Shown here one piece after another: positions 1 to 64,000 of a stretch of 64,000 nucleotides of DNA (within the stretch, counting starts at the first letter, position 1; the number at the start of each line of letters is the position of its first letter). The stretch covers positions 128,001 to 192,000 of the forward strand of contig CAWCDG010000005.1 of assembly GCA_963794325.1 (NCBI GenBank), given 5' to 3'. Source of the stretch: an uncultured delta proteobacterium. GTDB taxonomy: Bacteria; Desulfobacterota; Binatia; Binatales; Binataceae. The position numbers were made by a program, and so were the translations under genes. The notes under the pieces were generated by a model, which was given only the letters and a program-made list of their open reading frames with translations, made no database searches and was not told the origin of the DNA.

Positions 1-1599
1 GTAGACCGGCTGGCCGGGGACGACATTTGCACATTGAGGACTCGCCAGATCGGGTGCGGCAACGCCGTAGTAGTATGAAAGCTCGTAGTTGATACCACTC
101 GGAACGCATAGCTGATGGCCGTGGACGTAATCCGCAACTATCGGGGACAGCGGCTTCATGCTGCGCATAGTGGCAACGTAGGGCCTCAGCACCGCTGTCC
201 AGCAGAAACTTCCGAAGAGCGCCAGGACACCAAACGTAACGCCCATATTAAATGTAACGCCGCCCCTGACAATCGTGCGCCGCGGAAAAACTTTCGAGAA
301 TATCGCGAACCCAACCCATAACATCCAGGCGACCAGGAGTCCGACGGCATGCTTCTGAAAGATTTCACGGAAGGCCGCGTAATACGCCGAGTCGCTCGAC
401 TGAAGATTCAAATGAGGCGCAAAGCCGGGAAAGAGGACCAGGAAAACAAGACCTGCCAATGGGACCAGCAGGAATATCCAGACGATCGCGTCGCGCAACT
501 TCGCAGCGACGCCGCGGGCGCTCAGCGTGAACGCCGATGCGCACAGGATTGCGATCCCCGGTAGCGCCGGCAGGATGTAATCGTCGCGCTTGACGCTCGC
601 GATCGAGAAAAAGAGCAGCACTGCGAGCGACATGCTGACCTGGTAGATCACTGCGCGGCGCTTTTCCGGGGAAATCTCGCCGGTGTAGAAGGCGAGCGCG
701 GCGGGCAAGATCAGTAGCGTCATCGGGAAACTGCCGCCTAGCAATCGCGCGGCTATATAGTAGAAGGGCCGATAACTCTCGCCGGTGCCGCCGAGCTTGG
801 CCGGCATGAAATGTCCGAAATTCTCGGCGAAGATTATCCGGATGATCTTGTGCCCGCCGACGATCGCGGCAGGTACGTACCAGACCGCGCCAATCGCGAT
901 CGCAATCGCGACGACCTGCCACGGCCATCGTTGTCGCAGAAGTGCGAATGGATTGCGGCGCTCGATCAGCAGAGAAATCGAGACGGCGAGCGCGCACAGC
1001 ACGATCGCAACCGGGCCCTTGGTGAGAATCGCGAGACCGAGCATCACGCCGACGAATATTCGCTTTTGCTGTCGCGAAGAGCCGGGCGATTCCAGCGTGT
1101 CGAGCATCGGATAGATCGCCGAGTACGCGGCGAACAGCAGGAAGGTCAGCAGCATGTCGGTCAACGCTTCGGTCGCGCGCGACGCGAATCCGTAGGTGCC
1201 GAGTAAAAACAGAAACGCGAGCAATCCTTCTGACGAGCCGACGTTCGCCGCAGTCCACGCGAGGACGGTTACTGCGAGCGCGGTGCCCGCCACGACGGAT
1301 ACGGCGCGCGCGCGAACTTCGTCGACGGTGCGGCCGGTGGATTCCGCCACGATCGCGGAGAGCCAATAGAATAGCGGCGGTTTGCGATCGGTGTAGCCGT
1401 ACGCGTCGTGCGGTATCAGCCAGTGGCCGTCGCGCACGATGCTCTGAATCCATTCGGCGGATTGCGGCTCGGCGTCCTTCTGAAACGGCGCGCTGATTCC
1501 CTGCGCGAGCACGATGAACGCGAACAGCGCGGCGATCGCGAGAGTTGTGGGCCTAGAAATCGTGCGACTCGCGGCTATGTCGTCGCGCGCCAGAATCAC
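1..1599 (-). CDS. ArnT/PMT-like (GT83/GT39) membrane glycosyltransferase, 3' end runs off the window
   Basis: Manual translation of the minus strand from GTG at 1599 (overlapping the upstream TGA): ...DAEPQSAEWIQSIVRDGHWLIP...RKPPLFYWL...LTDMLLTF...LAILTKGPVAIV; KPPL and TKGP are ArnT-family motifs. Absent from the ORF track because there is no stop in the window. Confidence 0.85.
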   Translation of the reverse strand, partial: MILARDDIAASRTISRPTTLAIAALFAFIVLAQGISAPFQKDAEPQSAEWIQSIVRDGHWLIPHDAYGYTDRKPPLFYWLSAIVAESTGRTVDEVRARAVSVVAGTALAVTVLAWTAANVGSSEGLLAFLFLLGTYGFASRATEALTDMLLTFLLFAAYSAIYPMLDTLESPGSSRQQKRIFVGVMLGLAILTKGPVAIVLCALAVSISLLIERRNPFALLRQRWPWQVVAIAIAIGAVWYVPAAIVGGHKIIRIIFAENFGHFMPAKLGGTGESYRPFYYIAARLLGGSFPMTLLILPAALAFYTGEISPEKRRAVIYQVSMSLAVLLFFSIASVKRDDYILPALPGIAILCASAFTLSARGVAAKLRDAIVWIFLLVPLAGLVFLVLFPGFAPHLNLQSSDSAYYAAFREIFQKHAVGLLVAWMLWVGFAIFSKVFPRRTIVRGGVTFNMGVTFGVLALFGSFCWTAVLRPYVATMRSMKPLSPIVADYVHGHQLCVPSGINYELSYYYGVAAPDLASPQCANVVPGQPVY

Positions 1600-2603
1600 G
1601 GACGGCGGGCCGTCGCGATTGGATCGAGCCACAGATGCTGCACGCCGCCGACGGGATCGTAGCGCGCCACCTGCATCGAGGCGGCGTTGTGCGCGTAACC
1701 GATCCGGCCGCGCCGGTCGATCAGAATTACACCGGCCTCCGCGCCGGTCGCGTCGATCATATCGAGGATCGCTTCGCGCGCGACTTCCTTGGGCGCGGCG
1801 TCGGAAAGCGCCAACACTGCTTCACGGCAGAGCGCGGTCAGGATAATCGCCTCGCCCTGGCCGGTCGCCGACGCGGCGCCGAATGCGTGCGCGAAAGTGC
1901 CGGCTCCGATCAGCGCGGAATCGCCGACACGTCCGAAAAGTTTGCCGGGGACGCCGCCGGTCGAGGTCGCAGCCGCAATCGCGCCATGCACATCGACCGC
2001 GGCCGCGCCTACCGTGCCGTGGCCCATCGCGGCGCGCGCGGCGGCCCCGGCCTCGAGTATCCCGGCCTGCTCCTTCCGCACGCGCCATCGATCGCGCGCG
2101 CGATCGGTCACCATTTCCTCGGGACGCACGAGCCGGATACCGACCTTGCGCGCGAAATTCTCGGCGCCGGGCCCCGCCATCAGGATGTGCGGCGAATGTT
2201 CCATCACGGCGCGCGCGAGCATGATTGGATTTCGCACGCGGCTGACGGCCGCGACCGCGCCGGCCGAGACGCTGTAGTCGGCATCGTGAGAATGAGAGCG
2301 TTTGCCGCGAGGTGTGGAGTCTGAAGGAACGGGCTCGGCGTACATCACGGAGGCGTCCATCTCGACGTTGCCTTCGGAGTTGAGCAGCGAGCCGTAGCCG
2401 GCATTGAAGAGCGGATGATCTTCGAGGGCCGCGACGGTCGCGACCACAGCCTCGAGCGCACTGCCCTTGGCGCGCAGAATTTCCGCGCCGAGGCGTATCG
2501 CCGCCATCATCGCGCGGCGTCGCTCCGGGCGCTCGATCCCGGGCCCCGCGTTACCGGCGCCGCCGTGCGCAACGAGTGCAGAACGATTGCGCGCGCGAGC
2601 CAT
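1596..2603 (-). CDS. Isoaspartyl peptidase/L-asparaginase (Ntn hydrolase)
   Basis: HGGAG, LEDHPLFNAGYGS, EMDASVM, GTVGA nucleophile Thr, TSTGG, GRVGDS, TGQGE motifs. Confidence 0.92.
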   Translation of the reverse strand: MARARNRSALVAHGGAGNAGPGIERPERRRAMMAAIRLGAEILRAKGSALEAVVATVAALEDHPLFNAGYGSLLNSEGNVEMDASVMYAEPVPSDSTPRGKRSHSHDADYSVSAGAVAAVSRVRNPIMLARAVMEHSPHILMAGPGAENFARKVGIRLVRPEEMVTDRARDRWRVRKEQAGILEAGAAARAAMGHGTVGAAAVDVHGAIAAATSTGGVPGKLFGRVGDSALIGAGTFAHAFGAASATGQGEAIILTALCREAVLALSDAAPKEVAREAILDMIDATGAEAGVILIDRRGRIGYAHNAASMQVARYDPVGGVQHLWLDPIATARRP

Positions 2604-2604
2604 C

Positions 2605-3402
2605 TTACGGTCCGGGACGGCGGCCCCAGATAAACAGCCGCTTGAAGTCGAACGTCATCGAGCCGGAAGTACGGTAAGCCGCGTTGAGCCGAGTCGTCAG
2701 TTGGTCGAGAAATTCTGTGTGACGATCTTTCGGCAGCGCGTCGAGGAAGGGACGCAGGCCGGTCGAGCGGTACCATTGAACGACATCGGCGGGCCGATCC
2801 ATCGGATGGTGAAACGTCAGGTGATAGCAGTCGATTCGATCGAAGCCGAGCTGCGCGAGCATCGCGGCATAAAATTCCGGCGGCTCTTCATGAAACGCAC
2901 GGTCGCGCCCGCGGAGCATCGTACTCCATGGCGCCTCGCGCGCGAGCCGTCCGATTTCCATCTTCGCGGTTTCGGTTTCGTTGGCGGGCATCTGGACGAC
3001 GATCGTTCCGCTGGGCTGGAGCGCGTCGAAGCATGCGGCGAACAGCGCGCGATGGTCGGGAATCCACTGAAAGGTGGCGTTGGAGAATATCAACGAGTAT
3101 GTACGGTCGGCGCGGAACTCGGCAGCGTTGAGAATCTCGAATGAGACGCGGCGCTTGAGCTCGGCAGGTTCAGCGTCGAGCAGCTCGCGCGCCGCTTCGA
3201 TCATCGCGGGGGAGCCGTCGACGCCGAGCGCGGACCCACGCGGACTGCGGCGCGCCAGTTCGAGCGTATTCTCGCCGGAGCCGCATCCGAGATCGATGAT
3301 TTTCTCGTCATCGGTAAGTTGCAGTCGCGAGAGAATATGCGCGGCGGGTTCCGCGCGGTAACGTCGAAAGCGGTTGTAGAGTTCAGGATCCCAATCAGCC
3401 AT
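2605..3402 (-). CDS. tam: Trans-aconitate 2-methyltransferase-like SAM methyltransferase
   Basis: WDPELY N-terminus, DLGCGSG SAM motif, FSNATFQWIPDH, STGLRPFL. Confidence 0.8.
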   Translation of the reverse strand: MADWDPELYNRFRRYRAEPAAHILSRLQLTDDEKIIDLGCGSGENTLELARRSPRGSALGVDGSPAMIEAARELLDAEPAELKRRVSFEILNAAEFRADRTYSLIFSNATFQWIPDHRALFAACFDALQPSGTIVVQMPANETETAKMEIGRLAREAPWSTMLRGRDRAFHEEPPEFYAAMLAQLGFDRIDCYHLTFHHPMDRPADVVQWYRSTGLRPFLDALPKDRHTEFLDQLTTRLNAAYRTSGSMTFDFKRLFIWGRRPGP

Positions 3403-3535
3403 GAGCGTCGCCCTGCATCGCAGCATAAGTGGCGAATGAAACGCTCACAAGCACGACAGCCGTTGTCATTTCGGGTTGATAGATTATTCGGTTCGGTCGG
3501 CGAAATTTCTTGATCATAGCGGAGGGTCAATTTCT

Positions 3536-3748
3536 ATGGCCAAAAAGACTTTGCGCAACATTGGACGGATGCATCGCGTGAAATGCGACTGGTGCGGGCT
3601 TATGATGGCGTGTAGCTGCTTTTTTGATGCGCTCGTAGATAAACCGTCCGAAGGACATCCTATGGTTCTTTGTCCTCGATGCCAGGTCGGCGAGTTCCTC
3701 AACCTGCTGCATGGACGTGCTCAAAATGCGCGTGGTTCACAAGTCTGA
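3536..3748 (+). CDS. Small Cys-rich putative zinc-finger protein (70 aa)
   Basis: GGAGG upstream of ATG 3536; CDWC...CSC...CPRC; stop 15 bp before the AAA gene. Confidence 0.6.
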   Translation: MAKKTLRNIGRMHRVKCDWCGLMMACSCFFDALVDKPSEGHPMVLCPRCQVGEFLNLLHGRAQNARGSQV

Positions 3749-3763
3749 AGAAGGGAGATCCGC

Positions 3764-4903
3764 ATGATTGAAGAAACCAAATCGTATCCGGCAGACACCG
3801 TGGCGTGGCATCTGGAGGCCGACGATCAGCACGGGCTGCCGACGGCGGTGTTTCAGTCGATGGTGTGCGCGAGCGGGATGAAGGTGGTCCGAAGAATCGA
3901 CTTCGATGCGAGCGACGGAAAGTTGCAGCCCGATTCGATCAAGGGCGAGCGCGTCTTGTGGTCCGAATACCTGGAATTTCGATCGCTCGTGGTTCGCGAC
4001 AACGAAGCCGGCGCAATCGTGATGGCCAGCCAGGGATACGGGAGCTTCGACGTGTCGATCGCGGCGTCGGACCTCGCGGTGACGGACAAGATAGTCGAGG
4101 ATTTGCGAAAGGCGTTTCCGCCGTCTCCGATTGGGACCGAGCCGGTGTTACCACTCGCGTTTTGGCATCACGGGAGTTCCGGGCCGATGAGGACTGTTCG
4201 CAAAATCGAGGTGACCGACTGGAGCGAAATCGAAAAGAACTATAGCGGTGGGACCAAGTCGAAGCTCGGACCCCTCGTCCAGGATTTCAAACCGTCGCGT
4301 CACAGCGGCCAACTGCTGCTGTGGCATGGCGAACCGGGCACCGGAAAGACCTGGGCGATTCGCGCGTTGGCGTGGGCATGGAAAAGCTGGTGCCGTTTCG
4401 AATACGTGATCGATCCCGAACAGTTGCTGGAGCGCGGCGACTACTTGATGGAGGTGCTGCTGGAGCGCGCGCATCGGCATTCGCCGGAAGTTTCGGTTTC
4501 GTTGGACTATCAAGAGCCGGCAGAGCCTGAAAAGTGGCGGTTGCTGATTCTCGAGGACAGCGGCGAAATGATGCGGGTAGACGCGAAAAAGTCTCTCGGA
4601 CAAGGCCTGTCGAGACTGCTGAACATTTCCGACGGGATCCTCGGGCAAGGAACCAGAACGATGATCCTGATCACCACCAACGAAGAGCTGGGCAAGTTGA
4701 ATAGCGCGATCACGCGGCCGGGGAGATGCTTTTCAGAGATCAGTTTCGAGCGCCTCAATGTCGAAGAGGCAAATGCCTGGATGCGCGCCAGCGGATGCGC
4801 CAGTCGAGTGGACCGCGCGTGCAACCTGTCGGAGCTGTATGCGATCGCAAATGGGCTGAGTCACGAAGAGCCGGCGCGAAAAATCGGTTTTCGCACACAC
4901 TGA
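3764..4903 (+). CDS. AAA+ ATPase (BCS1-like / DUF5925-type)
   Basis: Walker A GEPGTGKT, Walker B LLILED, sensor ITTN, arginine finger RPGRC, C-terminal KIGF. Confidence 0.85.
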   Translation: MIEETKSYPADTVAWHLEADDQHGLPTAVFQSMVCASGMKVVRRIDFDASDGKLQPDSIKGERVLWSEYLEFRSLVVRDNEAGAIVMASQGYGSFDVSIAASDLAVTDKIVEDLRKAFPPSPIGTEPVLPLAFWHHGSSGPMRTVRKIEVTDWSEIEKNYSGGTKSKLGPLVQDFKPSRHSGQLLLWHGEPGTGKTWAIRALAWAWKSWCRFEYVIDPEQLLERGDYLMEVLLERAHRHSPEVSVSLDYQEPAEPEKWRLLILEDSGEMMRVDAKKSLGQGLSRLLNISDGILGQGTRTMILITTNEELGKLNSAITRPGRCFSEISFERLNVEEANAWMRASGCASRVDRACNLSELYAIANGLSHEEPARKIGFRTH

Positions 4904-4968
4904 ACGCTGACGCCAATAATCTTGCGAACGCTTGCGGTGGCGTGTGCAATCGTGCACAAGCATAGCGG

Positions 4969-5970
4969 ATGAATGATCCCGCCGAATCTCAGCCGGTGAC
5001 GCCGGAGCGCAAGCCGCGCCGTATTTTCGGTATCGGCGCAATCCTGCTGAGCATCCCGATTATTCTCTGGATGGGAGCGGCGTTCTTCGTCGCGCGCTCA
5101 TTGATGTACCCGGAGTTCATCCGGCGCGGCGGACAGGACGTTTTCGGACAACATGTTCCGGCCTTCCAGCGAGGTTCGGTAACCGACATCGGGAAGGCGC
5201 TCGGCATCGAGCCGGAGCGATTGGATTGCGGGGTGGTCGAAGAGGACGGTATCCGTCGTCGCCAGGTCAGCGTGGTCGGATGGTATTTCCCGGGCAAGCG
5301 GCGCGAGGTGGTGGTGATTCTGCCCGCGGCAGGAGCGCCAGAGACGGCGATAATTCCGTACGCCAAGTTTCTGCTGGAAGCCGGCTACACCGTGGTCGAG
5401 GCTTACAGCAGCAACAATCCGAGCTACGGGATCAATTGGGGAATGCTCAAGCGCAAATTCGCGCTGGCGACCGCACGCACCCTGAGCAACGACGGCTTCA
5501 AGAAAATCGCGGCGCTAGGAATTGCAGAAGGTGCCGCCGGCGCGATCATGGCGCAAGCCGAACAGCCGGTGTTCAAGGCGGTCGTCGCCGATAGCTCCTA
5601 CGCGAACCTCGAGCAGCTGTTCATGCGGAGCCCGTCGATGACGCGGCTGAATCCCGCCTTCGTCAGAACGGTGATGTGGGAAGCTCGGCTGTGGTTCGGC
5701 CGGCCGCTGGGAAAAATCTCGCCCGAGAATGACGCCGCCAACCTGGGTTGTCCGCTGCTCATCATCCAGAATCGCGACGACCAGGTGACGCCCCTGGCGG
5801 ACGGCAAGGCGCTATTCGACGCCGCGCGCTACAACGCGCAGATGTGGACGGTACCATCGGGCGGTCATGGCGACGCGATCTACGAGGATCCCAAGGGATA
5901 CGCCGCGCAGGTTGTCAATTTCCTCGACGCGAATTTCGCGATCGAACGGCCAAAGCCGCCCGGGCACTGA
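4969..5970 (+). CDS. Membrane-anchored alpha/beta hydrolase-fold protein with degenerate nucleophile
   Basis: N-terminal TM helix, GWYFPG, VADSSYA, PLLIIQNRDDQVTP, GGHG; elbow reads GIAEG rather than GxSxG. Confidence 0.75.
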   Translation: MNDPAESQPVTPERKPRRIFGIGAILLSIPIILWMGAAFFVARSLMYPEFIRRGGQDVFGQHVPAFQRGSVTDIGKALGIEPERLDCGVVEEDGIRRRQVSVVGWYFPGKRREVVVILPAAGAPETAIIPYAKFLLEAGYTVVEAYSSNNPSYGINWGMLKRKFALATARTLSNDGFKKIAALGIAEGAAGAIMAQAEQPVFKAVVADSSYANLEQLFMRSPSMTRLNPAFVRTVMWEARLWFGRPLGKISPENDAANLGCPLLIIQNRDDQVTPLADGKALFDAARYNAQMWTVPSGGHGDAIYEDPKGYAAQVVNFLDANFAIERPKPPGH

Positions 5971-5976
5971 GCGCGG

Positions 5977-6030
5977 AACCTAACCCCTATCCCCTTCCCA
6001 TAGTGGGAAGGGGAATCGGAGGTTTAGGTT
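5977..6030 (+). repeat. REP-like palindrome, family A (AACCTAACCCCTAa-CCCCTTCCC-n-GGGAAGGGG)
   Basis: Hairpin between convergent genes; related copies near 18530, 24524, 25706, 44764. Confidence 0.8.
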
Positions 6031-6043
6031 TTTCGCTTGAGCG

Positions 6044-6937
6044 CTACATGCGCGGCTGACTTAGATCTACCAGCAGCGTGTTCTTTAGGCGCTCGAAAAG
6101 TTCGTCGATGTTCCAGGGGCCGTTGTTGTAGAGAACTTTGTCGGGCGTGATGTGGCGATAGCGCATAAGGCGGTAGCCCGACGCGCCGAAGCATTGGCCG
6201 GTGACGTTTGCAGCGTCGTCGCTGGCGAGGAACACCACGATCGGCGCGACGTTGGCAGGATCGCGCGGCGTGCCTTCGACCTTGTCGGACTGCGCGATTC
6301 CGGTCGCACCGGGCATCCGGCCCGCGGGAATCGTGTCGGTCATGCGGGTCGATGCGCCCGGCATGATCGCATTCACGGTGATTCCATATTTGTGCAGCGA
6401 GTTCGCGCTCGAATACGTCAGCCCCAGGATTCCCGCCTTGGCCGCCGCGTAGTTCGGCTGTCCCGGACTGCCGAGCGCCGAGTTCGACGAGAAGTTGATA
6501 ATCCGGCCGTACTTGCGCTCGCGCATATGCGCCGACGCCGGTTTGATCGTGCAGTAGTGCCCCTTCAGGTGCACCCGGATCACGTCGTCCCATTCCTGTT
6601 CGGTCATGTTGAAGATCATGCGGTCGCGCAGGATGCCCGCGACGTTCACCAGGATATCCAGCTTGCCGAATTCCTTGATCGCCTGGTTGACGAGACCTTC
6701 ACCGCCTTCGACGGTAGCGATATCCATGTGATTGGAAACCGCGTTGCCGCCCGCGGCTTTGATTTCTTTGGCGACGTCATCGGCGGGCGACTGAGTTTCT
6801 TTCTGTCCCGCGACCGTGACGCCAAGATCGTTGACTACCACTGCGCATCCCTGCGTGGCGAATGCCCTCGCGATGCCGCGGCCGATACCGCGGCCACCGC
6901 CGGTGATGGCGGCTACTTTTCCGTCGAGCTTGCCCAT
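6044..6937 (-). CDS. SDR family oxidoreductase (MFE-2/3-hydroxyacyl-CoA dehydrogenase-like)
   Basis: TGGGRGIG, VVNDLG, AGILRDR, NYAAAK. Confidence 0.92.
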   Translation of the reverse strand: MGKLDGKVAAITGGGRGIGRGIARAFATQGCAVVVNDLGVTVAGQKETQSPADDVAKEIKAAGGNAVSNHMDIATVEGGEGLVNQAIKEFGKLDILVNVAGILRDRMIFNMTEQEWDDVIRVHLKGHYCTIKPASAHMRERKYGRIINFSSNSALGSPGQPNYAAAKAGILGLTYSSANSLHKYGITVNAIMPGASTRMTDTIPAGRMPGATGIAQSDKVEGTPRDPANVAPIVVFLASDDAANVTGQCFGASGYRLMRYRHITPDKVLYNNGPWNIDELFERLKNTLLVDLSQPRM

Positions 6938-7054
6938 CGATCAAATCTCCCTTGCGGCATGATGCCGGAATCCGAACGCGCACAGCGTTTCGGTTCATGT
7001 GATAGTGCGCTTATACCGCAAAACTCGGCGAACGGAACAGACGCGCGCGGAGAG

Positions 7055-7082
7055 GGCGGGCACGGCGGCGCGCCCCACCCTA
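7055..7082. repeat. REP-like palindrome, family C (single arm)
   Basis: GGCGGGCACGGCGGCGCGCCCCAC, near-identical to the arm at 49140-49163. Confidence 0.6.
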
Positions 7083-8144
7083 CTTACCAACGTGCTCGCT
7101 GTATGGATTCGAAAAAACGAATTCCCTGACATCGCCCGACGTACTGAGCCGCCCGACCTTGCCATTGGGCTCGGTGAACCACAGCGTGCCGTCGGGAGCG
7201 GCGGTGATGAAAGTCGCCATCGAGTTTGGCGGCATCGGGAACGCGGTAAATTCGCCATTCGGCGTCAGGCGATAGATCACATGCGCACGAATCACGGTCA
7301 CCCATAGATTTTTGTCGGTGCCCGATGCAATTCCGAGTGGCACGCCGGCCGTCGGCAGCGAGAACTCGGACACGAACCCGTCGGGTGTGATTCGGCCCAC
7401 CTTGTCTGACTGCGGCTGTGTGAACCACACACTCCCGTCAGGGCCGAGCACCATCATCGCCGGGCGCGTGCCAGGCGCCAGAATTTGGAATTCCTTGACC
7501 TTGCCCGACGCTGTCACCTTCGCGATTCGATTGACGTTATCCTCGGCGACCCACAGGTTACCGTCGCTGCCGGTGACCAGTTCGGCGGGACCGGTGCCCT
7601 TCGGCAGATCGATCTCGGTCAAAGTGCCGGTCGTGCTGAGCCGGCCGATGCGATTTCCCGAATGCTCGGTGAACCATAAGTTGCCGTCAGCGCCCGCGGT
7701 GATTCCGGCCGGCCCGCTATCTGAATGCGGCAATTTGACGTACGCGATTTTTCCGTCCGGTGCGACGCGGCCGATCCGGTTGCCGACGGTGTCCGTGAAC
7801 CAGACTGCGCCGTCGGGCCCTGCGGTAATTCGTTCGGCGAATCCGTCGGGATCGATCGGAAAGCGCTTGGTGGCGCCGTATGGAGTCATCCGCCCGATGC
7901 CGTCGCCCTGGTATTCGGTAAACCACAGATTGCCGTCGAGGCCCGCCGTGATTGCGTACGGCGCATGCGTACCGAGCGGCGCGCCGGTGGGAGTCGGTGT
8001 CGCGCTCGGAGTTGCCGCGGCAACCACTGGCGCCTGCTTCGCAGGCGAGGTTGGTCGTTTCGATGTCGCGCATCCATCGACGATCGCGATCGCGCAGATC
8101 AGAACAGCGAATAACAGTGCTCGGCAGATCGACCGATGGCTCAA
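7080..8144 (-). CDS. Virginiamycin B lyase (Vgb)-like beta-propeller lipoprotein
   Basis: Repeated ITAGPDGxxWFTE...RIGR units; hydrophobic signal ending VDGC; TTG start overlaps the upstream stop. Confidence 0.82.
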   Translation of the reverse strand: MSHRSICRALLFAVLICAIAIVDGCATSKRPTSPAKQAPVVAAATPSATPTPTGAPLGTHAPYAITAGLDGNLWFTEYQGDGIGRMTPYGATKRFPIDPDGFAERITAGPDGAVWFTDTVGNRIGRVAPDGKIAYVKLPHSDSGPAGITAGADGNLWFTEHSGNRIGRLSTTGTLTEIDLPKGTGPAELVTGSDGNLWVAEDNVNRIAKVTASGKVKEFQILAPGTRPAMMVLGPDGSVWFTQPQSDKVGRITPDGFVSEFSLPTAGVPLGIASGTDKNLWVTVIRAHVIYRLTPNGEFTAFPMPPNSMATFITAAPDGTLWFTEPNGKVGRLSTSGDVREFVFSNPYSEHVGK

Positions 8145-9298
8145 TTGACGATCCGATTTGCTCTCAATTCGGAAATCTCGCGAGCGTCGAATCCGAACTC
8201 GCCGAGAATTTCGTCGGTGTGCTGCCCGAGGTCCGGCGGATGCCGCCACAACTCGGGCTCGGTGCGCGAGAATCGCGCGGGCGATCGCACGGCGCGCACG
8301 CGTCCGGCCCTGGGATGCTCGTACTCGAAGAACGTCTCATTCGCGACGAACTGCGGATCGGTCCAAATCGAGTCGTAGTCGTTGACCGGGCCGCATGGAA
8401 CGTCGGCGGCTTCGATGCGCTCGAGCCAGTATGCTGACGGCTGGGTCGGGAACAACGTGATCAGGCTCTTGATCGAACGCCGCACGCGGTCGGGCCGCGG
8501 CTCGTCGCCTTCGAACCATTCCGGATGGCCGACCGCGTTGAGAATCGCGGTCCAATGTTTGTCAGTGAGCGGCGCAATCGTAATGAAGCCGTCGGCGGTC
8601 TGAAACGGCTCGAGCGTATTCATCGATGGCGCGACTCCCGCATCGTGCGGAAGGTAAGTGTGGCGCGACGCAGTGTCGGGCATCAGGTAGTAAGCGACCG
8701 CGTCGATCATCGCGATCTGGAGATGCTGCCCTTTGCCGCTGCGCTGTGCCTCGTTGAGCGCCGCGAGAATCGAAATCGCCGCCGTCATCGCGGTGACCTT
8801 GTCGCCGAGAATATTCTTGACCGCGCGCGGGCGCCCCTGCGTGCGCTGCGAAGTCATCACTCCCGCCATCCCCTGGATAATCGGATCGTAAGCAGGCTTG
8901 TTCACCGACGGCCCCGAGAAACCGTAGCCGGCGATCGAGCAGTAAACAATTTTGGGATTGCGCGCCGCGACCGTTTCGTAGCCAACACCCAGGCGATCCA
9001 CGACGCCGGGGCGTACGTTCTGCACGACAACGTCGGAGCGCTCCGCCATCTTGAGGAAAACCTCGGCGGCGCCGGCTTGCTTGAGATCGAGCATCATCGC
9101 GCGCTTGTTGCGATTCCAGTTGAGGATCGCGACGGTAACGCCACCGCGCTCCTTGCCGGAGAGCATTCGCGAAACGTCGCCGTCGGGCGGCTCGATTTTG
9201 ATTACGTCGGCGCCGAGGTCGCCGAGCATCATGGTGCAGAACGGTCCCGACACCACCATGCTCAAATCGAGTACGCGAATTCCTTCAAGCGGTCCCAT
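8141..9298 (-). CDS. CaiB/BaiF family III CoA-transferase
   Basis: PLEGIRVLDLS, LGADVIKIEPP, NRNKR, AYDPIIQ, PPDLGQHT. Confidence 0.93.
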   Translation of the reverse strand: MGPLEGIRVLDLSMVVSGPFCTMMLGDLGADVIKIEPPDGDVSRMLSGKERGGVTVAILNWNRNKRAMMLDLKQAGAAEVFLKMAERSDVVVQNVRPGVVDRLGVGYETVAARNPKIVYCSIAGYGFSGPSVNKPAYDPIIQGMAGVMTSQRTQGRPRAVKNILGDKVTAMTAAISILAALNEAQRSGKGQHLQIAMIDAVAYYLMPDTASRHTYLPHDAGVAPSMNTLEPFQTADGFITIAPLTDKHWTAILNAVGHPEWFEGDEPRPDRVRRSIKSLITLFPTQPSAYWLERIEAADVPCGPVNDYDSIWTDPQFVANETFFEYEHPRAGRVRAVRSPARFSRTEPELWRHPPDLGQHTDEILGEFGFDAREISELRANRIVN

Positions 9299-9407
9299 CG
9301 ATGCCTCCGAAGTTGCTTATATAGTTCAACCCCATCCACCCGACAACTTGACCATGAACTGCCTCTCTCGCAGGGAGAGGCATTTCTTCCCTTACCAACT
9401 TCCTGAC

Positions 9408-9505
9408 AGGGACGAAGTCCCGCATCATTTTTAATACCGGGTGCAGGGGTCACCCCTGCCGAAGGAAGCATGAAACCCACCGCGGGTTTCATTTAAATCA
9501 AGTTC
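9408..9505 (+). repeat. About 100-bp multi-hairpin repeat, family B
   Basis: GGGACGAAGTCCC...GGGTGCAGGGGTCACCCCTGCC...GAAACCCACCGCGGGTTTCA...AATCAAG; related copies at 20360, 21558, 32701. Confidence 0.8.
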
Positions 9506-9507
9506 TC

Positions 9508-11052
9508 TCACGCCGTAAACCGGCCGCTGCTGATCGCGATCTCGCGCAGCCTTGCGACGTCTGCTTGTATCGCGCGACTGCGCCGCATTCGTTCCAGCGT
9601 CAGCGGGATACGATAAGTCCAGTTCCATGGGCTGATGGTGCCGGGCCGATTGATCTGCGCACTCCATCCAAACAAATCCTGGATCGGGACGATGACGAGC
9701 TTTGACGGCGCCGCATACAGCGCAGCTAGAATCGCGTCGCGCGCCGACTTCTCGAGCATCCGGCGCGGAATTACTTTGCCTTCGAGGCCAAGGCCGCGCA
9801 CGAATTTCTCGCGCACTTCAATCGGTTGCGCGCGCCACCACACGGTCAGCGGTTCGGTGTCGTGCGTCCCGGTGGTCGCGAGCGAAAGTTCAGGATAGGC
9901 CAATGGGCTGATAAATGGTTCGTCGCCGTGGCTCCAGTCGCGCTCCCACTGCATCACCTTGTATCCCGCGACGCCGAGATGCGTCAGCGACGCGCGCACC
10001 CACGGCGGCACTGTGCCGAGGTCTTCGGCGATCAGTTCGGTGGCGCCAGCTTCTTCCTTGATCGCGCGGATCACTTCTTCGCCTTGCAGCAGTTGATCGT
10101 TCTCGTTGACCGGCGTGAAAACTCCCGACTCGGCGAGATCGGAGCTGAAGTTGAATGTCCGATAAAGCCCGACCACGTGATCGATTCGCAGCAAATCGTA
10201 AAGCGTGCTCGCGTGACGCGCACGATTGCGCAGCACCTTGAATCCTTGCGCACGCATCGCGTTCCAGTTCGGCAGCGGCAGGCCCCATCGTTGGCCCTTG
10301 GGATTGAAGCCGTCCGGCGGCGCGCCAACCGTGCGCGACAAATCGAACTCATCCTGATTGGCCCACACCTCGGCGCTGTCGCGGCACGGCGAAAACGCGA
10401 GATCTCCGCCGATGAACGCGCCGCGTGACGACGCATACGCGCGCATCTCCGACCACTGGCGATGCGCGAGGAACTGCCAGTAGCCGTACATCTCGATCGG
10501 GTCGGCCAGATCGCGGCGCGCGAGCGTGAGCGCGGCGGGATCGCGCTTCGCAATCTCAGTCGGCCACGTTTCCCAACTGGTCCAGTTGAAACGATCCTTG
10601 AGCGCGCGAAACAACGCGTAGTCGTGAATCCAATACGAGTTGGCCTCGATGAACGCGTCGAGCTGCGCGGCTTCGTCAGATCCGCGACGCGTACGAGATG
10701 CTCGGTATGCGCGCTCGAGCAGGGGAAATTTTTCGCGCCGAATGATCGGGCGCTCGACGAATCGACGCCGGCCGACCGCTTCGCGCGCGCGCGCCAGCAC
10801 GACCCGGCCGACACCCGGCAGCCCGTTCATTGAAATGTACGTCGGATCGATCGCCATCACACTCATCGCGCTGTAGGGGCTGAGATCGTCGGGGCCGGTC
10901 TCGTCCAGTGGCAGCAACTGGATCACGCGATGACCCATCGAGAGCGCGAAATCGATCATCGGCGCGAGATCGAGGATTTCGCCGCGCCCGAGATGGTCGC
11001 GCGTGCGAATCGAGAACAGTGGAATCAGGATTCCAGCGGACCGCGGCAGCAT
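9508..11052 (-). CDS. malQ: 4-alpha-glucanotransferase (GH77)
   Basis: QLLPL, SPYS, GAPPDGF, GQRWGLP, RIDHVVG, AEDLG, TGTHD. Confidence 0.93.
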   Translation of the reverse strand: MLPRSAGILIPLFSIRTRDHLGRGEILDLAPMIDFALSMGHRVIQLLPLDETGPDDLSPYSAMSVMAIDPTYISMNGLPGVGRVVLARAREAVGRRRFVERPIIRREKFPLLERAYRASRTRRGSDEAAQLDAFIEANSYWIHDYALFRALKDRFNWTSWETWPTEIAKRDPAALTLARRDLADPIEMYGYWQFLAHRQWSEMRAYASSRGAFIGGDLAFSPCRDSAEVWANQDEFDLSRTVGAPPDGFNPKGQRWGLPLPNWNAMRAQGFKVLRNRARHASTLYDLLRIDHVVGLYRTFNFSSDLAESGVFTPVNENDQLLQGEEVIRAIKEEAGATELIAEDLGTVPPWVRASLTHLGVAGYKVMQWERDWSHGDEPFISPLAYPELSLATTGTHDTEPLTVWWRAQPIEVREKFVRGLGLEGKVIPRRMLEKSARDAILAALYAAPSKLVIVPIQDLFGWSAQINRPGTISPWNWTYRIPLTLERMRRSRAIQADVARLREIAISSGRFTA

Positions 11053-11069
11053 CGGAGGTAGCGCGAAAC

Positions 11070-11726
11070 TTAGACTTCGACTCGCGCGTCGAGCCGGTAA
11101 ACGCGCGCGTTTCGAATCGTGGCCGCTTCGTCTTTGAGCAACTCGCGCCCGGCCGGCGACGCATACGCCGCGCGATACGCATCGAGCGAATCGAACACCA
11201 GAATCGCCATCCGGTAGCGCAAGTCCTCGACACCCGGCGTCTTGATCACTTTGCCGATGATGTAGTTGCGCAGGCCCGGAAGACGTCGCGCGATATTCAC
11301 ATGCGTGCCGAGGTAGTGCTTCTCCGCCGCTTCGAGCCCAGCGCCCTGTTCGAGATCGAACTCCGCCACCATCACGAAACTTTGCTGACCCGTGCGTCGC
11401 GAATCGAACGGCACGATCGTCTGCGCATCGAGCGAGGTCGATGTCCCGTCTTTGAGATGCGCTTGCGTGTCGGCCAGCAGCGCCGGAACGACGTCCGAGG
11501 ACATCGCGGAGGCCGCCGCCGACGCATCATCATAAGAAATAATCGCGCCACGAAATCGATCGGGTTGCTTACCCGCGACCTTCATCAAGCGGCCTGTGTA
11601 GTATTGCCGCAGTCCCGGGAAACGCCGCGCGAGCGCCACGTGATGCATCAAATAGTTGCGCTCTTCCGCGTCGAGATCCGCGCTCTGATAGTTGAAGGTC
11701 ACGAATGTGAGGTGCATCGGATTCAA
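11070..11726 (-). CDS. EthD family protein with two tandem domains
   Basis: Two YxxxHxxxARRxPGLRxY repeats. Confidence 0.8.
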   Translation of the reverse strand: MNPMHLTFVTFNYQSADLDAEERNYLMHHVALARRFPGLRQYYTGRLMKVAGKQPDRFRGAIISYDDASAAASAMSSDVVPALLADTQAHLKDGTSTSLDAQTIVPFDSRRTGQQSFVMVAEFDLEQGAGLEAAEKHYLGTHVNIARRLPGLRNYIIGKVIKTPGVEDLRYRMAILVFDSLDAYRAAYASPAGRELLKDEAATIRNARVYRLDARVEV

Positions 11727-11736
11727 TCCTCGAGCT

Positions 11737-12501
11737 TCAAATCACGTAGCCGCCGTTGGGGCTGAGAACTTGCCCGACCATGAATTTCGAATCGTCGCAA
11801 GCGAGGAATAGCGCCGCGGCCGCGATATCGCGCGGCTCGCCGAAGTGCCCGATGGGCGTGGTCGCTTCTATCTGCTTGCGAACCTCGATCGGAATCGGCG
11901 CGGTCATCGGCGTATCGATGAATCCCGGCGCGATGCAATTGACAAGAATCCCCATCGGCACCACTTCGCGCGCGACCGATTTGGTAAATGCGATGATCGC
12001 ACCCTTCGCCGCGCAGTAGTCTGACGCGAACGCCAGACCGGTCGTGCCCGCGATCGAGCCGATATTGATGACGCGTCCCGACTGCTTGGGGATCATCACC
12101 TTCAGCGCCTCGCGTGTGCAGTAGAAGGTCGAGTCGAGATGCGTCGCGAGCATCTTGTGCCAATCTTCGTCGGTCTTCTGATGCGTCATGATCAAATCGG
12201 GGTTGTCCAGCTCGCTGGCGCGTGCGATGCCGGCGTTGTTGATCAGGATGTCGATCGTACCGAACGCCGCGACGAACTCCGCGAACATCTTTGCCACGGC
12301 CGCGCTGCTCGACACGTCGGCCACGAACGGCCGTGCGCTCCCGCCCGCGCGCTCGATTTCCGTCACGACATTACCCGCCGACTCGGGCCGGATGTCGTTG
12401 ACGCCGACCTTCGCGCCCTCGCGCGCAAACGTCAGTCCCATCTCGCGTCCGAGGCCTGAGCCGCCGCCGGTGATCAGTACAACCTTGTCCTTGAGTTTCA
12501 T
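11737..12501 (-). CDS. SDR oxidoreductase (FabG-like)
   Basis: TGGGSGLG, NNAG, YCAAK, PGFIDT. Confidence 0.92.
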   Translation of the reverse strand: MKLKDKVVLITGGGSGLGREMGLTFAREGAKVGVNDIRPESAGNVVTEIERAGGSARPFVADVSSSAAVAKMFAEFVAAFGTIDILINNAGIARASELDNPDLIMTHQKTDEDWHKMLATHLDSTFYCTREALKVMIPKQSGRVINIGSIAGTTGLAFASDYCAAKGAIIAFTKSVAREVVPMGILVNCIAPGFIDTPMTAPIPIEVRKQIEATTPIGHFGEPRDIAAAALFLACDDSKFMVGQVLSPNGGYVI

Positions 12502-12508
12502 CGACGCC

Positions 12509-12847
12509 CTACTTCTTGCCTTCCTTGAGTTGCCGCTTCCAATCGAGCCGCCGCGCCTCTGCGCCAGCCGCTTCCGCTTCCGGCACCATCCCCTTCTTCT
12601 GATAGAACATGCTGAGGTTGGTATAGGCCAGGATGTCTTCCGGCTCCTGCGCGATATATTTTTTGGTCAGCTCAATCGCCGCATCGAGATCGCCCTTCGC
12701 CTGATAGCACATCGTCATTCCGTGGATCGCATCGACGTACTTCGGATCGAGCTCGAGCGCCTTTTTGTAAAGCTCGATCGCCTCGTCGAACTTGTCATCG
12801 GCGTATGCGTCAATCGCCTCGTCGTATAGCTCTTCTTTGTCAGGCAT
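12509..12847 (-). CDS. Tetratricopeptide repeat protein
   Basis: EAIELYKKALELDP and AYTNLSMFY TPR signatures. Confidence 0.85.
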   Translation of the reverse strand: MPDKEELYDEAIDAYADDKFDEAIELYKKALELDPKYVDAIHGMTMCYQAKGDLDAAIELTKKYIAQEPEDILAYTNLSMFYQKKGMVPEAEAAGAEARRLDWKRQLKEGKK

Positions 12848-12896
12848 TTTTCACCTCAGATGCAAGCACACCCTCTTATATACTAGACTCTGTGCT

Positions 12897-13214
12897 ATGG
12901 AGAATTCGCCAGCACCGACCGAAGCCGACGTTTACGAAGTGCTGCGCGAGTGCTACGACCCCGAGATTCCCGTCAACCTCGTCGACCTCGGACTCATCTA
13001 CGGCGTTCAGATCGAGAACCGGGTCGTCAACGTCACGATGACGCTGACCGCGCCCGGCTGCCAGATGGGCATGATGATCACGCAGGACATCCAGGAAAAA
13101 TTGCTCGGCATCCCCGGATGCGACGACGCCAGCGTCGAGATCGTATGGGACCCGCCATGGACGCCGCACATGATGACCGAAGCGGCGAAGAAACAATTAA
13201 AGATCGACGATTAG
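12897..13214 (+). CDS. Metal-sulfur cluster assembly factor (DUF59/SufT-PaaD-like)
   Basis: DPEIPVNLVDLGLIY, MTLTAPGC, VWDPPW. Confidence 0.92.
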   Translation: MENSPAPTEADVYEVLRECYDPEIPVNLVDLGLIYGVQIENRVVNVTMTLTAPGCQMGMMITQDIQEKLLGIPGCDDASVEIVWDPPWTPHMMTEAAKKQLKIDD

Positions 13215-13291
13215 GATCGGGATCGATTCTCTTCCGCTCTCCTGCAAGGAGACGTTGCATAACCTGACGCTGGCGCGAGACGCGCTTCGCG

Positions 13292-13378
13292 CGAGATCCT
13301 TCGCTGCGCTCAGGATGACGAAAAAGACAACCGCTATACTCGTCATTCTGAGCGAAAGCTGCTGTAGCGAAGAATCTC
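13292..13378. repeat. Inverted REP doublet, family E (GTCATyCTGAGCG...GAAGrATCTC)
   Basis: GAGATCCTTCGCTGCGCTCAGGATGACG followed by CGTCATTCTGAGCG...CGAAGAATCTC; partial relatives near 32518 and 32660. Confidence 0.7.
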
Positions 13379-13429
13379 GACGGACGCTCCTGCGGCCGGC
13401 GTTAGTTACTCAAAGTGCGTGCTCGCCCT

Positions 13430-15043
13430 TCAATCCGGATCGATCAGGACGCCGGGGTTCAGGATCGAGCGCGGGTCGAGGGCCTTCTTTGCCGCCTTCA
13501 GCGCGAGGGCGAAGCCGTCGGGGCGCTGGCGATCGTACCATGGGCGATGGTAGCGGCCGACCGCGTGATGATGCGTGATCGTTCCGCCGATCGCGATCAG
13601 CTTGTCAGAGACCGCAGCCTTTATCTCGTCCCACTGCTCCAGCTCTGAGCCGCGCTTGCCCGGCGCGAGAATCGTGTAGTACGGCGCGGGACCGTCGGGA
13701 TAGACGTGGGTGAATCGGCACGTCACCGAGCCCTTGCCACACACCCGCGTAATCACATCGCGCGCTGTCTCCATCATCTGACGATGAAATTCCGGGAATC
13801 GCTCCCACGTGATCGAGGTCTCGAACGTGTCGCTCACCATCCCCATCGCCGCGACCGTGTCCATCAGGTACGGCGCGTTGAGAAACGCGTTGCGCCACGC
13901 GCCCGCCGATCCTTCGTGCGTCGCCTCGGCGTCGGTGCGAGTCTTCGCCGCGTCCGCCGGAATTTTACCGCCGTGATCGGCGCAACATTCGAGCGCCCGC
14001 TTCATCCACGGTTCCAGCGGATGGTCCGCGGACTCGAACGCGAGCACCAGCACCGCTTCGTCGCCGTTGCCGGCGCCGGAGTTAAACGCCTCGCCCTCGT
14101 CGAGCACGCGGCAATTCGCGGGATAGAGCCCGGCCTGCGAAATCTGTCGGACCGCATCCGCCGCTTTGAAGATGCTCGAAAACGGCACTGATGCGCCCGC
14201 GCGAAACGTCGGCCGGTCCTGCAGGCGCATCCACGCCTCGGTGATGATGCCGAGAATTCCCTCCGAGCCGATGAACATCCGATCGGGGCTCGGACCCGCG
14301 CCCGATCCCGGCAAACGCCGCGACTCGACGATTCCGGTTGGCGTCACCACGCGCAGCGATTCGACGAAGTCGTCGATATGAGTGTACAGCGTCGCGAAAT
14401 GGCCACCCGATCGCGTCGCGATCCATCCACCGAGAGTCGAGAACTCGAATGACTGCGGGAAATGGCGAATCGTCAGGCCGTGCGGCTTCAACTGCGCGTC
14501 GAGCGCGGGACCGTACACGCCGGCCTGAATTCGCGCCGCGCGCGAGACCTTGTCGAGCTCGACGACCTTGTCCAGATGCATCAGATCGATCGACACGGCG
14601 CCGCGATAACGGTCGCCGTCGGGCGGCTCGACGCCGCCGACCACGCTCGAACCGCCGCCGTACGGCACCGCCGCAATCTGCGCGCCGTCACACCATTCGA
14701 GCACGCGAATCAGTTCTTCCTCATCGCGCGGAAACGCGACGACGTCGATCGGATTGGGATAGTCGCGCCGGAACGCCCGCCGGATGTCGCGCGATCCCTT
14801 GCCGTAGGTATGCCCCGCGCGCTCGTGCGTCGCCGTTGAGCAAATCGCTTCGAGCGCAGCCGGTGCCTTCACCCGCGGCGCGCGCAGATTCAGTTCGCTT
14901 TCCTTTGGCGGTGGCGTGATTTCGAGAGGTCCGATCCCAAATCGCTTGGCCATCCGCTCGGCCATATGCTTCTGCTGTTCGGGAGTCGGCCCCTGATCTT
15001 CGTAGCCCCATCCCCAGAACTTCCGTTTGCGATTCTCGGCCAT
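13430..15043 (-). CDS. FAD-binding oxidoreductase, alkyl-DHAP synthase-like (VAO/PCMH family)
   Basis: PYGGGSSVVGG, HFPQSFEFSTLGGWIATRSGG, GSEGILG, THHHAVG, ILNPG. Confidence 0.88.
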   Translation of the reverse strand: MAENRKRKFWGWGYEDQGPTPEQQKHMAERMAKRFGIGPLEITPPPKESELNLRAPRVKAPAALEAICSTATHERAGHTYGKGSRDIRRAFRRDYPNPIDVVAFPRDEEELIRVLEWCDGAQIAAVPYGGGSSVVGGVEPPDGDRYRGAVSIDLMHLDKVVELDKVSRAARIQAGVYGPALDAQLKPHGLTIRHFPQSFEFSTLGGWIATRSGGHFATLYTHIDDFVESLRVVTPTGIVESRRLPGSGAGPSPDRMFIGSEGILGIITEAWMRLQDRPTFRAGASVPFSSIFKAADAVRQISQAGLYPANCRVLDEGEAFNSGAGNGDEAVLVLAFESADHPLEPWMKRALECCADHGGKIPADAAKTRTDAEATHEGSAGAWRNAFLNAPYLMDTVAAMGMVSDTFETSITWERFPEFHRQMMETARDVITRVCGKGSVTCRFTHVYPDGPAPYYTILAPGKRGSELEQWDEIKAAVSDKLIAIGGTITHHHAVGRYHRPWYDRQRPDGFALALKAAKKALDPRSILNPGVLIDPD

Positions 15044-15193
15044 CGGATTTGTCCTCGCGATACTTGAAGTTTGATAACTGCGGCGATTCTGCGCCCGCCG
15101 CGCCCGCGAGGGCAACCACGGAAAAATTGCAGGTTGCGCGCAATCGACGACCGTCGTATCAGTCGAATTACCCATCGCGAAGGAGACCTCGTC

Positions 15194-16077
15194 ATGCCCG
15201 ACTCACAGATTTCTCCGGCCGATCCGCATCCGCGGAAAAAACTCGAGCTCATCGGTACCTGGATTTCGTATGCGGATACCGGGGCCGGCGATCCGATCGT
15301 TTTTCTCCACGGCAATCCGACTTCGTCGTACTTGTGGCGCAACGTCATTCCGCATCTTGCGTCGCTTGGGCGATGCGTCGCGCCGGATCTGGTCGGGATG
15401 GGCGCGTCGGGACCGTCTGCCACCGGCGCGTATCGCTTCGAGGATCACGCCCGCCATCTCGACGCGTTCTTCGAGGGACTGAATCTCGAGCGCAAGGTTA
15501 CGCTTGTCGTGCACGACTGGGGCTCGGCGCTGGGCTTTCACTGGGCAGCGCGGCATCCCGAGGCGGTCAAGGGAATCGCGTACATGGAGGCGATCGTCAG
15601 GCCGCTGCAATGGTCAGAATGGTCGCAGGCGGCGGTTGCGATCTTCAAGGCGCTGCGCAGTCCGGCCGGCGACGACATGATTTTGAAAAATAATATTTTC
15701 GTCGAGCGCATTCTGCCCGGCAGCATCCTTCGCAAGCTCAGCGACGAGGAAATGAACGCGTATCGAAAGACCTTCATCGCAGCCCGGCGAGTCGCGGCGT
15801 CCGACGCTAACGTGGCCGCGCGAAATTCCAATCGAAGGCGAGCCTGCCGAACGTCGTTGCGATCGCCGACGATTATTCGAAGTGGCTCGAAAAAAGCACG
15901 ACGCCGAAGTTGTTCGTCAATGCCGACCCCGGCGCGATTCTTACTGGCGCGCAGCGCGAGTACTGCCGCCGTTGGCCGAATCAGCGCGAGGTGACGGTCA
16001 AGGGCGTCCATTTTATTCAGGAAGATTCGCCGCACGAGATCGGGCGCGCGATTGCTGACTGGTACAAGTCGCTCTGA
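15194..16077 (+). CDS. Haloalkane dehalogenase, two +1 frameshifts (near 15782 and 15850)
   Basis: [28 protein letters not shown]; shifted frames give [12 protein letters not shown] and [10 protein letters not shown] to TGA 16077; span 884 = 882+2. Confidence 0.85.
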
Positions 16078-16122
16078 AAACAAGGCGCTTCGGATTCTGA
16101 AACAGGCGGGCGGCCCCGGCGC

Positions 16123-16179
16123 TTGACATACGCCGTGACCGGATGTATTTAACCCGTAGGTTATTTAACTGAATGGTTC
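16123..16179 (+). promoter_or_regulatory. Sigma70-like promoter with ArsR-type operator
   Basis: TTGACA-17bp-TATTTA; perfect palindrome TAACC-CGTA-GGTTA at 16150-16163 and a degenerate second copy over the start codon. Confidence 0.65.
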
Positions 16180-16553
16180 AGCAGCTCACATCGGCCGAGC
16201 ATCTCAACGCGACTTTCTCGGCGCTCGCCGATCCGACCCGCCGCGCAATTCTCGCTCGCCTCGCCTCCGGTGAGACTTCCGTCTCCGAGCTGGCCGAGCC
16301 GTTCGAGATGAGCATGCCGGCAATCTCCAAGCATCTGAAGGTGCTGCAGCGCGCGGGGTTGATCGAGCGCGGGCGCGAGGCGCAATGGCGTCCGTGCCGG
16401 CTCGCGGCGGGTCCTCTCAAGGATGCGTCGGATTGGCTCGAGCACTATCGCGGCTTCTGGGAGGAGGCGTTCGATCGGCTCGAGGATTATCTGCGCGAGT
16501 TGCAGAAGCAGGAGTCGAAAAAAAAGGAGCACAAGAATGGCCGCAAAAAGTAG
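16173..16553 (+). CDS. ArsR/SmtB family transcription regulator
   Basis: FSALADPTRRAIL, SKHLKVL. Confidence 0.92.
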   Translation: MVQQLTSAEHLNATFSALADPTRRAILARLASGETSVSELAEPFEMSMPAISKHLKVLQRAGLIERGREAQWRPCRLAAGPLKDASDWLEHYRGFWEEAFDRLEDYLRELQKQESKKKEHKNGRKK

Positions 16554-17064
16554 TATCGTTGCCGCCGCCGAATCCGTCGCTCGCGAACTCGTCGTCACGC
16601 GCGTTTTCAATGCGCCGCGCAACCTCGTGTGGAAAGCGCTGACCGAGCCTGAGCGCCTTGAACACTGGTGGGGGCCGAAAGGCTTCACCTCGCGCGTCCA
16701 CAAACTCGAGCTGCGCCCCGGCGGCACCTTTCTATACAGCCAGCGAACCCCCGACGGCCGCGAGATGTGGGGCAAGTGGGTGTATCGCGAAATCGTCGCA
16801 CCGGAACGGCTGGTGATGGTCTCTTCGTTTACCGACGAGAAGGGCAACCTGGTCCGCCATCCGTTTCAGGCGAACTGGCCGCTCGAGACGCTGGGCACGT
16901 CGACGTTCACCGAGGATCGCGGCCGCACGACGGTGACGGTGCGGATGGTCCCGATAAACGCGACCGAGTCGGAGGAGCAGACTTTCTTCGACGGGACTAA
17001 CTTTATGGAAGAAGGATTTGCCGGCACTTGGGACAAGCTCGACGAATACCTGGCAACGGTCTGA
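16538..17064 (+). CDS. SRPBCC/AHSA1-like domain protein
   Basis: RVFNAPRNLVWKA, WWGPKG, YREIVAPERLV. Confidence 0.9.
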
Positions 17065-17097
17065 GTCAGCACCGTCAACTGGTCAAAGGAGAACGCC

Positions 17098-18024
17098 ATG
17101 CAACTGTCTGATACTACGATCGCTGATACGTCGGATCGCGAGATCGTGGTGACCCGCGTTTTCGACGCGCCGCGTGCGCTGGTCTTCAAGGCGTGGACGG
17201 ATCCGAAGCATCTGGCGCATTGGTGGGGACCGAACGGCTTTTCGATCACGACTCATGAGATGGAATTCAAACCGGGCGGCATCTGGCGGTTCGTGATGCA
17301 CGGACCCGACGGCCGCGATTACAAAAACGAGCAGGTCTATGTCGAAATCGTCGAACCCGAGCGACTGGTTTACAGGCATGTCTCGACACCGCAGTTTCAA
17401 ATGACGGTGACGTTCGCGGACGACGGCGATAAGACACGGCTCACGGCGCGGATGCTCTTTGAGTCGGCCGCGGTGCGCGATCAGACGGTCAAAACGTTCG
17501 GCGCCGCCGAGGGTTTGAAGCAGACCCTGGGACGCCTCGCCAAGCATGTGACGAATATGAAGAGAGGCCCAACGATGACGCACAACGCCGAAGTTACGGT
17601 TGGCGATCGCGAGCTCACTATCACGCGCATCTTCGACGCGCCCCGCCCGCTGGTTTTCTTCGCGTGGTCTAGACCCAAACACCTGATGCGTTGGTTCGCG
17701 CCTAACAACTTCACCGTGCCGGAGTGCGAGATGGACTTCCGCGACGGCGGCCTTTTCAGGGTCTGTATGCGCGGGTTCGGCAAGGACCATTGGATGAACG
17801 GGGTCTTTCGCGAAATCGTCCAGCCGGAGCGAATCGTCTGGAGCAGCTTGTTGGATAACGACACGAACGAAGTGGTCACGACAGCGACGTTCATCGTTGT
17901 GGGCGGCAAGACCAGGCTCACCGTGCATCAGACCTACTCGATCGAAACTGATTCGACCCGCGGTGCACCACAGGGATGGACCGAAACCCTCGATCATCTC
18001 GCCGAATTGCTGGCCGACGCCTGA
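17098..18024 (+). CDS. Double SRPBCC/AHSA1-like domain protein (possible fusion of two genes)
   Basis: Two R(V/I)FDAPRxLVFxAW domains; purine-rich AGAGG and ATG at 17575 between them. Confidence 0.85.
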   Translation: MQLSDTTIADTSDREIVVTRVFDAPRALVFKAWTDPKHLAHWWGPNGFSITTHEMEFKPGGIWRFVMHGPDGRDYKNEQVYVEIVEPERLVYRHVSTPQFQMTVTFADDGDKTRLTARMLFESAAVRDQTVKTFGAAEGLKQTLGRLAKHVTNMKRGPTMTHNAEVTVGDRELTITRIFDAPRPLVFFAWSRPKHLMRWFAPNNFTVPECEMDFRDGGLFRVCMRGFGKDHWMNGVFREIVQPERIVWSSLLDNDTNEVVTTATFIVVGGKTRLTVHQTYSIETDSTRGAPQGWTETLDHLAELLADA

Positions 18025-18049
18025 CGAAATTGACTGAAGGAGAATTATT

Positions 18050-18592
18050 ATGGGAGCAGCAGCTAACTTGGTTACCGAGCCCGCCGATCGCGTGCTCAAA
18101 ATCGAGCGCGTCTTCGACGCACCTCGCAGCCTGGTCTTTAGAGCATGGACGGAATCCGAGCACATGGCGCGATGGTGGGGGCCGCGCGGCTTCAAGAGCA
18201 CCGTCCTCAAAAACGATCCGCGCCCGGGCGGCAGTTATCGAATCCACATGCTCGGTCCCGACGGTGATCATTGGACGCAAGGCGTCTATCGCGAGTTCGT
18301 CCCGCCCGAGCGGCTGGTCATGGTCGGGAACTGGGCCGATGCGCAGGGGAATCCCACGCGGCCCGAAACAACCTTGACGCTGCTGTTCGAGGACGTCGGC
18401 GGCAAGACCAAGCTCACCTTGCACAACGCGATTTTCGAATCGGTCACAGCGCGCGATATGCACAACAGCGGATGGAGCAGCAGCCTCGACTGCCTGGCGG
18501 AGTATCTGGCGAGCCGCGTGAGTCTCAGGAACCTAACCCCTAACCCCTTCCCGCGCGGGAAGGGGGACCGGAGGCGGAGAGAGAGGCGATAA
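18050..18592 (+). CDS. SRPBCC/AHSA1-like domain protein; true stop probably TGA 18519-18521
   Basis: RVFDAPRSLVFRAW, WWGPRG, GWSSSLDCLAEYL; the tail of the ORF reads through a family A repeat. Confidence 0.88.
   Translation: MGAAANLVTEPADRVLKIERVFDAPRSLVFRAWTESEHMARWWGPRGFKSTVLKNDPRPGGSYRIHMLGPDGDHWTQGVYREFVPPERLVMVGNWADAQGNPTRPETTLTLLFEDVGGKTKLTLHNAIFESVTARDMHNSGWSSSLDCLAEYLASRVSLRNLTPNPFPRGKGDRRRRERR
18530..18572 (+). repeat. REP-like palindrome, family A
   Basis: ACCTAACCCCTAACCCCTTCCCGCGCGGGAAGGGGGACCGG. Confidence 0.8.
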
Positions 18593-18597
18593 TAATC

Positions 18598-19719
18598 ATG
18601 CAGCACGCGAATTCAATCACACCACGGAGCGGCGACTTGCTCCTGATTGTCGGGACCGCCAAGGGCGTGTTCATTTTCAAGAGCGATCGCGATCGCCGGC
18701 AGTTCGAAATTGCGGGGCCCTACTTCAAAGGGCAGGCGGTTTTTTCGACGGCGTTCTTTCAGGATAAACGGCCGCGCATCCTCGTCGGTCACATGAGTAT
18801 GCATTGGGGCGCGCTGGTGAGCTGGTCGGATAATTTCGGCGCGAGCTGGCATGAGCCCGAAGACGGCAACGTGAAATTTCCGGCGGGCAGCGGTCTTACG
18901 TTGAACGCGGTGTGGGCGCTCGAGCCGGCGCCGCTAGTCGGCCCTGATGTCGTATTTGCGGGCGCCGATCCCGCGGCGCTCTTTCGATCCGACGATCGCG
19001 GCGAGACGTTTCGTCCCGTCGACTCTCTGCTGAACCATCATGAGCGTCCGTATTGGATGCCGGGCGCCGGCGGCCTGTGCCTGCACACGATCCTGCCTGA
19101 CCCGCGCGACCCGAAGCGCATCCTGGTCGGCATTTCTTCGGCTGGCATGTATCGCACCGACGACGGCGGCGAGACGTGGACGCGTCGCAACCAGGGCGTG
19201 AAGATGGAAGGCGGTCCGCCGCACGCGCCGCATTTCGGTCCGCAATGCGCGCACAAGATGCGTTACGATGCGAAAAATCCCGCGCGCATCTACTTGCAGA
19301 ATCACCCGGGCGTCTATCGCAGCGACGACGGCGGCGATTCGTGGATCGATATCCACGAGGGACTGCCGTCGGAGTTCGGCTTTCCGCTGGTTGCGCATCC
19401 GAGCCGTGGCGATACCGCCTATCTGATACCGCTCGAGTCGGACCAGTTTCGAGTGCCGCTTGAAGGCGCTGTCAAAGTCTGGCGCACGCGCGACGCCGGC
19501 GAATCGTGGGAGCCGCTCGGCACCGGCCTACCCAATCGCGACTGCTACTTCTCGGTGCTGCGCGACGCATTCGCGTCCGACCGCCTCGATCCCGCGGGCC
19601 TCTACTTCGGCACGCGCGGCGGCCAACTGTTCGCGTCGCGCGACGAAGGAGAAAGCTGGAATTCGATCGCCGACTGGCTGCCCGCAGTGCTATGCGTCAA
19701 AGCGGTCGAGGTCGCGTGA
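18598..19719 (+). CDS. BNR/Asp-box repeat (sialidase-like) beta-propeller protein
   Basis: Six SxDxGxxW-type Asp-boxes (SDNFGASW, SDDRGETF, TDDGGETW, SDDGGDSW, TRDAGESW, SRDEGESW). Confidence 0.88.
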   Translation: MQHANSITPRSGDLLLIVGTAKGVFIFKSDRDRRQFEIAGPYFKGQAVFSTAFFQDKRPRILVGHMSMHWGALVSWSDNFGASWHEPEDGNVKFPAGSGLTLNAVWALEPAPLVGPDVVFAGADPAALFRSDDRGETFRPVDSLLNHHERPYWMPGAGGLCLHTILPDPRDPKRILVGISSAGMYRTDDGGETWTRRNQGVKMEGGPPHAPHFGPQCAHKMRYDAKNPARIYLQNHPGVYRSDDGGDSWIDIHEGLPSEFGFPLVAHPSRGDTAYLIPLESDQFRVPLEGAVKVWRTRDAGESWEPLGTGLPNRDCYFSVLRDAFASDRLDPAGLYFGTRGGQLFASRDEGESWNSIADWLPAVLCVKAVEVA

Positions 19720-19728
19720 GTATCGGCG

Positions 19729-20013
19729 ATGATCTTTCATCTGCCATCCGCGCTTCGACGATTTGCTCGCGACAACGAGGTCGTCGAGATGCGGCTGCCG
19801 GCCGACGTGCGCATGACGATCAGTGAGGCATTCGTGATGCTCGGGCGCGACTATCCCGCAATCCGCCAGCGCGTGCTCGACGATCAGAACGATATTCGGC
19901 GCCACGTCAACGTATTCGTCAACGGCGAGAATGTGCGCTTCATGCAAGCCGGCCTGACGCAGGTTTCGAATGACTCCGAAGTGTGGATTTACCCGGCGCT
20001 TTCGGGTGGGTGA
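19729..20013 (+). CDS. MoaD/ThiS ubiquitin-like protein
   Basis: HVNVFVNGEN and C-terminal PALSGG. Confidence 0.9.
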   Translation: MIFHLPSALRRFARDNEVVEMRLPADVRMTISEAFVMLGRDYPAIRQRVLDDQNDIRRHVNVFVNGENVRFMQAGLTQVSNDSEVWIYPALSGG

Positions 20014-20094
20014 TTGTCGATCTGGGGATCGGTCGAACGACTATATAGCAGGCGATGATAAATTTCGGTCAAGGAAAACAGTGAGGACAGTCTA

Positions 20095-20343
20095 ATGCGA
20101 GTCAGCAGACATCACCTGGGGGTCGGGTTCGAGGTGTGGACCGCGCAACAGAGCTGGTTCTGGTTCGTGGAAAATACCAATCGCAACGGCATGATTGGGG
20201 CCGCCGCGACCGAGTCCGACGCGATCCGCGACGCCGAGTCGTCGATCGAAGAGATTTCCAATTCGAATGCGCGTCCCGGATGGGAATGCTCGCTCGGCAA
20301 GCTCGCGCGCTATCTAGCTTCGGTCTGCGACACGATCGCGTAA
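20095..20343 (+). CDS. Small hypothetical protein (82 aa)
   Basis: GAGGA upstream of ATG; plausible globular composition. Confidence 0.6.
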   Translation: MRVSRHHLGVGFEVWTAQQSWFWFVENTNRNGMIGAAATESDAIRDAESSIEEISNSNARPGWECSLGKLARYLASVCDTIA

Positions 20344-20359
20344 TCGCCTGCGCGGCGGG

Positions 20360-20428
20360 CGGCAGGGGTGACCCCTGCACCCAGTGTGAAAGCGAAAAAC
20401 GCAAAGTTGCGCGAGGCGCGCAACTTTG
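20360..20428 (-). repeat. Partial family B repeat (reverse) plus a separate hairpin
   Basis: GGCAGGGGTGACCCCTGCACCCAG, then GCAAAGTTGCGCG-AG-GCGCGCAACTTTGC. Confidence 0.7.
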
Positions 20429-20447
20429 CTCTTAGGGAGTTGGAGAA

Positions 20448-21332
20448 ATGCAAAATCCGCAGGAATATTACAAGGGCACTGGACCAATGACAGCTCTGGG
20501 AGCGCATGCGGACGAATTCCGAGCTCTGCCCAGAGACCTCGCGTCGCTATGCGAAATCGTGCAAGGCGTGCTGATTCATCGGGACATCGCGCCCTGGCTG
20601 TACGGCATCACGCTAACCGAAGCGCAACGCGACGACGGGCACCTTCGCCCAATCGCGCAAATGTTGACGCGCATTCATGAACTCGATTCGCGGCCACTCG
20701 CGACTGCGCGCGATGTCGGTCATCGCCTGCCCAGCGTCTGTCGTCATTTCTCGCTGATGCTGTCCGCGATACTCCAGTATCAGGGAATTCCCGCGCGACC
20801 GCGATGCGGCTTCGGCGCGTACTTCACCCCGGGCAAGTTCGAAGACCATTGGGTATGCGAGTATTGGAACGCCATCGAGAAGCGCTGGATTTTAGTGGAC
20901 GCGCAGCTCGACGCAATTCAGCGCAAAGCTCTCAACATCGATTTCAATCCGCTCGATACGGCGCGCAACAAGTTCATCATCGCGGGCGACGCATGGCAGA
21001 TGTGCCGCTCCGGCCTCGCCGAACCGGCTGCATTCGGCCTCACACATGCCCACTTGCAGGGATTGTGGTTCGTCGCGGGCAACGTGCTGCGCGACCTGGC
21101 CTCGCTCAACAAAATGGAACTGCTGCCATGGGACGTCTGGGGCTTGATGAATATGAACGACGAGGCAATCACCGCAGAGAAGAAGGCCCTGCTAGATCGC
21201 GTCGCCGCACTAACGCTAGCAGGCGACGAGTCGTTCGCGGAGGTGCGTGCAATCTACGACGACGATCGCCTGCGCGTCCCGCCCGTGGTCTTCAACGCGC
21301 TGCGCAACGCGCAGGAACCGATCACAAGCTGA
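20448..21332 (+). CDS. Transglutaminase-like domain protein
   Basis: Cys-His-Asp triad pattern: VCRHF, DHWVCEYW, WILVDAQ. Confidence 0.85.
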   Translation: MQNPQEYYKGTGPMTALGAHADEFRALPRDLASLCEIVQGVLIHRDIAPWLYGITLTEAQRDDGHLRPIAQMLTRIHELDSRPLATARDVGHRLPSVCRHFSLMLSAILQYQGIPARPRCGFGAYFTPGKFEDHWVCEYWNAIEKRWILVDAQLDAIQRKALNIDFNPLDTARNKFIIAGDAWQMCRSGLAEPAAFGLTHAHLQGLWFVAGNVLRDLASLNKMELLPWDVWGLMNMNDEAITAEKKALLDRVAALTLAGDESFAEVRAIYDDDRLRVPPVVFNALRNAQEPITS

Positions 21333-21423
21333 GAATTAACCCGAGGCATCGATTCGATGGATCGTGTGAAGGATTCGCAGCACCCTCACCTACGGGCCGC
21401 GATGCGGCCGGCCGCTGGCATTG

Positions 21424-21502
21424 GTGGTACAGGCTTTAGCCTGTGATTTTTCTCGTCCATGCAGATCCAGGAAAGAATCACAGGCTAAAGCCTGTGCCAC
21501 CA
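21424..21502. repeat. Inverted REP doublet, family D (GTGGyACAGGCTTTAGCCTGTG)
   Basis: GTGGTACAGGCTTTAGCCTGTGATT...AATCACAGGCTAAAGCCTGTGCCAC. Confidence 0.8.
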
Positions 21503-21557
21503 AGATAAGGAACCTGAGAGCAAAATGGCGTCCTCGCCATTTTGCGATTAATACTAA

Positions 21558-21625
21558 GGTGCAGGGCTTAGCCCTGCCGAAGGAAGCGTGAAACCCACCG
21601 CAGGTTTCACATTCAATCAAGTTCC
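21558..21625 (+). repeat. Family B repeat
   Basis: GGTGCAGGGCTTAGCCCTGCCGAAGGAAGCGTGAAACCCACCGCAGGTTTCACATTCAATCAAG. Confidence 0.8.
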
Positions 21626-21674
21626 TCAGCTAACGCGGCGACTTGGCCGAGACCTGGCTCTCTCCTCTGCTATC

Positions 21675-23184
21675 TCACCGACCGCCTGCTGGCGCGGGCG
21701 CTGCCGGGCGCGTCGGCTTTGGCATGTGGATGTAGAGCTGCTCGTTCGTTGGACGGCCGTCGGTATGCATCGACGGCGGGCGCATCGAGTACTTCACTTC
21801 GCGCGCGTGCTCGGCCAGCTGGCGGTCCGGGATTGTATACACTGTTGAACTTCCACAGCATCTTGATGAAGTTGGTCTGCCCCTTCAGCGCGAGCTTGCC
21901 CGCGATCGACGCCACCGACTTCAGCGCCGCGAACCCCAGGTGCTTGCGATTCAGCACGTCCTGGGTCTTCACCAGCTCCTGGTAGAACTGCAGCAGCGGC
22001 AGCTTGGTCGGCAGCACCGCATGCTGAATGTCGTAGAGCCGGTAGTCGAGCGTCGTCAGCTTGCGCGATTCGGTGAACCACAGCTCGGTGCCGGGATACG
22101 GCGTCGCGACCGTCAGATGCACGATCTCCGGGATGCTCATCGCCCATTCGCGAATCACTTCGAAGCGCTTCACGTCCCACGACGGGTCCGCGATGAGGTT
22201 GATCGCAACGGTCAGCCCTATTTCGCGCGCGACTTCGAGCGCCTTGAAATTCACGCCCATCGACGATCGCTTGCGATGCAGCTTCAGCCCTTCCTCGTCG
22301 ATCGCTTCGAGCCCGAGGAACATGTACTCCATGCCGAGCTTGCGCCAGTAGCGAAACACTTCCGGATTGCGGCACAGCACGTCGGCGCGAGTCTCGAGGT
22401 AGTACTGTTTTTTGATTTTGCGCTTTTCGATTTCGTGGCCAATCGCGAAGCCATGCTCGGGATGGATAAACGCGACGTCGTCGACGATGAAGACGTTGGG
22501 TTCTTTGATCGACAGCATGTCTTCGGCCGCGGCCTCGGGCGTCGATTTGCGATAGCTGCGACCGTAAAACGTCCACGCGCTGCAGAATGAGCAATCCCAC
22601 GGGCATCCGCGGGTGAATTCGATCGATGCGCACGGATCGAGCACGCCGATAAAATATTTGTTGCGCCGACGCCCAAGATCGCGCGCCGGAAAAAACTTGT
22701 CGAGATCGTCGAGCATCACCGGCGTCGGCCCCGACCCTTGCGTCGTCAGCACGCCCGGAACCTTGCCGATTGAGCCGGTGCCGATCGCGTCGAGCAGCAT
22801 CGGCGTCGCCGTCTCGCCTTCGCCGCGGATAACCGCGTCGATCGCACCGTCCGCATGCTCGAGGATTTCGTCGGCGACAAACGACCCGCTGTGCCCGCCG
22901 GTGAAGACGAAGCAGTCCTTCATCACGCGCTTCACGTCCTTGGCGAGATCGATCACCTCGGGCACGTTGGCGAGATAGTTGAGCGAAAACCCGACCGCAT
23001 TCGGCTTGAAGCTCTCGAGCTCGGCAAACAGATCGCGATGCTTGAAAATTTGCAGGTCGATAATCCGCACGTCGTGGCCGGCCGCGCGCGTCGCCGCCGC
23101 CACCCGCTCCATGCCGAGCGGTTCGAGCCGCAGATAAATCTCGCTGTACATAAGCGGACTTGGATGTACGAATAGGATCCGCAT
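21675..23184 (-). CDS. hpnR: Hopanoid C-3 methylase (B12-binding radical SAM), +1 frameshift near 21830
   Basis: HPSPLMYSEIYLRLEPLG, LNYLANVPE, CPWDCSFC, YDIQHAVLPT; corrected C-terminus NPDRQLAEHAREVKY...LYIH ends at TGA 21675. Confidence 0.88.
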
Positions 23185-23464
23185 TAATTTTCCTCCAGTG
23201 CCTCGACTCTCCAGCCGGCGACACCTTCATGCAATTCGCTAATCTTCGGTCGCAACAATCCTCGCCTGACCAATCGGCCAGCCTGGATCAAAAGCATCCT
23301 AATATTCCCGTCGAGTCAATGAAATAGCATCGCGAGCCTCGAACCGCAGTTCGCGGGAAGGGGGACCGGATTGAGGACTTCGGCCTTGACACGCGCGCTC
23401 GCTCGCCGGAGTTTGGCTTTGAGCTTTTGAACTCCAAACCCGGAAGAAGATATTCGGAGAAATC

Positions 23465-24479
23465 ATGCAGTACTCGAAACTCGGAAAGACCGGAATCACC
23501 GTCTCGCGCATCTGCCTCGGATGCATGAGCTATGGCGACAAGAAATGGCGCGACTGGGTGCTCACGATGGACGAGGCTCGCGATCATTTCGCAGCCGCGG
23601 TCGAGTCGGGGATCAATTTCTTCGACACGGCTGACGTCTATTCGCAAGGCGTAAGCGAGGAGATCACCGGGCGATGGCTCGGCGAGATGGCGAAGCGCCA
23701 TGAGATCGTCGTCGCAACCAAAGTTCATGGGCCGATGGCGTCGGGACTGAATCGCGCGGGCCTCAGCCGCAAACATATTCTCGAAGCATGCGACGCCTCA
23801 TTGCGCCGCCTCAAGACGGATTTCATCGACCTGTATCAAATCCATCGATGGGACTACACGACGCCGATCGAGGAAACGCTTGAGGGGCTCGACTCATTGG
23901 TTCGCGCCGGTAAGGTGCGCTATCTCGGCGCCAGCTCGATGGCGGCATGGCAGTTCGCCAAGGCGCTCGCGCTGCAGAAGGAAAACGGATGGCACCGATT
24001 CGTCTCGATGCAGAACCATTACAACCTCGTCTATCGCGAGGAGGAGCGCGAGATGAATCCGCTGTGCATCGACAGCGGCGTCGGTCTGATTCCATGGAGC
24101 CCGCTCGCGCGCGGATTCCTGGCGGGCAATCGGGAAAAAGGCGGCAGCGGGCCGACGGCGCGCGCCAAGACAGGACGACTTCGCCAAGAACATGTATTTC
24201 CGCGAGTACGACTTCGAAGTGCTGAGCGTCGTCGAGCAGATCGCGAAGGAGCGGAGCATCACGCCGTCGCAGGTCGCATGCGCATGGATCCTGCAGGCGC
24301 CTGGAGTCAGCGCGCCGATAATCGGCGCCACGAAGATCGCGCATCTGAAGGAGGCGATCGCGGCGGCCGATGTGAAACTCACGCCTCAGGAAGTCGAGGC
24401 GTTGGAGAAACCGTACCGGCCGCATCCGATTCTGGGGCACGAGCAGCCGAAGCCGTCGCGGATGGCGCAGGCACGATGA
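23465..24479 (+). CDS. Aldo/keto reductase, +1 frameshift near 24170
   Basis: CLGCMSYG, DTADVY, VATKV, DLYQIHRWD, WSPLARG; C-terminus PIIGATK is in ORF 24192..24479. Confidence 0.9.
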
Positions 24480-24523
24480 AGCTTGCGAATCACTTACCTC
24501 CGCAGCGACCGACTCCCCTAAAA

Positions 24524-24566
24524 TCCGGTCCCCCTTCCCGTTCGGGAAGGGGTTAGGGGTTAGGTT
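24524..24566 (-). repeat. REP-like palindrome, family A (reverse)
   Basis: TCCGGTCCCCCTTCCCGTTCGGGAAGGGGTTAGGGGTTAGGTT. Confidence 0.8.
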
Positions 24567-24612
24567 GTTCGCATCAATCGCGGCCTCCTTTTTCGCGAAC
24601 TAAGCTCACCCG

Positions 24613-25219
24613 GTGGAAACAGACCTTAAAGCATTACTTGAAGTTGCGCAGGCGATGGGAAATCTGCGCGCGCCCTTCTATTTCTCGGGCGGATGGGCGA
24701 TCGATCTGCATCTCGGGCGCGTCACGCGGGCGCATCACGATATCGATGTGCTGGTGATGCGGCGCGATCATCTCGAACTGCACAAAGCGCTGAAACAATT
24801 TTCACTGAAAAAGATCATTCCGCATCCGGATGGGATGCCGCCGAATCGTGGGACGACTGTCGGATGGCCTCCCGGCGAGCGGCTCGAACTGCCGGTACAT
24901 CAGATCAATGCGTATCGCGCGGGCGAATCGGAGCCGGCGTTCCAGGTGATGCTCGCGGAGTCGTCGGACAACGAATGGATCTTTCGGCGCAATCCGGAAA
25001 TTCGGATGCCGATCGCGCGGATGGGATTTTATCCGCTGTGGGGGCTGCCGTATCTCGCGCCGGAAATCGTGCTGCTGTTCAAGGCGAAGCATCTCGAAGC
25101 GCGCGATCGAATCGATTTCAAGAATGCGGTTACCGGCGCTGAGCATCGACGCGCGGCGATGGTTGCGCGAAGCAATCGAGAGAACGCATCCGGGTCACGA
25201 ATGGATTAACGCTCTCTAG
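24613..25219 (+). CDS. Nucleotidyltransferase of the ANT(2'')/LinA-like family, +1 frameshift near 25130
   Basis: GGWAIDL, TRAHHDID, YLAPEIVLLFKAK; shifted frame gives WLREAIERTHPGHEW to TAG 25219. Confidence 0.78.
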
Positions 25220-25237
25220 CAACGATGGAGAGGTGAA

Positions 25238-25651
25238 ATGGAAATCAACGGTGTGGCGCATGTGATCCTCACGGTCAGCAACTTCGAGGCGTGCTATCCG
25301 TTCTATGAAAAGTTGCTCACGTACCTGGGGATGAAGCCGGTGATGCAAGGCGAGCAGATGCTGTACTGCGTTGGCGGACGGACCGCGGTGGGAATCATGA
25401 GATGCGATGATGCGTACCGCGCGGAGAGGTTCGAGCAGCGGCGCATCGGGCTGCATCACGTGTGTCTGCGTGCTCGCGAGCGCGGCGACGTCGATGAGAT
25501 TTACGGATTTCTGAAGACGATGGGCGCGAAGATTGTGCATCCGCCGGAAGATGGTCCGTGGGCGCCGGGGTATTATTCGGTACTGTTTGAGGATCCTGAT
25601 GGGATTCGGATTGAGGTGAATCATGTGCCGGGGAAGGGGTTGCTGACGTGA
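25238..25651 (+). CDS. VOC/glyoxalase family protein
   Basis: AHVILTVSN, GLHHVCLRA, YYSVLFEDPDGIRIE. Confidence 0.9.
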   Translation: MEINGVAHVILTVSNFEACYPFYEKLLTYLGMKPVMQGEQMLYCVGGRTAVGIMRCDDAYRAERFEQRRIGLHHVCLRARERGDVDEIYGFLKTMGAKIVHPPEDGPWAPGYYSVLFEDPDGIRIEVNHVPGKGLLT

Positions 25652-25705
25652 GGCGCCGTGCCCGCGGCGTGGCCAGTCCGCGCATGCTTTTGCGAACGAT
25701 CCGAA

Positions 25706-25752
25706 CAACCTAACCCTAACCCCTTCCCTCGAGGGAAGGGGGACAATCGCGG
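25706..25752 (+). repeat. REP-like palindrome, family A
   Basis: AACCTAACCCTAACCCCTTCCCTCGAGGGAAGGGGGACAATCGCGG. Confidence 0.8.
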
Positions 25753-25762
25753 CGAGAAGTTC

Positions 25763-25826
25763 TGCAACCTGTAGGTTGCATGTCGTCGCGGATCACGCTA
25801 TTTTAAACGCAACTTGGAGGTTGCGT
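25763..25826 (+). promoter_or_regulatory. Two palindromic operators (ArsR-type)
   Basis: TGCAACC-TGTA-GGTTGCA (25763-25780) and ACGCAAC-TTGGAG-GTTGCGT (25807-25826), the latter covering the RBS. Confidence 0.7.
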
Positions 25827-26327
25827 ATGGGTAGCAGCACTGATCGGATTGAGAAGAGTGTACTGTTGCGGGCGCCGCGGGAGCGGGTTTGGCGGGCGAT
25901 TAGCGACTCGAAGCAGTTCGGCAGTTGGTTTGGCGTCGAGTTCGACGCGCCTTTCGTCGCGGGCAAGGCCATTGTTGGAAAGTTGGTTGGGACGACCGTG
26001 GACGCGGAAGTCGCGAAGCGGCAGGAAGCATACAAAGGGCATCGTTTCGAGTTCGTGGTCGATCGGGTCGAGCCGACGCGGCTGTTCTCCTTTCGATGGC
26101 ATCCGTTTGCGATGGATTCAAGCGTCGATTACTCGAAAGAGCCGAGCACATTGGTCGCGTTCGTGCTCGAAGAGGTTGAGGACGGCACGATGCTGACCGT
26201 TACCGAATCGGGGTTCGATCGGATTCCGATCGAGCGGCGCGCCAAAGCATTTGCCGCCAACGAAGGCGGATGGGCGGCGCAGATGAAGCTGATCGAGAAG
26301 TACCTCGCGATGCACGCGCAGGGCTGA
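25827..26327 (+). CDS. SRPBCC family protein
   Basis: APRERVWRAI, FSFRWHP, VTESGFD, GWAAQM. Confidence 0.9.
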   Translation: MGSSTDRIEKSVLLRAPRERVWRAISDSKQFGSWFGVEFDAPFVAGKAIVGKLVGTTVDAEVAKRQEAYKGHRFEFVVDRVEPTRLFSFRWHPFAMDSSVDYSKEPSTLVAFVLEEVEDGTMLTVTESGFDRIPIERRAKAFAANEGGWAAQMKLIEKYLAMHAQG

Positions 26328-26337
26328 GCTGCCGATC

Positions 26338-26691
26338 GTGACACGACTCTCGATTGGCAGCCAAGCGAAACGGGCAGACGCCGCGGCGATCTTCGCGGCG
26401 CTGGGCGACGAGACTCGTTTGCGGATCGTCGCCCGGCTCTGCGAGGAGGGACCGCTGTCGATCATGCGGCTCACCAGCGGAGCGAAGGTCTCGCGCCAGG
26501 CGGTCACGAAGCATCTTCATGCACTCGAAGAGGCCGGGCTCGCGCGCGGCTCGCGGCTGGGACGAACATCCGTCTGGGAGCTGCGTGCGAATCGGCTCGC
26601 GAGTGTGCAGCGGTATCTCGATCAGATTTCGCGCGACTGGGATGCGGCGTTGGGACGGCTGCGGGCGTTTGTCGAGGAAGACGAGCGGTGA
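26338..26691 (+). CDS. ArsR/SmtB family transcription regulator
   Basis: FAALGDETRLRIV, SRQAVTKHL. Confidence 0.9.
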   Translation: MTRLSIGSQAKRADAAAIFAALGDETRLRIVARLCEEGPLSIMRLTSGAKVSRQAVTKHLHALEEAGLARGSRLGRTSVWELRANRLASVQRYLDQISRDWDAALGRLRAFVEEDER

Positions 26692-26714
26692 TGAAGATTC
26701 GTGGCATGGAAGGA

Positions 26715-26878
26715 ATTGCCTCGCCCACTGCGGGGAGGTGTCACAGACACGCGGCCGCGCTTCCAGCGCGGGTGAGGGACCGAATTTTTCCGGATTCCAG
26801 ATGTGCGGCGCACAGAAAATCGCGCCGCACAATGTCCCTCACCCTAACCCCCTCCTCTCGTGGGGCGAAGGAACCAGC
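26715..26878 (+). repeat. Composite (BIME-like) repeat, reverse-complement relative of 40105-40270
   Basis: Shares GCGGGTGAGGGACC, the TGTGCGGCGC...GCGCCGCACA hairpin and TGTCCCTCACCC. Confidence 0.75.
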
Positions 26879-26881
26879 AAG

Positions 26882-26915
26882 AAAAGGGCCGGACGTGGTT
26901 TGCGTCCGGCCCTTT
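26882..26915. terminator. Bidirectional intrinsic terminator downstream of hppA
   Basis: AAAAGGGCCGGACG-TGGTTTG-CGTCCGGCCCTTT. Confidence 0.8.
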
Positions 26916-26936
26916 GTTGAACAGAGTTTGAATCGC

Positions 26937-29210
26937 TTACGCGGCTTGCTTGGTTTCGATTGCCAGGCTCTCTTCCGCGATCGATCCGCGCTTCGAGAAC
27001 AATACCGCGATCGCCAGCGCGATGATCGACACGACCACGATTGCGACGCGCAACGTCGTCACGCCGCTGAGCTCGATCGTCGTGAACGGCGCCGCCAGAA
27101 TCGCAACCAGGTTCATCACCTTGATCATCGGGTTCAACGCCGGGCCCGCCGTATCCTTGAACGGATCGCCGACCGTGTCGCCCACCACCGACGCCTTGTG
27201 CACGTCGGTGCCCTTGCCGCCGAGGAAACCGTCTTCGACTTTTTTCTTGGCGTTATCCCAGTTGGCACCCGCATTCGACATGAACACCGCCATCAACTGG
27301 CCCGTCAGGATGGTGCCGCCGAGGAATCCACCGAGCGCGCCCGCGCCGAGGCCGAAGCCGACCAGCAGCGGCGAGAAGATTGCGAGGATTCCGGGGCCGA
27401 GCAGTTCTTTCTGCGACGCCGCCGTCACGATATCGACACACGCGCTGTAGTCGGGCAGCTCTTTGCCCTCCATGATTCCCGGATGCTCGCGAAGCTGACG
27501 GCGCACCTCGAACACGATCTGATACGCCGCGCGGCTGACCGCTTTAATCGCGAACGAGCTGAACAGGAACGGCACCGCGCCGCCGATCATCAGGCCGACG
27601 AACACGGTCGGCATATTGATCTGCACGCCAATCGATCCGAGATGCGCCTCATCTATAAACGACCGGAACAGCGAGACCGCCGCAAGCACCGCCGTGGCAA
27701 TCGCGAGGCCCTTGGTAAGCGCCTTGGTGGTGTTGCCAATCGCGTCCATCCACGACAGCGTCTTCGACGCCTCCTCCTGATGGATTCCGGCCATCTCGAA
27801 GATGCCATGCGCGTTGTCGGTGATCGGTCCGTAGGTATCCATCGCGAGGATGTAGCCCGTGGTCGTCAGCAGGCCGAGTCCGGTCAGCGCGATTCCGTAA
27901 AACTGCAGCGCGAGCGACTCGTGGAAAATCGCCATCGCGCCGATGATCGCGGCCGCAATCACCAGCAGCGCCCACACCGACGACTCGAGTCCCTCCGCCA
28001 TGCCCGACAGGATCAATGTCGCCGGGCCGGTCCGCGCCGCCATCGCGGTCTCCGTGACCGGGCCCTTGTCCGGATGCGTAAAATAGTTCGTCAGCCACAG
28101 CGTCACGACCGCGAGAAGAATTCCGAGCGACGCGCAGCATGCGAAGCGCCAGTCGGTCGCTCCGGTGCGCGGGTCGTCGAGGTAAAGATAGTTCACGACG
28201 AAGAATCCAATCACCGATGCGACCGCCGAGGTCATGTACCCAATATTGATCGGGCGCATCGGGTCGAGCATTTTGCCCGCCGGTACGCGCACCGCCATGA
28301 TTCCGATAATCGACGAGAACACGCCGACGCCGCGCAGTATCAGCGCGAACATGATCAGCTTGACCGCGAACATGCCCGCGTATTGCCCGTAGGCCGCGAT
28401 AAAGTCCGACTCCTGCAGCGCGTACGCCGCCAGAATGATCGCCGCGACCAGCGTCACCTCGTACGACTCGAACACGTCAGCCGCCATGCCAGCGCAGTCG
28501 CCGACGTTGTCGCCAACGTTATCGGCGATCGTCGCGGGATTGCGCGGGTCATCCTCCGGTAGATCCTGCTCGATCTTGCCGACCAGGTCGCCGCCTACGT
28601 CAGCCGCCTTGGTGTAGATTCCGCCGCCGACGCGCATGAACAATGCCGCCAGCGATCCACCGAAGCCGAAGCCGACCAGGACCTTCATCGCGTTCTCGCG
28701 GAAGACCAAAAAGATGATGGTCGCGCCGAGCAATCCCAGCCCAACCGTGAACATGCCCGAGACGCCGCCCGCCTTGAATGCGAGTTCCATCGCGTCCTTG
28801 AAGCTGGTGAGCGCGGCGTTGGCGCTGCGGACGTTGCCCTTGACCGCGAGCCACATCCCGACGTAGCCGGCGCCGTATGATGCGGCGACACCCATCAGGA
28901 ATGCAATCGAGATTCCCAGCGGCAGGTACAGGCCCTGGTAAACGTTGCGGTACATGAAAAAGAGCGCGAAAAAAATCGCGCCGACGAACCAGATCATGGT
29001 TTTGACCTGGCGTCCGAGGTAGGCCATCGCGCCGACCTCGATCGCATCGGACACGTCGGTCAGTGATTTAGGTCCGGGGTCGGCGGCCAGCACTACGCGG
29101 ATCAACACGACACCGTAGGCCAGCGCGACCAGCGCCGAGACCAGCACCAGCCACAGGATCATGACCTGTCCGCTGGTTAAAGTGGGCAGAACGATATTCG
29201 CTTCGCTCAT
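26937..29210 (-). CDS. hppA: Membrane pyrophosphatase, K+-independent H+-pumping type
   Basis: GGGIYTKAADVGGDLVGKIE, DNVGDNVGD, GDPFKDTAGP; GNTTKA has the Lys diagnostic of K+-independence. Confidence 0.93.
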   Translation of the reverse strand: MSEANIVLPTLTSGQVMILWLVLVSALVALAYGVVLIRVVLAADPGPKSLTDVSDAIEVGAMAYLGRQVKTMIWFVGAIFFALFFMYRNVYQGLYLPLGISIAFLMGVAASYGAGYVGMWLAVKGNVRSANAALTSFKDAMELAFKAGGVSGMFTVGLGLLGATIIFLVFRENAMKVLVGFGFGGSLAALFMRVGGGIYTKAADVGGDLVGKIEQDLPEDDPRNPATIADNVGDNVGDCAGMAADVFESYEVTLVAAIILAAYALQESDFIAAYGQYAGMFAVKLIMFALILRGVGVFSSIIGIMAVRVPAGKMLDPMRPINIGYMTSAVASVIGFFVVNYLYLDDPRTGATDWRFACCASLGILLAVVTLWLTNYFTHPDKGPVTETAMAARTGPATLILSGMAEGLESSVWALLVIAAAIIGAMAIFHESLALQFYGIALTGLGLLTTTGYILAMDTYGPITDNAHGIFEMAGIHQEEASKTLSWMDAIGNTTKALTKGLAIATAVLAAVSLFRSFIDEAHLGSIGVQINMPTVFVGLMIGGAVPFLFSSFAIKAVSRAAYQIVFEVRRQLREHPGIMEGKELPDYSACVDIVTAASQKELLGPGILAIFSPLLVGFGLGAGALGGFLGGTILTGQLMAVFMSNAGANWDNAKKKVEDGFLGGKGTDVHKASVVGDTVGDPFKDTAGPALNPMIKVMNLVAILAAPFTTIELSGVTTLRVAIVVVSIIALAIAVLFSKRGSIAEESLAIETKQAA

Positions 29211-29391
29211 CGCAATTCCGATTCTCCTGAAAAAAGTCGAGGTTTGATTTAAGAGCGGCGCCCGCCGCGCAATTGAATCAGTGAATACGCCGATAATAGC
29301 CGGGCGATCACCCTCTGGGTATCTGGCGCAGTCTAGGTTTTCCTGACCGCGAAGTCCAGTAATCGGCGGGGTGGGCCTTCGGAAGAAGAAG

Positions 29392-29419
29392 AGGCCCCGG
29401 CGCGACGGCCGGGGCCTTT
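29392..29419. terminator. GC-rich hairpin, probable terminator of the beta-helix gene pair
   Basis: AGGCCCCGGC-GCGACG-GCCGGGGCCT followed on the minus strand by CTTCTTCTT. Confidence 0.65.
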
Positions 29420-29446
29420 GAGATCCTGACGATTCAAACCTTCAGA

Positions 29447-30421
29447 TCACGGCGCTTTCAGGTTCACGTTGGCGCACGGTCCATCGACAACCGTCTGCAC
29501 CAGGTTGGTGCCAGAGTTTTTCTGCGCTTTCAGCGATGCAGTGCTGCCGCGGCAATTCATAGTTACGCCGTCGGAGTGATTCTTGCTCGCAGTCACGCCG
29601 GAAATGATGCCAAATCTTCCGGGGCCGAAATCGATACCGGTCCCCGCGTTGCCGGTCGATTTGCTCGCCGTGACCATGTTCTCGCTGCTCGACGGGAACT
29701 CGATTCCGTCGTCCCCATTGCCGGATATGGTTGATTTGATAACGCCATTGTCGTCGCTGGCCAGTTCGACGCCGACGGAGGAGTTTTTCTGGATTTTGCT
29801 GCTAACCACGAAGCTGCAGCAATCTGACATTTCCACGCCGACGCCGGTGTTTTTGCTGACCGTGCTTCCGACCAACGTATTGCAGCAGCTCGTGATAACG
29901 ATTCCGCCACCGTGGTTACCGTTAGCCTGGACCTTGGTCAAACTGCTGTCGTCCGAGAGTATGTGGATGCCGACGCCACCGTTGTTGTTCGAGGTGACCG
30001 AGCTCAGCGTGTTGCAACACTCTTTGATGAGGATACCGTCACCGGTGTTATTCGAGGTATTGAGGTTGGAAATTATCGCACTGCCCGAGGTGGGCAGGCT
30101 GACGCCCGAGGCAAAGTTGCGGATTTTGCCGTTGGCGATGATTGCGTTATCGCGATCGCCGCCGTCGTCGACGATCCCGGAACCGCTGCCGTTGCCAGTA
30201 ATGGTCTTTCCATTCAAATCGATCGCTACATTGTCTGCGGCAATTATCAGGCAGTCGGTGGTGGCGCTAAGGTTGGTGGTCAGCACGTAATTCCCCGGCG
30301 CCGCGAGCGTTCCGCACATGGACACCATGGTGCTTGCCGTCGCGCGCCCGCAGAGGCCGCCAATCAGCAACATCGCAAATAGCGCAGCGGTAAGCCGCCG
30401 CGCCGAAAACTCGATATTCAT
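29447..30421 (-). CDS. Secreted right-handed parallel beta-helix repeat protein with CC/DD motifs
   Basis: Signal peptide (..RATA), IDLNGKTITG, about 22-aa repeats ending NxGxG; GGAGG upstream of ATG 30421. Confidence 0.82.
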   Translation of the reverse strand: MNIEFSARRLTAALFAMLLIGGLCGRATASTMVSMCGTLAAPGNYVLTTNLSATTDCLIIAADNVAIDLNGKTITGNGSGSGIVDDGGDRDNAIIANGKIRNFASGVSLPTSGSAIISNLNTSNNTGDGILIKECCNTLSSVTSNNNGGVGIHILSDDSSLTKVQANGNHGGGIVITSCCNTLVGSTVSKNTGVGVEMSDCCSFVVSSKIQKNSSVGVELASDDNGVIKSTISGNGDDGIEFPSSSENMVTASKSTGNAGTGIDFGPGRFGIISGVTASKNHSDGVTMNCRGSTASLKAQKNSGTNLVQTVVDGPCANVNLKAP

Positions 30422-30521
30422 AAGTCCCCTCCCGTTGATGATCCCGAACGGTTCATGCATACGCCCCGGGATCAGGTCCGAACATCTGATGCATTGGTTC
30501 ATCGTCTTCAGCCCAGCCGTC

Positions 30522-31490
30522 CTAATTCAGCTTGTTGTTCAGCTGGGTGCAGGTGCCGCCAGAGGTCGACAATGGACCGCCGTTGTTGTTTCTGGTCGTC
30601 AGGCCAGTGATCGCGCCCGGACATTCCACGCTGGCGCCCGCGCCCTGATTTCCACTGGCTACACTGCTCGTGATCTGATTGTCAGTGCCGGCCAGCAAAA
30701 TCCCGTTGCCGGTGTTGCTGCTGGCGTTGGTGCGGGTGACAAGATTGTCGCTGTTGGTGAGATTCGCTCCGTTGCCGTGGTTAAGCGCGACAGTGCTTTC
30801 GATGACGAAGTTGCAGCATCCCGACAGGGCGACACCGTCGGCACTGTTGCTCTGCACTTTGCTGGAAATCACGAAGTTGCAGCAATCGTTTCCAGACACC
30901 CCGGTCGCGCCATTGCCGGAAACGGTACTGTTGGAGACGGTTGTGCAACAACCAGTCGCGATTATGCCGCCGCCTGGGCCGTTGTGGTTCACCTGAACGT
31001 TGTTCAGCGTGTAGCAGCAACTCAGGGCCATAATTCCGGTGGTGCCGTTACTGTTCGTCGTTACGGAATCGAGCGTGCCACAGCACTCACCCACCAGGAT
31101 CCCGGTCGCGGTGTTATTTGACGAATCGACGTTGCGGATCACCACACAGCATGAGGTGTCGAGTCCGATGCCGACGCTGAAGTTGCGAATCTTGCCGTTC
31201 GCAATTGCCATCGACTCGAAGTTGCCGCCGCCGTCGGAGATTCCGTCGCCGGTGCCGTTACCTGTGATGGTGTGCCCTTTCATGTCGAGCGAAACGCCTT
31301 CGCTGCCGATGACGATACAGGTACCCGTCGATGTCAGATTCTTCGTCAGGAAATAATTCCCCGCCGCAGACAACGTCCCGCAGGCTGATACTGCGGTGTC
31401 GGCGCGGGATGGCGACGAGGCCAACACCAGCAGCGTCAACGCGCCCAATACGCCGACAGCGTATCCTCTGAAACCCCTCTCGAATGACAT
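30522..31490 (-). CDS. Secreted right-handed parallel beta-helix repeat protein with six CC motifs
   Basis: Signal peptide (..SRA), LDMKGHTITG, 22-23-aa repeats; clear paralog of the downstream gene. Confidence 0.82.
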   Translation of the reverse strand: MSFERGFRGYAVGVLGALTLLVLASSPSRADTAVSACGTLSAAGNYFLTKNLTSTGTCIVIGSEGVSLDMKGHTITGNGTGDGISDGGGNFESMAIANGKIRNFSVGIGLDTSCCVVIRNVDSSNNTATGILVGECCGTLDSVTTNSNGTTGIMALSCCYTLNNVQVNHNGPGGGIIATGCCTTVSNSTVSGNGATGVSGNDCCNFVISSKVQSNSADGVALSGCCNFVIESTVALNHGNGANLTNSDNLVTRTNASSNTGNGILLAGTDNQITSSVASGNQGAGASVECPGAITGLTTRNNNGGPLSTSGGTCTQLNNKLN

Positions 31491-31630
31491 AGTTCCTCCC
31501 CTGACCGCTCTGCGGAAATTGGCGCTAAATCGAATTTCGTAGAAGCGCACGAAGGTGAAGCGAACTCGAATGCGCCGCGAGCGGTCGCCAGAGCTTATGC
31601 GCGACGTCGAGGCGATTGCAACTCAGATAA

Positions 31631-32482
31631 CTAAATGTAGAGTGCAGCGATTTTCTTGAGCATCACTTCTGTGTTCTCGAATGTCAGTTCTCCCAGGCCT
31701 GCGACGAAGCGGCCCGCGCCGGATTGCGCGAACTCCTTCAGGCCTTCCTGTACTGTTGCGCGGTCGCCGCGGATGCCGCCCATGATGGTGATATCGAGGT
31801 CCGCGAAATTTCTGCCGATGGCGCTGCATTCGCGCTTGAGTTCGTCGACGCGAGTCTTCAACTGCGCCGGGTTCAGTGCGATCGGGCACCATCCGTCGGC
31901 CCATTTCGCTACACGCTTGAGTGCGTTCTTGTCGAGGCTGCCGATCAGAACAGGAGGCCCTGATTTCTGCGCCGGCTTGGGCATCGACTTCACCGGCGGG
32001 AACTTGACGTACTTGCCCTCGAACGACGCGGCGTCTTCGGTCCACAATTTGCGCATCGCGGCGACAATCTCGGCGGTCTCGGTCCATCTATGGGGGAAAT
32101 CGACGCCGAACAGATCGCTCTCTTCGCGCAGCCATCCTGCGCCGATGCCGAACAGCACGCGGCCGCCCGAGTATGCGTCCAGCGTCGCGAACTGCTTGGC
32201 GAGCGCGAGAGGTTCATGCTCGGGCACGAGGCAGATACCGGTGGCGAGTTTGAGATTCTTGGTGACGGCGGCGGCCATGCTGAGGGAGATCATCTGATCG
32301 GCCATCGTGAAGTACTGCGGCGGAATCGGACCGCCGGTGGGGAATAGCTGCTTGGGATTCGCGGGCATCGCGGGATGCTCAGGGACCCAGATCGATTCGA
32401 AGCCGAGCGATTCGGCGACGCGCGCGAATTCCGCGGGGTGAGCATTCTTGCCGGTGAAGGGAGTGAGTAGTCCGATTTTCAT
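31631..32482 (-). CDS. LLM class (probable F420-dependent) oxidoreductase
   Basis: GFESIWVPEH, LAKQFATLD, SGGRVLFGIGAGW, PKPAQ. Confidence 0.88.
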   Translation of the reverse strand: MKIGLLTPFTGKNAHPAEFARVAESLGFESIWVPEHPAMPANPKQLFPTGGPIPPQYFTMADQMISLSMAAAVTKNLKLATGICLVPEHEPLALAKQFATLDAYSGGRVLFGIGAGWLREESDLFGVDFPHRWTETAEIVAAMRKLWTEDAASFEGKYVKFPPVKSMPKPAQKSGPPVLIGSLDKNALKRVAKWADGWCPIALNPAQLKTRVDELKRECSAIGRNFADLDITIMGGIRGDRATVQEGLKEFAQSGAGRFVAGLGELTFENTEVMLKKIAALYI

Positions 32483-32509
32483 GGTGGCCTCCTCGTTTCT
32501 AAGGAAGAA

Positions 32510-32800
32510 AAGATCCCCGATTCTTCGTGCGCTCAAGAATGACACAAAAAAAAGAGGACACAAGAAATCGACGTTGCTCAGATGTCGCTTGAATCCAGAA
32601 CCCTCACCGCCGGCGGCTACGCCCGCCGGCCGCCTCTCCCGTGAAATGACGGGCGAGGTAAGATTCGCTGCGCTCAGGAGGACACAAAAAAAGTTCTCAC
32701 GGGGACGAAGTCCCGCATCCTGTCTTTTTCACTGGGTGCAGGGGTCACCCCTGCCCAAGGGTGTGGAACCCACGGTGGGTTCCGCATTCAATCAAGTGAT
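32510..32800. repeat. Mosaic of repeats (family E fragments, CCCTCACC hairpin, full family B copy at 32701-32798)
   Basis: GATTCTTCGTGCGCTCAAGAATGACA; CCCTCACC...CCTCTCCC; GGGACGAAGTCCC...GGGTGCAGGGGTCACCCCTGCC...TTCAATCAAG. Confidence 0.72.
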
Positions 32801-32810
32801 TTACCCTTCC

Positions 32811-33287
32811 CTACTCCCAGCCGAAGAAATCTTTTGCGGCGATGAATTTTGCGACGCCGGCGGCTTCGCCTGCCAGGCGGTCGACTTCCTGATCGCCGAC
32901 CATGGTTGAGGACGTCAGATCGACGCCGTACATGTCGGCTAGCTCCGTGATCATGCCGCCTTTCGGCTTGCGGCATGCGCAGTGGTCGTCGTCGGTGTGC
33001 GGGCAGATTTGCCATGCCGTCAGAATGCCGCCGAGCTGGTCGTCGAGATCCTCCAATGCGGCTTCCACGTTTTCCGCTTTAAGGCGGCCGCGCGTGATTC
33101 CCGCCTGGTTGGTGACGACAAACATCAGATGGTTGTGCATGGGGCGGAGTTTTTCGGCTACGCCGGGCAGCAGTTCGATTACGATGTTGCCGTTGGCGTC
33201 GAGCGGAATTTCGCGCGACTCGTTGAGCTTGACGAGAGTGCCGCCGAGATCGAAAAACAGCGCCGAGTTGCCATTCGGATTGGCCAT
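32811..33287 (-). CDS. HAD-IIIA phosphatase (GmhB/HisB-N-like)
   Basis: FFDLGGT, VTNQAG, CPHxxxxxCxCRKP Zn motif, MVGD. Confidence 0.85.
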   Translation of the reverse strand: MANPNGNSALFFDLGGTLVKLNESREIPLDANGNIVIELLPGVAEKLRPMHNHLMFVVTNQAGITRGRLKAENVEAALEDLDDQLGGILTAWQICPHTDDDHCACRKPKGGMITELADMYGVDLTSSTMVGDQEVDRLAGEAAGVAKFIAAKDFFGWE

Positions 33288-33303
33288 TGAAAAAAGCCTT
33301 CGC

Positions 33304-34686
33304 CTAGGCGTGGCGCCAGTCAACGTGGTCGCGAACGTGGGCGAACACTTCGTCCAGGATCTCGACACCCGCCTCGGCTTGCGCTTCAGTGATCACGAGC
33401 GACGGGTTGATTCGAATCTTGGGGAAGTAGGCCATCGTGACCAGCCCACGCTTGAGGCATTCGGCGAAGATCAGCTCGGTGACCTTCTTGCCGAGCAACT
33501 CCTTGGTTTCGAGATCGCGCACCAGCTCGACGCCGATCAGGAGACCCTTGCCGCGGACGTCGCCGATGAACTCGTATTTTTCTTTTAGCTGTACGAGCCG
33601 CGACAGCATCATCGCGCCAACTTTGCGCGAGTTCTCGACCAGGTGCTCGCGCTGAATCGTGCCGATCGTTTCCGAGACCGCGACTGCCGCGAGCGGATTT
33701 CCGCCGTAGCTCGACGATGACGCGCTCGGCTTGCCGAACGGTTCCGCCTTCCCCAGCTCGTCGCTCAGCAGGACTCCCGACACCGGGAAGCCCGAGCCCA
33801 TCCCCTTGCCGACGGTGACGATATCGGGGCGGGTGCCGCTGTGCTCGACGCCCCACCATTTTCCGGTGCGCCCAAAGCCGGTGATCATTTCGTCGGCGAT
33901 CAGCAGCGCGCCGAAATCCTTGGCGACGGATTTAACCGCAGGCAGCCAGTCGTCGGGCGGGATGACGTTGCCGGCGGTGCCCTGCATCGGCTCGGCGACG
34001 ATCGCGGCGAGCGACCCGCCGCTGCTCATCTTGATTTGCTGGCGCGCGAAATCGACGCAGTACAGTCCGCAGTCGGGATACTTCAGCTTGAAGGGGCATC
34101 GATAGCAGTCGGCGTAGGGAACCGTGTACTGGCCGCCTTGCAATGGGCCGTAGCCTTGCTTCGATTCGTCACCGATGAGTCCGAGCACGCCGCCGGTCTT
34201 GCCATGGAAGCCGCCCCAGAAGCTGACAACTTCATGATGGCCGGTTGCGGAACGCGCGAGCCGGAGCGCGGCTTCGACCGCCTCCGCGCCGCCGCTATAT
34301 AGATGTGCGCGATTGAGTCCCGCGGGCGCGACTTCGGCCAGCGCCTTGAAGGCGGCCGCGCGCTCTTTGGTCGCGAAGGTGCCGACCGTCAGCCGCGCCG
34401 CCTGTTTGGACAGCGCCTGCGCCATCCCGGGATGCGCATGGCCGAGACTGGCGACCGCGACGCCCGCAAAGAAATCGACGTAGGTGTTGCCGTCGGCGTC
34501 GGTGAGGGTCGCGCCTTCGCCGTGGTCGAATGCGAGGCCGGCCAGTAGCGAAATTCGCTGGCGGCCGGGGGCGATATACTTCTGTTCGAGGTCGAAGATC
34601 TCTTTCGATTTTGGTCCCGGAACTGCGGTCTTGATCGAAGGAAGTTTTCCGTTGTTACTGTTACCAGTGGTTGTCGTGGTCTTCAA
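33304..34686 (-). CDS. Class III PLP-dependent aminotransferase
   Basis: SGGAEAVE, GFHGKT, EPMQG, LIADEMITGFGRTG, GKGMGSG, YGGNP. Confidence 0.93.
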   Translation of the reverse strand: MKTTTTTGNSNNGKLPSIKTAVPGPKSKEIFDLEQKYIAPGRQRISLLAGLAFDHGEGATLTDADGNTYVDFFAGVAVASLGHAHPGMAQALSKQAARLTVGTFATKERAAAFKALAEVAPAGLNRAHLYSGGAEAVEAALRLARSATGHHEVVSFWGGFHGKTGGVLGLIGDESKQGYGPLQGGQYTVPYADCYRCPFKLKYPDCGLYCVDFARQQIKMSSGGSLAAIVAEPMQGTAGNVIPPDDWLPAVKSVAKDFGALLIADEMITGFGRTGKWWGVEHSGTRPDIVTVGKGMGSGFPVSGVLLSDELGKAEPFGKPSASSSSYGGNPLAAVAVSETIGTIQREHLVENSRKVGAMMLSRLVQLKEKYEFIGDVRGKGLLIGVELVRDLETKELLGKKVTELIFAECLKRGLVTMAYFPKIRINPSLVITEAQAEAGVEILDEVFAHVRDHVDWRHA

Positions 34687-34727
34687 TTGATGGCGGTCCG
34701 AATCCTTGTTTGAATTTCCGGCGCGGT

Positions 34728-35555
34728 CTAACGCGGGCGGCCGAGCAGACTTATCGCACGGCGCGCGATCGCGCGAGCAGCCGGCGCGCGCACCCGACTG
34801 TAGCTGGGCCAGTCGTTAAAATCGATAATCGCAAACTGATCGCCGCTCAAGACCGCGTCTCCGCCCCATGCGCCCAAGCCCAGCGCCCCGGCTGCCGCGG
34901 AAGCCGCTTCCGACAACGCGCGGACACAGGCCTCGGGGATTTCCTTTTCGTTGTCCTCGGGATGCACGCTGAAATGAGAGCCGCCGCTGACGCCGTAAAA
35001 TTTTATGACGCGGCCGACGACCTCCTGCTGGAGGTAGGCGAAGCGGATTCCTCGACGCGCGAAATCGGCGAGGATCGTTTCGATTTCGGTGCGATCGGCG
35101 GCGCGCTGCACGTCCTCGGGACCGAGCGCGTGCAAGTCCCCGCGCTTGACGAATACGCCCGCCGACAAATCCAGTCCCGCGAGCTTACGCGAGTCGAGTG
35201 GCTCTTCGGCCGGGACTAGCGCGCCTGGCGGAGTCGGCACTCCGGCGCTTTCGAGTCCGGCCGCGAGCAAGTCGCGGTAGCAATTGCGAATCGAGAGCGC
35301 GGAATTAATCGGGATTGCGCCGGCCTGCTCGACTTCGGCCAGCCGCTTGAGAGCGCGCGGCCCCTGGCACATCGGCAGCACGAGATCGGCGCGGATTGGC
35401 GGGCCTGACGCGAAGCTGATCGCGTCGACGGTCTGGACCTCGACGCCCTCGCGCTTCAACTCCGCCATCGTGGCGTCGAGAATCGCGGCGTCGGCCTCGA
35501 CCTTCCCGGGTGAAAACTCGGGTTCCCGATAAATTCCCAAAGCTCGATGGCTCAT
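34728..35555 (-). CDS. ATP-grasp fold protein
   Basis: FVKRGD, QQEVVGRVIKFYGV, WGGDAV, IIDFNDWPSY. Confidence 0.75.
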   Translation of the reverse strand: MSHRALGIYREPEFSPGKVEADAAILDATMAELKREGVEVQTVDAISFASGPPIRADLVLPMCQGPRALKRLAEVEQAGAIPINSALSIRNCYRDLLAAGLESAGVPTPPGALVPAEEPLDSRKLAGLDLSAGVFVKRGDLHALGPEDVQRAADRTEIETILADFARRGIRFAYLQQEVVGRVIKFYGVSGGSHFSVHPEDNEKEIPEACVRALSEAASAAAGALGLGAWGGDAVLSGDQFAIIDFNDWPSYSRVRAPAARAIARRAISLLGRPR

Positions 35556-36277
35556 GGCATCTTCCGTATTGCCAGGCGCGCGGCGTCGAGGTCTGACGCT
35601 TCATCCACGTCGATCGAACCTTCAAGCTCGATCGCATCCAGGCGCATCCCGCGTTCGATGATCAGCGCCAGGAAGCGACGGAGCGCATCGAGTCCCGCGC
35701 GTCGCGCGTCGGCGGCCAAGTCGAAAACCCTGGTCGACAGAACATAGAGTCCCGCCGTGACCATAGAAGTCTGACCTTCGCCCAGCCGCAGGATCAAGCC
35801 ATTCTGTGTTACATCGGCGAAAAGCGGCTTGGCCTCGCCGCGCCATTGCGTGACGGCCAGCACGCCAGCGAAATTTTTATCGCCACATTCCTCGATTTTT
35901 CGAATCGACTCATTAACAAAACTCACCAATTCCATCTGTGGAATTACAGCGTCCACGGTCGATGCGATAAACCATCCGGGCTCGAGCAGCTCGCCGAGTG
36001 CGAGCATCGTTTCCATCGAGTTGGCAGTATCGCGAACGACCAGGCAGAGCGCCGGTGGAATCTCGAGCACCATTTCCTTCGCGCGGCGCGCCGTTTCGGA
36101 ATTGATCACCGCGACGACCGATGACGCACCAGCGTCGAGGAGCGCGCGCGCTTGCCGCGAGAGCATCGCCTCGCCGCCGAGCTGGACGAGCGGCTTGGGG
36201 ATGTCGTCGCGGGTCGAGATGCGCAAACGATCGCCTCGGCCGGCGGCGATGATCGCTCCTTGAAGTGCGATCACCAT
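35552..36277 (-). CDS. NTP transferase (nucleotidyltransferase)
   Basis: IIAAGRGDRL, PKPLV, IDVDEASD. Confidence 0.88.
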   Translation of the reverse strand: MVIALQGAIIAAGRGDRLRISTRDDIPKPLVQLGGEAMLSRQARALLDAGASSVVAVINSETARRAKEMVLEIPPALCLVVRDTANSMETMLALGELLEPGWFIASTVDAVIPQMELVSFVNESIRKIEECGDKNFAGVLAVTQWRGEAKPLFADVTQNGLILRLGEGQTSMVTAGLYVLSTRVFDLAADARRAGLDALRRFLALIIERGMRLDAIELEGSIDVDEASDLDAARLAIRKMP

Positions 36278-36999
36278 TCGATCAGCGCAACTTCGTCGAT
36301 ACTTCGGATGGTGACGTCGGCGTCGGCGGAATCTTCATCGCGTCGCGGCTCGCTGCATAGCCAGACGGTGCGCATGCCAAGCTTGCGTGCAGGTGCACAA
36401 TCCTTGCTGAGCGAATCGCCGATCATTGCAACCGATTCGGGCGCACATTGTAATTTTTTCAGTGCGGCCTGGTAGATTCCAACTTCGGGTTTAAAAATTT
36501 TGACGCTCGACGAATCAGCGACTGCCGCGAAGAATCGATTCAGCCGCGCTTCTTCGAGGACGCGATCGAGATTTCCGTAGAAGTTGGACACGATGCCCAT
36601 CTTGAAACGGTCTTTTAATGGACCGACGACTTCACGGCTGTGCGAGAGACCGGCCGACGTCTCGCGGACGAAGGATTTGGTGACAGCCTCGACGAATCGA
36701 TGACGCCCGCCCGCGCCGGAATCGTCGAGTACCTTGCGCAGCGGATCGGGACCGCTTTTCCGCAGGTATTCGAATTGATGGCCGACGAGGAAGCGCACCA
36801 GGTCGGTCATCCCGAAGCGCGCGACGACTCTGGTGGCGCCGTAGCCGATTCGCGTCGCATGATCGAAGGCCGGGTCGAGTTCGACGCGCGAGATTTCGAT
36901 TCCGGCGTCGCGGTAACTGGCCAGAAAGCGGTCAAGCCAATGCGCAGGCCCGTCAAGCGTGCCGCCGAAATCGAACAGGAGAGCCGTGATCGTGGCCAT
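36271..36999 (-). CDS. HAD-IA family hydrolase
   Basis: LFDFGGTLD, IVSNF, FKPEVGIY, MIGDSLSKD. Confidence 0.88.
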   Translation of the reverse strand: MATITALLFDFGGTLDGPAHWLDRFLASYRDAGIEISRVELDPAFDHATRIGYGATRVVARFGMTDLVRFLVGHQFEYLRKSGPDPLRKVLDDSGAGGRHRFVEAVTKSFVRETSAGLSHSREVVGPLKDRFKMGIVSNFYGNLDRVLEEARLNRFFAAVADSSSVKIFKPEVGIYQAALKKLQCAPESVAMIGDSLSKDCAPARKLGMRTVWLCSEPRRDEDSADADVTIRSIDEVALIEW

Positions 37000-37173
37000 G
37001 AAGGGCCAAGTCTATCAGCCGGATTGAGCATCCTCCAGATTCGGTTTCCATCGTTGCTGACCGATCAAACAGGCACTTTTTTGGATAAGAAAAAGACTGG
37101 CCTCGGATGAAAGACGAACTCATAATCAGGGAGTGAGGTTAGTAGCACTACTACTTCCTCTGGCATTACCGCT

Positions 37174-38412
37174 GTGTTACGGTGGCGCGAGCAACCGAGA
37201 TGGGGGAAACCGGGTTTTAACGAGACGCCATTGATTGAAACTGCTCTAATCGCTGCACCTGACCGCGCGGATAATGCGGTCTTCGGACGCCCGCTTTTGG
37301 AGCGGCTGATGATCAACTGCGAGCGTGCCGGGATTAGACGGTTTGTGGTGGCAGCACCACACAATCGTCATCCGGATGTCGCGCGCGCGATGGGCCGATT
37401 CAAAAATTTGAACACAGTCTCGATGGTCGAATCGTTCGGCGAGATTCTAAATGGCGGTGCGCAGAATTTGGGCATCGACGCGTCGTCGCCGTGCGTGTCG
37501 TTTTCGGGGAACCTGGTATTCGCGAAGTCGCAGCTGAAACGAATACTCGACGCGCATGCCTCCAATCCGCAGTCGATGCATCGGACCGTAAGCGCCGATC
37601 ATGACCACGGCGGGGAAATCGTGACCGGTCCGATCGGCGAGATTCTAAAGAGCGGCGGCATCTCGAACACGGTGTCGATGCCGTCGGCGAGCCTGCTGCC
37701 GTTCGCGCTGAACGGACGCCCTCAGGATCGCGAGGAGGCCGAGCTGCGGCTGGCGAAGTCGATTCGCGAGGAATCGGCGCATAAGGACGCTCCGATGGCG
37801 CGATGGGTGGACCGCAAGATTTCGTGGCGAATCAGCTACTGGCTGGCAACGCAGACGCGCGCCACGCCGAACATGGTCACGGTTACGAATACGATGTTCG
37901 GGCTTTTGTGCGCGTGGATGTTCTCGGTGCCGAATTACTGGATGCGGCTGTTCGCGGCGATTTTCTTTTTGATTTCGATCACGATCGACGGGGTTGACGG
38001 AGAATTGGCGCGGCTCAAAATGATCGAGAGCGATTTCGGCGGCAAGCTCGATGTCTTTACCGACAATATCGTGCATGCCGGGGTATTCGTCGGGCTGCTG
38101 GTCGGATGCTACCGCGTCGAATATAGCCGCGCTTACCTGTATCTGATCCCGATACTACTCGGCGGATTTGCGGCGTGTGCTTATGCGACGTGGCGCGCTT
38201 TCGAAATAAAGGGCGAGCAGGCGGCCCAGTGGCTGGACAAAGTTGATCGATGGAGCGGGCGCGATTTCGCGTACTTGCTCGTGGTATTAGCCTTAATCAA
38301 TCGGATAGAGTTCTTCGCGTGGGGAACAGCCTTCGGCAGCTACGTGTTTGCCGCAGTGCTGATATGGATCACCGGCCAAACCGAATCGTCAATGAAGACT
38401 GAGAGCTTGTAG
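37174..38412 (+). CDS. CDP-alcohol phosphotransferase with degenerate N-terminal nucleotidyltransferase-like domain (start may be TTG 37231)
   Basis: TPNMVT and DGVDGELARLKMIESDFGGKLDVFTD signature; N-terminal GRPLLERL...AGIRRFVV. Confidence 0.9.
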   Translation: MLRWREQPRWGKPGFNETPLIETALIAAPDRADNAVFGRPLLERLMINCERAGIRRFVVAAPHNRHPDVARAMGRFKNLNTVSMVESFGEILNGGAQNLGIDASSPCVSFSGNLVFAKSQLKRILDAHASNPQSMHRTVSADHDHGGEIVTGPIGEILKSGGISNTVSMPSASLLPFALNGRPQDREEAELRLAKSIREESAHKDAPMARWVDRKISWRISYWLATQTRATPNMVTVTNTMFGLLCAWMFSVPNYWMRLFAAIFFLISITIDGVDGELARLKMIESDFGGKLDVFTDNIVHAGVFVGLLVGCYRVEYSRAYLYLIPILLGGFAACAYATWRAFEIKGEQAAQWLDKVDRWSGRDFAYLLVVLALINRIEFFAWGTAFGSYVFAAVLIWITGQTESSMKTESL

Positions 38413-38443
38413 GAAGGAACTGAGGCCTGCAGGCGGAGGAAGT

Positions 38444-39775
38444 ATGAACGGCAAGAAGCCACGAATTCTTTTGGTGCAACCAACCACCGTCCATCTGGAC
38501 GGCACGCCGCACAAGACGCGGTGGCGGCTGATCATGGGGCTGATGATTCCGCTGATGGCGGGACTCACGCCTGACGATTACGACGTGACGCTGTGCGACG
38601 AGCGCCTCGAGAACATCAACTTCGACGGCGGATGGGACCTGGTCGGCATGACGACGACGATTGGCGCGTCGTTGCGCGCGTACCAGCTCGGCGACGAGTT
38701 CCGCAAACGCGGCATCCCGGTCGTGTTCGGCGGCTTCCATGCGACGCTGCAGACCGAAGAAGCGCTGCATCATTGCGACGCAGTCGTGAAGGGCGAGGCC
38801 GACCTGGTCTGGCCCGAGCTGCTGCAGGATTGGCGCGATGGCAAGCTCAAGCAGGTTTACAAGGCCGACAAGGTCCACGATCTGAAGAACCTGCCGCGCC
38901 CGCGTCACGAGCTGCTCAAACTGAATCGCTACCTGTTCAAGGCGGTGCCGGTGCAGGCGAGCCGCGGATGCCCGTACCGATGCTCGTTCTGCGAGATCCC
39001 GGTGTTCTACGACGGCGCCTATCGCACGCGGCCGATCGAGGACATCGTCGAAGAGATCAAGCAGGTCATGAAGGTGACCGGCTTCAAGCGCTTCCAGTTT
39101 ATCGACGATCAGATCACCGGCAAGCACAAGTTCGCGCGCGAGCTGTTCAAGGCGCTCGAGCCACTCAACATCCGCTTCTCATGCTTGTGGACGATCAATT
39201 CGAATCACGACGACGAGCTGCTCGACCTGGCGGCCAAGGCGGGAATCTTCCACGTCAATATCGGCGTGGAATCGATCAGCCAGGACAGCCTGCTGTCGAT
39301 GAACAAGATTCAGAATCACGCGAACCAATACAAGAAGCTGCTCAAGAAGATGGAGAAATACGGGATCTACTACTCGCTGAATTTCCTGTTCGGGCTGGAA
39401 GAGGATCGTCCAGGGGTCTTCGACGACACGCTGAAGTTCCTGCACGAGGTCAAAGCGCCCGAGGCGTTCTTCAACACCGTCACGCCGCGCGTCGGCACGC
39501 CGATGCGCACGCAGCTCGAGAACGAAGGCCGCGTGATTATCCCTGACGCGGATTTGTACACGAATAACTTCCGTTGCATGTTCGTGCCCAAGAACATGTC
39601 GCCGCAGGAAGTCGAAGAAGGCGTGTGGCGATGCACCAAGGAGTTCTACTCGCTGAAGTCGATGTTCCGCCGGCTGCTGATGCCACCGGGCAAGTTCACC
39701 TGGCAGGGCCTGACCGAGAACATGCTCTTCTACTGGGGTGCGAAGCGTCAGATCGATCCGGTTGACTACTATTAG
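38444..39775 (+). CDS. B12-binding domain radical SAM protein
   Basis: GGFHAT, GEAD, SRGCPYRCSFC, FIDD, IGVES. Confidence 0.92.
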   Translation: MNGKKPRILLVQPTTVHLDGTPHKTRWRLIMGLMIPLMAGLTPDDYDVTLCDERLENINFDGGWDLVGMTTTIGASLRAYQLGDEFRKRGIPVVFGGFHATLQTEEALHHCDAVVKGEADLVWPELLQDWRDGKLKQVYKADKVHDLKNLPRPRHELLKLNRYLFKAVPVQASRGCPYRCSFCEIPVFYDGAYRTRPIEDIVEEIKQVMKVTGFKRFQFIDDQITGKHKFARELFKALEPLNIRFSCLWTINSNHDDELLDLAAKAGIFHVNIGVESISQDSLLSMNKIQNHANQYKKLLKKMEKYGIYYSLNFLFGLEEDRPGVFDDTLKFLHEVKAPEAFFNTVTPRVGTPMRTQLENEGRVIIPDADLYTNNFRCMFVPKNMSPQEVEEGVWRCTKEFYSLKSMFRRLLMPPGKFTWQGLTENMLFYWGAKRQIDPVDYY

Positions 39776-39787
39776 GCCGACTCGGAT

Positions 39788-40102
39788 TTGATCCTAAAGA
39801 CCCTTGCGATTCTGATACTGGCCGCAGCGCTCGAAGTAGGCGGGGATGCGCTGGTGCGGATAGGACTGCATAGCTACGGCTACTCGCTGGCAGCCGGTGC
39901 GTTCGCGCTGTTCGCATACGGAATCCTGGTCAATCAAAGCGGCGTCGATTTCAACCGCCTGATGGGAATCTACATCGCGGTGTTCTTCGTGGTGTCGCAG
40001 GCGATCTCGTTCCTGTTCTTCAAGCAAATCCCCGACGACAAAATAATTCTGGGCGGAGGCTTCATAGTAACCGGCGGCCTCGTGATTTTGTTGATGACGT
40101 GA
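39788..40102 (+). CDS. Small four-TM membrane protein (YnfA/SMR-like)
   Basis: AALEVGGDA, GIYIAVFF, four hydrophobic segments. Confidence 0.75.
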   Translation: MILKTLAILILAAALEVGGDALVRIGLHSYGYSLAAGAFALFAYGILVNQSGVDFNRLMGIYIAVFFVVSQAISFLFFKQIPDDKIILGGGFIVTGGLVILLMT

Positions 40103-40104
40103 AT

Positions 40105-40270
40105 CCGGCTCCTTCCGCTCCCTCGCCCCATGTGGGGAGAGGGTTGGGGTGAGGGACATTTGTGCGGCGCGGTTCTCTGTTGCGCCGCACATCCGGAATC
40201 TTCAGCAAATTTGGTCCCTCACCCGCCGCTCGAAGACGAGCCGCGACCTCTCCCCACGTGGAGGCAATGA
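40105..40270 (-). repeat. Composite (BIME-like) repeat
   Basis: Reverse-complement relative of 26715-26878; its right unit recurs at 41366-41422. Confidence 0.75.
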
Positions 40271-40460
40271 TTTCGCTTCCCTCAAGGAAGAGACAAAGAG
40301 TGAGCATCGGCGGCGTTGCACTCTGTTCCGCAACCTAACCCCTACCTGCTCCGTCACCAGACCAAAACTTCACGTCGCATCGATTCGCGCATAGAATCGA
40401 ACGCGCAGAAACCTCTGATCTGTCGGTGAACGCACTTCTTCCGAAAAGCGAGACAAATTC

Positions 40461-41318
40461 ATGATCGAAGCAAAGTACACTCTGGACTACAAACTGATCG
40501 GTACTCAAATCGATCGACTGCTCGAAAGTGTCGTCAATAGGGCTGAGCGAGAATGGCCAAAATCATCGGACCCACCCACTAACGAGGCTTATACGGTAAT
40601 GATTGGCACTTTGCGGAGTGTTGCGAATACCTTTAAGACGGTCCGATACTTGTGCGCAGAAAAATCTCCAGATTGGCGTCACCGTCCGGAGCTCGCTCTC
40701 GCAACACCGCCGCTCGTGCGAACAATTCTCGATTCGTTCTACACGGTTGTTTTTGTATTTGAGGATATTCGTCCTCGTTCGGAATGGTACATGCATTCGG
40801 GATGGAGGGAACTTGCGGAGTATGTTGATCGAGTCAAGCGTGACTACGGTTCAGATCCAGTCTGGAAGGAATACTTAGACGAAACCGTCCCCAGATTGGA
40901 GCAACTTAGAATTATGATCGGTAGGCCGGAAAGCGAGCTAAGGAAGACGATTTGGTGGCCGACACCTCCGCAAATGAAAAACTTTGCTTTGCGCGCTGAT
41001 ACCATCAAGTTTTTCGAATATTTGCGCGATTGGTATTACAAAGAGTTCTCAGCTGTTTCGCATCTTAGCTTGCCAGGTCTCATTCAATCCGTAACGCCGT
41101 TAATGCAAGGTGTCGATGTAGCGAAGGTCGAACAGTTACGCGGTTACTACTTTAAGCAGGTCACAATTTTGTTGATGGCTATCTATTCCGAGTTTGAAGC
41201 TGAGTTAACGCCCGGGGTCTCGGCGGATCTCAAATACGTGTGGCAAATGTTGCACCAGCACTATCCGTTCGCCAAAGAGATTTATCAGCACCGCAACTAC
41301 GATTCCCGACTCAGTTGA
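40461..41318 (+). CDS. AT-richer hypothetical helical protein (DUF5677-like)
   Basis: Long ORF with atypical codon usage; RTILD and YKEFSAVSH motifs. Confidence 0.65.
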   Translation: MIEAKYTLDYKLIGTQIDRLLESVVNRAEREWPKSSDPPTNEAYTVMIGTLRSVANTFKTVRYLCAEKSPDWRHRPELALATPPLVRTILDSFYTVVFVFEDIRPRSEWYMHSGWRELAEYVDRVKRDYGSDPVWKEYLDETVPRLEQLRIMIGRPESELRKTIWWPTPPQMKNFALRADTIKFFEYLRDWYYKEFSAVSHLSLPGLIQSVTPLMQGVDVAKVEQLRGYYFKQVTILLMAIYSEFEAELTPGVSADLKYVWQMLHQHYPFAKEIYQHRNYDSRLS

Positions 41319-41365
41319 TTTCGCGGCGGCGCGAGCAGCCCTCTGTCGCATTCGATTTCCTCTAA

Positions 41366-41422
41366 GGTCCCTCACCCGCCGCTCGAAGACGAGCGTCGAC
41401 CTCTCCCCACGTTGGGAGAGGG
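41366..41422 (+). repeat. REP-like unit matching 40213-40263
   Basis: GGTCCCTCACCCGCCGCTCGAAGACGAGC...GACCTCTCCCCACGT(T)GGGAG. Confidence 0.8.
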
Positions 41423-41430
41423 AATGCGGG

Positions 41431-42785
41431 GTACAGACCGGGAGGATCGGTAACAGAATAGACCGGCAGGATGGGTAACAGATTGAATGCTACGGCAGGA
41501 GGAGCGAAGCGATGCCGTGGCGGGAGGTCTGTTCGATGGACGAGAAGATGCGGTTGATGGTGGCGCTGTCGGCCGAAGAGGAGAGCGTGACGGAGCTGTG
41601 CGAGGACTTCGGCATCAGCCGCAAGACCGCGTACAAGTGGTGGGCGCGTTACCGGCAGTTCGGCCCTGAGGGACTGAAGGAACGATCGCACGCGCCGGCG
41701 CTGGTGCCATGGGCGATATGCGACGCCCAGGCCGAGGCGATCATCGCAGTGCGCCGGGCGCATCCGAGTTGGGGACCGAAGAAGCTGCGCGCCAGACTCA
41801 GCCAAAGCGCGCCCAACCAGAGCTGGCCGGCGCCGAACACCATCGGAGAGTTGCTGCGCCGCGAACAACTCAGCCAGCCGCGCAAGCGGCGGCGCAGCGC
41901 GCGACCGTCGCCGATCCCCTTGCGCACGGCATTGGCGCCCAACGACATCTGGTGTACCGATTTCAAGGGCCCGTTCCATACCCAGGACGGCATGCGCTGC
42001 GATCCCTTCACTCTGACCGACGCCTACAGCCGCTACCTGTTATGCGTCAAGGCGGTCAATAAAGCTGGCTACGACGACTGCCGCAGCGAGCTGGAGCGGG
42101 TGTTTCGGGAGTACGGCCTGCCACGCGCGATCCGCTCGGATAACGGTCCACCGTTCGCCTCGAGCGGGGTGACCGGACTCAGTCGGCTGTCGGTGTGGTG
42201 GCTAAAGCTCGGCATCATGCCGGAGCGGATCGAACCGGGCAGGCCAGAGCAGAACGGGCGGCACGAACGGATGCACAAGACGCTCAAGGCCGAATGCGCC
42301 AGTCCGCCGCAAGCCGACCGTGGCTCGCAGCAGAATCGCTTCGATCAGTTCCGCGAAGAGTTCAATCAGCAGCGGCCACACGAGGCGCTGGGTCAGACCG
42401 CGCCGGCGACGCACTATACACCGTCGCCGCGCAGCTATCCGTCCAGGCTCGAGGATCCCGCCTATCCGGCCGACTACCAGCCGCGGCGCGTGCGCCACAC
42501 CGGCGATATCAAATGGCAGGGGGAATCGGTCTTCCTGAGCGAGACTTGAGCAATGAGGTAGTAGGAATAGTTGAAACCGATGAGGGAGATGCGGTGGCCT
42601 ACTACGGACCGCTGATACTCGGGCTCATCGACGGCGTCAGCTTAAAACTGCGCCGCCTGCAGCCTGCCAGCAGTTCCACAGTCGGGCGAGGGGGGCAGCC
42701 CCCCTCGCGCTCCTCCCCGTCAAACTCAGAAATAGTGTTACCTATCATGCCGGTCTAAAGTGTTACCGATCATCCCGGTCGCTCA
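41431..42785 (+). mobile_element. IS481-family insertion sequence
   Basis: Imperfect terminal inverted repeats GACCGGGAgGATCGGTAACA, each with a tandem inner copy; CGGG flanks both ends (possible target duplication). Confidence 0.85.
41512..42758 (+). CDS. IS481-family DDE transposase, frameshift near 42546
   Basis: MPW start, ISRKTAYKW HTH, WCTDFKG, SDNGPPF, QNGRHERMH, RPHEAL; C-terminus SNEVVGIVE continues in another frame to 42758. Confidence 0.88.
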
Positions 42786-42789
42786 CGGG

Positions 42790-43635
42790 CTACGGGTGAA
42801 GCACGACGTTGTCGATCAAGCGGGTTTTGCCGACGCGGGCGGCGATCGCGATCAGGATTGGACGATCGAGCGACGGGTGGCGCGCGAGAGTTTCGGCGTC
42901 CACGGCTTCGACATATTCGATCGTAATGCCTTTCATTCGCTTCAGCACGCGGGTTGCCGCGAAGACGATTTCCTCGGCGCAGCATGGGTCGGTGCGATGC
43001 TGGTCGCGGGCGGCGCGGAGCGCGAGGCTTAGTGCGAGTGCGTCTTCGCGCTCGGTTGGCGACAGGTATGCATTGCGCGAGCTCATCGCGAGCCCGTCTT
43101 TTTCGCGAACGATCGGTACGGGTAGGATTTCGACGTCGAAGTTCAAGTCGCGGACCATCTTCTGAATCGCGCGGAGTTGCTGGAAATCTTTTTCGCCGAA
43201 TACGGCGATATGCGGTTTGACGATGTTGAAGAGCTTGGCGACCACCGTCGTCACGCCGCGGAAGTGGCCGGGGCGATGCGCGCCGCACAGACCCTCAGTA
43301 ATCTCGCCGGCGTCCACCCAGCTTTGCGCGTCAGGCGAGTACATCGCAGCGGGCTCGGGCGCGAACACTACGTCCACCGGCACAGTCTCGAGCATCGCGC
43401 AGTCGCGCCCGAAGTTGCGCGGGTAGCGCGCGAAGTCCTCGCCGGGACCGAACTGTGTCGGGTTGACGAAAATCGACGCGACCAGAACCGACGACTGACG
43501 GCGGCCTTCGCGCATCAGGGTCAGATGACCGTCGTGCAGAAAGCCCATCGTTGGAACGAGTGCGATTCGTTCGCCACTTTGACGAGCGCTTTCCGCGTAG
43601 CGGGTCATTTCGTCGGGCGAGGTAATGACGTTCAT
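42790..43635 (-). CDS. panC: Pantoate--beta-alanine ligase
   Basis: VPTMGFLHDGH, FVNPTQF, RPGHF, GEKDFQQ, AMSSRN, RLIDN. Confidence 0.96.
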   Translation of the reverse strand: MNVITSPDEMTRYAESARQSGERIALVPTMGFLHDGHLTLMREGRRQSSVLVASIFVNPTQFGPGEDFARYPRNFGRDCAMLETVPVDVVFAPEPAAMYSPDAQSWVDAGEITEGLCGAHRPGHFRGVTTVVAKLFNIVKPHIAVFGEKDFQQLRAIQKMVRDLNFDVEILPVPIVREKDGLAMSSRNAYLSPTEREDALALSLALRAARDQHRTDPCCAEEIVFAATRVLKRMKGITIEYVEAVDAETLARHPSLDRPILIAIAARVGKTRLIDNVVLHP

Positions 43636-44471
43636 CGCGAGGCCCTCCTTGATTCGGCGTAGCAGTGTTCCGGCGCGGGGAACGCGCGCTCCTTCACTTC
43701 GCGCACGTAGGCTCGCGCAGCGGACGCCGCGTCATTCCACAGATGCGCGAACGGCTTGGCGAAGCGCGGGGCGCACGACTCGTAAAGCCCGAGCATGTCG
43801 TGCATCACGAGCACCTGGCCGTCGCAATCGGGACCGGCGCCGATGCCGATAGTCGGGATGGTGATGCTGGCGGTTATCTCGCGCGCCAACGAGGGCGGCA
43901 CACCTTCGACCACGATCGCGAATGCGCCCGCGGCCTCAAGCGCGGCGGCGTCTTCGAGCAGTCGCTCGCGGCATCCTGCGGCGCGTCCGGATTTGCGGCC
44001 TTGCACGCGATGCCCACCCATCCGATGTATCGATTGCGGCGTCAGTCCGACGTGGCCCATCACCGGAATATCGACCGCCGCGATTCGCGCGACTGCGCCG
44101 GCAATCGCGACGCCGCCTTCGAGCTTCACCGCCTCGGCGCCGCCTTCCTTGACGAGACGGCCGGCGTTGCGCAGGGCGTCTTCGGGGCTGATTTGATACG
44201 AGAGAAACGGCATGTCGGCGACCACCAGCGCGCGGCGTCGCGCCCGGGCGACCGCGCGAGTGTGATAGATGACCTCGTCGATCGTGACGGCGAGCGTAGT
44301 GTCTTCGCCGCGCACCGCCATCCCGAGGCTATCGCCGATGAGAAGCACGTCGACGCCGCAGTTGTCGAAAATTCTCGCGAACGGAAAGTCGTACGCGGTC
44401 AGCATCGTGATCGGCTGCCGCGCGGCCTTCATGCGGGCGAGATCGGGCACGCGAACTTTTTCTTGCGTCAC
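43632..44471 (-). CDS. panB: 3-methyl-2-oxobutanoate hydroxymethyltransferase
   Basis: LTAYD, GDSLG, ADMPF, VKLEGG, GHVGLTPQ, GIGAGPDCDGQVLV. Confidence 0.96.
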   Translation of the reverse strand: MTQEKVRVPDLARMKAARQPITMLTAYDFPFARIFDNCGVDVLLIGDSLGMAVRGEDTTLAVTIDEVIYHTRAVARARRRALVVADMPFLSYQISPEDALRNAGRLVKEGGAEAVKLEGGVAIAGAVARIAAVDIPVMGHVGLTPQSIHRMGGHRVQGRKSGRAAGCRERLLEDAAALEAAGAFAIVVEGVPPSLAREITASITIPTIGIGAGPDCDGQVLVMHDMLGLYESCAPRFAKPFAHLWNDAASAARAYVREVKERAFPAPEHCYAESRRASR

Positions 44472-44506
44472 TTTTTTCTCCGAGCGCTCAGTTGCTCTCA
44501 CTTACT

Positions 44507-44546
44507 AAAAAAGAAAAACGGGGCTGCCGCGCGACCGGCAACCCCG
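44507..44546 (-). terminator. Intrinsic terminator in the panB leader (attenuator)
   Basis: Minus strand CGGGGTTGCC...GGCAGCCCCG followed by TTTTTCTTTTTT, upstream of the panB start. Confidence 0.8.
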
Positions 44547-44587
44547 CATCAGAGCGTCCTCGAATGAACGAGGGCTCGAATCACTCG

Positions 44588-44692
44588 GAGTCCCGGTCCT
44601 TATCGGATCCAGGCGCGAGCAGACTACGAAACCTAAATGTCCTCTCTCAGCACCGTCTCGCCGGGAAAAAATCTTCCTCGACGGACCGGTTC
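44588..44692 (-). ncRNA. pan RNA motif-like cis-regulatory leader
   Basis: Two bulged hairpins (CCGGTCCGTCGAGG...GAGACGG and GCCTGGATCCGATAAGGACCGGGAC) upstream of panB, starting just after a TATAAT at 44699-44694; resemblance to the pan motif is from memory. Confidence 0.7.
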
Positions 44693-44763
44693 AATTATAT
44701 AGAGAAAGCGGACGCGCGCGTAAAGCGGGAAATTGCGCGCGAGCATTGCGAGTGATGATCAGC

Positions 44764-44851
44764 AACCTAACCCCTAACCCCTTCCCGAGCGGGAAGGGGG
44801 ACCGGATTGGGGAGAGTAACCTCTTCCCGAGCGGGAAGGGGAACAATCGCG
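44764..44851 (+). repeat. Tandem family A repeats
   Basis: Two CTTCCCGAGCGGGAAGGGG hairpins. Confidence 0.8.
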
Positions 44852-44861
44852 GAGGCTTCGA

Positions 44862-45686
44862 TCAGTTGGTGGCTTGGAGGATGGTGGTGGGGACTGGCAT
44901 CGTCACCTGGACGCGTTTGCCGTCGCGCAGGATGCTCAGGTAAACGACCTCGCCGGGTTGCAGATCGTGCATGCGATCCTGGAAGTCGAGAAAGTTCGTC
45001 ACGCGCGAGCCGTCGACGCCGATGATCATGTCGTAGCTCTCGCCGACTTGCATGTAGTCGAGCGCGGGAATCACCACCACCGACAAACCGCCCGAGAAAA
45101 CCGCACCCACCATCGCAGCCGCCGCGAGCGCGTCGTGGACAGTGTGATTGTAGGGGCGCAGACCGACTGCCGCGGCCGGGCTGCCCTTCGCGACGGTAGT
45201 GATCAGCAGGCCGTCGGCCTCCTCACCGGTCTTGAGCGAGCGCTTCGCTTCGCGCAGTTGCATTCCAAACGGAGTCGAAAGCTCGCCCTCGCTATCGAAC
45301 TCCTGCAAGGCTTTGAGCTGCTCCGGCGGCATCCCACTCTGCTCTTCCTGGTAACGCGCGACTTCGCTGCCGTCGTTGGAATCAGGCCCGCCACTCGCTG
45401 ACTGCTGCTGCGAGGCGTCAGGACTGGCGGGCGCAATCTCCGTAGCGCCGGACGGCGTGGGGTCATTGTCGAGCGGGGTCGCAACCATGTTCGACGGGCC
45501 GCTGGCGGTTGGGCTTGCGGCTGCAGACGCGGCTGCGATCCTCCAGGTGTCGGATGCGGTGGTATCGACGGCGGATTGCGCGGATGCGACAGAGCTAACT
45601 AGCAGGACCAGCAGCATCGCGGCGAGCGATGCGGCGAGCGCGCGATACTCACGCGGCTTGCTAGCTAAGGCTCCAGCGCTTTTCAT
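44862..45686 (-). CDS. Secreted PDZ-domain protein
   Basis: Signal peptide, GLLITTVAKGSPAAAVGL, DMIIGVDG, LSILRDGK. Confidence 0.75.
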   Translation of the reverse strand: MKSAGALASKPREYRALAASLAAMLLVLLVSSVASAQSAVDTTASDTWRIAAASAAASPTASGPSNMVATPLDNDPTPSGATEIAPASPDASQQQSASGGPDSNDGSEVARYQEEQSGMPPEQLKALQEFDSEGELSTPFGMQLREAKRSLKTGEEADGLLITTVAKGSPAAAVGLRPYNHTVHDALAAAAMVGAVFSGGLSVVVIPALDYMQVGESYDMIIGVDGSRVTNFLDFQDRMHDLQPGEVVYLSILRDGKRVQVTMPVPTTILQATN

Positions 45687-46542
45687 GCTCCACCACGCGG
45701 CCCTCTCGCTCGAGCTTCTTCAGATGAGAGCGGATCGAGCTGGCGGCCGCGGCGTGCAGATACTCCGGATAGTCAACGTATATCTTCTTGACGATTGCCA
45801 TCGCGTCGAGCGGTCCGGCATCGCCGGCGAGCGCCTCGAGCACCTGGCGTTCGCGCAATTCGCGATGAGCAATGTACTCGCCGATCTTTTCTTTCGGATT
45901 GCGGATGACCGGTCCGTGCGCCGGATAAATCGTCTCGAGGTCGAGCGCGAGCAGGCGCTTCAGCGAGTCCATGTACTCGCCCAAATCGCCGGTATCGTCC
46001 GGAATAACTGTGGTACCCGCACCCAGCACGACGTCCCCCGTGAACAGCGCGCGCTCTTCCTCAAGGTAGTAGCACAAATGATCGGGGGCGTGACCAGGGG
46101 TGAATACCGCGCGCAGGGTAGCGCCTTCGGTGTGCACGACAGCGTCGTGGCCGATCGGGGAAATCTCGCCGGCCGGGGCGTCGTGGCCCGCCCACGGCAT
46201 CTTCAGCACTTCCATCTCGCCGAATTTTTCCGTGACCTGCCTGACGCCTCCCAAATGATCGACGTGCGCGTGAGTGAGCACGATTCGCTCGATCTCAGTC
46301 GCGCCGGAAAGTTCTTTGAGACCGGCCTCGAGCAGGTCAGGGTAAATCGCGACGCCCTGCCCCGTGTCCAGGAGTATCGGACGCTTCGAGGTGCCGACGA
46401 TCCAGGTGTTGGTGCCGGGTCCGGTGAACGGACTCGGATTCTGGCCGAGCACAGTCGCGACGCGCGGCGAGACGCGCTGGTAGTCCGGCATCTTGAGACC
46501 GATCATCGAATCGGTCACGACTCTGCCCTGCTTGCTCATCAA
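45661..46542 (-). CDS. MBL-fold metallo-hydrolase (LACTB2-like)
   Basis: NPSPFTGPGTNT, THAHVDH, TPGHAPDH, FTGD, PAHG. Confidence 0.9.
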   Translation of the reverse strand: MMSKQGRVVTDSMIGLKMPDYQRVSPRVATVLGQNPSPFTGPGTNTWIVGTSKRPILLDTGQGVAIYPDLLEAGLKELSGATEIERIVLTHAHVDHLGGVRQVTEKFGEMEVLKMPWAGHDAPAGEISPIGHDAVVHTEGATLRAVFTPGHAPDHLCYYLEEERALFTGDVVLGAGTTVIPDDTGDLGEYMDSLKRLLALDLETIYPAHGPVIRNPKEKIGEYIAHRELRERQVLEALAGDAGPLDAMAIVKKIYVDYPEYLHAAAASSIRSHLKKLEREGRVVEHEKRWSLS

Positions 46543-46557
46543 AGGTCCCTTTAATTC

Positions 46558-47328
46558 CTAGCGCCGGTTGCGCTCAAATATCAGCCGCAATCCTTTCAAT
46601 GTCAAAAACTCGTCGACCTCTTCAATCGTTTCGCTTTCGGGCGCGATCAGTTCGGCGAGGCCGCCGGTCGCGATTACGCGCGCTTTTTCGCCGCGCTCTT
46701 TCAGGATCCGCGCGACCAGGCCGTCGACCAGCGCCGTGTAACCGAAGATAAGCCCCGACTGGATCGAGCCGACCGTGGTGCGGCCGACCGCCTCGCGCGG
46801 GCGGACCAGCTCGACGCGATAGAGCTTCGCGGCGTGCTCGATTAACGCGTTCATCGAGACGCCAAGGCCTGGCGCGATTGCGCCGCCGGCGTATTCGCCC
46901 TTGCCGGTCACGTAGTCGAACGTCGTCGCAGTGCCGAAATCGACGACGATTGTCGCGCATGCGTAGCGCTCGTAGGCGGCGACCGCGTTGACGATTCGGT
47001 CCGCGCCAACCTCCTTCGGATTTTCGTAGAGGATCGGCATCCCGGTTTTAATTCCCGGGCCGACCATCAGCGGCGAGCAATGGAAATAGCGCTCCGCGAG
47101 TTGCTCCATCACCTGGTTGAGCGGAGGGACCACGCATGCGATCGCGACGCCTTCAGGCTTGACACCGCCCTCGAGACCGGCGCCGGCGAGAAGAGTGTTG
47201 AGCAGCGCGCCATGCTCGTCCGTCGTGCGATCGGGAACAGTCGAGATGCGCCAGTGATTGCGCAGCCGCTCGCCTTCGTAAATTCCAATCACGGTATGGC
47301 TGTTGCCAACGTCAACCGTTATCAGCAT
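46558..47328 (-). CDS. coaX: Type III pantothenate kinase
   Basis: [29 protein letters not shown]. Confidence 0.95.
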
Positions 47329-47427
47329 GACAAATCCCCGTCCGATCGGCTTCGTCGATAGCGACGCGATCGGGCACAGATAATAGCGCGCTGACTCGAG
47401 GTAAAAGAAACGGCCGCGACGCGGGGC

Positions 47428-48054
47428 TTAGTGATGGAATCCGAACGGACTCGACGCCATCCCCATCATTGGACTGCCCGCGGGACGCGCGAACGCAGAC
47501 ATCGTAGGAGGATTCATCCACGGCCCCTGGCTTAGCGGAGGGCGCGCAGCCTGGGTCAGAGGGCTGCTCATCGGCACATAGGCAGATGCGGGAACCGGCG
47601 ACGGCGGCACTGCCGTTCGCGCCACAGTTACCGGATAAGGGTACGGATACACCGCGTACGGAATCGCATAGACTTGCTGGTTCTGGTAGTCGTTCGCGTC
47701 GCCCCAGTCTTGATCAGGCGAGTCGGAGCTGGCGGTGTCGTCATCGTACACCGACGGCGGAGAACCCGGCTGCGGAGCGTTGATGGTCTGATCGTTGGGG
47801 TCATCACCGGCGCTCGCAGTTGGAGCGTTGCACGGGGCTGAAGGGTCGTCCCCGGTGCACGCCGTCTGGGGAATCTCGAGGACCTTGTCGGCCGATGCCG
47901 CGTCCTCATCTATCATCGGGCCAGTGCGATCCCAACTGGCATCGACGCTGGTGCCGGTGACGGAATCGGGATCGTCCTGCGAAAAGGCTGAGCGCGCATT
48001 CACAAACAAGGTGAGCGCGAGCGCTGAACAGATTGCGATGATCACTCGCTTCAT
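47428..48054 (-). CDS. Secreted low-complexity (Asp/Pro-rich) hypothetical protein
   Basis: Typical signal peptide MKRVIIAICSALAL..AFS; one Cys pair. Confidence 0.65.
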   Translation of the reverse strand: MKRVIIAICSALALTLFVNARSAFSQDDPDSVTGTSVDASWDRTGPMIDEDAASADKVLEIPQTACTGDDPSAPCNAPTASAGDDPNDQTINAPQPGSPPSVYDDDTASSDSPDQDWGDANDYQNQQVYAIPYAVYPYPYPVTVARTAVPPSPVPASAYVPMSSPLTQAARPPLSQGPWMNPPTMSAFARPAGSPMMGMASSPFGFHH

Positions 48055-48155
48055 GAATCGACAGTACCACTCGATTCGAGGAGCGCCAAGACGAAATCTG
48101 TAGCGCGCAAGGATAAGGTTTGCACGCTCGCCGCGAGCGGCTAAGATTCCGCGTT

Positions 48156-48900
48156 ATGTCAGAAGCAAAAGTCGCATTGGTAACCGGCGCAGGCCGCGGC
48201 ATCGGCCGCGACATCGCGCTCCGGATGGCAAAAGAAGGATACGCGGTCGGGCTGATCGCGCGGACCAAGTCGCAACTCGACGAAACCGCCGAGCTGATTC
48301 GCGCGCAAGGCGGCAAGGCGGTCGTGACGCCCACTGACGTATCGAAACGCGAGCAGGTCGTCGCGGCGGTCGAGATTGTCGAGCGCGAGCTCGGACCGAT
48401 CTCCGTGTTGATCAACAACGCGGGCGCATACCTGCGCAAACGGTTCACTGAAATCACCGAAGAGGATTTCGACTTCCAGCTCAAGGTGAACGCCTACGGG
48501 CCGTTTTTCTGCACGCAAGCCGTCATCGGCAAGATGGCCGAGCGCAAAGCGGGGACGGTGATCTTCGTGCTGGGATCGGAGTCGCGCAGCGGACCGGCGC
48601 AATACTCGGCGTACAATGCGTCGAAGCTGGCGCAGCGGGCGATCGCGGAGTCAGTGGCCTACGAGTTCATGCATCTCGGGAGTGCATGCCGCCGCGCTCG
48701 ACGTCGATGGGGCGGTGGACAGTGCGCGAGTGCGCGAATCGATGCCCGATGTGGATCCATCGCATTTCGTTCCGCCGGCGGCGATATGCGATGAGATCGT
48801 GCATCTGATCAATCAGTCGAAAAGCGCGTGGACGTTTCAGGTGGACCTGCGAGCGTTCGTGCAATGGCGTCCGCGCGTCGCGCCGAAGAAAAAAGTCTGA
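48156..48900 (+). CDS. SDR oxidoreductase, +1 frameshift near 48680
   Basis: TGAGRGIG, NNAG, YNASK; C-terminus GVHAAALDVDGAVD...SAWTFQVDLR in ORF 48616..48900. Confidence 0.85.
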
Positions 48901-49002
48901 CCGCCCGCGCACACGCGGGCAGATGCGTGGTGTTAGTTTCAAAATCGCTACGGTCGGTCCAAAAATGGCGCAGCTACCACGAATCAGAGCTTCTGGTTTT
49001 AT

Positions 49003-49164
49003 AGTGGGGCGGGCCGCCGTGCCCGCCATGGATGCGCGGGCGTCCGTGCCCGCGCTTACCAATGAATGACTCATCTAACTTCTACCGCAGACGCCTGCCA
49101 ACACTACCGCGAGCGGGAGGCTATATATTTCGGAGGGAAGGCGGGCACGGCGGCCCGCCCCACT
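49003..49164. repeat. Inverted REP doublet, family C
   Basis: GTGGGGCGGGCCGCCGTGCCCGCC ... GGCGGGCACGGCGGCCCGCCCCAC. Confidence 0.8.
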
Positions 49165-49227
49165 GAACCCAGGACACTTCCGCCAGGTGTGGTCTTGTCG
49201 CCATCGAGAATATAATGTTCGACGCGT

Positions 49228-49304
49228 CGGGGTGTGGCGCAGACTGGTAGCGCACTCGCTTGGGGTGCGAGTGGTCGCCGGTTCAAATCCGGCCACCCCG
49301 ACCA
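49228..49304 (+). tRNA. tRNA-Pro (GGG)
   Basis: CGGGGTG acceptor stem, anticodon arm CTCGC-TTGGGGT-GCGAG, GGTTCAAATCC T-arm, CCA end; TATAAT at 49211-49216. Confidence 0.96.
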
Positions 49305-49539
49305 ATTCATCACCATCCCTCCACCGACGAGACTGGCGTCTCGTACAGCACTTGACGCTCGCGAGACTGATCGGGGAAAATGGCGTCACGGCGCCGACCG
49401 GTCGCCGAGCTGTGGAACATCCGCCCCAGCCGGGGTTCCATTGGCGAAGGGGAAACTGCCCTCACGGTCGTCGATGTCCAGGCCATCTCTCTTAATACCG
49501 CGTCGCTGGGGGACGAGGGTGTAAAGAGGAGGCTTGTCC

Positions 49540-50607
49540 ATGACCAAGCACGGCAGTTTCAAGAAGGTTGTCCGGCGCCACGCGCACGACACCGGTCAGC
49601 GCTACACCGAAGCGCTCACCGACCTTGAAGGGCTCCAAGCCCGGATGTTTCACCAGCCCGTGGGTGAGCGTCTAGTCGCCCATCTCCGGGATCACTACGG
49701 CATCGACGCGGTCGCCGCGACGAAGGCCAGTCAGCACCATGACCACGTCTTTCGCGTTGACCGCCGCGACGGCGACCCGTGGATTGCGCGCGCGTTCTCG
49801 CCGGCCCGCCCGCGGGCCGGCGTCGAAGGCGACGCGGCGATCATGCGGTTTCTGGAGCGGCAGGACTACCCGGCGGAGCGGCTCGCGACCGACGACGCGG
49901 TGTCGGCGTTCGACGACTCGACCGTCCTCGTCACCCGATTCGTCCCCGGCGGGCCGCTCCCGGTGGCCGTCGGACACGAGGGCAGCGAGAAGTTCGCCAT
50001 CATGGGTGACCTGCTCGGACGGCTGCATACCCTGCCGTTCGACGAGTCCATCAGCCGCCCCGGTGGGGCGAGCGGCGATGATCCCAGCCGCGAGGGCAGC
50101 CCGCGTCAGGACCTCATGGCGGCCCTCGCGTTCCTCGACGCGGTCCACACGAAGGTCGCTCCGGCCGAGCGCGAGCGATTCGAGCGGCTCCGCGACCAGG
50201 TGCGCTCGGCCGACTACGGCCAGGGCCTGCCCGAGGCGTTGCTGCACGGCAACCTCCTCCACGCTCCGGATCACGTGATCGTGGGCGAGCAAGGGCCGGT
50301 GGCCATCAACTGGAAGGCAGCCGGATGCGGCCCGCGCCTGGTGGACTTTGCCTGGCTTATGTGGGGCACCTGGGGCAACGCGGACTGGATCAAGCTGGCC
50401 GTAGGCGCGTACCGCCAGCACGTCGAGTTGACCGACGACGAGCTCGAGCGGCTCGAGGCGGTGATGTACATACGGCCGCTGTACCTGGGTTGCTTCAGCT
50501 ACCGGCGTGACCTGGTCAACGGCCGCCCGCCCAAAGAAGTGTGGGGCTTCGTTAACCCCGAGCACATCGGCGCAATCGCAGCCGCGACCCGAGCCGCCTT
50601 CCGCTGA
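49540..50607 (+). CDS. APH/choline kinase-fold protein with degenerate catalytic motifs
   Basis: GAGGAGG RBS; VFRV, LVTRFVPG, GDLLGRLH, LLHGNL, AINW, GPRLVDFA. Confidence 0.8.
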   Translation: MTKHGSFKKVVRRHAHDTGQRYTEALTDLEGLQARMFHQPVGERLVAHLRDHYGIDAVAATKASQHHDHVFRVDRRDGDPWIARAFSPARPRAGVEGDAAIMRFLERQDYPAERLATDDAVSAFDDSTVLVTRFVPGGPLPVAVGHEGSEKFAIMGDLLGRLHTLPFDESISRPGGASGDDPSREGSPRQDLMAALAFLDAVHTKVAPAERERFERLRDQVRSADYGQGLPEALLHGNLLHAPDHVIVGEQGPVAINWKAAGCGPRLVDFAWLMWGTWGNADWIKLAVGAYRQHVELTDDELERLEAVMYIRPLYLGCFSYRRDLVNGRPPKEVWGFVNPEHIGAIAAATRAAFR

Positions 50608-50880
50608 CTGCGCGCGGTTTCTTCGGCTCAGCTACGCGCGCGCGAGCCTCCGGAAAAATGTGCCCACTTTTGTTCCGCCCTCCGGATCGTCGGGTAAAAT
50701 TTTCTCAGTTCCAAAAGCCTTTGAATGGCGCGGGTTCGCGTTCCAAGGATTGTCTACGCCTTCAGTGCGAAAATCGATGGCATAGTTTTCGCTTCTTTTG
50801 CGCGCAAATACCTTTGATTTCGAAGCGCTGCTTGCGCTTACAAGGGGAATTTTCTTGCGGCATCAAGTGAGCGCGGAGAG

Positions 50881-52005
50881 GTGAAATTGGATACCAACGG
50901 AAATTTTGGAAGCGCCAGTCGTCGACGCCTGCGCATCGCGCAGATTGCTCCTCTATATGAGAGCGTGCCGCCCCGATTGTACGGCGGCACTGAGCGCGTG
51001 GTGTCGTATGTTACCGAGGAACTTGTGCGACGCGGCCACGAGGTAACGCTGTTCGCGGCGGGCGATTCGCAAACCCGCGCGAATCTCATGCCCGCTTGTC
51101 CGCAAGCACTGCGTCTTATGGGAAAGCCTGACCTCGGGTCATCGTTGCAGTTGGCGATGCTGGCGGAGGTCTTCGAATCTGCTCGCGACAATTTCGACAT
51201 CGTGCATTCGCACATCGACTATTGGTCATTTCCGTTCGCGACCCTGACCGGAGTGCCGACGGTTTCCACGATGCATGGACGCCTCGACATCCCCGACCTT
51301 CATCCTGTTTATCATCGATTTCCCGAGGCCGCGCTGGTGTCGATCAGCGATTCGCAGCGCGCGCCGTTGGCGAATATGAATTGGGCAGCGACCATATATC
51401 ACGGCATGCCGCGCGACATGCTTCGTTTCAATCAACGAGGCGGAAAGTATCTCGCGTTCATCGGACGCATATCGCCCGAGAAAGGCATCGAAACCGCGAT
51501 CGAGGTGGCGCTCAGGTCGGGAGTGCCGCTCAAGATTGCAGCCAAGGTCGACGCAGTCGATCGTGAATACTTCGCCGAAATAATCAAGCCTCGGATCAAG
51601 CCGCCGATGATCGAGTACATCGGCGAAATCGACGACCTGCAGAAGAGCGAGTTTCTCGGCAACGCACTTGCGTTGCTCTTCACGATAGATTGGCCCGAGC
51701 CCTTCGGCCTCGCGATGATCGAGGCACTCGCGTGCGGCACACCGGTCATTGCGCGGCCGTGCGGAGCGGTTCCCGAAGTGATCAGATCGGGCGTCACTGG
51801 ATTTCTCGCAAAGGAACCCGACGACTTGATCGCCGCCGTCGGCAAAATCGATTCGATTCCGCGCGAACGGTGCCGGCTCGAGTTCGAGGAACGCTTCACC
51901 TCGGAAGTGATGATCGCGAAGTACGAACGCGTTTATCATCGCTTGATCGGGCTGGACGCGGCCGAGCCGGAGTTCCAAACGCAGCACGCGGCTATTGGCC
52001 GATAG
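50881..52005 (+). CDS. Glycosyltransferase family 4
   Basis: VPPRLYGGTERVV, GRISPEKG, WPEPFGLAMIEALACGTPV. Confidence 0.93.
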   Translation: MKLDTNGNFGSASRRRLRIAQIAPLYESVPPRLYGGTERVVSYVTEELVRRGHEVTLFAAGDSQTRANLMPACPQALRLMGKPDLGSSLQLAMLAEVFESARDNFDIVHSHIDYWSFPFATLTGVPTVSTMHGRLDIPDLHPVYHRFPEAALVSISDSQRAPLANMNWAATIYHGMPRDMLRFNQRGGKYLAFIGRISPEKGIETAIEVALRSGVPLKIAAKVDAVDREYFAEIIKPRIKPPMIEYIGEIDDLQKSEFLGNALALLFTIDWPEPFGLAMIEALACGTPVIARPCGAVPEVIRSGVTGFLAKEPDDLIAAVGKIDSIPRERCRLEFEERFTSEVMIAKYERVYHRLIGLDAAEPEFQTQHAAIGR

Positions 52006-52074
52006 ACGGCCGGTGATAGACTGCCTTTGATCGGAGCGCACGCTCTGGAATCGTCGCGCCTTCGACACCACACC

Positions 52075-54285
52075 ATGGCAGAACGCAGGGCAAGCGAGCC
52101 GGCGCAGACCGTCGTCAAAGTTGGATCCGACTATTACGTGCTGGCCTCGTCGCTCGCCTCGCGACGCGCGAGCGAGGTGCTCGCAAACGGGCGAAGTTTC
52201 GCGGTCTTCGAGACCGCCGGCGATATCATAGATTCGCCGCTCGAGGCTCTCGGATTTTTCAACAGCGACACGCGGCATCTGAGCCGCTTCGAGATGCTGA
52301 TTGCGGGCGCCGAGCCTTACTTTCTGAACTCCTATCTGAGCGACGATCGCGCGCAGTTCCGCGCCACGCTCACCAACGCTGATCTGGGAAAAAAGGGGCA
52401 GCCGGATTGGCTGCCACGCAATTCGATCAGGGTGAATCGCGGATGGGTGCTCGAGGGCGCCTCGCTGTACCATAGGCTGACGCTGCACAATTATCTTGGC
52501 GCAGCGGTGGAAATCGAGATCGATTTTTACTACGCCGTCGATTTCGCCGATGTCTTCGAAGTACGCGGCCTTCGCCGCAAGCGTCGCGGCGAAATGTTGA
52601 ATCCCTCGGTTGACGGCGCCGGAGTCGAGCTGCGCTATCGCGGTCTCGACAACAAGGTGCGTTCGACCGAGATTCGCTTTGATTCAACGCCCACCGAGAT
52701 AAACGAGCATCGCGCGGTATTCGCGCTACGTCTCGAACCGGGCGAAAACCGCGAGCTCGAATGTCGGGTCACAGCCTCGGGACAATCAGAACCAATTTCC
52801 GGCCGCACTTCGCATAGTGCCGCCAACTTCGTATCGGCGCTCGAAGCACGGCAATCCGAGCTGTCTGCGTTCGAGAGCGGACGGGCGCGAATATCGGCCA
52901 GCAACGGCGAGTTCGCGTCGATGATTCGCCGGTCTGCAGTCGATCTCACTTCGCTTGTCGCAGACTGCGACGAGCGCGGCGCGTTTATCATGGCCGGCGT
53001 TCCGTGGTTCGCCACGCTCTTCGGCCGCGACAGCATAATCACGGCGATGTCGGTCTTGCCGTTTCATCCTGAAATCGCGGCGCGAACGCTGCGGACGCTG
53101 GCGCGCCTGCAGGGCGATACCATCGACGAGGCGCGCGACGAACAGCCGGGCAAAATCGTGCACGAGATGCGCAGCGGCGAGATGGCCGCAACCGGCGAGA
53201 TACCGTTCGGCCGCTATTACGGCAGTGTCGATGCGACTCCGCTTTTTCTCTGGCTGTACGGACGATGCGTCGAATCGACCGGAGACCTCAATCTCGCAAA
53301 CGAGTTGTGGCCCAACGTCGAACGCGCAATCCAGTGGATCGAGCGATGGGGAGATCGCGACGGCAGCGGTTACGTCAAATACAAGCGCGAAACTCCGCGC
53401 GGTCTGGCCAACCAGGGCTGGAAGGATTCCGAGGACGCGATTTTTCACAGCGACGGCGAGCTTGCTCGTCCTCCAATCGCGCTCGCGGAAGTTCAGGGCT
53501 ACGTCTATGCGGCGTGTACCAGCGTAGCCTCGGTCGCGGCCCGTCTCGGGCATCTACAGGAAGCGAATCGGTTGACCATGCGCGCCGCGTCGCTGAAGCG
53601 ATCGTTCGAGCGCGACTTCTGGCTCGAGCCCGAGGGGATGATCGCGCTGGCGTTGGACGCCGACGGACGCCCATGCCGCGTGATGACCTCGAACGGCGCT
53701 CATTGCCTCGCGACCGGCATCATCGAAGGCGAGCATGCGGCCGCGATGTGCAAACGATTACTCGCCGACGATATGTACTCCGGCTGGGGCATCCGCACGC
53801 TCTCGCGCAACGAACGGCGCTACAATCCGATGAGCTATCACAACGGTTCGGTGTGGCCGCACGACAACGCGATGGCCGCACTCGGACTCGCTCGCGCGGG
53901 CGACTATGTTGGCGTCGTCAAAGTGGTCGAAGGTCTGTTCGATGCGTGCGATCAGCTGAAAAACTCCAGTTTGCCCGAACTGTTCTGCGGCTTCCGGCGC
54001 GAGGTGAGTCTCGGCCCGGTGCCGTATCCGGTCGCGTGCTATCCGCAAGCATGGTCGGCGGCGAGCGTATTCATGTTGCTACAAGCGATGCTCGGGATGC
54101 GCGTGTTAGGATTCGAGCGTCGCGTCGTCTTCGACACGCACCTGATTCCCTCGTGGCTGGATTGGCTCAGTATCGACGGACTGCGAGTCGGCGACGGCCG
54201 CGTCTCGTTCGTGCTGCGGCGGTCTCCCAACGGCGCCGCGATCGAAGTGAAGGAAAAATCCGGCGGCGTCCGCGTCGAAGTCTGA
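52075..54285 (+). CDS. Amylo-alpha-1,6-glucosidase / glycogen debranching family protein
   Basis: DTRHLS, AGVPWFATLFGRD, PGKIVHE, YYGSVDATP, NQGWKDS, YHNGSVWPHD, PQAWS. Confidence 0.9.
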   Translation: MAERRASEPAQTVVKVGSDYYVLASSLASRRASEVLANGRSFAVFETAGDIIDSPLEALGFFNSDTRHLSRFEMLIAGAEPYFLNSYLSDDRAQFRATLTNADLGKKGQPDWLPRNSIRVNRGWVLEGASLYHRLTLHNYLGAAVEIEIDFYYAVDFADVFEVRGLRRKRRGEMLNPSVDGAGVELRYRGLDNKVRSTEIRFDSTPTEINEHRAVFALRLEPGENRELECRVTASGQSEPISGRTSHSAANFVSALEARQSELSAFESGRARISASNGEFASMIRRSAVDLTSLVADCDERGAFIMAGVPWFATLFGRDSIITAMSVLPFHPEIAARTLRTLARLQGDTIDEARDEQPGKIVHEMRSGEMAATGEIPFGRYYGSVDATPLFLWLYGRCVESTGDLNLANELWPNVERAIQWIERWGDRDGSGYVKYKRETPRGLANQGWKDSEDAIFHSDGELARPPIALAEVQGYVYAACTSVASVAARLGHLQEANRLTMRAASLKRSFERDFWLEPEGMIALALDADGRPCRVMTSNGAHCLATGIIEGEHAAAMCKRLLADDMYSGWGIRTLSRNERRYNPMSYHNGSVWPHDNAMAALGLARAGDYVGVVKVVEGLFDACDQLKNSSLPELFCGFRREVSLGPVPYPVACYPQAWSAASVFMLLQAMLGMRVLGFERRVVFDTHLIPSWLDWLSIDGLRVGDGRVSFVLRRSPNGAAIEVKEKSGGVRVEV

Positions 54286-54289
54286 TCTC

Positions 54290-55702
54290 CTAGCGCTCCT
54301 GCGTCGAATCTTTTGCTGATGGCGTCGGGGTTTCGCTGGGAGTCGGTTCTTTCGTCGGAGTCAGCGTATCGGTCGGCGTCGCCGACAGCGTCGGAGTTGT
54401 CGAGGGAGTGGGCGACAATGTTGGGGTGAGGCTCGGCGTGAGGGTCGCAGTTGCCGACGGTGTTGGCCGAATCCAGGTAATCGGCTCGCGTCCAAAGATG
54501 AGCGTAGCGCTTTGTCCGGCGCGTGCTTCGGTCATTTGACCGGTGGTCACGAATCGGTCCGCCTTGGGATCGAAAATTTCGGCGCTTGATAGCGGCTTAT
54601 AGTCCGGGTCCCATCCGCCGGCGATCAGCACGGTCCCGTCCGGCAACAGCGTGGCCGAATGTCCAGAACGAGCTTCGACCATCTCGGGTCCCACCACGAA
54701 CTGGTGCGATTCCGGGTCGTAAAACTCGGACGATTTGTCGCCGCGTCCGCCGGCAATCAGCACCCGTCCGTCGGGGAGAAGCGTCGCCGTATGTCCGGCG
54801 CGGCTCTGCGTCATCTTCGGGCCGGCGCTGACGGTTTGGCTCGATTGGTCGAAGATTTCGGTGGTGGTGTCGACCGCACCGCTCCTCGCGAAAGGACATC
54901 CACCCGCGATGAGAACGTGGCCATCCTCGAGCAGCGTCGCAGTGTGATACAGGCGATTGTCGCTGAGCTTGCCGGCGAACTGAAACTTCCCACTGGCGGG
55001 ATCGTAAACCTCGACTTTCTGGAATCCCCCGCCCGCGATCAGTACGCTGCCGTTGCGCAGCAGCGTCGCGGTCTGGCCGTGACGGCTCGACGCCATCGCG
55101 CCGGTTTCGGAAAAAGTATTCGATGCCGGATCGTAAAGCTCGGCCGCCGGTGAGTCGCCTCCGACAATTAAGACTTTGCCGTTATCCAAAGTCGTGAGAG
55201 TCGGCTCGTCGCGGGAATATTTCATGCTCGGCGCCACGACGAATTTGCCGTCGCCCGAATTGAAAATCTCGGCGGAATGCAAAATCCACGGCATTGCCGG
55301 TCCGGGAAATACGTTCAGCGGGACGAGCAGCGTATTGATGCCGCCCACGATTAGAACCTTGTCGATTGCGATCGCAGCCGCTGAGAACTGGTCGCGCCGC
55401 TCGTTCATCGGGGCGATCGGCATGAAGCGGTGTAGATCAGGATCGTAAATCTCGGCGGAACTGAGCACTCCCGGACTTTCTCCCATCGGCCGATCGACAT
55501 AACCGGTGCCGCCCGCAATCAGGACAATCGGTTTCAACGCGGCGGGTGTGATCGTCGATGTAGGCGATGCTTTGTGCGCGATGCCGGTGTCCTCGCCTTC
55601 GACAGCGAAGACCGTGACGGAAAAAATTCCGAGAGCGATCCCGCACAGAAGGATCGCGCGCATGCTCCGGGCAGCGACTGAAATTTCGACGCGTTGTCTC
55701 AT
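54290..55702 (-). CDS. Secreted kelch-repeat beta-propeller with Thr/Pro-rich tail
   Basis: Repeated HTATLLxDGxVLIAGG...AEIFDP; C-terminal TPS/TPT repeats. Confidence 0.88.
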   Translation of the reverse strand: MRQRVEISVAARSMRAILLCGIALGIFSVTVFAVEGEDTGIAHKASPTSTITPAALKPIVLIAGGTGYVDRPMGESPGVLSSAEIYDPDLHRFMPIAPMNERRDQFSAAAIAIDKVLIVGGINTLLVPLNVFPGPAMPWILHSAEIFNSGDGKFVVAPSMKYSRDEPTLTTLDNGKVLIVGGDSPAAELYDPASNTFSETGAMASSRHGQTATLLRNGSVLIAGGGFQKVEVYDPASGKFQFAGKLSDNRLYHTATLLEDGHVLIAGGCPFARSGAVDTTTEIFDQSSQTVSAGPKMTQSRAGHTATLLPDGRVLIAGGRGDKSSEFYDPESHQFVVGPEMVEARSGHSATLLPDGTVLIAGGWDPDYKPLSSAEIFDPKADRFVTTGQMTEARAGQSATLIFGREPITWIRPTPSATATLTPSLTPTLSPTPSTTPTLSATPTDTLTPTKEPTPSETPTPSAKDSTQER

Positions 55703-57117
55703 CCCCTCACCTTGTCTGCGGCTTGGCGGGTGGTTTCGGTATCGGTTGGCCAGGGGTTATGTCGTACTTCGTTCCATTGATCTTCGAGCGCCGATTGCTC
55801 GAGCGTCAGGCCGCGGGTTTCATCGATGAAGAGCCCGAAGATCACGGCGCTTGGAATTCCTAGCAACGCGAGGTAGCGAATGACGCTCGCGAGTCCGCCG
55901 AGCGGCCCGATCAACGCGGCGATCAGAACCTGTGCGAGCATCGAGAATGCGGCCGCGGTTATTCCCTGTGCGCCGATCATTGTGGCGCGCAGTGCAGCGG
56001 GGAAAAGTTCGGTCGCCGCGGAATTCGCGCCGACAGTCATCACGTCGGACGCGACCTTGAACCAGCAATACACCGCGACCAGCCATATGAACGGCCAGCT
56101 CACGAATGTGGGCGGTCCGAGATAGAACGCGAAGGCGCCGAGCCATGCCGCGCCGCCCAGATAAACTACGGTCGGCACTCGACCGAACCGTTCCGACATC
56201 CACGCGCCCAGCGGAAATCCGATCATCCCGACTACCATGCCGGTGACTACCAGCGTGCTTGCGGCTACCGGCGAGAGGCCCAGAATCGAAACCGCTTGAT
56301 AGTAGAGCCAGCCGTTCACGGCCGTGCCGGCGATCGTGTCGAGCGCGGCGCAAGTCAGCAACGTGATGGAGCGGCGTCGATAGATCGGATGAAAAATATC
56401 GTAGAAGTGAGTGCGCATCGCGGTTCCGCTCGATTTTGCGCTCGTCCATTTCGATTGCGCCGGCAGCATCATCGCGACCGGCACTGCCAGAATTATCCCG
56501 GCTACCGACGGCGCCAGGAGCCAGCGCCACGAATAGTTCCACGCCAAAAGCGCGGGGATGATCAGGTAGCCGAGTACACCGCCGACAGCGCTGGCCAAGG
56601 CCGCGGCCGCTTGTCCGCGAGCGCGCTGTTTCACCGGAAGTTCTTCGGCGAGCAACACGATCGCCGACGAGACTGATCCGCCGAGCAGTGCGGAAACCAT
56701 TATCTCGCATGCGGCGAATGCGTTAGCCGTCGGCGACAGCGCTGCTCCGGCACAGAACAGCGGCGCGAGTATCAAGGCGCTGAGAATCACCAACCGGCGT
56801 CCGACTCGATCAGCGAGGCGTGCGAGCAGGAGCGAGCCGAACGCCGATATCGCCATCCACGCAAAAAGCCTCGCGAGCTTGCCCTCATCGAGCGCGAAAC
56901 TCTTCGCTATCCACGGCGACGCGATGCCGACGATCGACAGCGTGTAACCCTGGTACAGCAATAAAATAACGATAGCGGTGACGGTGGTACTGGACCTCGG
57001 ACTGCTGCTTTGTGACGGGCGCGCAGAGTGCGCGGAAGTCGCGCTCTTTGCCGTCCTTTTAATCTTTTGCCTAGCCACAAAGCACTCCGCAGCGAATTCA
57101 AGCGAAATCCGAGCCAA
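55699..57117 (-). CDS. MFS transporter (start uncertain)
   Basis: LADRVGRR and SERFGR motif A, EELP...RARG, TELFPAALRAT. Confidence 0.88.
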   Translation of the reverse strand: MARISLEFAAECFVARQKIKRTAKSATSAHSARPSQSSSPRSSTTVTAIVILLLYQGYTLSIVGIASPWIAKSFALDEGKLARLFAWMAISAFGSLLLARLADRVGRRLVILSALILAPLFCAGAALSPTANAFAACEIMVSALLGGSVSSAIVLLAEELPVKQRARGQAAAALASAVGGVLGYLIIPALLAWNYSWRWLLAPSVAGIILAVPVAMMLPAQSKWTSAKSSGTAMRTHFYDIFHPIYRRRSITLLTCAALDTIAGTAVNGWLYYQAVSILGLSPVAASTLVVTGMVVGMIGFPLGAWMSERFGRVPTVVYLGGAAWLGAFAFYLGPPTFVSWPFIWLVAVYCWFKVASDVMTVGANSAATELFPAALRATMIGAQGITAAAFSMLAQVLIAALIGPLGGLASVIRYLALLGIPSAVIFGLFIDETRGLTLEQSALEDQWNEVRHNPWPTDTETTRQAADKVRG

Positions 57118-57350
57118 CGCCTCGCGCTAGCTTCGAAGCGGCAATCACTCACTTTTCGAAATGGGTTAATCGCTCGACGATTTGGAACGTCTAAAATTTC
57201 ACACGATCCGCCCGCGATAGAGATTTAGAAGCAAATTCCGTCGCGTAATCAGGCGTGGCGACAGGCATACACGTTGCTTTTCCATCAAGGCGAAAGTTTT
57301 TCTCCTCGCCAGCGCACCCCTCCACGCCAGGTATTTGTTGAGGTATTTGT

Positions 57351-59246
57351 ATGAACCCGGACGAGGAAAAAATTTCCAAGTCGGTAATTTTTAGATTCGC
57401 CGGATGCCTCAGGCCGTATTTGCGTTTGGTGATTGGCGCGGCGCTGATGGGGATCGGTAAATTTACCCTACCTCTCGCGTTTCCACTCGCATTTAAATAC
57501 GTAATCGACGTTCTGCTTACTTCGCCGCCCAAGTTTGACGGCTTGATGCATCTCATCGACCGTTGGTGCGTTAGTCTTACTGCGCTAGCTGGTTATGTAG
57601 CGACACCTACCAATAAGTTAGCGGCGCTAAGTGTAGTAATGCTTGCACTCTACGCGCTTCAATCTGTCGCCAGTTTTTATCGTAACTATTGGGCTGGTCT
57701 TGCCGGCAACAAGTTGATTTTCGATCTTCAGCGTCGTTTGTTCTCGCATATGCAAAGTCTGCCGCATTCGTTCTTCGATCAGAATCCGAGCGGCGTCATC
57801 GTCTCGCGAGTTCTCAACGACGTTCAGCAGGCGAACGAACTGGTAGCATCAGCGCTCATCGACGTATGGATGGACGCAGTGTCGCTGACGCTGGTAATTG
57901 CCGCATTGCTGGCGCTCAACTGGCATCTCGCACTCGTGGCGCTTTGCATCTCGCCGCTATGGGTCGCCTTCATGCGGTTCTTCTCGCCGAGGATCAAATC
58001 CGTGAGCCATCGGATGCAGGAAGCCGTCGCCGAGATTTCCGGCGAAGTTCACGAACGCGTCGTCGGCGCGAGCACGATCAAATCTTTTTGCCGCGAGGAC
58101 CTCGAGGTCGAGCAATTCCGCGGTCAGACCGAGCGTCTGCTCGAGCGCACGATCGACAAGGTGAGACTCGCCGCGCGCCAGGAGATGCTGATTCAGCTGC
58201 TGACTCGCGCCGCACCGACCGTCGTCATCTGGGTGGGCGCGCTCATGATCATTCGCGGCACGATGACGCTCGGAACGATGGTCGCGTTTTTCTCGTACCT
58301 CGGATTTCTCTACCTGCCGCTTGAGCGATTCGCGCAACTGTCGGTCGTGGTTTCCGCTTCGATGGCTGCGATCGAGCGCATCTTTGCATTTCTCGATCTG
58401 AAACCCGAGATAACCGATCATGCGCTCAGTCGTCCATTCGCCGTGCGCAACGGCACCGTTCAGTTCGACGATGTGTCCTTTGCGTATGCCGCGCGCAACG
58501 GCAATTCCAACGGTCTCGTGCTCGACGGCCTGAACCTGCATGTTCCGGGCGGATGCCGGGTTGCGCTGGTCGGTCGTTCCGGAGCCGGCAAAACCACGAT
58601 GGCGAGTTTGATTCCGCGCTTCTATGAAGCGACCCGCGGGCGCGTCCTGATCGACGGCCGCGATGTACGCCACTACACCCTGAAGTCGCTGCGCGAGCAC
58701 GTCGCCATGGTCGCGCAGGACGCACTCCTGTTCAGCGCCAGCATCAGAGATAACCTGCGCTATGCGCGCCCCGAAGCGACCGACGCAATGTTGCTGCGAT
58801 CGCTCGAAATGGCCAGCCTGCGAGAGTTTGTCGACAGCTTGCCGGAGGGACTCGATACGATCATCGGCGAGCGCGGCTTCAAGATTTCGGGCGGACAGCG
58901 CCAGCGCCTTGCGATTGCGCGCGCGTTCCTGAAGGACTCGAAGATAGTCATCCTCGACGAAGCTACCTCGGCGGTTGACTCGGAATCGGAGAATCAGATT
59001 CACCGGGCAATGGAGCGCCTGATGAGCGGGCGCACCGTGTTTATGATTGCGCATCGCCTGCGCAGCGCGGTGACGGCCGACCTGATTGTCGTCATGGGCA
59101 ACGGCCGTATCGTCGAGACCGGCAAGCACGCGGACCTGATGCGCGGCGGCGGCGCGTACGCTCGGCTCTTCAACGAGCAGGCGCGGGGTCTGTCGCTCGA
59201 ACCGCAGCCGGGGGCCGGCTACCGCTCGCGAATAGCGTCGCTCTAG
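57351..59246 (+). CDS. ABC exporter, fused permease/ATPase (MsbA/Sav1866-like)
   Basis: GRSGAGKT, ISGGQRQR, ILDEATS, IAHRL. Confidence 0.93.
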   Translation: MNPDEEKISKSVIFRFAGCLRPYLRLVIGAALMGIGKFTLPLAFPLAFKYVIDVLLTSPPKFDGLMHLIDRWCVSLTALAGYVATPTNKLAALSVVMLALYALQSVASFYRNYWAGLAGNKLIFDLQRRLFSHMQSLPHSFFDQNPSGVIVSRVLNDVQQANELVASALIDVWMDAVSLTLVIAALLALNWHLALVALCISPLWVAFMRFFSPRIKSVSHRMQEAVAEISGEVHERVVGASTIKSFCREDLEVEQFRGQTERLLERTIDKVRLAARQEMLIQLLTRAAPTVVIWVGALMIIRGTMTLGTMVAFFSYLGFLYLPLERFAQLSVVVSASMAAIERIFAFLDLKPEITDHALSRPFAVRNGTVQFDDVSFAYAARNGNSNGLVLDGLNLHVPGGCRVALVGRSGAGKTTMASLIPRFYEATRGRVLIDGRDVRHYTLKSLREHVAMVAQDALLFSASIRDNLRYARPEATDAMLLRSLEMASLREFVDSLPEGLDTIIGERGFKISGGQRQRLAIARAFLKDSKIVILDEATSAVDSESENQIHRAMERLMSGRTVFMIAHRLRSAVTADLIVVMGNGRIVETGKHADLMRGGGAYARLFNEQARGLSLEPQPGAGYRSRIASL

Positions 59247-59353
59247 TCGGATTTCTCGACACCTGCCTGAAACGTGAGTACGTGGTAGGATTGGCCGGTG
59301 CGCTGATTTTCCAGGGACCTAATCACGAACTGAACTTTTCTTATTCGCCGGCG

Positions 59354-61342
59354 ATGCCTTCCTATCAAGCACCAACTGATTCCCGGCTCGCCTCGTCCGG
59401 GCGGCGGATGAGCCACATCATAATCGAAGACGTGACACCCTCGGTTGACGGCGGCCGTTATCCGGCCAAGCGGATCGCCGGTGAGCCATGCGTCGTCGAA
59501 GCGGACATCTTTCGCGACGGACATCAAGTGTTGCGTGCCGCGGTCAAATGGCGCCGCAAGAGCGACGAGGTTTTCGACGAGGCACCGATGGCGGCGCTCG
59601 ACAACGATCGATGGCGTGGCGAGTTCATCCCTACCGACAACGCGCGCTACGTTTTCACGATCGAAGCATGGACCGACCTGTTTGCCTCGTGGCTCGCGGA
59701 TTTCACCAAGAAAGTGAAAGCCGCGCGACCGGTCGCATCCGATATTCTGGAGGGGATCGCACTCGTTGAGAAAATGATCTCGAGTGCGCGTGGATCTGAT
59801 CGTGCTTCGCTCGAGCGAGTGCTCGCGCAATTGCGCAAGACGAACGACGGAGCGGTAGCGCTCGCGGCGATCAGCGATGCGGAGATTTCCACTGTCGCAG
59901 AACGCGTCGGCGAGCGCTCTGGTCTGACGAGATTCGAGCCGACGCTGGAGCTGGTCGTCGATCGCGAGAAGGCTCGCTACGGCACCTGGTACGAAATGTT
60001 CGTACGCTCGCAAGGGATCGAACCCGGGAAATCCGGCACCTTCCACGACGCCGAGCGCCGGCTGCCCGAACTGCGCGACCTCGGCTTCGATGTAATTTAC
60101 CTTCCCCCGATTCACCCAATCGGTCACACCAATCGCAAGGGTCCCGGCAATTCTCTCAACGGCGCGTCGAATTCTCCGGGCAGCCCGTGGGCGATTGGCA
60201 GCGAGGCTGGTGGACATACCGCGATCGATCCGTCGATTGGCACGCTCGGCGATTTCGATCGCTTCAACGCCGCCGCCAACCGCCTGGGAATGGAGGTTGC
60301 GCTCGATTTCGCGATACAGTGCTCGCCCGACCATCCATGGGTGCGTGAGCATCCGAATTGGTTTCAGCATCGGCCCGACGGCAGCATCAAGTACGCGGAG
60401 AATCCGCCGAAGGAATACGAGGATATCTATCCGATCGATTTCGACACTGCCGATCAGCGGGGCTTGTATGAAGCGCTGCTGGGGGTGCTGAGATTCTGGC
60501 GCGATCACGGGGTGAAGATCTTTCGCGTCGATAACCCGCATACCAAGCCGGTGCAATTCTGGAACTGGCTAATCAATGAAGTACAGACTGCCAATCCGGA
60601 AGTGATTTTTCTGGCGGAAGCGTTCACGCGTCCGAAGATGATGAAGGCGCTGGCCAAGGCGGGCTTTACTCAGTCCTATACCTACTTCACCTGGCGTAAT
60701 AGCAAGTTCGAACTGACTGACTATTTGACCGAGCTCACACAAACACCGATGAAGGAGTATTTTCGGCCTAACTTCTTCACCAATACTCCCGACATTCTCT
60801 CGCCGGTGCTGCAGACTGGCGGGCGGACTGCTTTCAAGATGAAGCTCGTGCTCGCCGCAACACTGTCACCCTCGTACGGTATCTACAGCGGATTCGAATT
60901 GTGCGAGAACCGGGCAGTGCCGGGCACCGAAGAATACCTGAACTCCGAGAAGTACGAAATCAAAGTGCGCGATTGGAACCAGCCCGGCAACATCAAGGAG
61001 TTCATCGGGCGCGTCAACGCGATTCGGCGCGAGAACCGCGCGCTGCAACAGTTTCTTAATCTCCAGTTTCTAACCACCGACAACGACCAGATCCTCTTTT
61101 ACGCGAAGACTACGCAAGACAAGCACAACGTCATCCTGATCGCCGTCAATCTGGATCCGCTGAACGCGCACTACTGCACCGCGTTCGTACCGCCGGAGGT
61201 GGTTGGAGTCGCGCCGGGACGCAGCTATCGAGTCACGGATCTACTGACCGGCGCGAAATATGTGTGGTCTGATCGTAACTACGTGCGGCTCGATCCCAAT
61301 GTCGAACCAGCGCACATTCTGCGCGTTGAAGAGCGCCTCTGA
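59354..61342 (+). CDS. glgE: Alpha-1,4-glucan:maltose-1-phosphate maltosyltransferase (start uncertain)
   Basis: WYEMFVRS, YLPPIHPIG, AENPPKEYEDI, FRVDNPHTKP, LAEAFTRP, QSYTYFTWRN, NSEKYE. Confidence 0.95.
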   Translation: MPSYQAPTDSRLASSGRRMSHIIIEDVTPSVDGGRYPAKRIAGEPCVVEADIFRDGHQVLRAAVKWRRKSDEVFDEAPMAALDNDRWRGEFIPTDNARYVFTIEAWTDLFASWLADFTKKVKAARPVASDILEGIALVEKMISSARGSDRASLERVLAQLRKTNDGAVALAAISDAEISTVAERVGERSGLTRFEPTLELVVDREKARYGTWYEMFVRSQGIEPGKSGTFHDAERRLPELRDLGFDVIYLPPIHPIGHTNRKGPGNSLNGASNSPGSPWAIGSEAGGHTAIDPSIGTLGDFDRFNAAANRLGMEVALDFAIQCSPDHPWVREHPNWFQHRPDGSIKYAENPPKEYEDIYPIDFDTADQRGLYEALLGVLRFWRDHGVKIFRVDNPHTKPVQFWNWLINEVQTANPEVIFLAEAFTRPKMMKALAKAGFTQSYTYFTWRNSKFELTDYLTELTQTPMKEYFRPNFFTNTPDILSPVLQTGGRTAFKMKLVLAATLSPSYGIYSGFELCENRAVPGTEEYLNSEKYEIKVRDWNQPGNIKEFIGRVNAIRRENRALQQFLNLQFLTTDNDQILFYAKTTQDKHNVILIAVNLDPLNAHYCTAFVPPEVVGVAPGRSYRVTDLLTGAKYVWSDRNYVRLDPNVEPAHILRVEERL

Positions 61343-61351
61343 GTTCCGATC

Positions 61352-64000
61352 GTGGCCACAAACCATCAGCCAGAGAATGGTTCGCCGCCAAATCCCTTGT
61401 GGTACAAGGACGCCATCTTCTATGAATTGCGCGTCCGCTCATTTTACGACAGCAATGCTGACGGAGTCGGCGACTTCCCCGGTCTGACTGCGAAGCTCGA
61501 CTACCTCCATTCGTTGGGCGTCACCACGCTCTGGCTGCTTCCCTTTTATCCTTCGCCGATGCGCGACGACGGATACGATATTTCCGACTATATCAACATC
61601 CATCCTTCGTGCGGGACGTTGCGCGACTTCAAGATATTCGTTCGCGAGGCCCATCGCCGCGATCTCAAGATAGTCACTGAGTTAGTATTGAATCATACTT
61701 CGGATAAGCATGAATGGTTTCAACGCGCGCGCCGTTCACCCGCCGGAAGTATATTTCGCGATTACTACATCTGGAGCGACACGCCCGAGCGCTACAAGGA
61801 TGCGCGAATAATCTTTCAGGACTTCGAGCCGTCCAACTGGTCATGGGATCCGGTTGCCAAGGCGTACTACTTCCATCGCTTTTACGCTCATCAGCCGGAT
61901 TTGAACTATGACAATCCCGCGGTCATCCGGGAAATTCGGCGAGTGATTTCGTTCTGGCTGGGTCTCGGCGTCGACGGCCTCCGCCTCGACGCGGTTCCTT
62001 ACCTCTTCAAGCGCGAAGGAACCAATTGCGAGAATCTGCCCGAAACGCACGCATTCCTGCGTGAATTGAGATCTTACATCGACTCGAAATTCCCCAATCG
62101 CATGTTGCTGGCCGAGGCAAACCAATGGCCCGAAGACGCGGTCGCGTATCTGGCGGAAGGCAAGGAATGCAACATGGCGTTCCACTTTCCGTTGATGCCC
62201 CGGATGTTCATGGCGGTGCGAATGGAGGACCGATTCCCGCTCACCGACATCTGGGCGCAAACCCCGGAGATCGATCCTGCATGCCAGTGGGCACTCTTTC
62301 TGCGTAATCACGACGAGCTGACGCTCGAAATGGTTACTGACGAGGAGCGCGACTACATGTATCGCGCTTATGCGCAGGACGCGCGAATGAGAGTCAATCT
62401 GGGTATTCGCCGGCGGCTCGCGCCACTGCTCGGCAATCATCGACGTACTATTGAACTGAATAATGCTTTGCTGTGTTCATTGCCGGGGACGCCGGTCATT
62501 TACTACGGCGATGAAATCGGAATGGGCGACAATGTGTACCTCGGCGATCGCGATGGAGTGCGTACTCCGATGCAATGGAGCGCGGACCGCAACGCCGGAT
62601 TTTCCGCGGCCAATCCGCAGCGGCTGATCCTGCCTGTGATCATCGATCCCGAGTACCACTACCAAAGCGTCAACGTTGAGGCCCACGAGAGCAATCGCCA
62701 TTCGCTGCTGTGGTGGATGCGTCGTCTGCTCGCGCTGCGCAAACAGGTCAAAGCATTCGGCCGCGGCACGATGGAATTTCTGAGCCCTGAAAATTCACAT
62801 GTGCTGGCCTTCATCCGCGCCTACGAGGACGAAAAGATACTGGTAGTCGCCAATCTCTCGCGATTCGTCCAATACGTCGAGCTCGATCTCGCAAAGTTCA
62901 AGGGAACGACACCGGTCGAGTTGTTCGGCCGCACGCCTTTCCCGCCAATCGGAGATCTGCCTTATCTGCTCACGCTCGGGCCGCATGGTTTCTTCTGGTT
63001 CTCTATTGAGCAGCCTAAGACCGCTGACGCCGCCGACCGAACTGAATACGAAATTCCGCGCCTCGAGATGAATGCGAGCTTCGACGGCTTCATGCGCGGT
63101 GAAACCCGGCAACACCTAGAACGCCTCTTGCCCGCTTACTTGCGGCATTGCCGGTGGTTTCGCTCGAAGTCCCGACCGATAACTGCGGTCCGAATCGCCG
63201 AGACGATTCCGATGGCGGAGGGGCCAGCCGTCCCGCACCTTACTCTCTTGAACGTCGAATACACGAACAGCGAGCCGGAGACTTACCTGTTGCCATTGGC
63301 CATCGCCACCGGCGATCGAGCGCGCGAGGTGCGGTCGCGATGGCCGCAGCAAGTCATCGCCGAAGTGACAAGCTCGCGACGCAACGGCGACGGCGAGGGA
63401 ATCCTGTTTGATGCGGCAGTCGATCCGGATTTTCTGAGCACGCTGCTCGAGATAATCGCGCGGCGCCGGCGTCATCGCGGCCCGGTGGGCGAGCTCGTGC
63501 CGGGAATCACCCAGGCATTTCATCAGTTGCGCGGCGATCCCGAAACGCCGCTCGAACCGCGCGTTTTGAAGACAGAGCAGAGCAACAGCTCGATCGCTTA
63601 CGGTGACCGCTTCATCATCAAGCTTTTTCGATGCATCGAAGATGGTTTGAATCCCGACCTCGAGATCGGACGCTTCCTGACCACCCATGCGCTGTTGTCT
63701 CACGTCCCGCCGCTGGCGGGATGGATTGACTACAGCACCGGAAACGGCGAGCGAAAGAATCTCGCTGTGCTCCAGGGCTTCGTGCCCAATGAAGGCGACG
63801 CGTGGCAATTCACGCTCGGCGAATTGCATCGCTATCTCGAGAACGCAGCCACCAGGTCGGAGCTGCCGCCCTCCACCGACAAGACTCTCTACGAGTTACT
63901 GACGGTGAATGAGCCTGATCCGCTTGCGGCCGAGCTGATTAGTCACTATCTCGGTTCGGCGCGATTGATGGGCAAGCGTCTCGCGGAACTTCATCACGCG
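61352..64000 (+). CDS. treS: Trehalose synthase fused to maltokinase (TreS-Mak), 3' end runs off the window
   Basis: Manual translation from GTG 61352: WYKDAIFYE, DGYDISDY, RLDAVPYL, CENLPETH, FLRNHDELTLEMV, YYGDEIGMGDN, later EQSNSS maltokinase motif. Confidence 0.93.
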   Translation, partial: MATNHQPENGSPPNPLWYKDAIFYELRVRSFYDSNADGVGDFPGLTAKLDYLHSLGVTTLWLLPFYPSPMRDDGYDISDYINIHPSCGTLRDFKIFVREAHRRDLKIVTELVLNHTSDKHEWFQRARRSPAGSIFRDYYIWSDTPERYKDARIIFQDFEPSNWSWDPVAKAYYFHRFYAHQPDLNYDNPAVIREIRRVISFWLGLGVDGLRLDAVPYLFKREGTNCENLPETHAFLRELRSYIDSKFPNRMLLAEANQWPEDAVAYLAEGKECNMAFHFPLMPRMFMAVRMEDRFPLTDIWAQTPEIDPACQWALFLRNHDELTLEMVTDEERDYMYRAYAQDARMRVNLGIRRRLAPLLGNHRRTIELNNALLCSLPGTPVIYYGDEIGMGDNVYLGDRDGVRTPMQWSADRNAGFSAANPQRLILPVIIDPEYHYQSVNVEAHESNRHSLLWWMRRLLALRKQVKAFGRGTMEFLSPENSHVLAFIRAYEDEKILVVANLSRFVQYVELDLAKFKGTTPVELFGRTPFPPIGDLPYLLTLGPHGFFWFSIEQPKTADAADRTEYEIPRLEMNASFDGFMRGETRQHLERLLPAYLRHCRWFRSKSRPITAVRIAETIPMAEGPAVPHLTLLNVEYTNSEPETYLLPLAIATGDRAREVRSRWPQQVIAEVTSSRRNGDGEGILFDAAVDPDFLSTLLEIIARRRRHRGPVGELVPGITQAFHQLRGDPETPLEPRVLKTEQSNSSIAYGDRFIIKLFRCIEDGLNPDLEIGRFLTTHALLSHVPPLAGWIDYSTGNGERKNLAVLQGFVPNEGDAWQFTLGELHRYLENAATRSELPPSTDKTLYELLTVNEPDPLAAELISHYLGSARLMGKRLAELHHA

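Follow-up and report, generated by a model that had tools for sequence, protein, structure and literature searches.

DIP is a solute of hyperthermophiles, and in the IPCT/DIPPS system a cyclitol phosphate is first activated with CTP and then passed on by CDP-alcohol transfer. In the streptidine and rhizopine (scyllo-inosamine) routes, a Gfo/Idh/MocA-type inositol dehydrogenase is followed by an aminotransferase and then by phosphorylation of the inosamine. There, the aminotransferase is of the DegT/StsC type, the kinase is not an ATP-grasp enzyme, and the pathway leads to a precursor of an antibiotic or opine rather than to a lipid headgroup. The inosose-aminating enzymes known to us are DegT-type rather than class III. 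A putative "alternative inositol lipid cluster" of Bacteroides vulgatus and Prevotella has been linked to inositol-ceramide producers, according to the part of the article available (Heaver et al. 2022, PMC9246714). Here we compare these systems with a seven-gene locus in the window, a 64,000-nucleotide stretch of DNA from an uncultured soil bacterium of the Binataceae (Candidatus Binatus). On balance, and with modest confidence, we favor the reading that this locus is the Binataceae form of a widespread pathway in which a membrane lipid, perhaps a hopanoid, receives a nucleotide-activated phospho-aminocyclitol headgroup.

Pfam and NCBIfam searches of the ORFs outlined seven tightly packed genes at 32811–39775. 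The sequence-only reading had described a minus-strand operon with overlapping ORFs, divergent from a phosphotransferase and radical SAM pair, and this layout was confirmed. The HAD-IA and NTP transferase ORFs overlap by 7 nt, and those of the NTP transferase and the ATP-grasp protein by 4 nt; the remaining gaps are at most 41 nt, with 31 nt between the phosphotransferase and radical SAM genes. The same reading had proposed neighborhood conservation as a check. The seven genes co-occur, with order and strands kept, in 55 of 63 Binataceae-like loci, indicating that the cluster is more than a chance arrangement; in the eight incomplete loci, the contig ends on the side of the absent genes. The region between the two divergent operons (37000..37173, from the sequence as read) gave no match in a consensus promoter scan or in Rfam. 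Downstream, an F420-dependent LLM-class oxidoreductase gene (31631..32563, minus strand; TIGR03619, 237.7 bits against a cut-off of 166.9) is a frequent neighbor (47 of 63 Binataceae loci) and is an optional member of the cluster. A terminator-like hairpin (32717–32698) lies between this gene and the HAD-IIIA gene; such hairpins are not above chance here.

The gene at 37174..38412 (plus strand) encodes an AF2299/IPCT-DIPPS-type CDP-alcohol phosphotransferase (PF01066 at residues 231–387). Its start is probably a TTG about 19 codons into the ORF; most relatives are called at 394 aa. The Dx2DGx2ARx8Gx3Dx3D motif of the transmembrane catalytic domain is intact, and D272, G273, D275, G276, A279, R280, G289, and D293 are invariant in the homologue alignment. 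Among PDB sequences, it matched AF2299 (2.4e-14) and IPCT/DIPPS (3.7e-6), and a Foldseek search with the whole-protein model (pLDDT 76) gave IPCT-DIPPS 4mnd and AF2299 4o6n/4o6m as the best matches (E about 3e-8). The N-domain alone retrieved cytidylyltransferases (E about 3e-3), while its sequence lacks GxGxR, the glycine-rich nucleotidyltransferase signature; this fold match and signature loss bear out the degenerate NTP-transferase-like N-domain suspected earlier.

These searches also bear on a simpler explanation, plain phosphatidylinositol synthesis. Here, the enzyme would be a divergent PIP synthase joining CDP-diacylglycerol and inositol phosphate, a HAD would remove the extra phosphate, and the aminotransferase, ATP-grasp protein, and NTP transferase would serve other purposes. 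The fold search returned PIP synthases as well. As 5d92 and 5d91 were deposited as AF2299–PIP synthase fusion chains, the match to stand-alone PgsA1 (E 8.5e-4) is the only independent one. Weak NCBIfam matches to archaetidylinositol-phosphate and PIP synthases point the same way. However, the enzyme belongs to the AF2299/DIPPS subfamily with a cytoplasmic N-domain, not to the short PIP-synthase type, and this genome has a separate short gene with a weak PIP-synthase-like match. Given also the fusions and synteny described below, we consider plain phosphatidylinositol an unlikely product.

The stand-alone sugar/polyol-phosphate nucleotidyltransferase (35552..36277, minus strand; MobA-like/NTP_transferase, PF12804 8.9e-9, and PF00483) carries the AAGRGDRL signature. 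Its sole near-full-length NCBIfam match, a weak one, was to the IPCT half of NF041135 (residues 7–234, 9.4e-8), and it is predicted to be the cytidylyltransferase for the headgroup phosphate. The pairing of an NTP transferase with a CDP-alcohol phosphotransferase fits the IPCT/DIPPS-type logic originally suggested. The neighboring 275-aa ORF (34728..35555, minus strand) had no match in Pfam, NCBIfam, or PDB sequences. Its ATP-grasp assignment, first made in the sequence-only reading, was upheld by predicted fold rather than by profile search: the AlphaFold2 model (pLDDT 96.6) matched RimK (VIA Z 21.9), LysX/ArgX (21.6), and ITPK1 (18.9), as well as D-Ala-D-Ala ligases in Foldseek (E about 1e-13). 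This unnamed family comprises 859 representative clusters at E ≤ 0.001, and one homologue has a weak RimK family match. The protein may be a cyclitol kinase or a carboxylate-amine ligase; since the model is nearer to carboxylate-amine ligases than to inositol kinases, the argument for a kinase comes only from pathway logic.

The core module, consisting of the HAD-IA, NTP transferase, ATP-grasp, and CDP-alcohol phosphotransferase genes, recurs in other phyla, also in fused form. We found fusions of NTP transferase and ATP-grasp (n = 7), of HAD, NTP transferase, and ATP-grasp (n = 1), and of ATP-grasp and CDP-alcohol phosphotransferase (n = 1) in records named as Planctomycetota and Elusimicrobiota. 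These fusions indicate that the four core genes work together. They also argue against plain phosphatidylinositol, because they tie the NTP transferase and ATP-grasp protein physically to the HAD and phosphotransferase. In Bacteroidales, tblastn located the NTP transferase and the HAD each beside the ATP-grasp gene in 11 of 16 loci and the phosphotransferase in 3 of 16; the latter was present in both loci scanned with Pfam. In favor of plain phosphatidylinositol, the Bacteroidales version lacks the aminotransferase and, as far as the available part of the source shows, goes with plain inositol lipids (PMC9246714).

Families of the window's phylum other than the Binataceae carry the module in an extended form, with a class III aminotransferase, a Gfo/Idh/MocA dehydrogenase, and an HpnL-like membrane protein. 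The window's class III (omega-type) PLP aminotransferase (33304..34686, minus strand; PF00202, 1.2e-93) has its catalytic Lys in the context VGKGMG. No NCBIfam model scored above its cut-off for this protein, and its nearest solved structures are archaeal GABA-AT-like enzymes. Each of the phylum's 11 full loci from outside the Binataceae has a syntenic counterpart of 52–57% identity, adjoined in 10 of them by a Gfo/Idh/MocA gene. Both counts speak against plain phosphatidylinositol, and the company of the dehydrogenase fits the earlier guess of amination; the enzyme is predicted to aminate a keto-cyclitol. This genome has its best Gfo/Idh/MocA match on contig C2, beyond the window; the gene is positioned two genes upstream of hpnH, and a TetR-like gene separates the pair.

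The best NCBIfam match of the dehydrogenase, in both copies examined, was inositol 2-dehydrogenase (about 80 bits, below the cut-off), and other matches included xylose and levoglucosan dehydrogenases. Gfo/Idh/MocA enzymes also act on sugars, and the activated alcohol might accordingly be an amino-alditol or amino-sugar phosphate not derived from inositol, such as a 1-amino-1-deoxy-pentitol phosphate formed by transamination of a pentose phosphate and leading to an aminopentanetetrol-type phospholipid. The usual substrates of class III aminotransferases, terminal aldehydes or amines, count for this alternative. It would also accommodate the lack of an inositol-phosphate synthase gene in the window, an absence already stated in the sequence-only reading and verified here; one is present elsewhere in the genome (G000:C2:89667-90887), and the enzyme is common in the phylum anyway. 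However, five genomes representing four families (G074, G088, G122, G036, and G121) have an inositol-phosphate synthase gene no more than about 5 kb from the ATP-grasp gene; in G074 it is inside the cluster itself, and such a gene is also adjacent in 2 of 16 Bacteroidales loci. These positions fit the proposed cyclitol and, together with the best match of the dehydrogenase, make an amino-alditol quite unlikely. PF01658 was detected in 15 of 18 module-bearing genomes against 106 of 183 background genomes, and the three module-bearing genomes without it are 62–85% complete. With 121 of 201 genomes of the phylum carrying inositol-phosphate synthase, this co-occurrence counts for little. Related genomes, moreover, are not independent samples, and such counts overstate the case.

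Genes resembling those for hopanoid synthesis accompany the module. Among the 11 non-Binataceae loci, an HpnL-like protein (121–125 bits, its sole NCBIfam match, below the cut-off) was encoded in nine, an HpnN-like RND transporter (below the cut-off) in four, and HpnH adjacently in three; an outer-membrane factor gene lay beside the transporter in all three such loci scanned with Pfam. Downstream flanks of 6 kb or more were available for 52 Binataceae loci, of which 35 continue into Gfo-TetR-HpnH...SHC and 17 show no continuation into hpnH; in this genome, that part of the hopanoid locus is on another contig. Squalene-hopene cyclase was found in 14 of 18 module-bearing genomes versus 27 of 183 others. 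The suggested link to hopanoids was thus strengthened by neighbors in several families and by the loci that reach the hopanoid locus.

The same neighbors and cyclase counts would suit hopanoid tailoring without a cyclitol, in which an HpnO-type aminotransferase makes aminobacteriohopanetriol, the ATP-grasp enzyme acylates the amine or phosphorylates the polyol, and the NTP transferase and phosphotransferase add a simple phospho-alcohol. The likeness of the ATP-grasp fold to carboxylate-amine ligases agrees with this scheme. On the other hand, the core also occurs beside inositol-phosphate synthase in Bacteroidales, which to our knowledge make no hopanoids, and the synthase gene is adjacent in the five genomes of this phylum. 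Moreover, in G107, the cyclase is adjoined by a further gene resembling class III aminotransferases (28% identical), which could be HpnO-type. Tailoring without a cyclitol is therefore improbable.

The B12-binding-domain radical SAM protein (38444..39775, plus strand; PF04055 5e-18, PF02310 below the cut-off) belongs to an unnamed family. It contains the CX3CX2C motif, and no NCBIfam model scored above its cut-off (BchE, 105; HpnJ, 82 vs 577.6; HpnR, 51.5 vs 650). It is unusually conserved, with a median identity of 95.7% over Binataceae loci, and has orthologues in Geobacter, Geotalea, Nitrospirota, and Elusimicrobia records. Orthologues (51–57% identical) stand alone in Geobacter-like contigs and also occur in genomes without the module, so the earlier idea that this enzyme modifies the headgroup is not supported. 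The protein is of a separate family that tracks hopanoid producers rather than the module. We regard it as a probable tailoring enzyme for lipids or hopanoids, separate from the module and co-transcribed at this locus; its target may be a hopanoid or some other lipid.

The minus-strand operon opens with the gene of a HAD-IA protein (36271..36999; PF13419 2.6e-15, with NCBIfam matches), which has a homologue in the HAD of the Bacteroidales cluster. Its motif I, FDFGGTL, keeps the nucleophile Asp and has Gly in place of Asp+2; this Gly is invariant in nine homologues from several lineages and in 70 of 70 tblastn alignments. The HAD-IIIA protein (32811..33368, minus strand; GmhB/histidinol-phosphatase-like; TIGR01656, 86.2 bits against a cut-off of 84.15, and TIGR01662) probably starts at the ATG at 33287, 16 nt past the aminotransferase stop. 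Its motif I, DLGGTLV, also lacks Asp+2. The gene is confined to Binataceae among the fetched loci and is a Binataceae-specific addition. As both proteins lack the Asp+2 of HAD phosphatases, they may not be simple phosphatases, and the assumption that they remove phosphate is not secure.

This bears on a further reading, in which the product would be a compatible solute: a soluble phosphodiester like DIP or glycerophosphoinositol, perhaps with an amino group, formed by DIPPS-like chemistry with a HAD removing the terminal phosphate. In its favor, DIPPS acts on soluble substrates, the phosphotransferase is closest to IPCT-DIPPS and AF2299 in both structure and sequence, and the cluster has two HAD genes. 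However, besides the missing Asp+2 in both HADs, the neighbors in relatives are membrane and lipid transport genes (HpnL-like, RND HpnN-like, and outer-membrane factor), and the DNA runs with at least half of the sampled words of the stretch are labelled soil metagenomes, whereas DIP belongs to hyperthermophiles. The Bacteroidetes cluster, moreover, goes with inositol lipids in the available part of the source (PMC9246714). A solute, the other option in the sequence-only reading, is thus disfavored by the membrane and transport partners and very unlikely.

For the preferred phospho-aminocyclitol lipid, the genome's inositol-phosphate synthase would provide myo-inositol phosphate, the Gfo/Idh/MocA enzyme would oxidize the cyclitol, and the class III aminotransferase would convert the keto-cyclitol into an inosamine-type aminocyclitol. 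The nucleotidyltransferase would activate the cyclitol phosphate with CTP, and the CDP-alcohol phosphotransferase would move the phospho-aminocyclitol to a hydroxyl of a membrane lipid; candidates for this acceptor are diacylglycerol and an extended hopanoid (bacteriohopanepolyol). Most simply, the ATP-grasp protein would act as a kinase after dephosphorylation, placing the phosphate in the right position; alternatively, it may be a ligase. Oxidation and amination may precede or follow CTP activation. Several points weigh against this reading: in this genome, the inositol-phosphate synthase and Gfo/Idh/MocA genes are both on contig C2 rather than in the window, the weak PIP-synthase-like gene could use inositol phosphate instead, the ATP-grasp model is nearer to carboxylate-amine ligases, both HADs lack Asp+2, the inosose-aminating enzymes known to us are not of class III, and 17 of the 52 Binataceae loci do not reach hpnH. 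Of the original proposal, the IPCT/DIPPS-type logic, the cyclitol, the amination, and the hopanoid link gained support, the label of novelty needs correction, the radical SAM-modified headgroup is not supported, and the solute option is disfavored.

Among known systems, IPCT/DIPPS and Archaeoglobus fulgidus AF2299 resemble the phosphotransferase most closely in sequence and fold, N-domain included. In contrast to IPCT/DIPPS, it scores 71.8 bits against the NF041135 cut-off of 580, its N-domain has no nucleotide-binding signature, the predicted cytidylyltransferase is a separate gene, and the genomic partners are lipid-related. With hopanoid genes, the locus shares adjacent HpnH, HpnL-like, and HpnN-like genes in relatives and most Binataceae loci, and, as for HpnO and HpnJ, an aminotransferase of class III together with a B12-type radical SAM protein, although the latter stays below the cut-offs for both HpnJ and HpnR. 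Hopanoid biosynthesis is not known to involve CDP-alcohol chemistry, and a 2025 microsynteny preprint on hopanoid loci contains neither "phosphatidyltransferase" nor "ATP-grasp". The streptidine and rhizopine routes, likened here from general knowledge rather than sequence comparison, follow the same chemical logic as that proposed. Hosts of the Bacteroidales cluster make sphingolipids and are not known to make hopanoids. Their version of the cluster lacks the class III aminotransferase, Gfo/Idh/MocA, HAD-IIIA, and radical SAM genes, and its phosphotransferase is about 310 aa, without the long N-domain. ATP-grasp homologues 31–37% identical to the window's protein nevertheless sit beside the Bacteroidales genes; the available text of Heaver et al. 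2022 (PMC9246714) does not mention an ATP-grasp gene. The Bacteroidales cluster shares with the window's locus its NTP transferase, CDP-alcohol phosphotransferase, and HAD genes, which are homologous, and an LPG_synthase_TM-type gene lies nearby in both systems. Because the four-gene core equals this published putative Bacteroidetes cluster (PMC9246714), the label "undescribed" needs correction: the locus is a relative of the putative inositol-lipid gene set in gut Bacteroidetes.

The seven genes of the cluster, at 32811-39775 of the window (G000:C5:128001-192000), are arranged in two divergent operons. On the minus strand, transcription begins with a HAD-IA gene (36271-36999), followed by an NTP transferase gene (35552-36277) that overlaps the HAD-IA stop by 7 nt, an ATP-grasp gene (34728-35555, a 275-aa ORF) that overlaps the NTP transferase gene by 4 nt, a class III aminotransferase gene (33304-34686) in fourth place, and a gene for a HAD-IIIA, GmhB-like protein (32811-33368), which probably begins at the ATG at 33287. 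On the plus strand, a CDP-alcohol phosphotransferase gene (37174-38412) comes first, and a B12-binding radical SAM gene (38444-39775) lies 31 nt past it. The closest named relatives of the window proteins were those of Candidatus Binatus and Binataceae MAGs. As none of the cluster enzymes reached an NCBIfam equivalog cut-off, annotation was kept at the family level. Promoter, terminator, and Rfam scans gave nothing above chance.

In species-representative genomes, 79 loci were recovered: 63 were Binataceae-like (58-88% identity) and 16 belonged to Bacteroidales (31-37%). All seven genes, in constant order and on constant strands, were found in 55 of the 63 Binataceae-like loci, and each of the remaining eight met a contig end on the side where genes were missing. 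The sequence-only reading had named neighborhood conservation as a check on the cluster, and the gene set came through it intact. Contigs of relatives (88-95% identity) were present in one soil metatranscriptome library and mostly covered the radical SAM gene; they were not counted as evidence of expression, as their depth cannot rank genes, the higher conservation of the radical SAM gene introduces a bias, and DNA carry-over is possible. On the far side of that gene, most related loci have panB-panC and a small ORF abutting it directly. In the window, an IS481-family transposase gene (41512-42549; NF033577 at 221 bits, cut-off 224) and a 285-aa ORF that fits no family (40461-41318), the latter present in just 1 of 63 loci, lie between the cluster and panC/panB, and 40461-42549 looks like an insertion there.

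The 275-aa ORF had no match in Pfam, NCBIfam, or PDB sequences, and none in NCBIfam even at E ≤ 0.01; a protein atlas offered just unnamed Binatota clusters and one cluster with RimK in 14% of its members. A model built from an alignment of 89 homologs nevertheless showed the full three-domain ATP-grasp fold, with a pLDDT of 96.6. VIA Z scores to more than 25 ATP-grasp enzymes were 17.5-21.9 over 243-268 aligned residues, the values being 21.9 for RimK (4iwx), 21.6 for LysX/ArgX (5k2m), and ~20 for D-Ala-D-Ala ligases, which Foldseek also matched at an E value of about 1e-13. The assignment to the ATP-grasp superfamily, first made from the sequence, was thus borne out by the predicted fold. 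Carboxylate-amine ligases of the RimK/LysX type are the nearest fold, and the inositol phosphate kinases ITPK1 (2qb5, 18.9) and PPIP5K2 (3t54, 18.8) were just 3 Z units below. The window protein did not reach the TIGR00768 cut-off for RimK/LysX-type ligases, and a homolog from one fetched locus (L173) scored 45.1 bits against the cut-off of 143.4. The family is sizeable: 859 representative clusters match at E ≤ 0.001, and 96 remain when the threshold is set to E ≤ 1e-30.

Two known pathways that combine similar enzymes were considered and rejected. F420 biosynthesis was suggested by an F420-dependent neighbor and by the resemblance of the NTP transferase to CofC and of the ATP-grasp protein to RimK, but no CofD/CofE-type gene was present, and these enzymes are accompanied by a CDP-alcohol phosphotransferase and lipid genes. 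A LysW-type amino-group carrier pathway, which would account for a LysX-like ATP-grasp protein next to a class III aminotransferase, was dismissed in the absence of carrier, kinase, and reductase genes.

In the CDP-alcohol phosphotransferase, the transmembrane domain carries the intact motif Dx2DGx2ARx8Gx3Dx3D, reading IDGVDGELARLKMIESDFGGKLDVFTD, and D272, G273, D275, G276, A279, R280, G289, and D293 were invariant among 16 sequences. Its best solved sequence relatives were AF2299 (2.4e-14) and IPCT/DIPPS (3.7e-6). The whole-protein model (pLDDT 76) joins a cytoplasmic nucleotidyltransferase-fold N-domain to the membrane domain; by Foldseek it matched the IPCT-DIPPS structure 4mnd over 452 columns (E 2.5e-8) as well as AF2299 (4o6n), and the N-domain alone matched KdsB, IspD, and TarI (E about 3e-3). 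The N-domain reads ALIAAPDRADNAVFGRPLLE and lacks GxGxR, which we take to be the signature of an active cytidylyltransferase; the stand-alone NTP transferase keeps the glycine-rich signature. The fold match and the missing signature together agree with the earlier description of this domain as degenerate and NTP-transferase-like. The catalytic motif and the two-domain fold place the protein in the AF2299/IPCT-DIPPS subfamily. With that signature absent and a score of 71.8 bits where NF041135 requires 580, it falls outside the bifunctional IPCT/DIPPS family proper. A phosphonate lipid was also considered as the product and rejected, as there is no PEP mutase; the sole PEP_mutase match was below threshold and lay inside PanB.

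HAD phosphatases carry the motif I DxDx(T/V), which supplies the nucleophilic Asp and, two positions on, the general acid/base Asp. In both HAD proteins of the cluster, the nucleophile is kept and Asp+2 is replaced: motif I reads D-F/Y-G-G/S/A-T in all 70 alignments of HAD-IA and D-L-[GATVC]-G-T in all 61 of HAD-IIIA. In HAD-IA, the Gly at +2 was invariant across nine distant homologs and is kept from Binataceae to Bacteroidales and Elusimicrobiota. Motifs II-IV are present. A role as plain phosphatases is uncertain because Asp+2 is absent from both proteins, and the motifs suggest that the cluster HADs are not ordinary phosphomonoesterases.

We then considered how far the gene set extends within the phylum. 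Among 201 sampled genomes, the ATP-grasp family was detected in 18 at E ≤ 1e-10, one of these being a marginal 76-residue match, and 14 loci were fetched from 12 of the 18: 11 non-Binataceae loci, one from a second Binataceae genus, and two extra ATP-grasp copies. The second Binataceae genus had all seven genes. All 11 non-Binataceae loci had consecutive genes for HAD-IA, the NTP transferase, the ATP-grasp protein, and a class III aminotransferase with 52-57% identity. A Gfo/Idh/MocA oxidoreductase adjoined the aminotransferase in 10 of 11, with inositol 2-dehydrogenase as its best NCBIfam match (about 80 bits, below cut-off), and an AF2299-type phosphotransferase was likewise present in 10 of 11. 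Nine of these loci contained an LPG_synthase_TM protein whose sole NCBIfam match was HpnL (121-125 bits, cut-off 195.65), and four contained an RND/MMPL transporter; the one transporter scanned with NCBIfam matched HpnN best (546 bits against 751.85), and all three loci scanned with Pfam had an outer-membrane factor gene beside it. HpnH was adjacent in 3 of 11. In one genome (G083), two copies of the module stand side by side (locus L171, G083:C8:106500-126499). Between them are an HpnL-like gene and a B12 radical SAM gene, a paralog that shares 40% identity with that of the window; a further HpnL-like gene is found upstream of the first module, and a different contig of that genome carries a third ATP-grasp gene.

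Inositol-phosphate synthase genes were repeatedly found beside the module. One lies inside the cluster in G074, a short-type gene directly follows the cluster in G088 and G122 (PF01658 at 120 bits), and in G036 and G121 no more than about 2 kb separates such a gene from an ATP-grasp copy; among the 16 Bacteroidales loci, 2 also had one next to the module. None occurred within 10 kb of the cluster in the 63 Binataceae loci, and none was found in the window; the source genome has a single inositol-phosphate synthase gene, standing alone on contig C2, and a weak PIP-synthase-like gene elsewhere. The short-type enzyme (about 370-390 aa) is missed by PF07994, which at E ≤ 1e-20 was found in 25 of 201 genomes (6 of the 18 module genomes), against 121 of 201 for PF01658. 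Of the 18 module genomes, 15 had PF01658, completeness being 62-85% in the other three; it was also present in 106 of the 183 remaining genomes. These counts, like the other co-occurrence counts here, lack independence because the genomes are related. Because inositol-phosphate synthase is common in the phylum, adjacency is a stronger argument for inositol than co-occurrence.

A second association was with hopanoid genes. Squalene-hopene cyclase was present in 14 of 18 module genomes, compared with 27 of 183 others; the four without it comprised three incomplete genomes and the one with the marginal ATP-grasp match. In Binataceae, the usual order downstream is HAD-IIIA, an F420-dependent LLM oxidoreductase, Gfo/Idh/MocA, TetR, and HpnH, with the cyclase further along. 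In the 52 Binataceae loci whose downstream flank extends for 6 kb or more, Gfo/Idh/MocA was present in 36 and HpnH in 35, with HpnH absent from 17. The window has a different arrangement: downstream of the F420-dependent oxidoreductase, 26937-31550 holds two tandem NosD-like beta-helix genes and a membrane proton pyrophosphatase gene, an arrangement found in only 2 of 63 Binataceae loci, most having Gfo/Idh/MocA-TetR-HpnH there. The Gfo-to-hopanoid segment of the source genome occupies roughly 59.4-71.7 kb of contig C2 (L191, G000:C2:59396-71698) and runs through an inositol-2-dehydrogenase-like Gfo/Idh/MocA protein, TetR, HpnH (377 bits, over the cut-off), a truncated prenyl-diphosphate synthase ORF, an IolM-like Zn-dehydrogenase, squalene-hopene cyclase, Dxr, HpnC, HpnD, HpnE, and HpnA. 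A lineage-specific rearrangement has split the hopanoid locus from the cluster in this genome. The seemingly missing dehydrogenase of the cluster therefore exists, outside the window. Both the Gfo/Idh/MocA and the Zn-dehydrogenase genes lie beside HpnH and the cyclase, and the third-best NCBIfam match of the latter dehydrogenase was scyllo-inosose 3-dehydrogenase IolM (142 bits, below cut-off). In most Binataceae loci, but not in the window, the class III aminotransferase of the cluster and hopanoid genes form one continuous stretch. In a 1.7-Mb genome (L192, G107:C10:1-20000), a class III aminotransferase-like gene, 28% identical to that of the window, adjoins squalene-hopene cyclase and may encode an HpnO-type enzyme. 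A literature search found no paper linking Binatia to hopanoids. HpnL is described as uncharacterized in a 2025 preprint on the microsynteny of hopanoid loci, whose text, as available, makes no mention of phosphatidyltransferases or ATP-grasp genes.

The radical SAM gene behaved differently from the rest of the cluster. Its median identity to the window protein in Binataceae loci was 95.7%, versus 77-83% for four neighbors; the individual medians were 90.7% for the aminotransferase, 83.3% for the ATP-grasp protein, 83.1% for HAD-IIIA, 80.9% for the NTP transferase, 80.1% for the CDP-alcohol phosphotransferase, and 76.6% for HAD-IA. It stays at least 90% identical where HAD-IA and the NTP transferase drop to about 50%. 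The protein fell short of the HpnJ (82 versus 577.6) and HpnR (51.5 versus 650) cut-offs, and none of the best 25 of its 30 NCBIfam matches was to an HpnP model. Records of Geotalea uraniireducens, Geobacter, Geomonas, Nitrospirota, and Elusimicrobia contain orthologs with 53-57% identity, and on two Geotalea-like metagenome contigs the neighbors are unrelated (GGDEF, RNase H-like, chemoreceptor). In the phylum sample, ten genomes had a copy with at least 44% identity (tblastn); all ten had squalene-hopene cyclase, and four lacked the ATP-grasp module. Among eight further ortholog loci, only that of G107 (L192) had the cyclase within 10 kb, its 44% identical ortholog lying about 6 kb away. The radical SAM gene is thus tied to the module in Binataceae only, and it tracks hopanoid producers rather than the headgroup pathway. 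A BtrN-like role, in which the radical SAM enzyme would replace the missing dehydrogenase, was also considered; it is rejected, as Gfo/Idh/MocA belongs to the ancestral Binataceae super-locus and the orthologs occur without the module.

The core of four genes (HAD-IA, NTP transferase, ATP-grasp, and CDP-alcohol phosphotransferase) recurs in several phyla, and parts of it occur as fusions. Seven proteins, one of them a Planctomycetota record, fuse the NTP transferase with the ATP-grasp domain, one Elusimicrobiota record fuses HAD, NTP transferase, and ATP-grasp, and one 700-aa protein joins ATP-grasp to the CDP-alcohol phosphotransferase. Beside the Bacteroidales ATP-grasp gene, tblastn detected the NTP transferase in 11 of 16 loci, the HAD in 11 of 16, and the phosphotransferase in 3 of 16, and Pfam confirmed the phosphotransferase in both loci scanned.

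The analysis shows which genes are present, how their products fold, which catalytic motifs they keep, and how the genes are fused, ordered, and co-distributed; on this basis, we propose the following pathway. The precursor would be an inositol phosphate. Streptidine biosynthesis forms scyllo-inosamine by the successive action of a dehydrogenase and an aminotransferase; by a similar logic, Gfo/Idh/MocA and the class III aminotransferase would convert a cyclitol hydroxyl to an amine. The ATP-grasp enzyme might re-phosphorylate the free (amino)cyclitol. Such a kinase role would explain why phosphatase-like, kinase-like, and cytidylyltransferase domains are fused in some organisms, as well as the retention of the enzyme in Bacteroidales, where the cluster has no aminotransferase, but it is the weakest step of the proposal because the fold is nearest to carboxylate-amine ligases. 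The NTP transferase would then form a CDP-cyclitol, from which the AF2299-type enzyme would transfer the phospho-cyclitol to a lipid alcohol. The polarity may also be reversed, with the lipid alcohol being phosphorylated, activated with CMP, and then joined to the cyclitol phosphate, which would leave the product class unchanged.

As for the acceptor in the proposed CDP-cyclitol route, we suggest tentatively, and regard as rather unlikely, that a CDP-activated phospho-aminocyclitol (inosamine phosphate) is placed on the terminal hydroxyl of a bacteriohopanepolyol by the AF2299-type enzyme, that HpnL-like and HpnN-like partners (seen in relatives) flip and export the product, and that the radical SAM enzyme performs a new hopanoid tailoring shared with Geobacter-type bacteria. 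If true, this phosphodiester-linked composite hopanoid would be a lipid class not yet described. More generally, if the pathway is right, a new amino-cyclitol phospholipid or phospho-hopanoid is predicted in abundant uncultured soil and sediment bacteria; this lipid would provide a new intact-polar-lipid or hopanoid biomarker, and a substrate would be suggested for the HpnL family. The literature search found no paper linking ATP-grasp enzymes to CDP-inositol and, among the papers listed, none linking inosamine to lipids. CDP-alcohol headgroup chemistry is already known; what is new here is the predicted headgroup, possibly the acceptor lipid, and the accessory enzyme families, as the analysis brought out an ATP-grasp family without a Pfam model, a HAD family without Asp+2, and a B12 radical SAM family.

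The core genes in Bacteroidales are the same as a set described for Bacteroides vulgatus and Prevotella as a putative alternative inositol lipid cluster. This cluster was proposed for CDP-inositol-based lipid synthesis, stated to be unconfirmed, with an NTP transferase, a phosphotransferase, and a HAD as its named genes (Heaver et al. 2022, PMC9246714); the main text of that paper, as available, contains neither the term ATP-grasp nor the intervening locus tags. If our proposal is right, it supplies a testable gene-to-lipid hypothesis for this alternative route, including an ATP-grasp enzyme absent from the paper's text. Like the alternative cluster, the window has a clustered NTP transferase, CDP-alcohol phosphotransferase, and HAD, which are homologous to the Bacteroidales genes; unlike it, the window cluster has no inositol-phosphate synthase beside it, that gene being on contig C2 instead. 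The nearest described system is this unverified Bacteroidetes cluster, and the nearest characterized enzymes are IPCT/DIPPS and AF2299.
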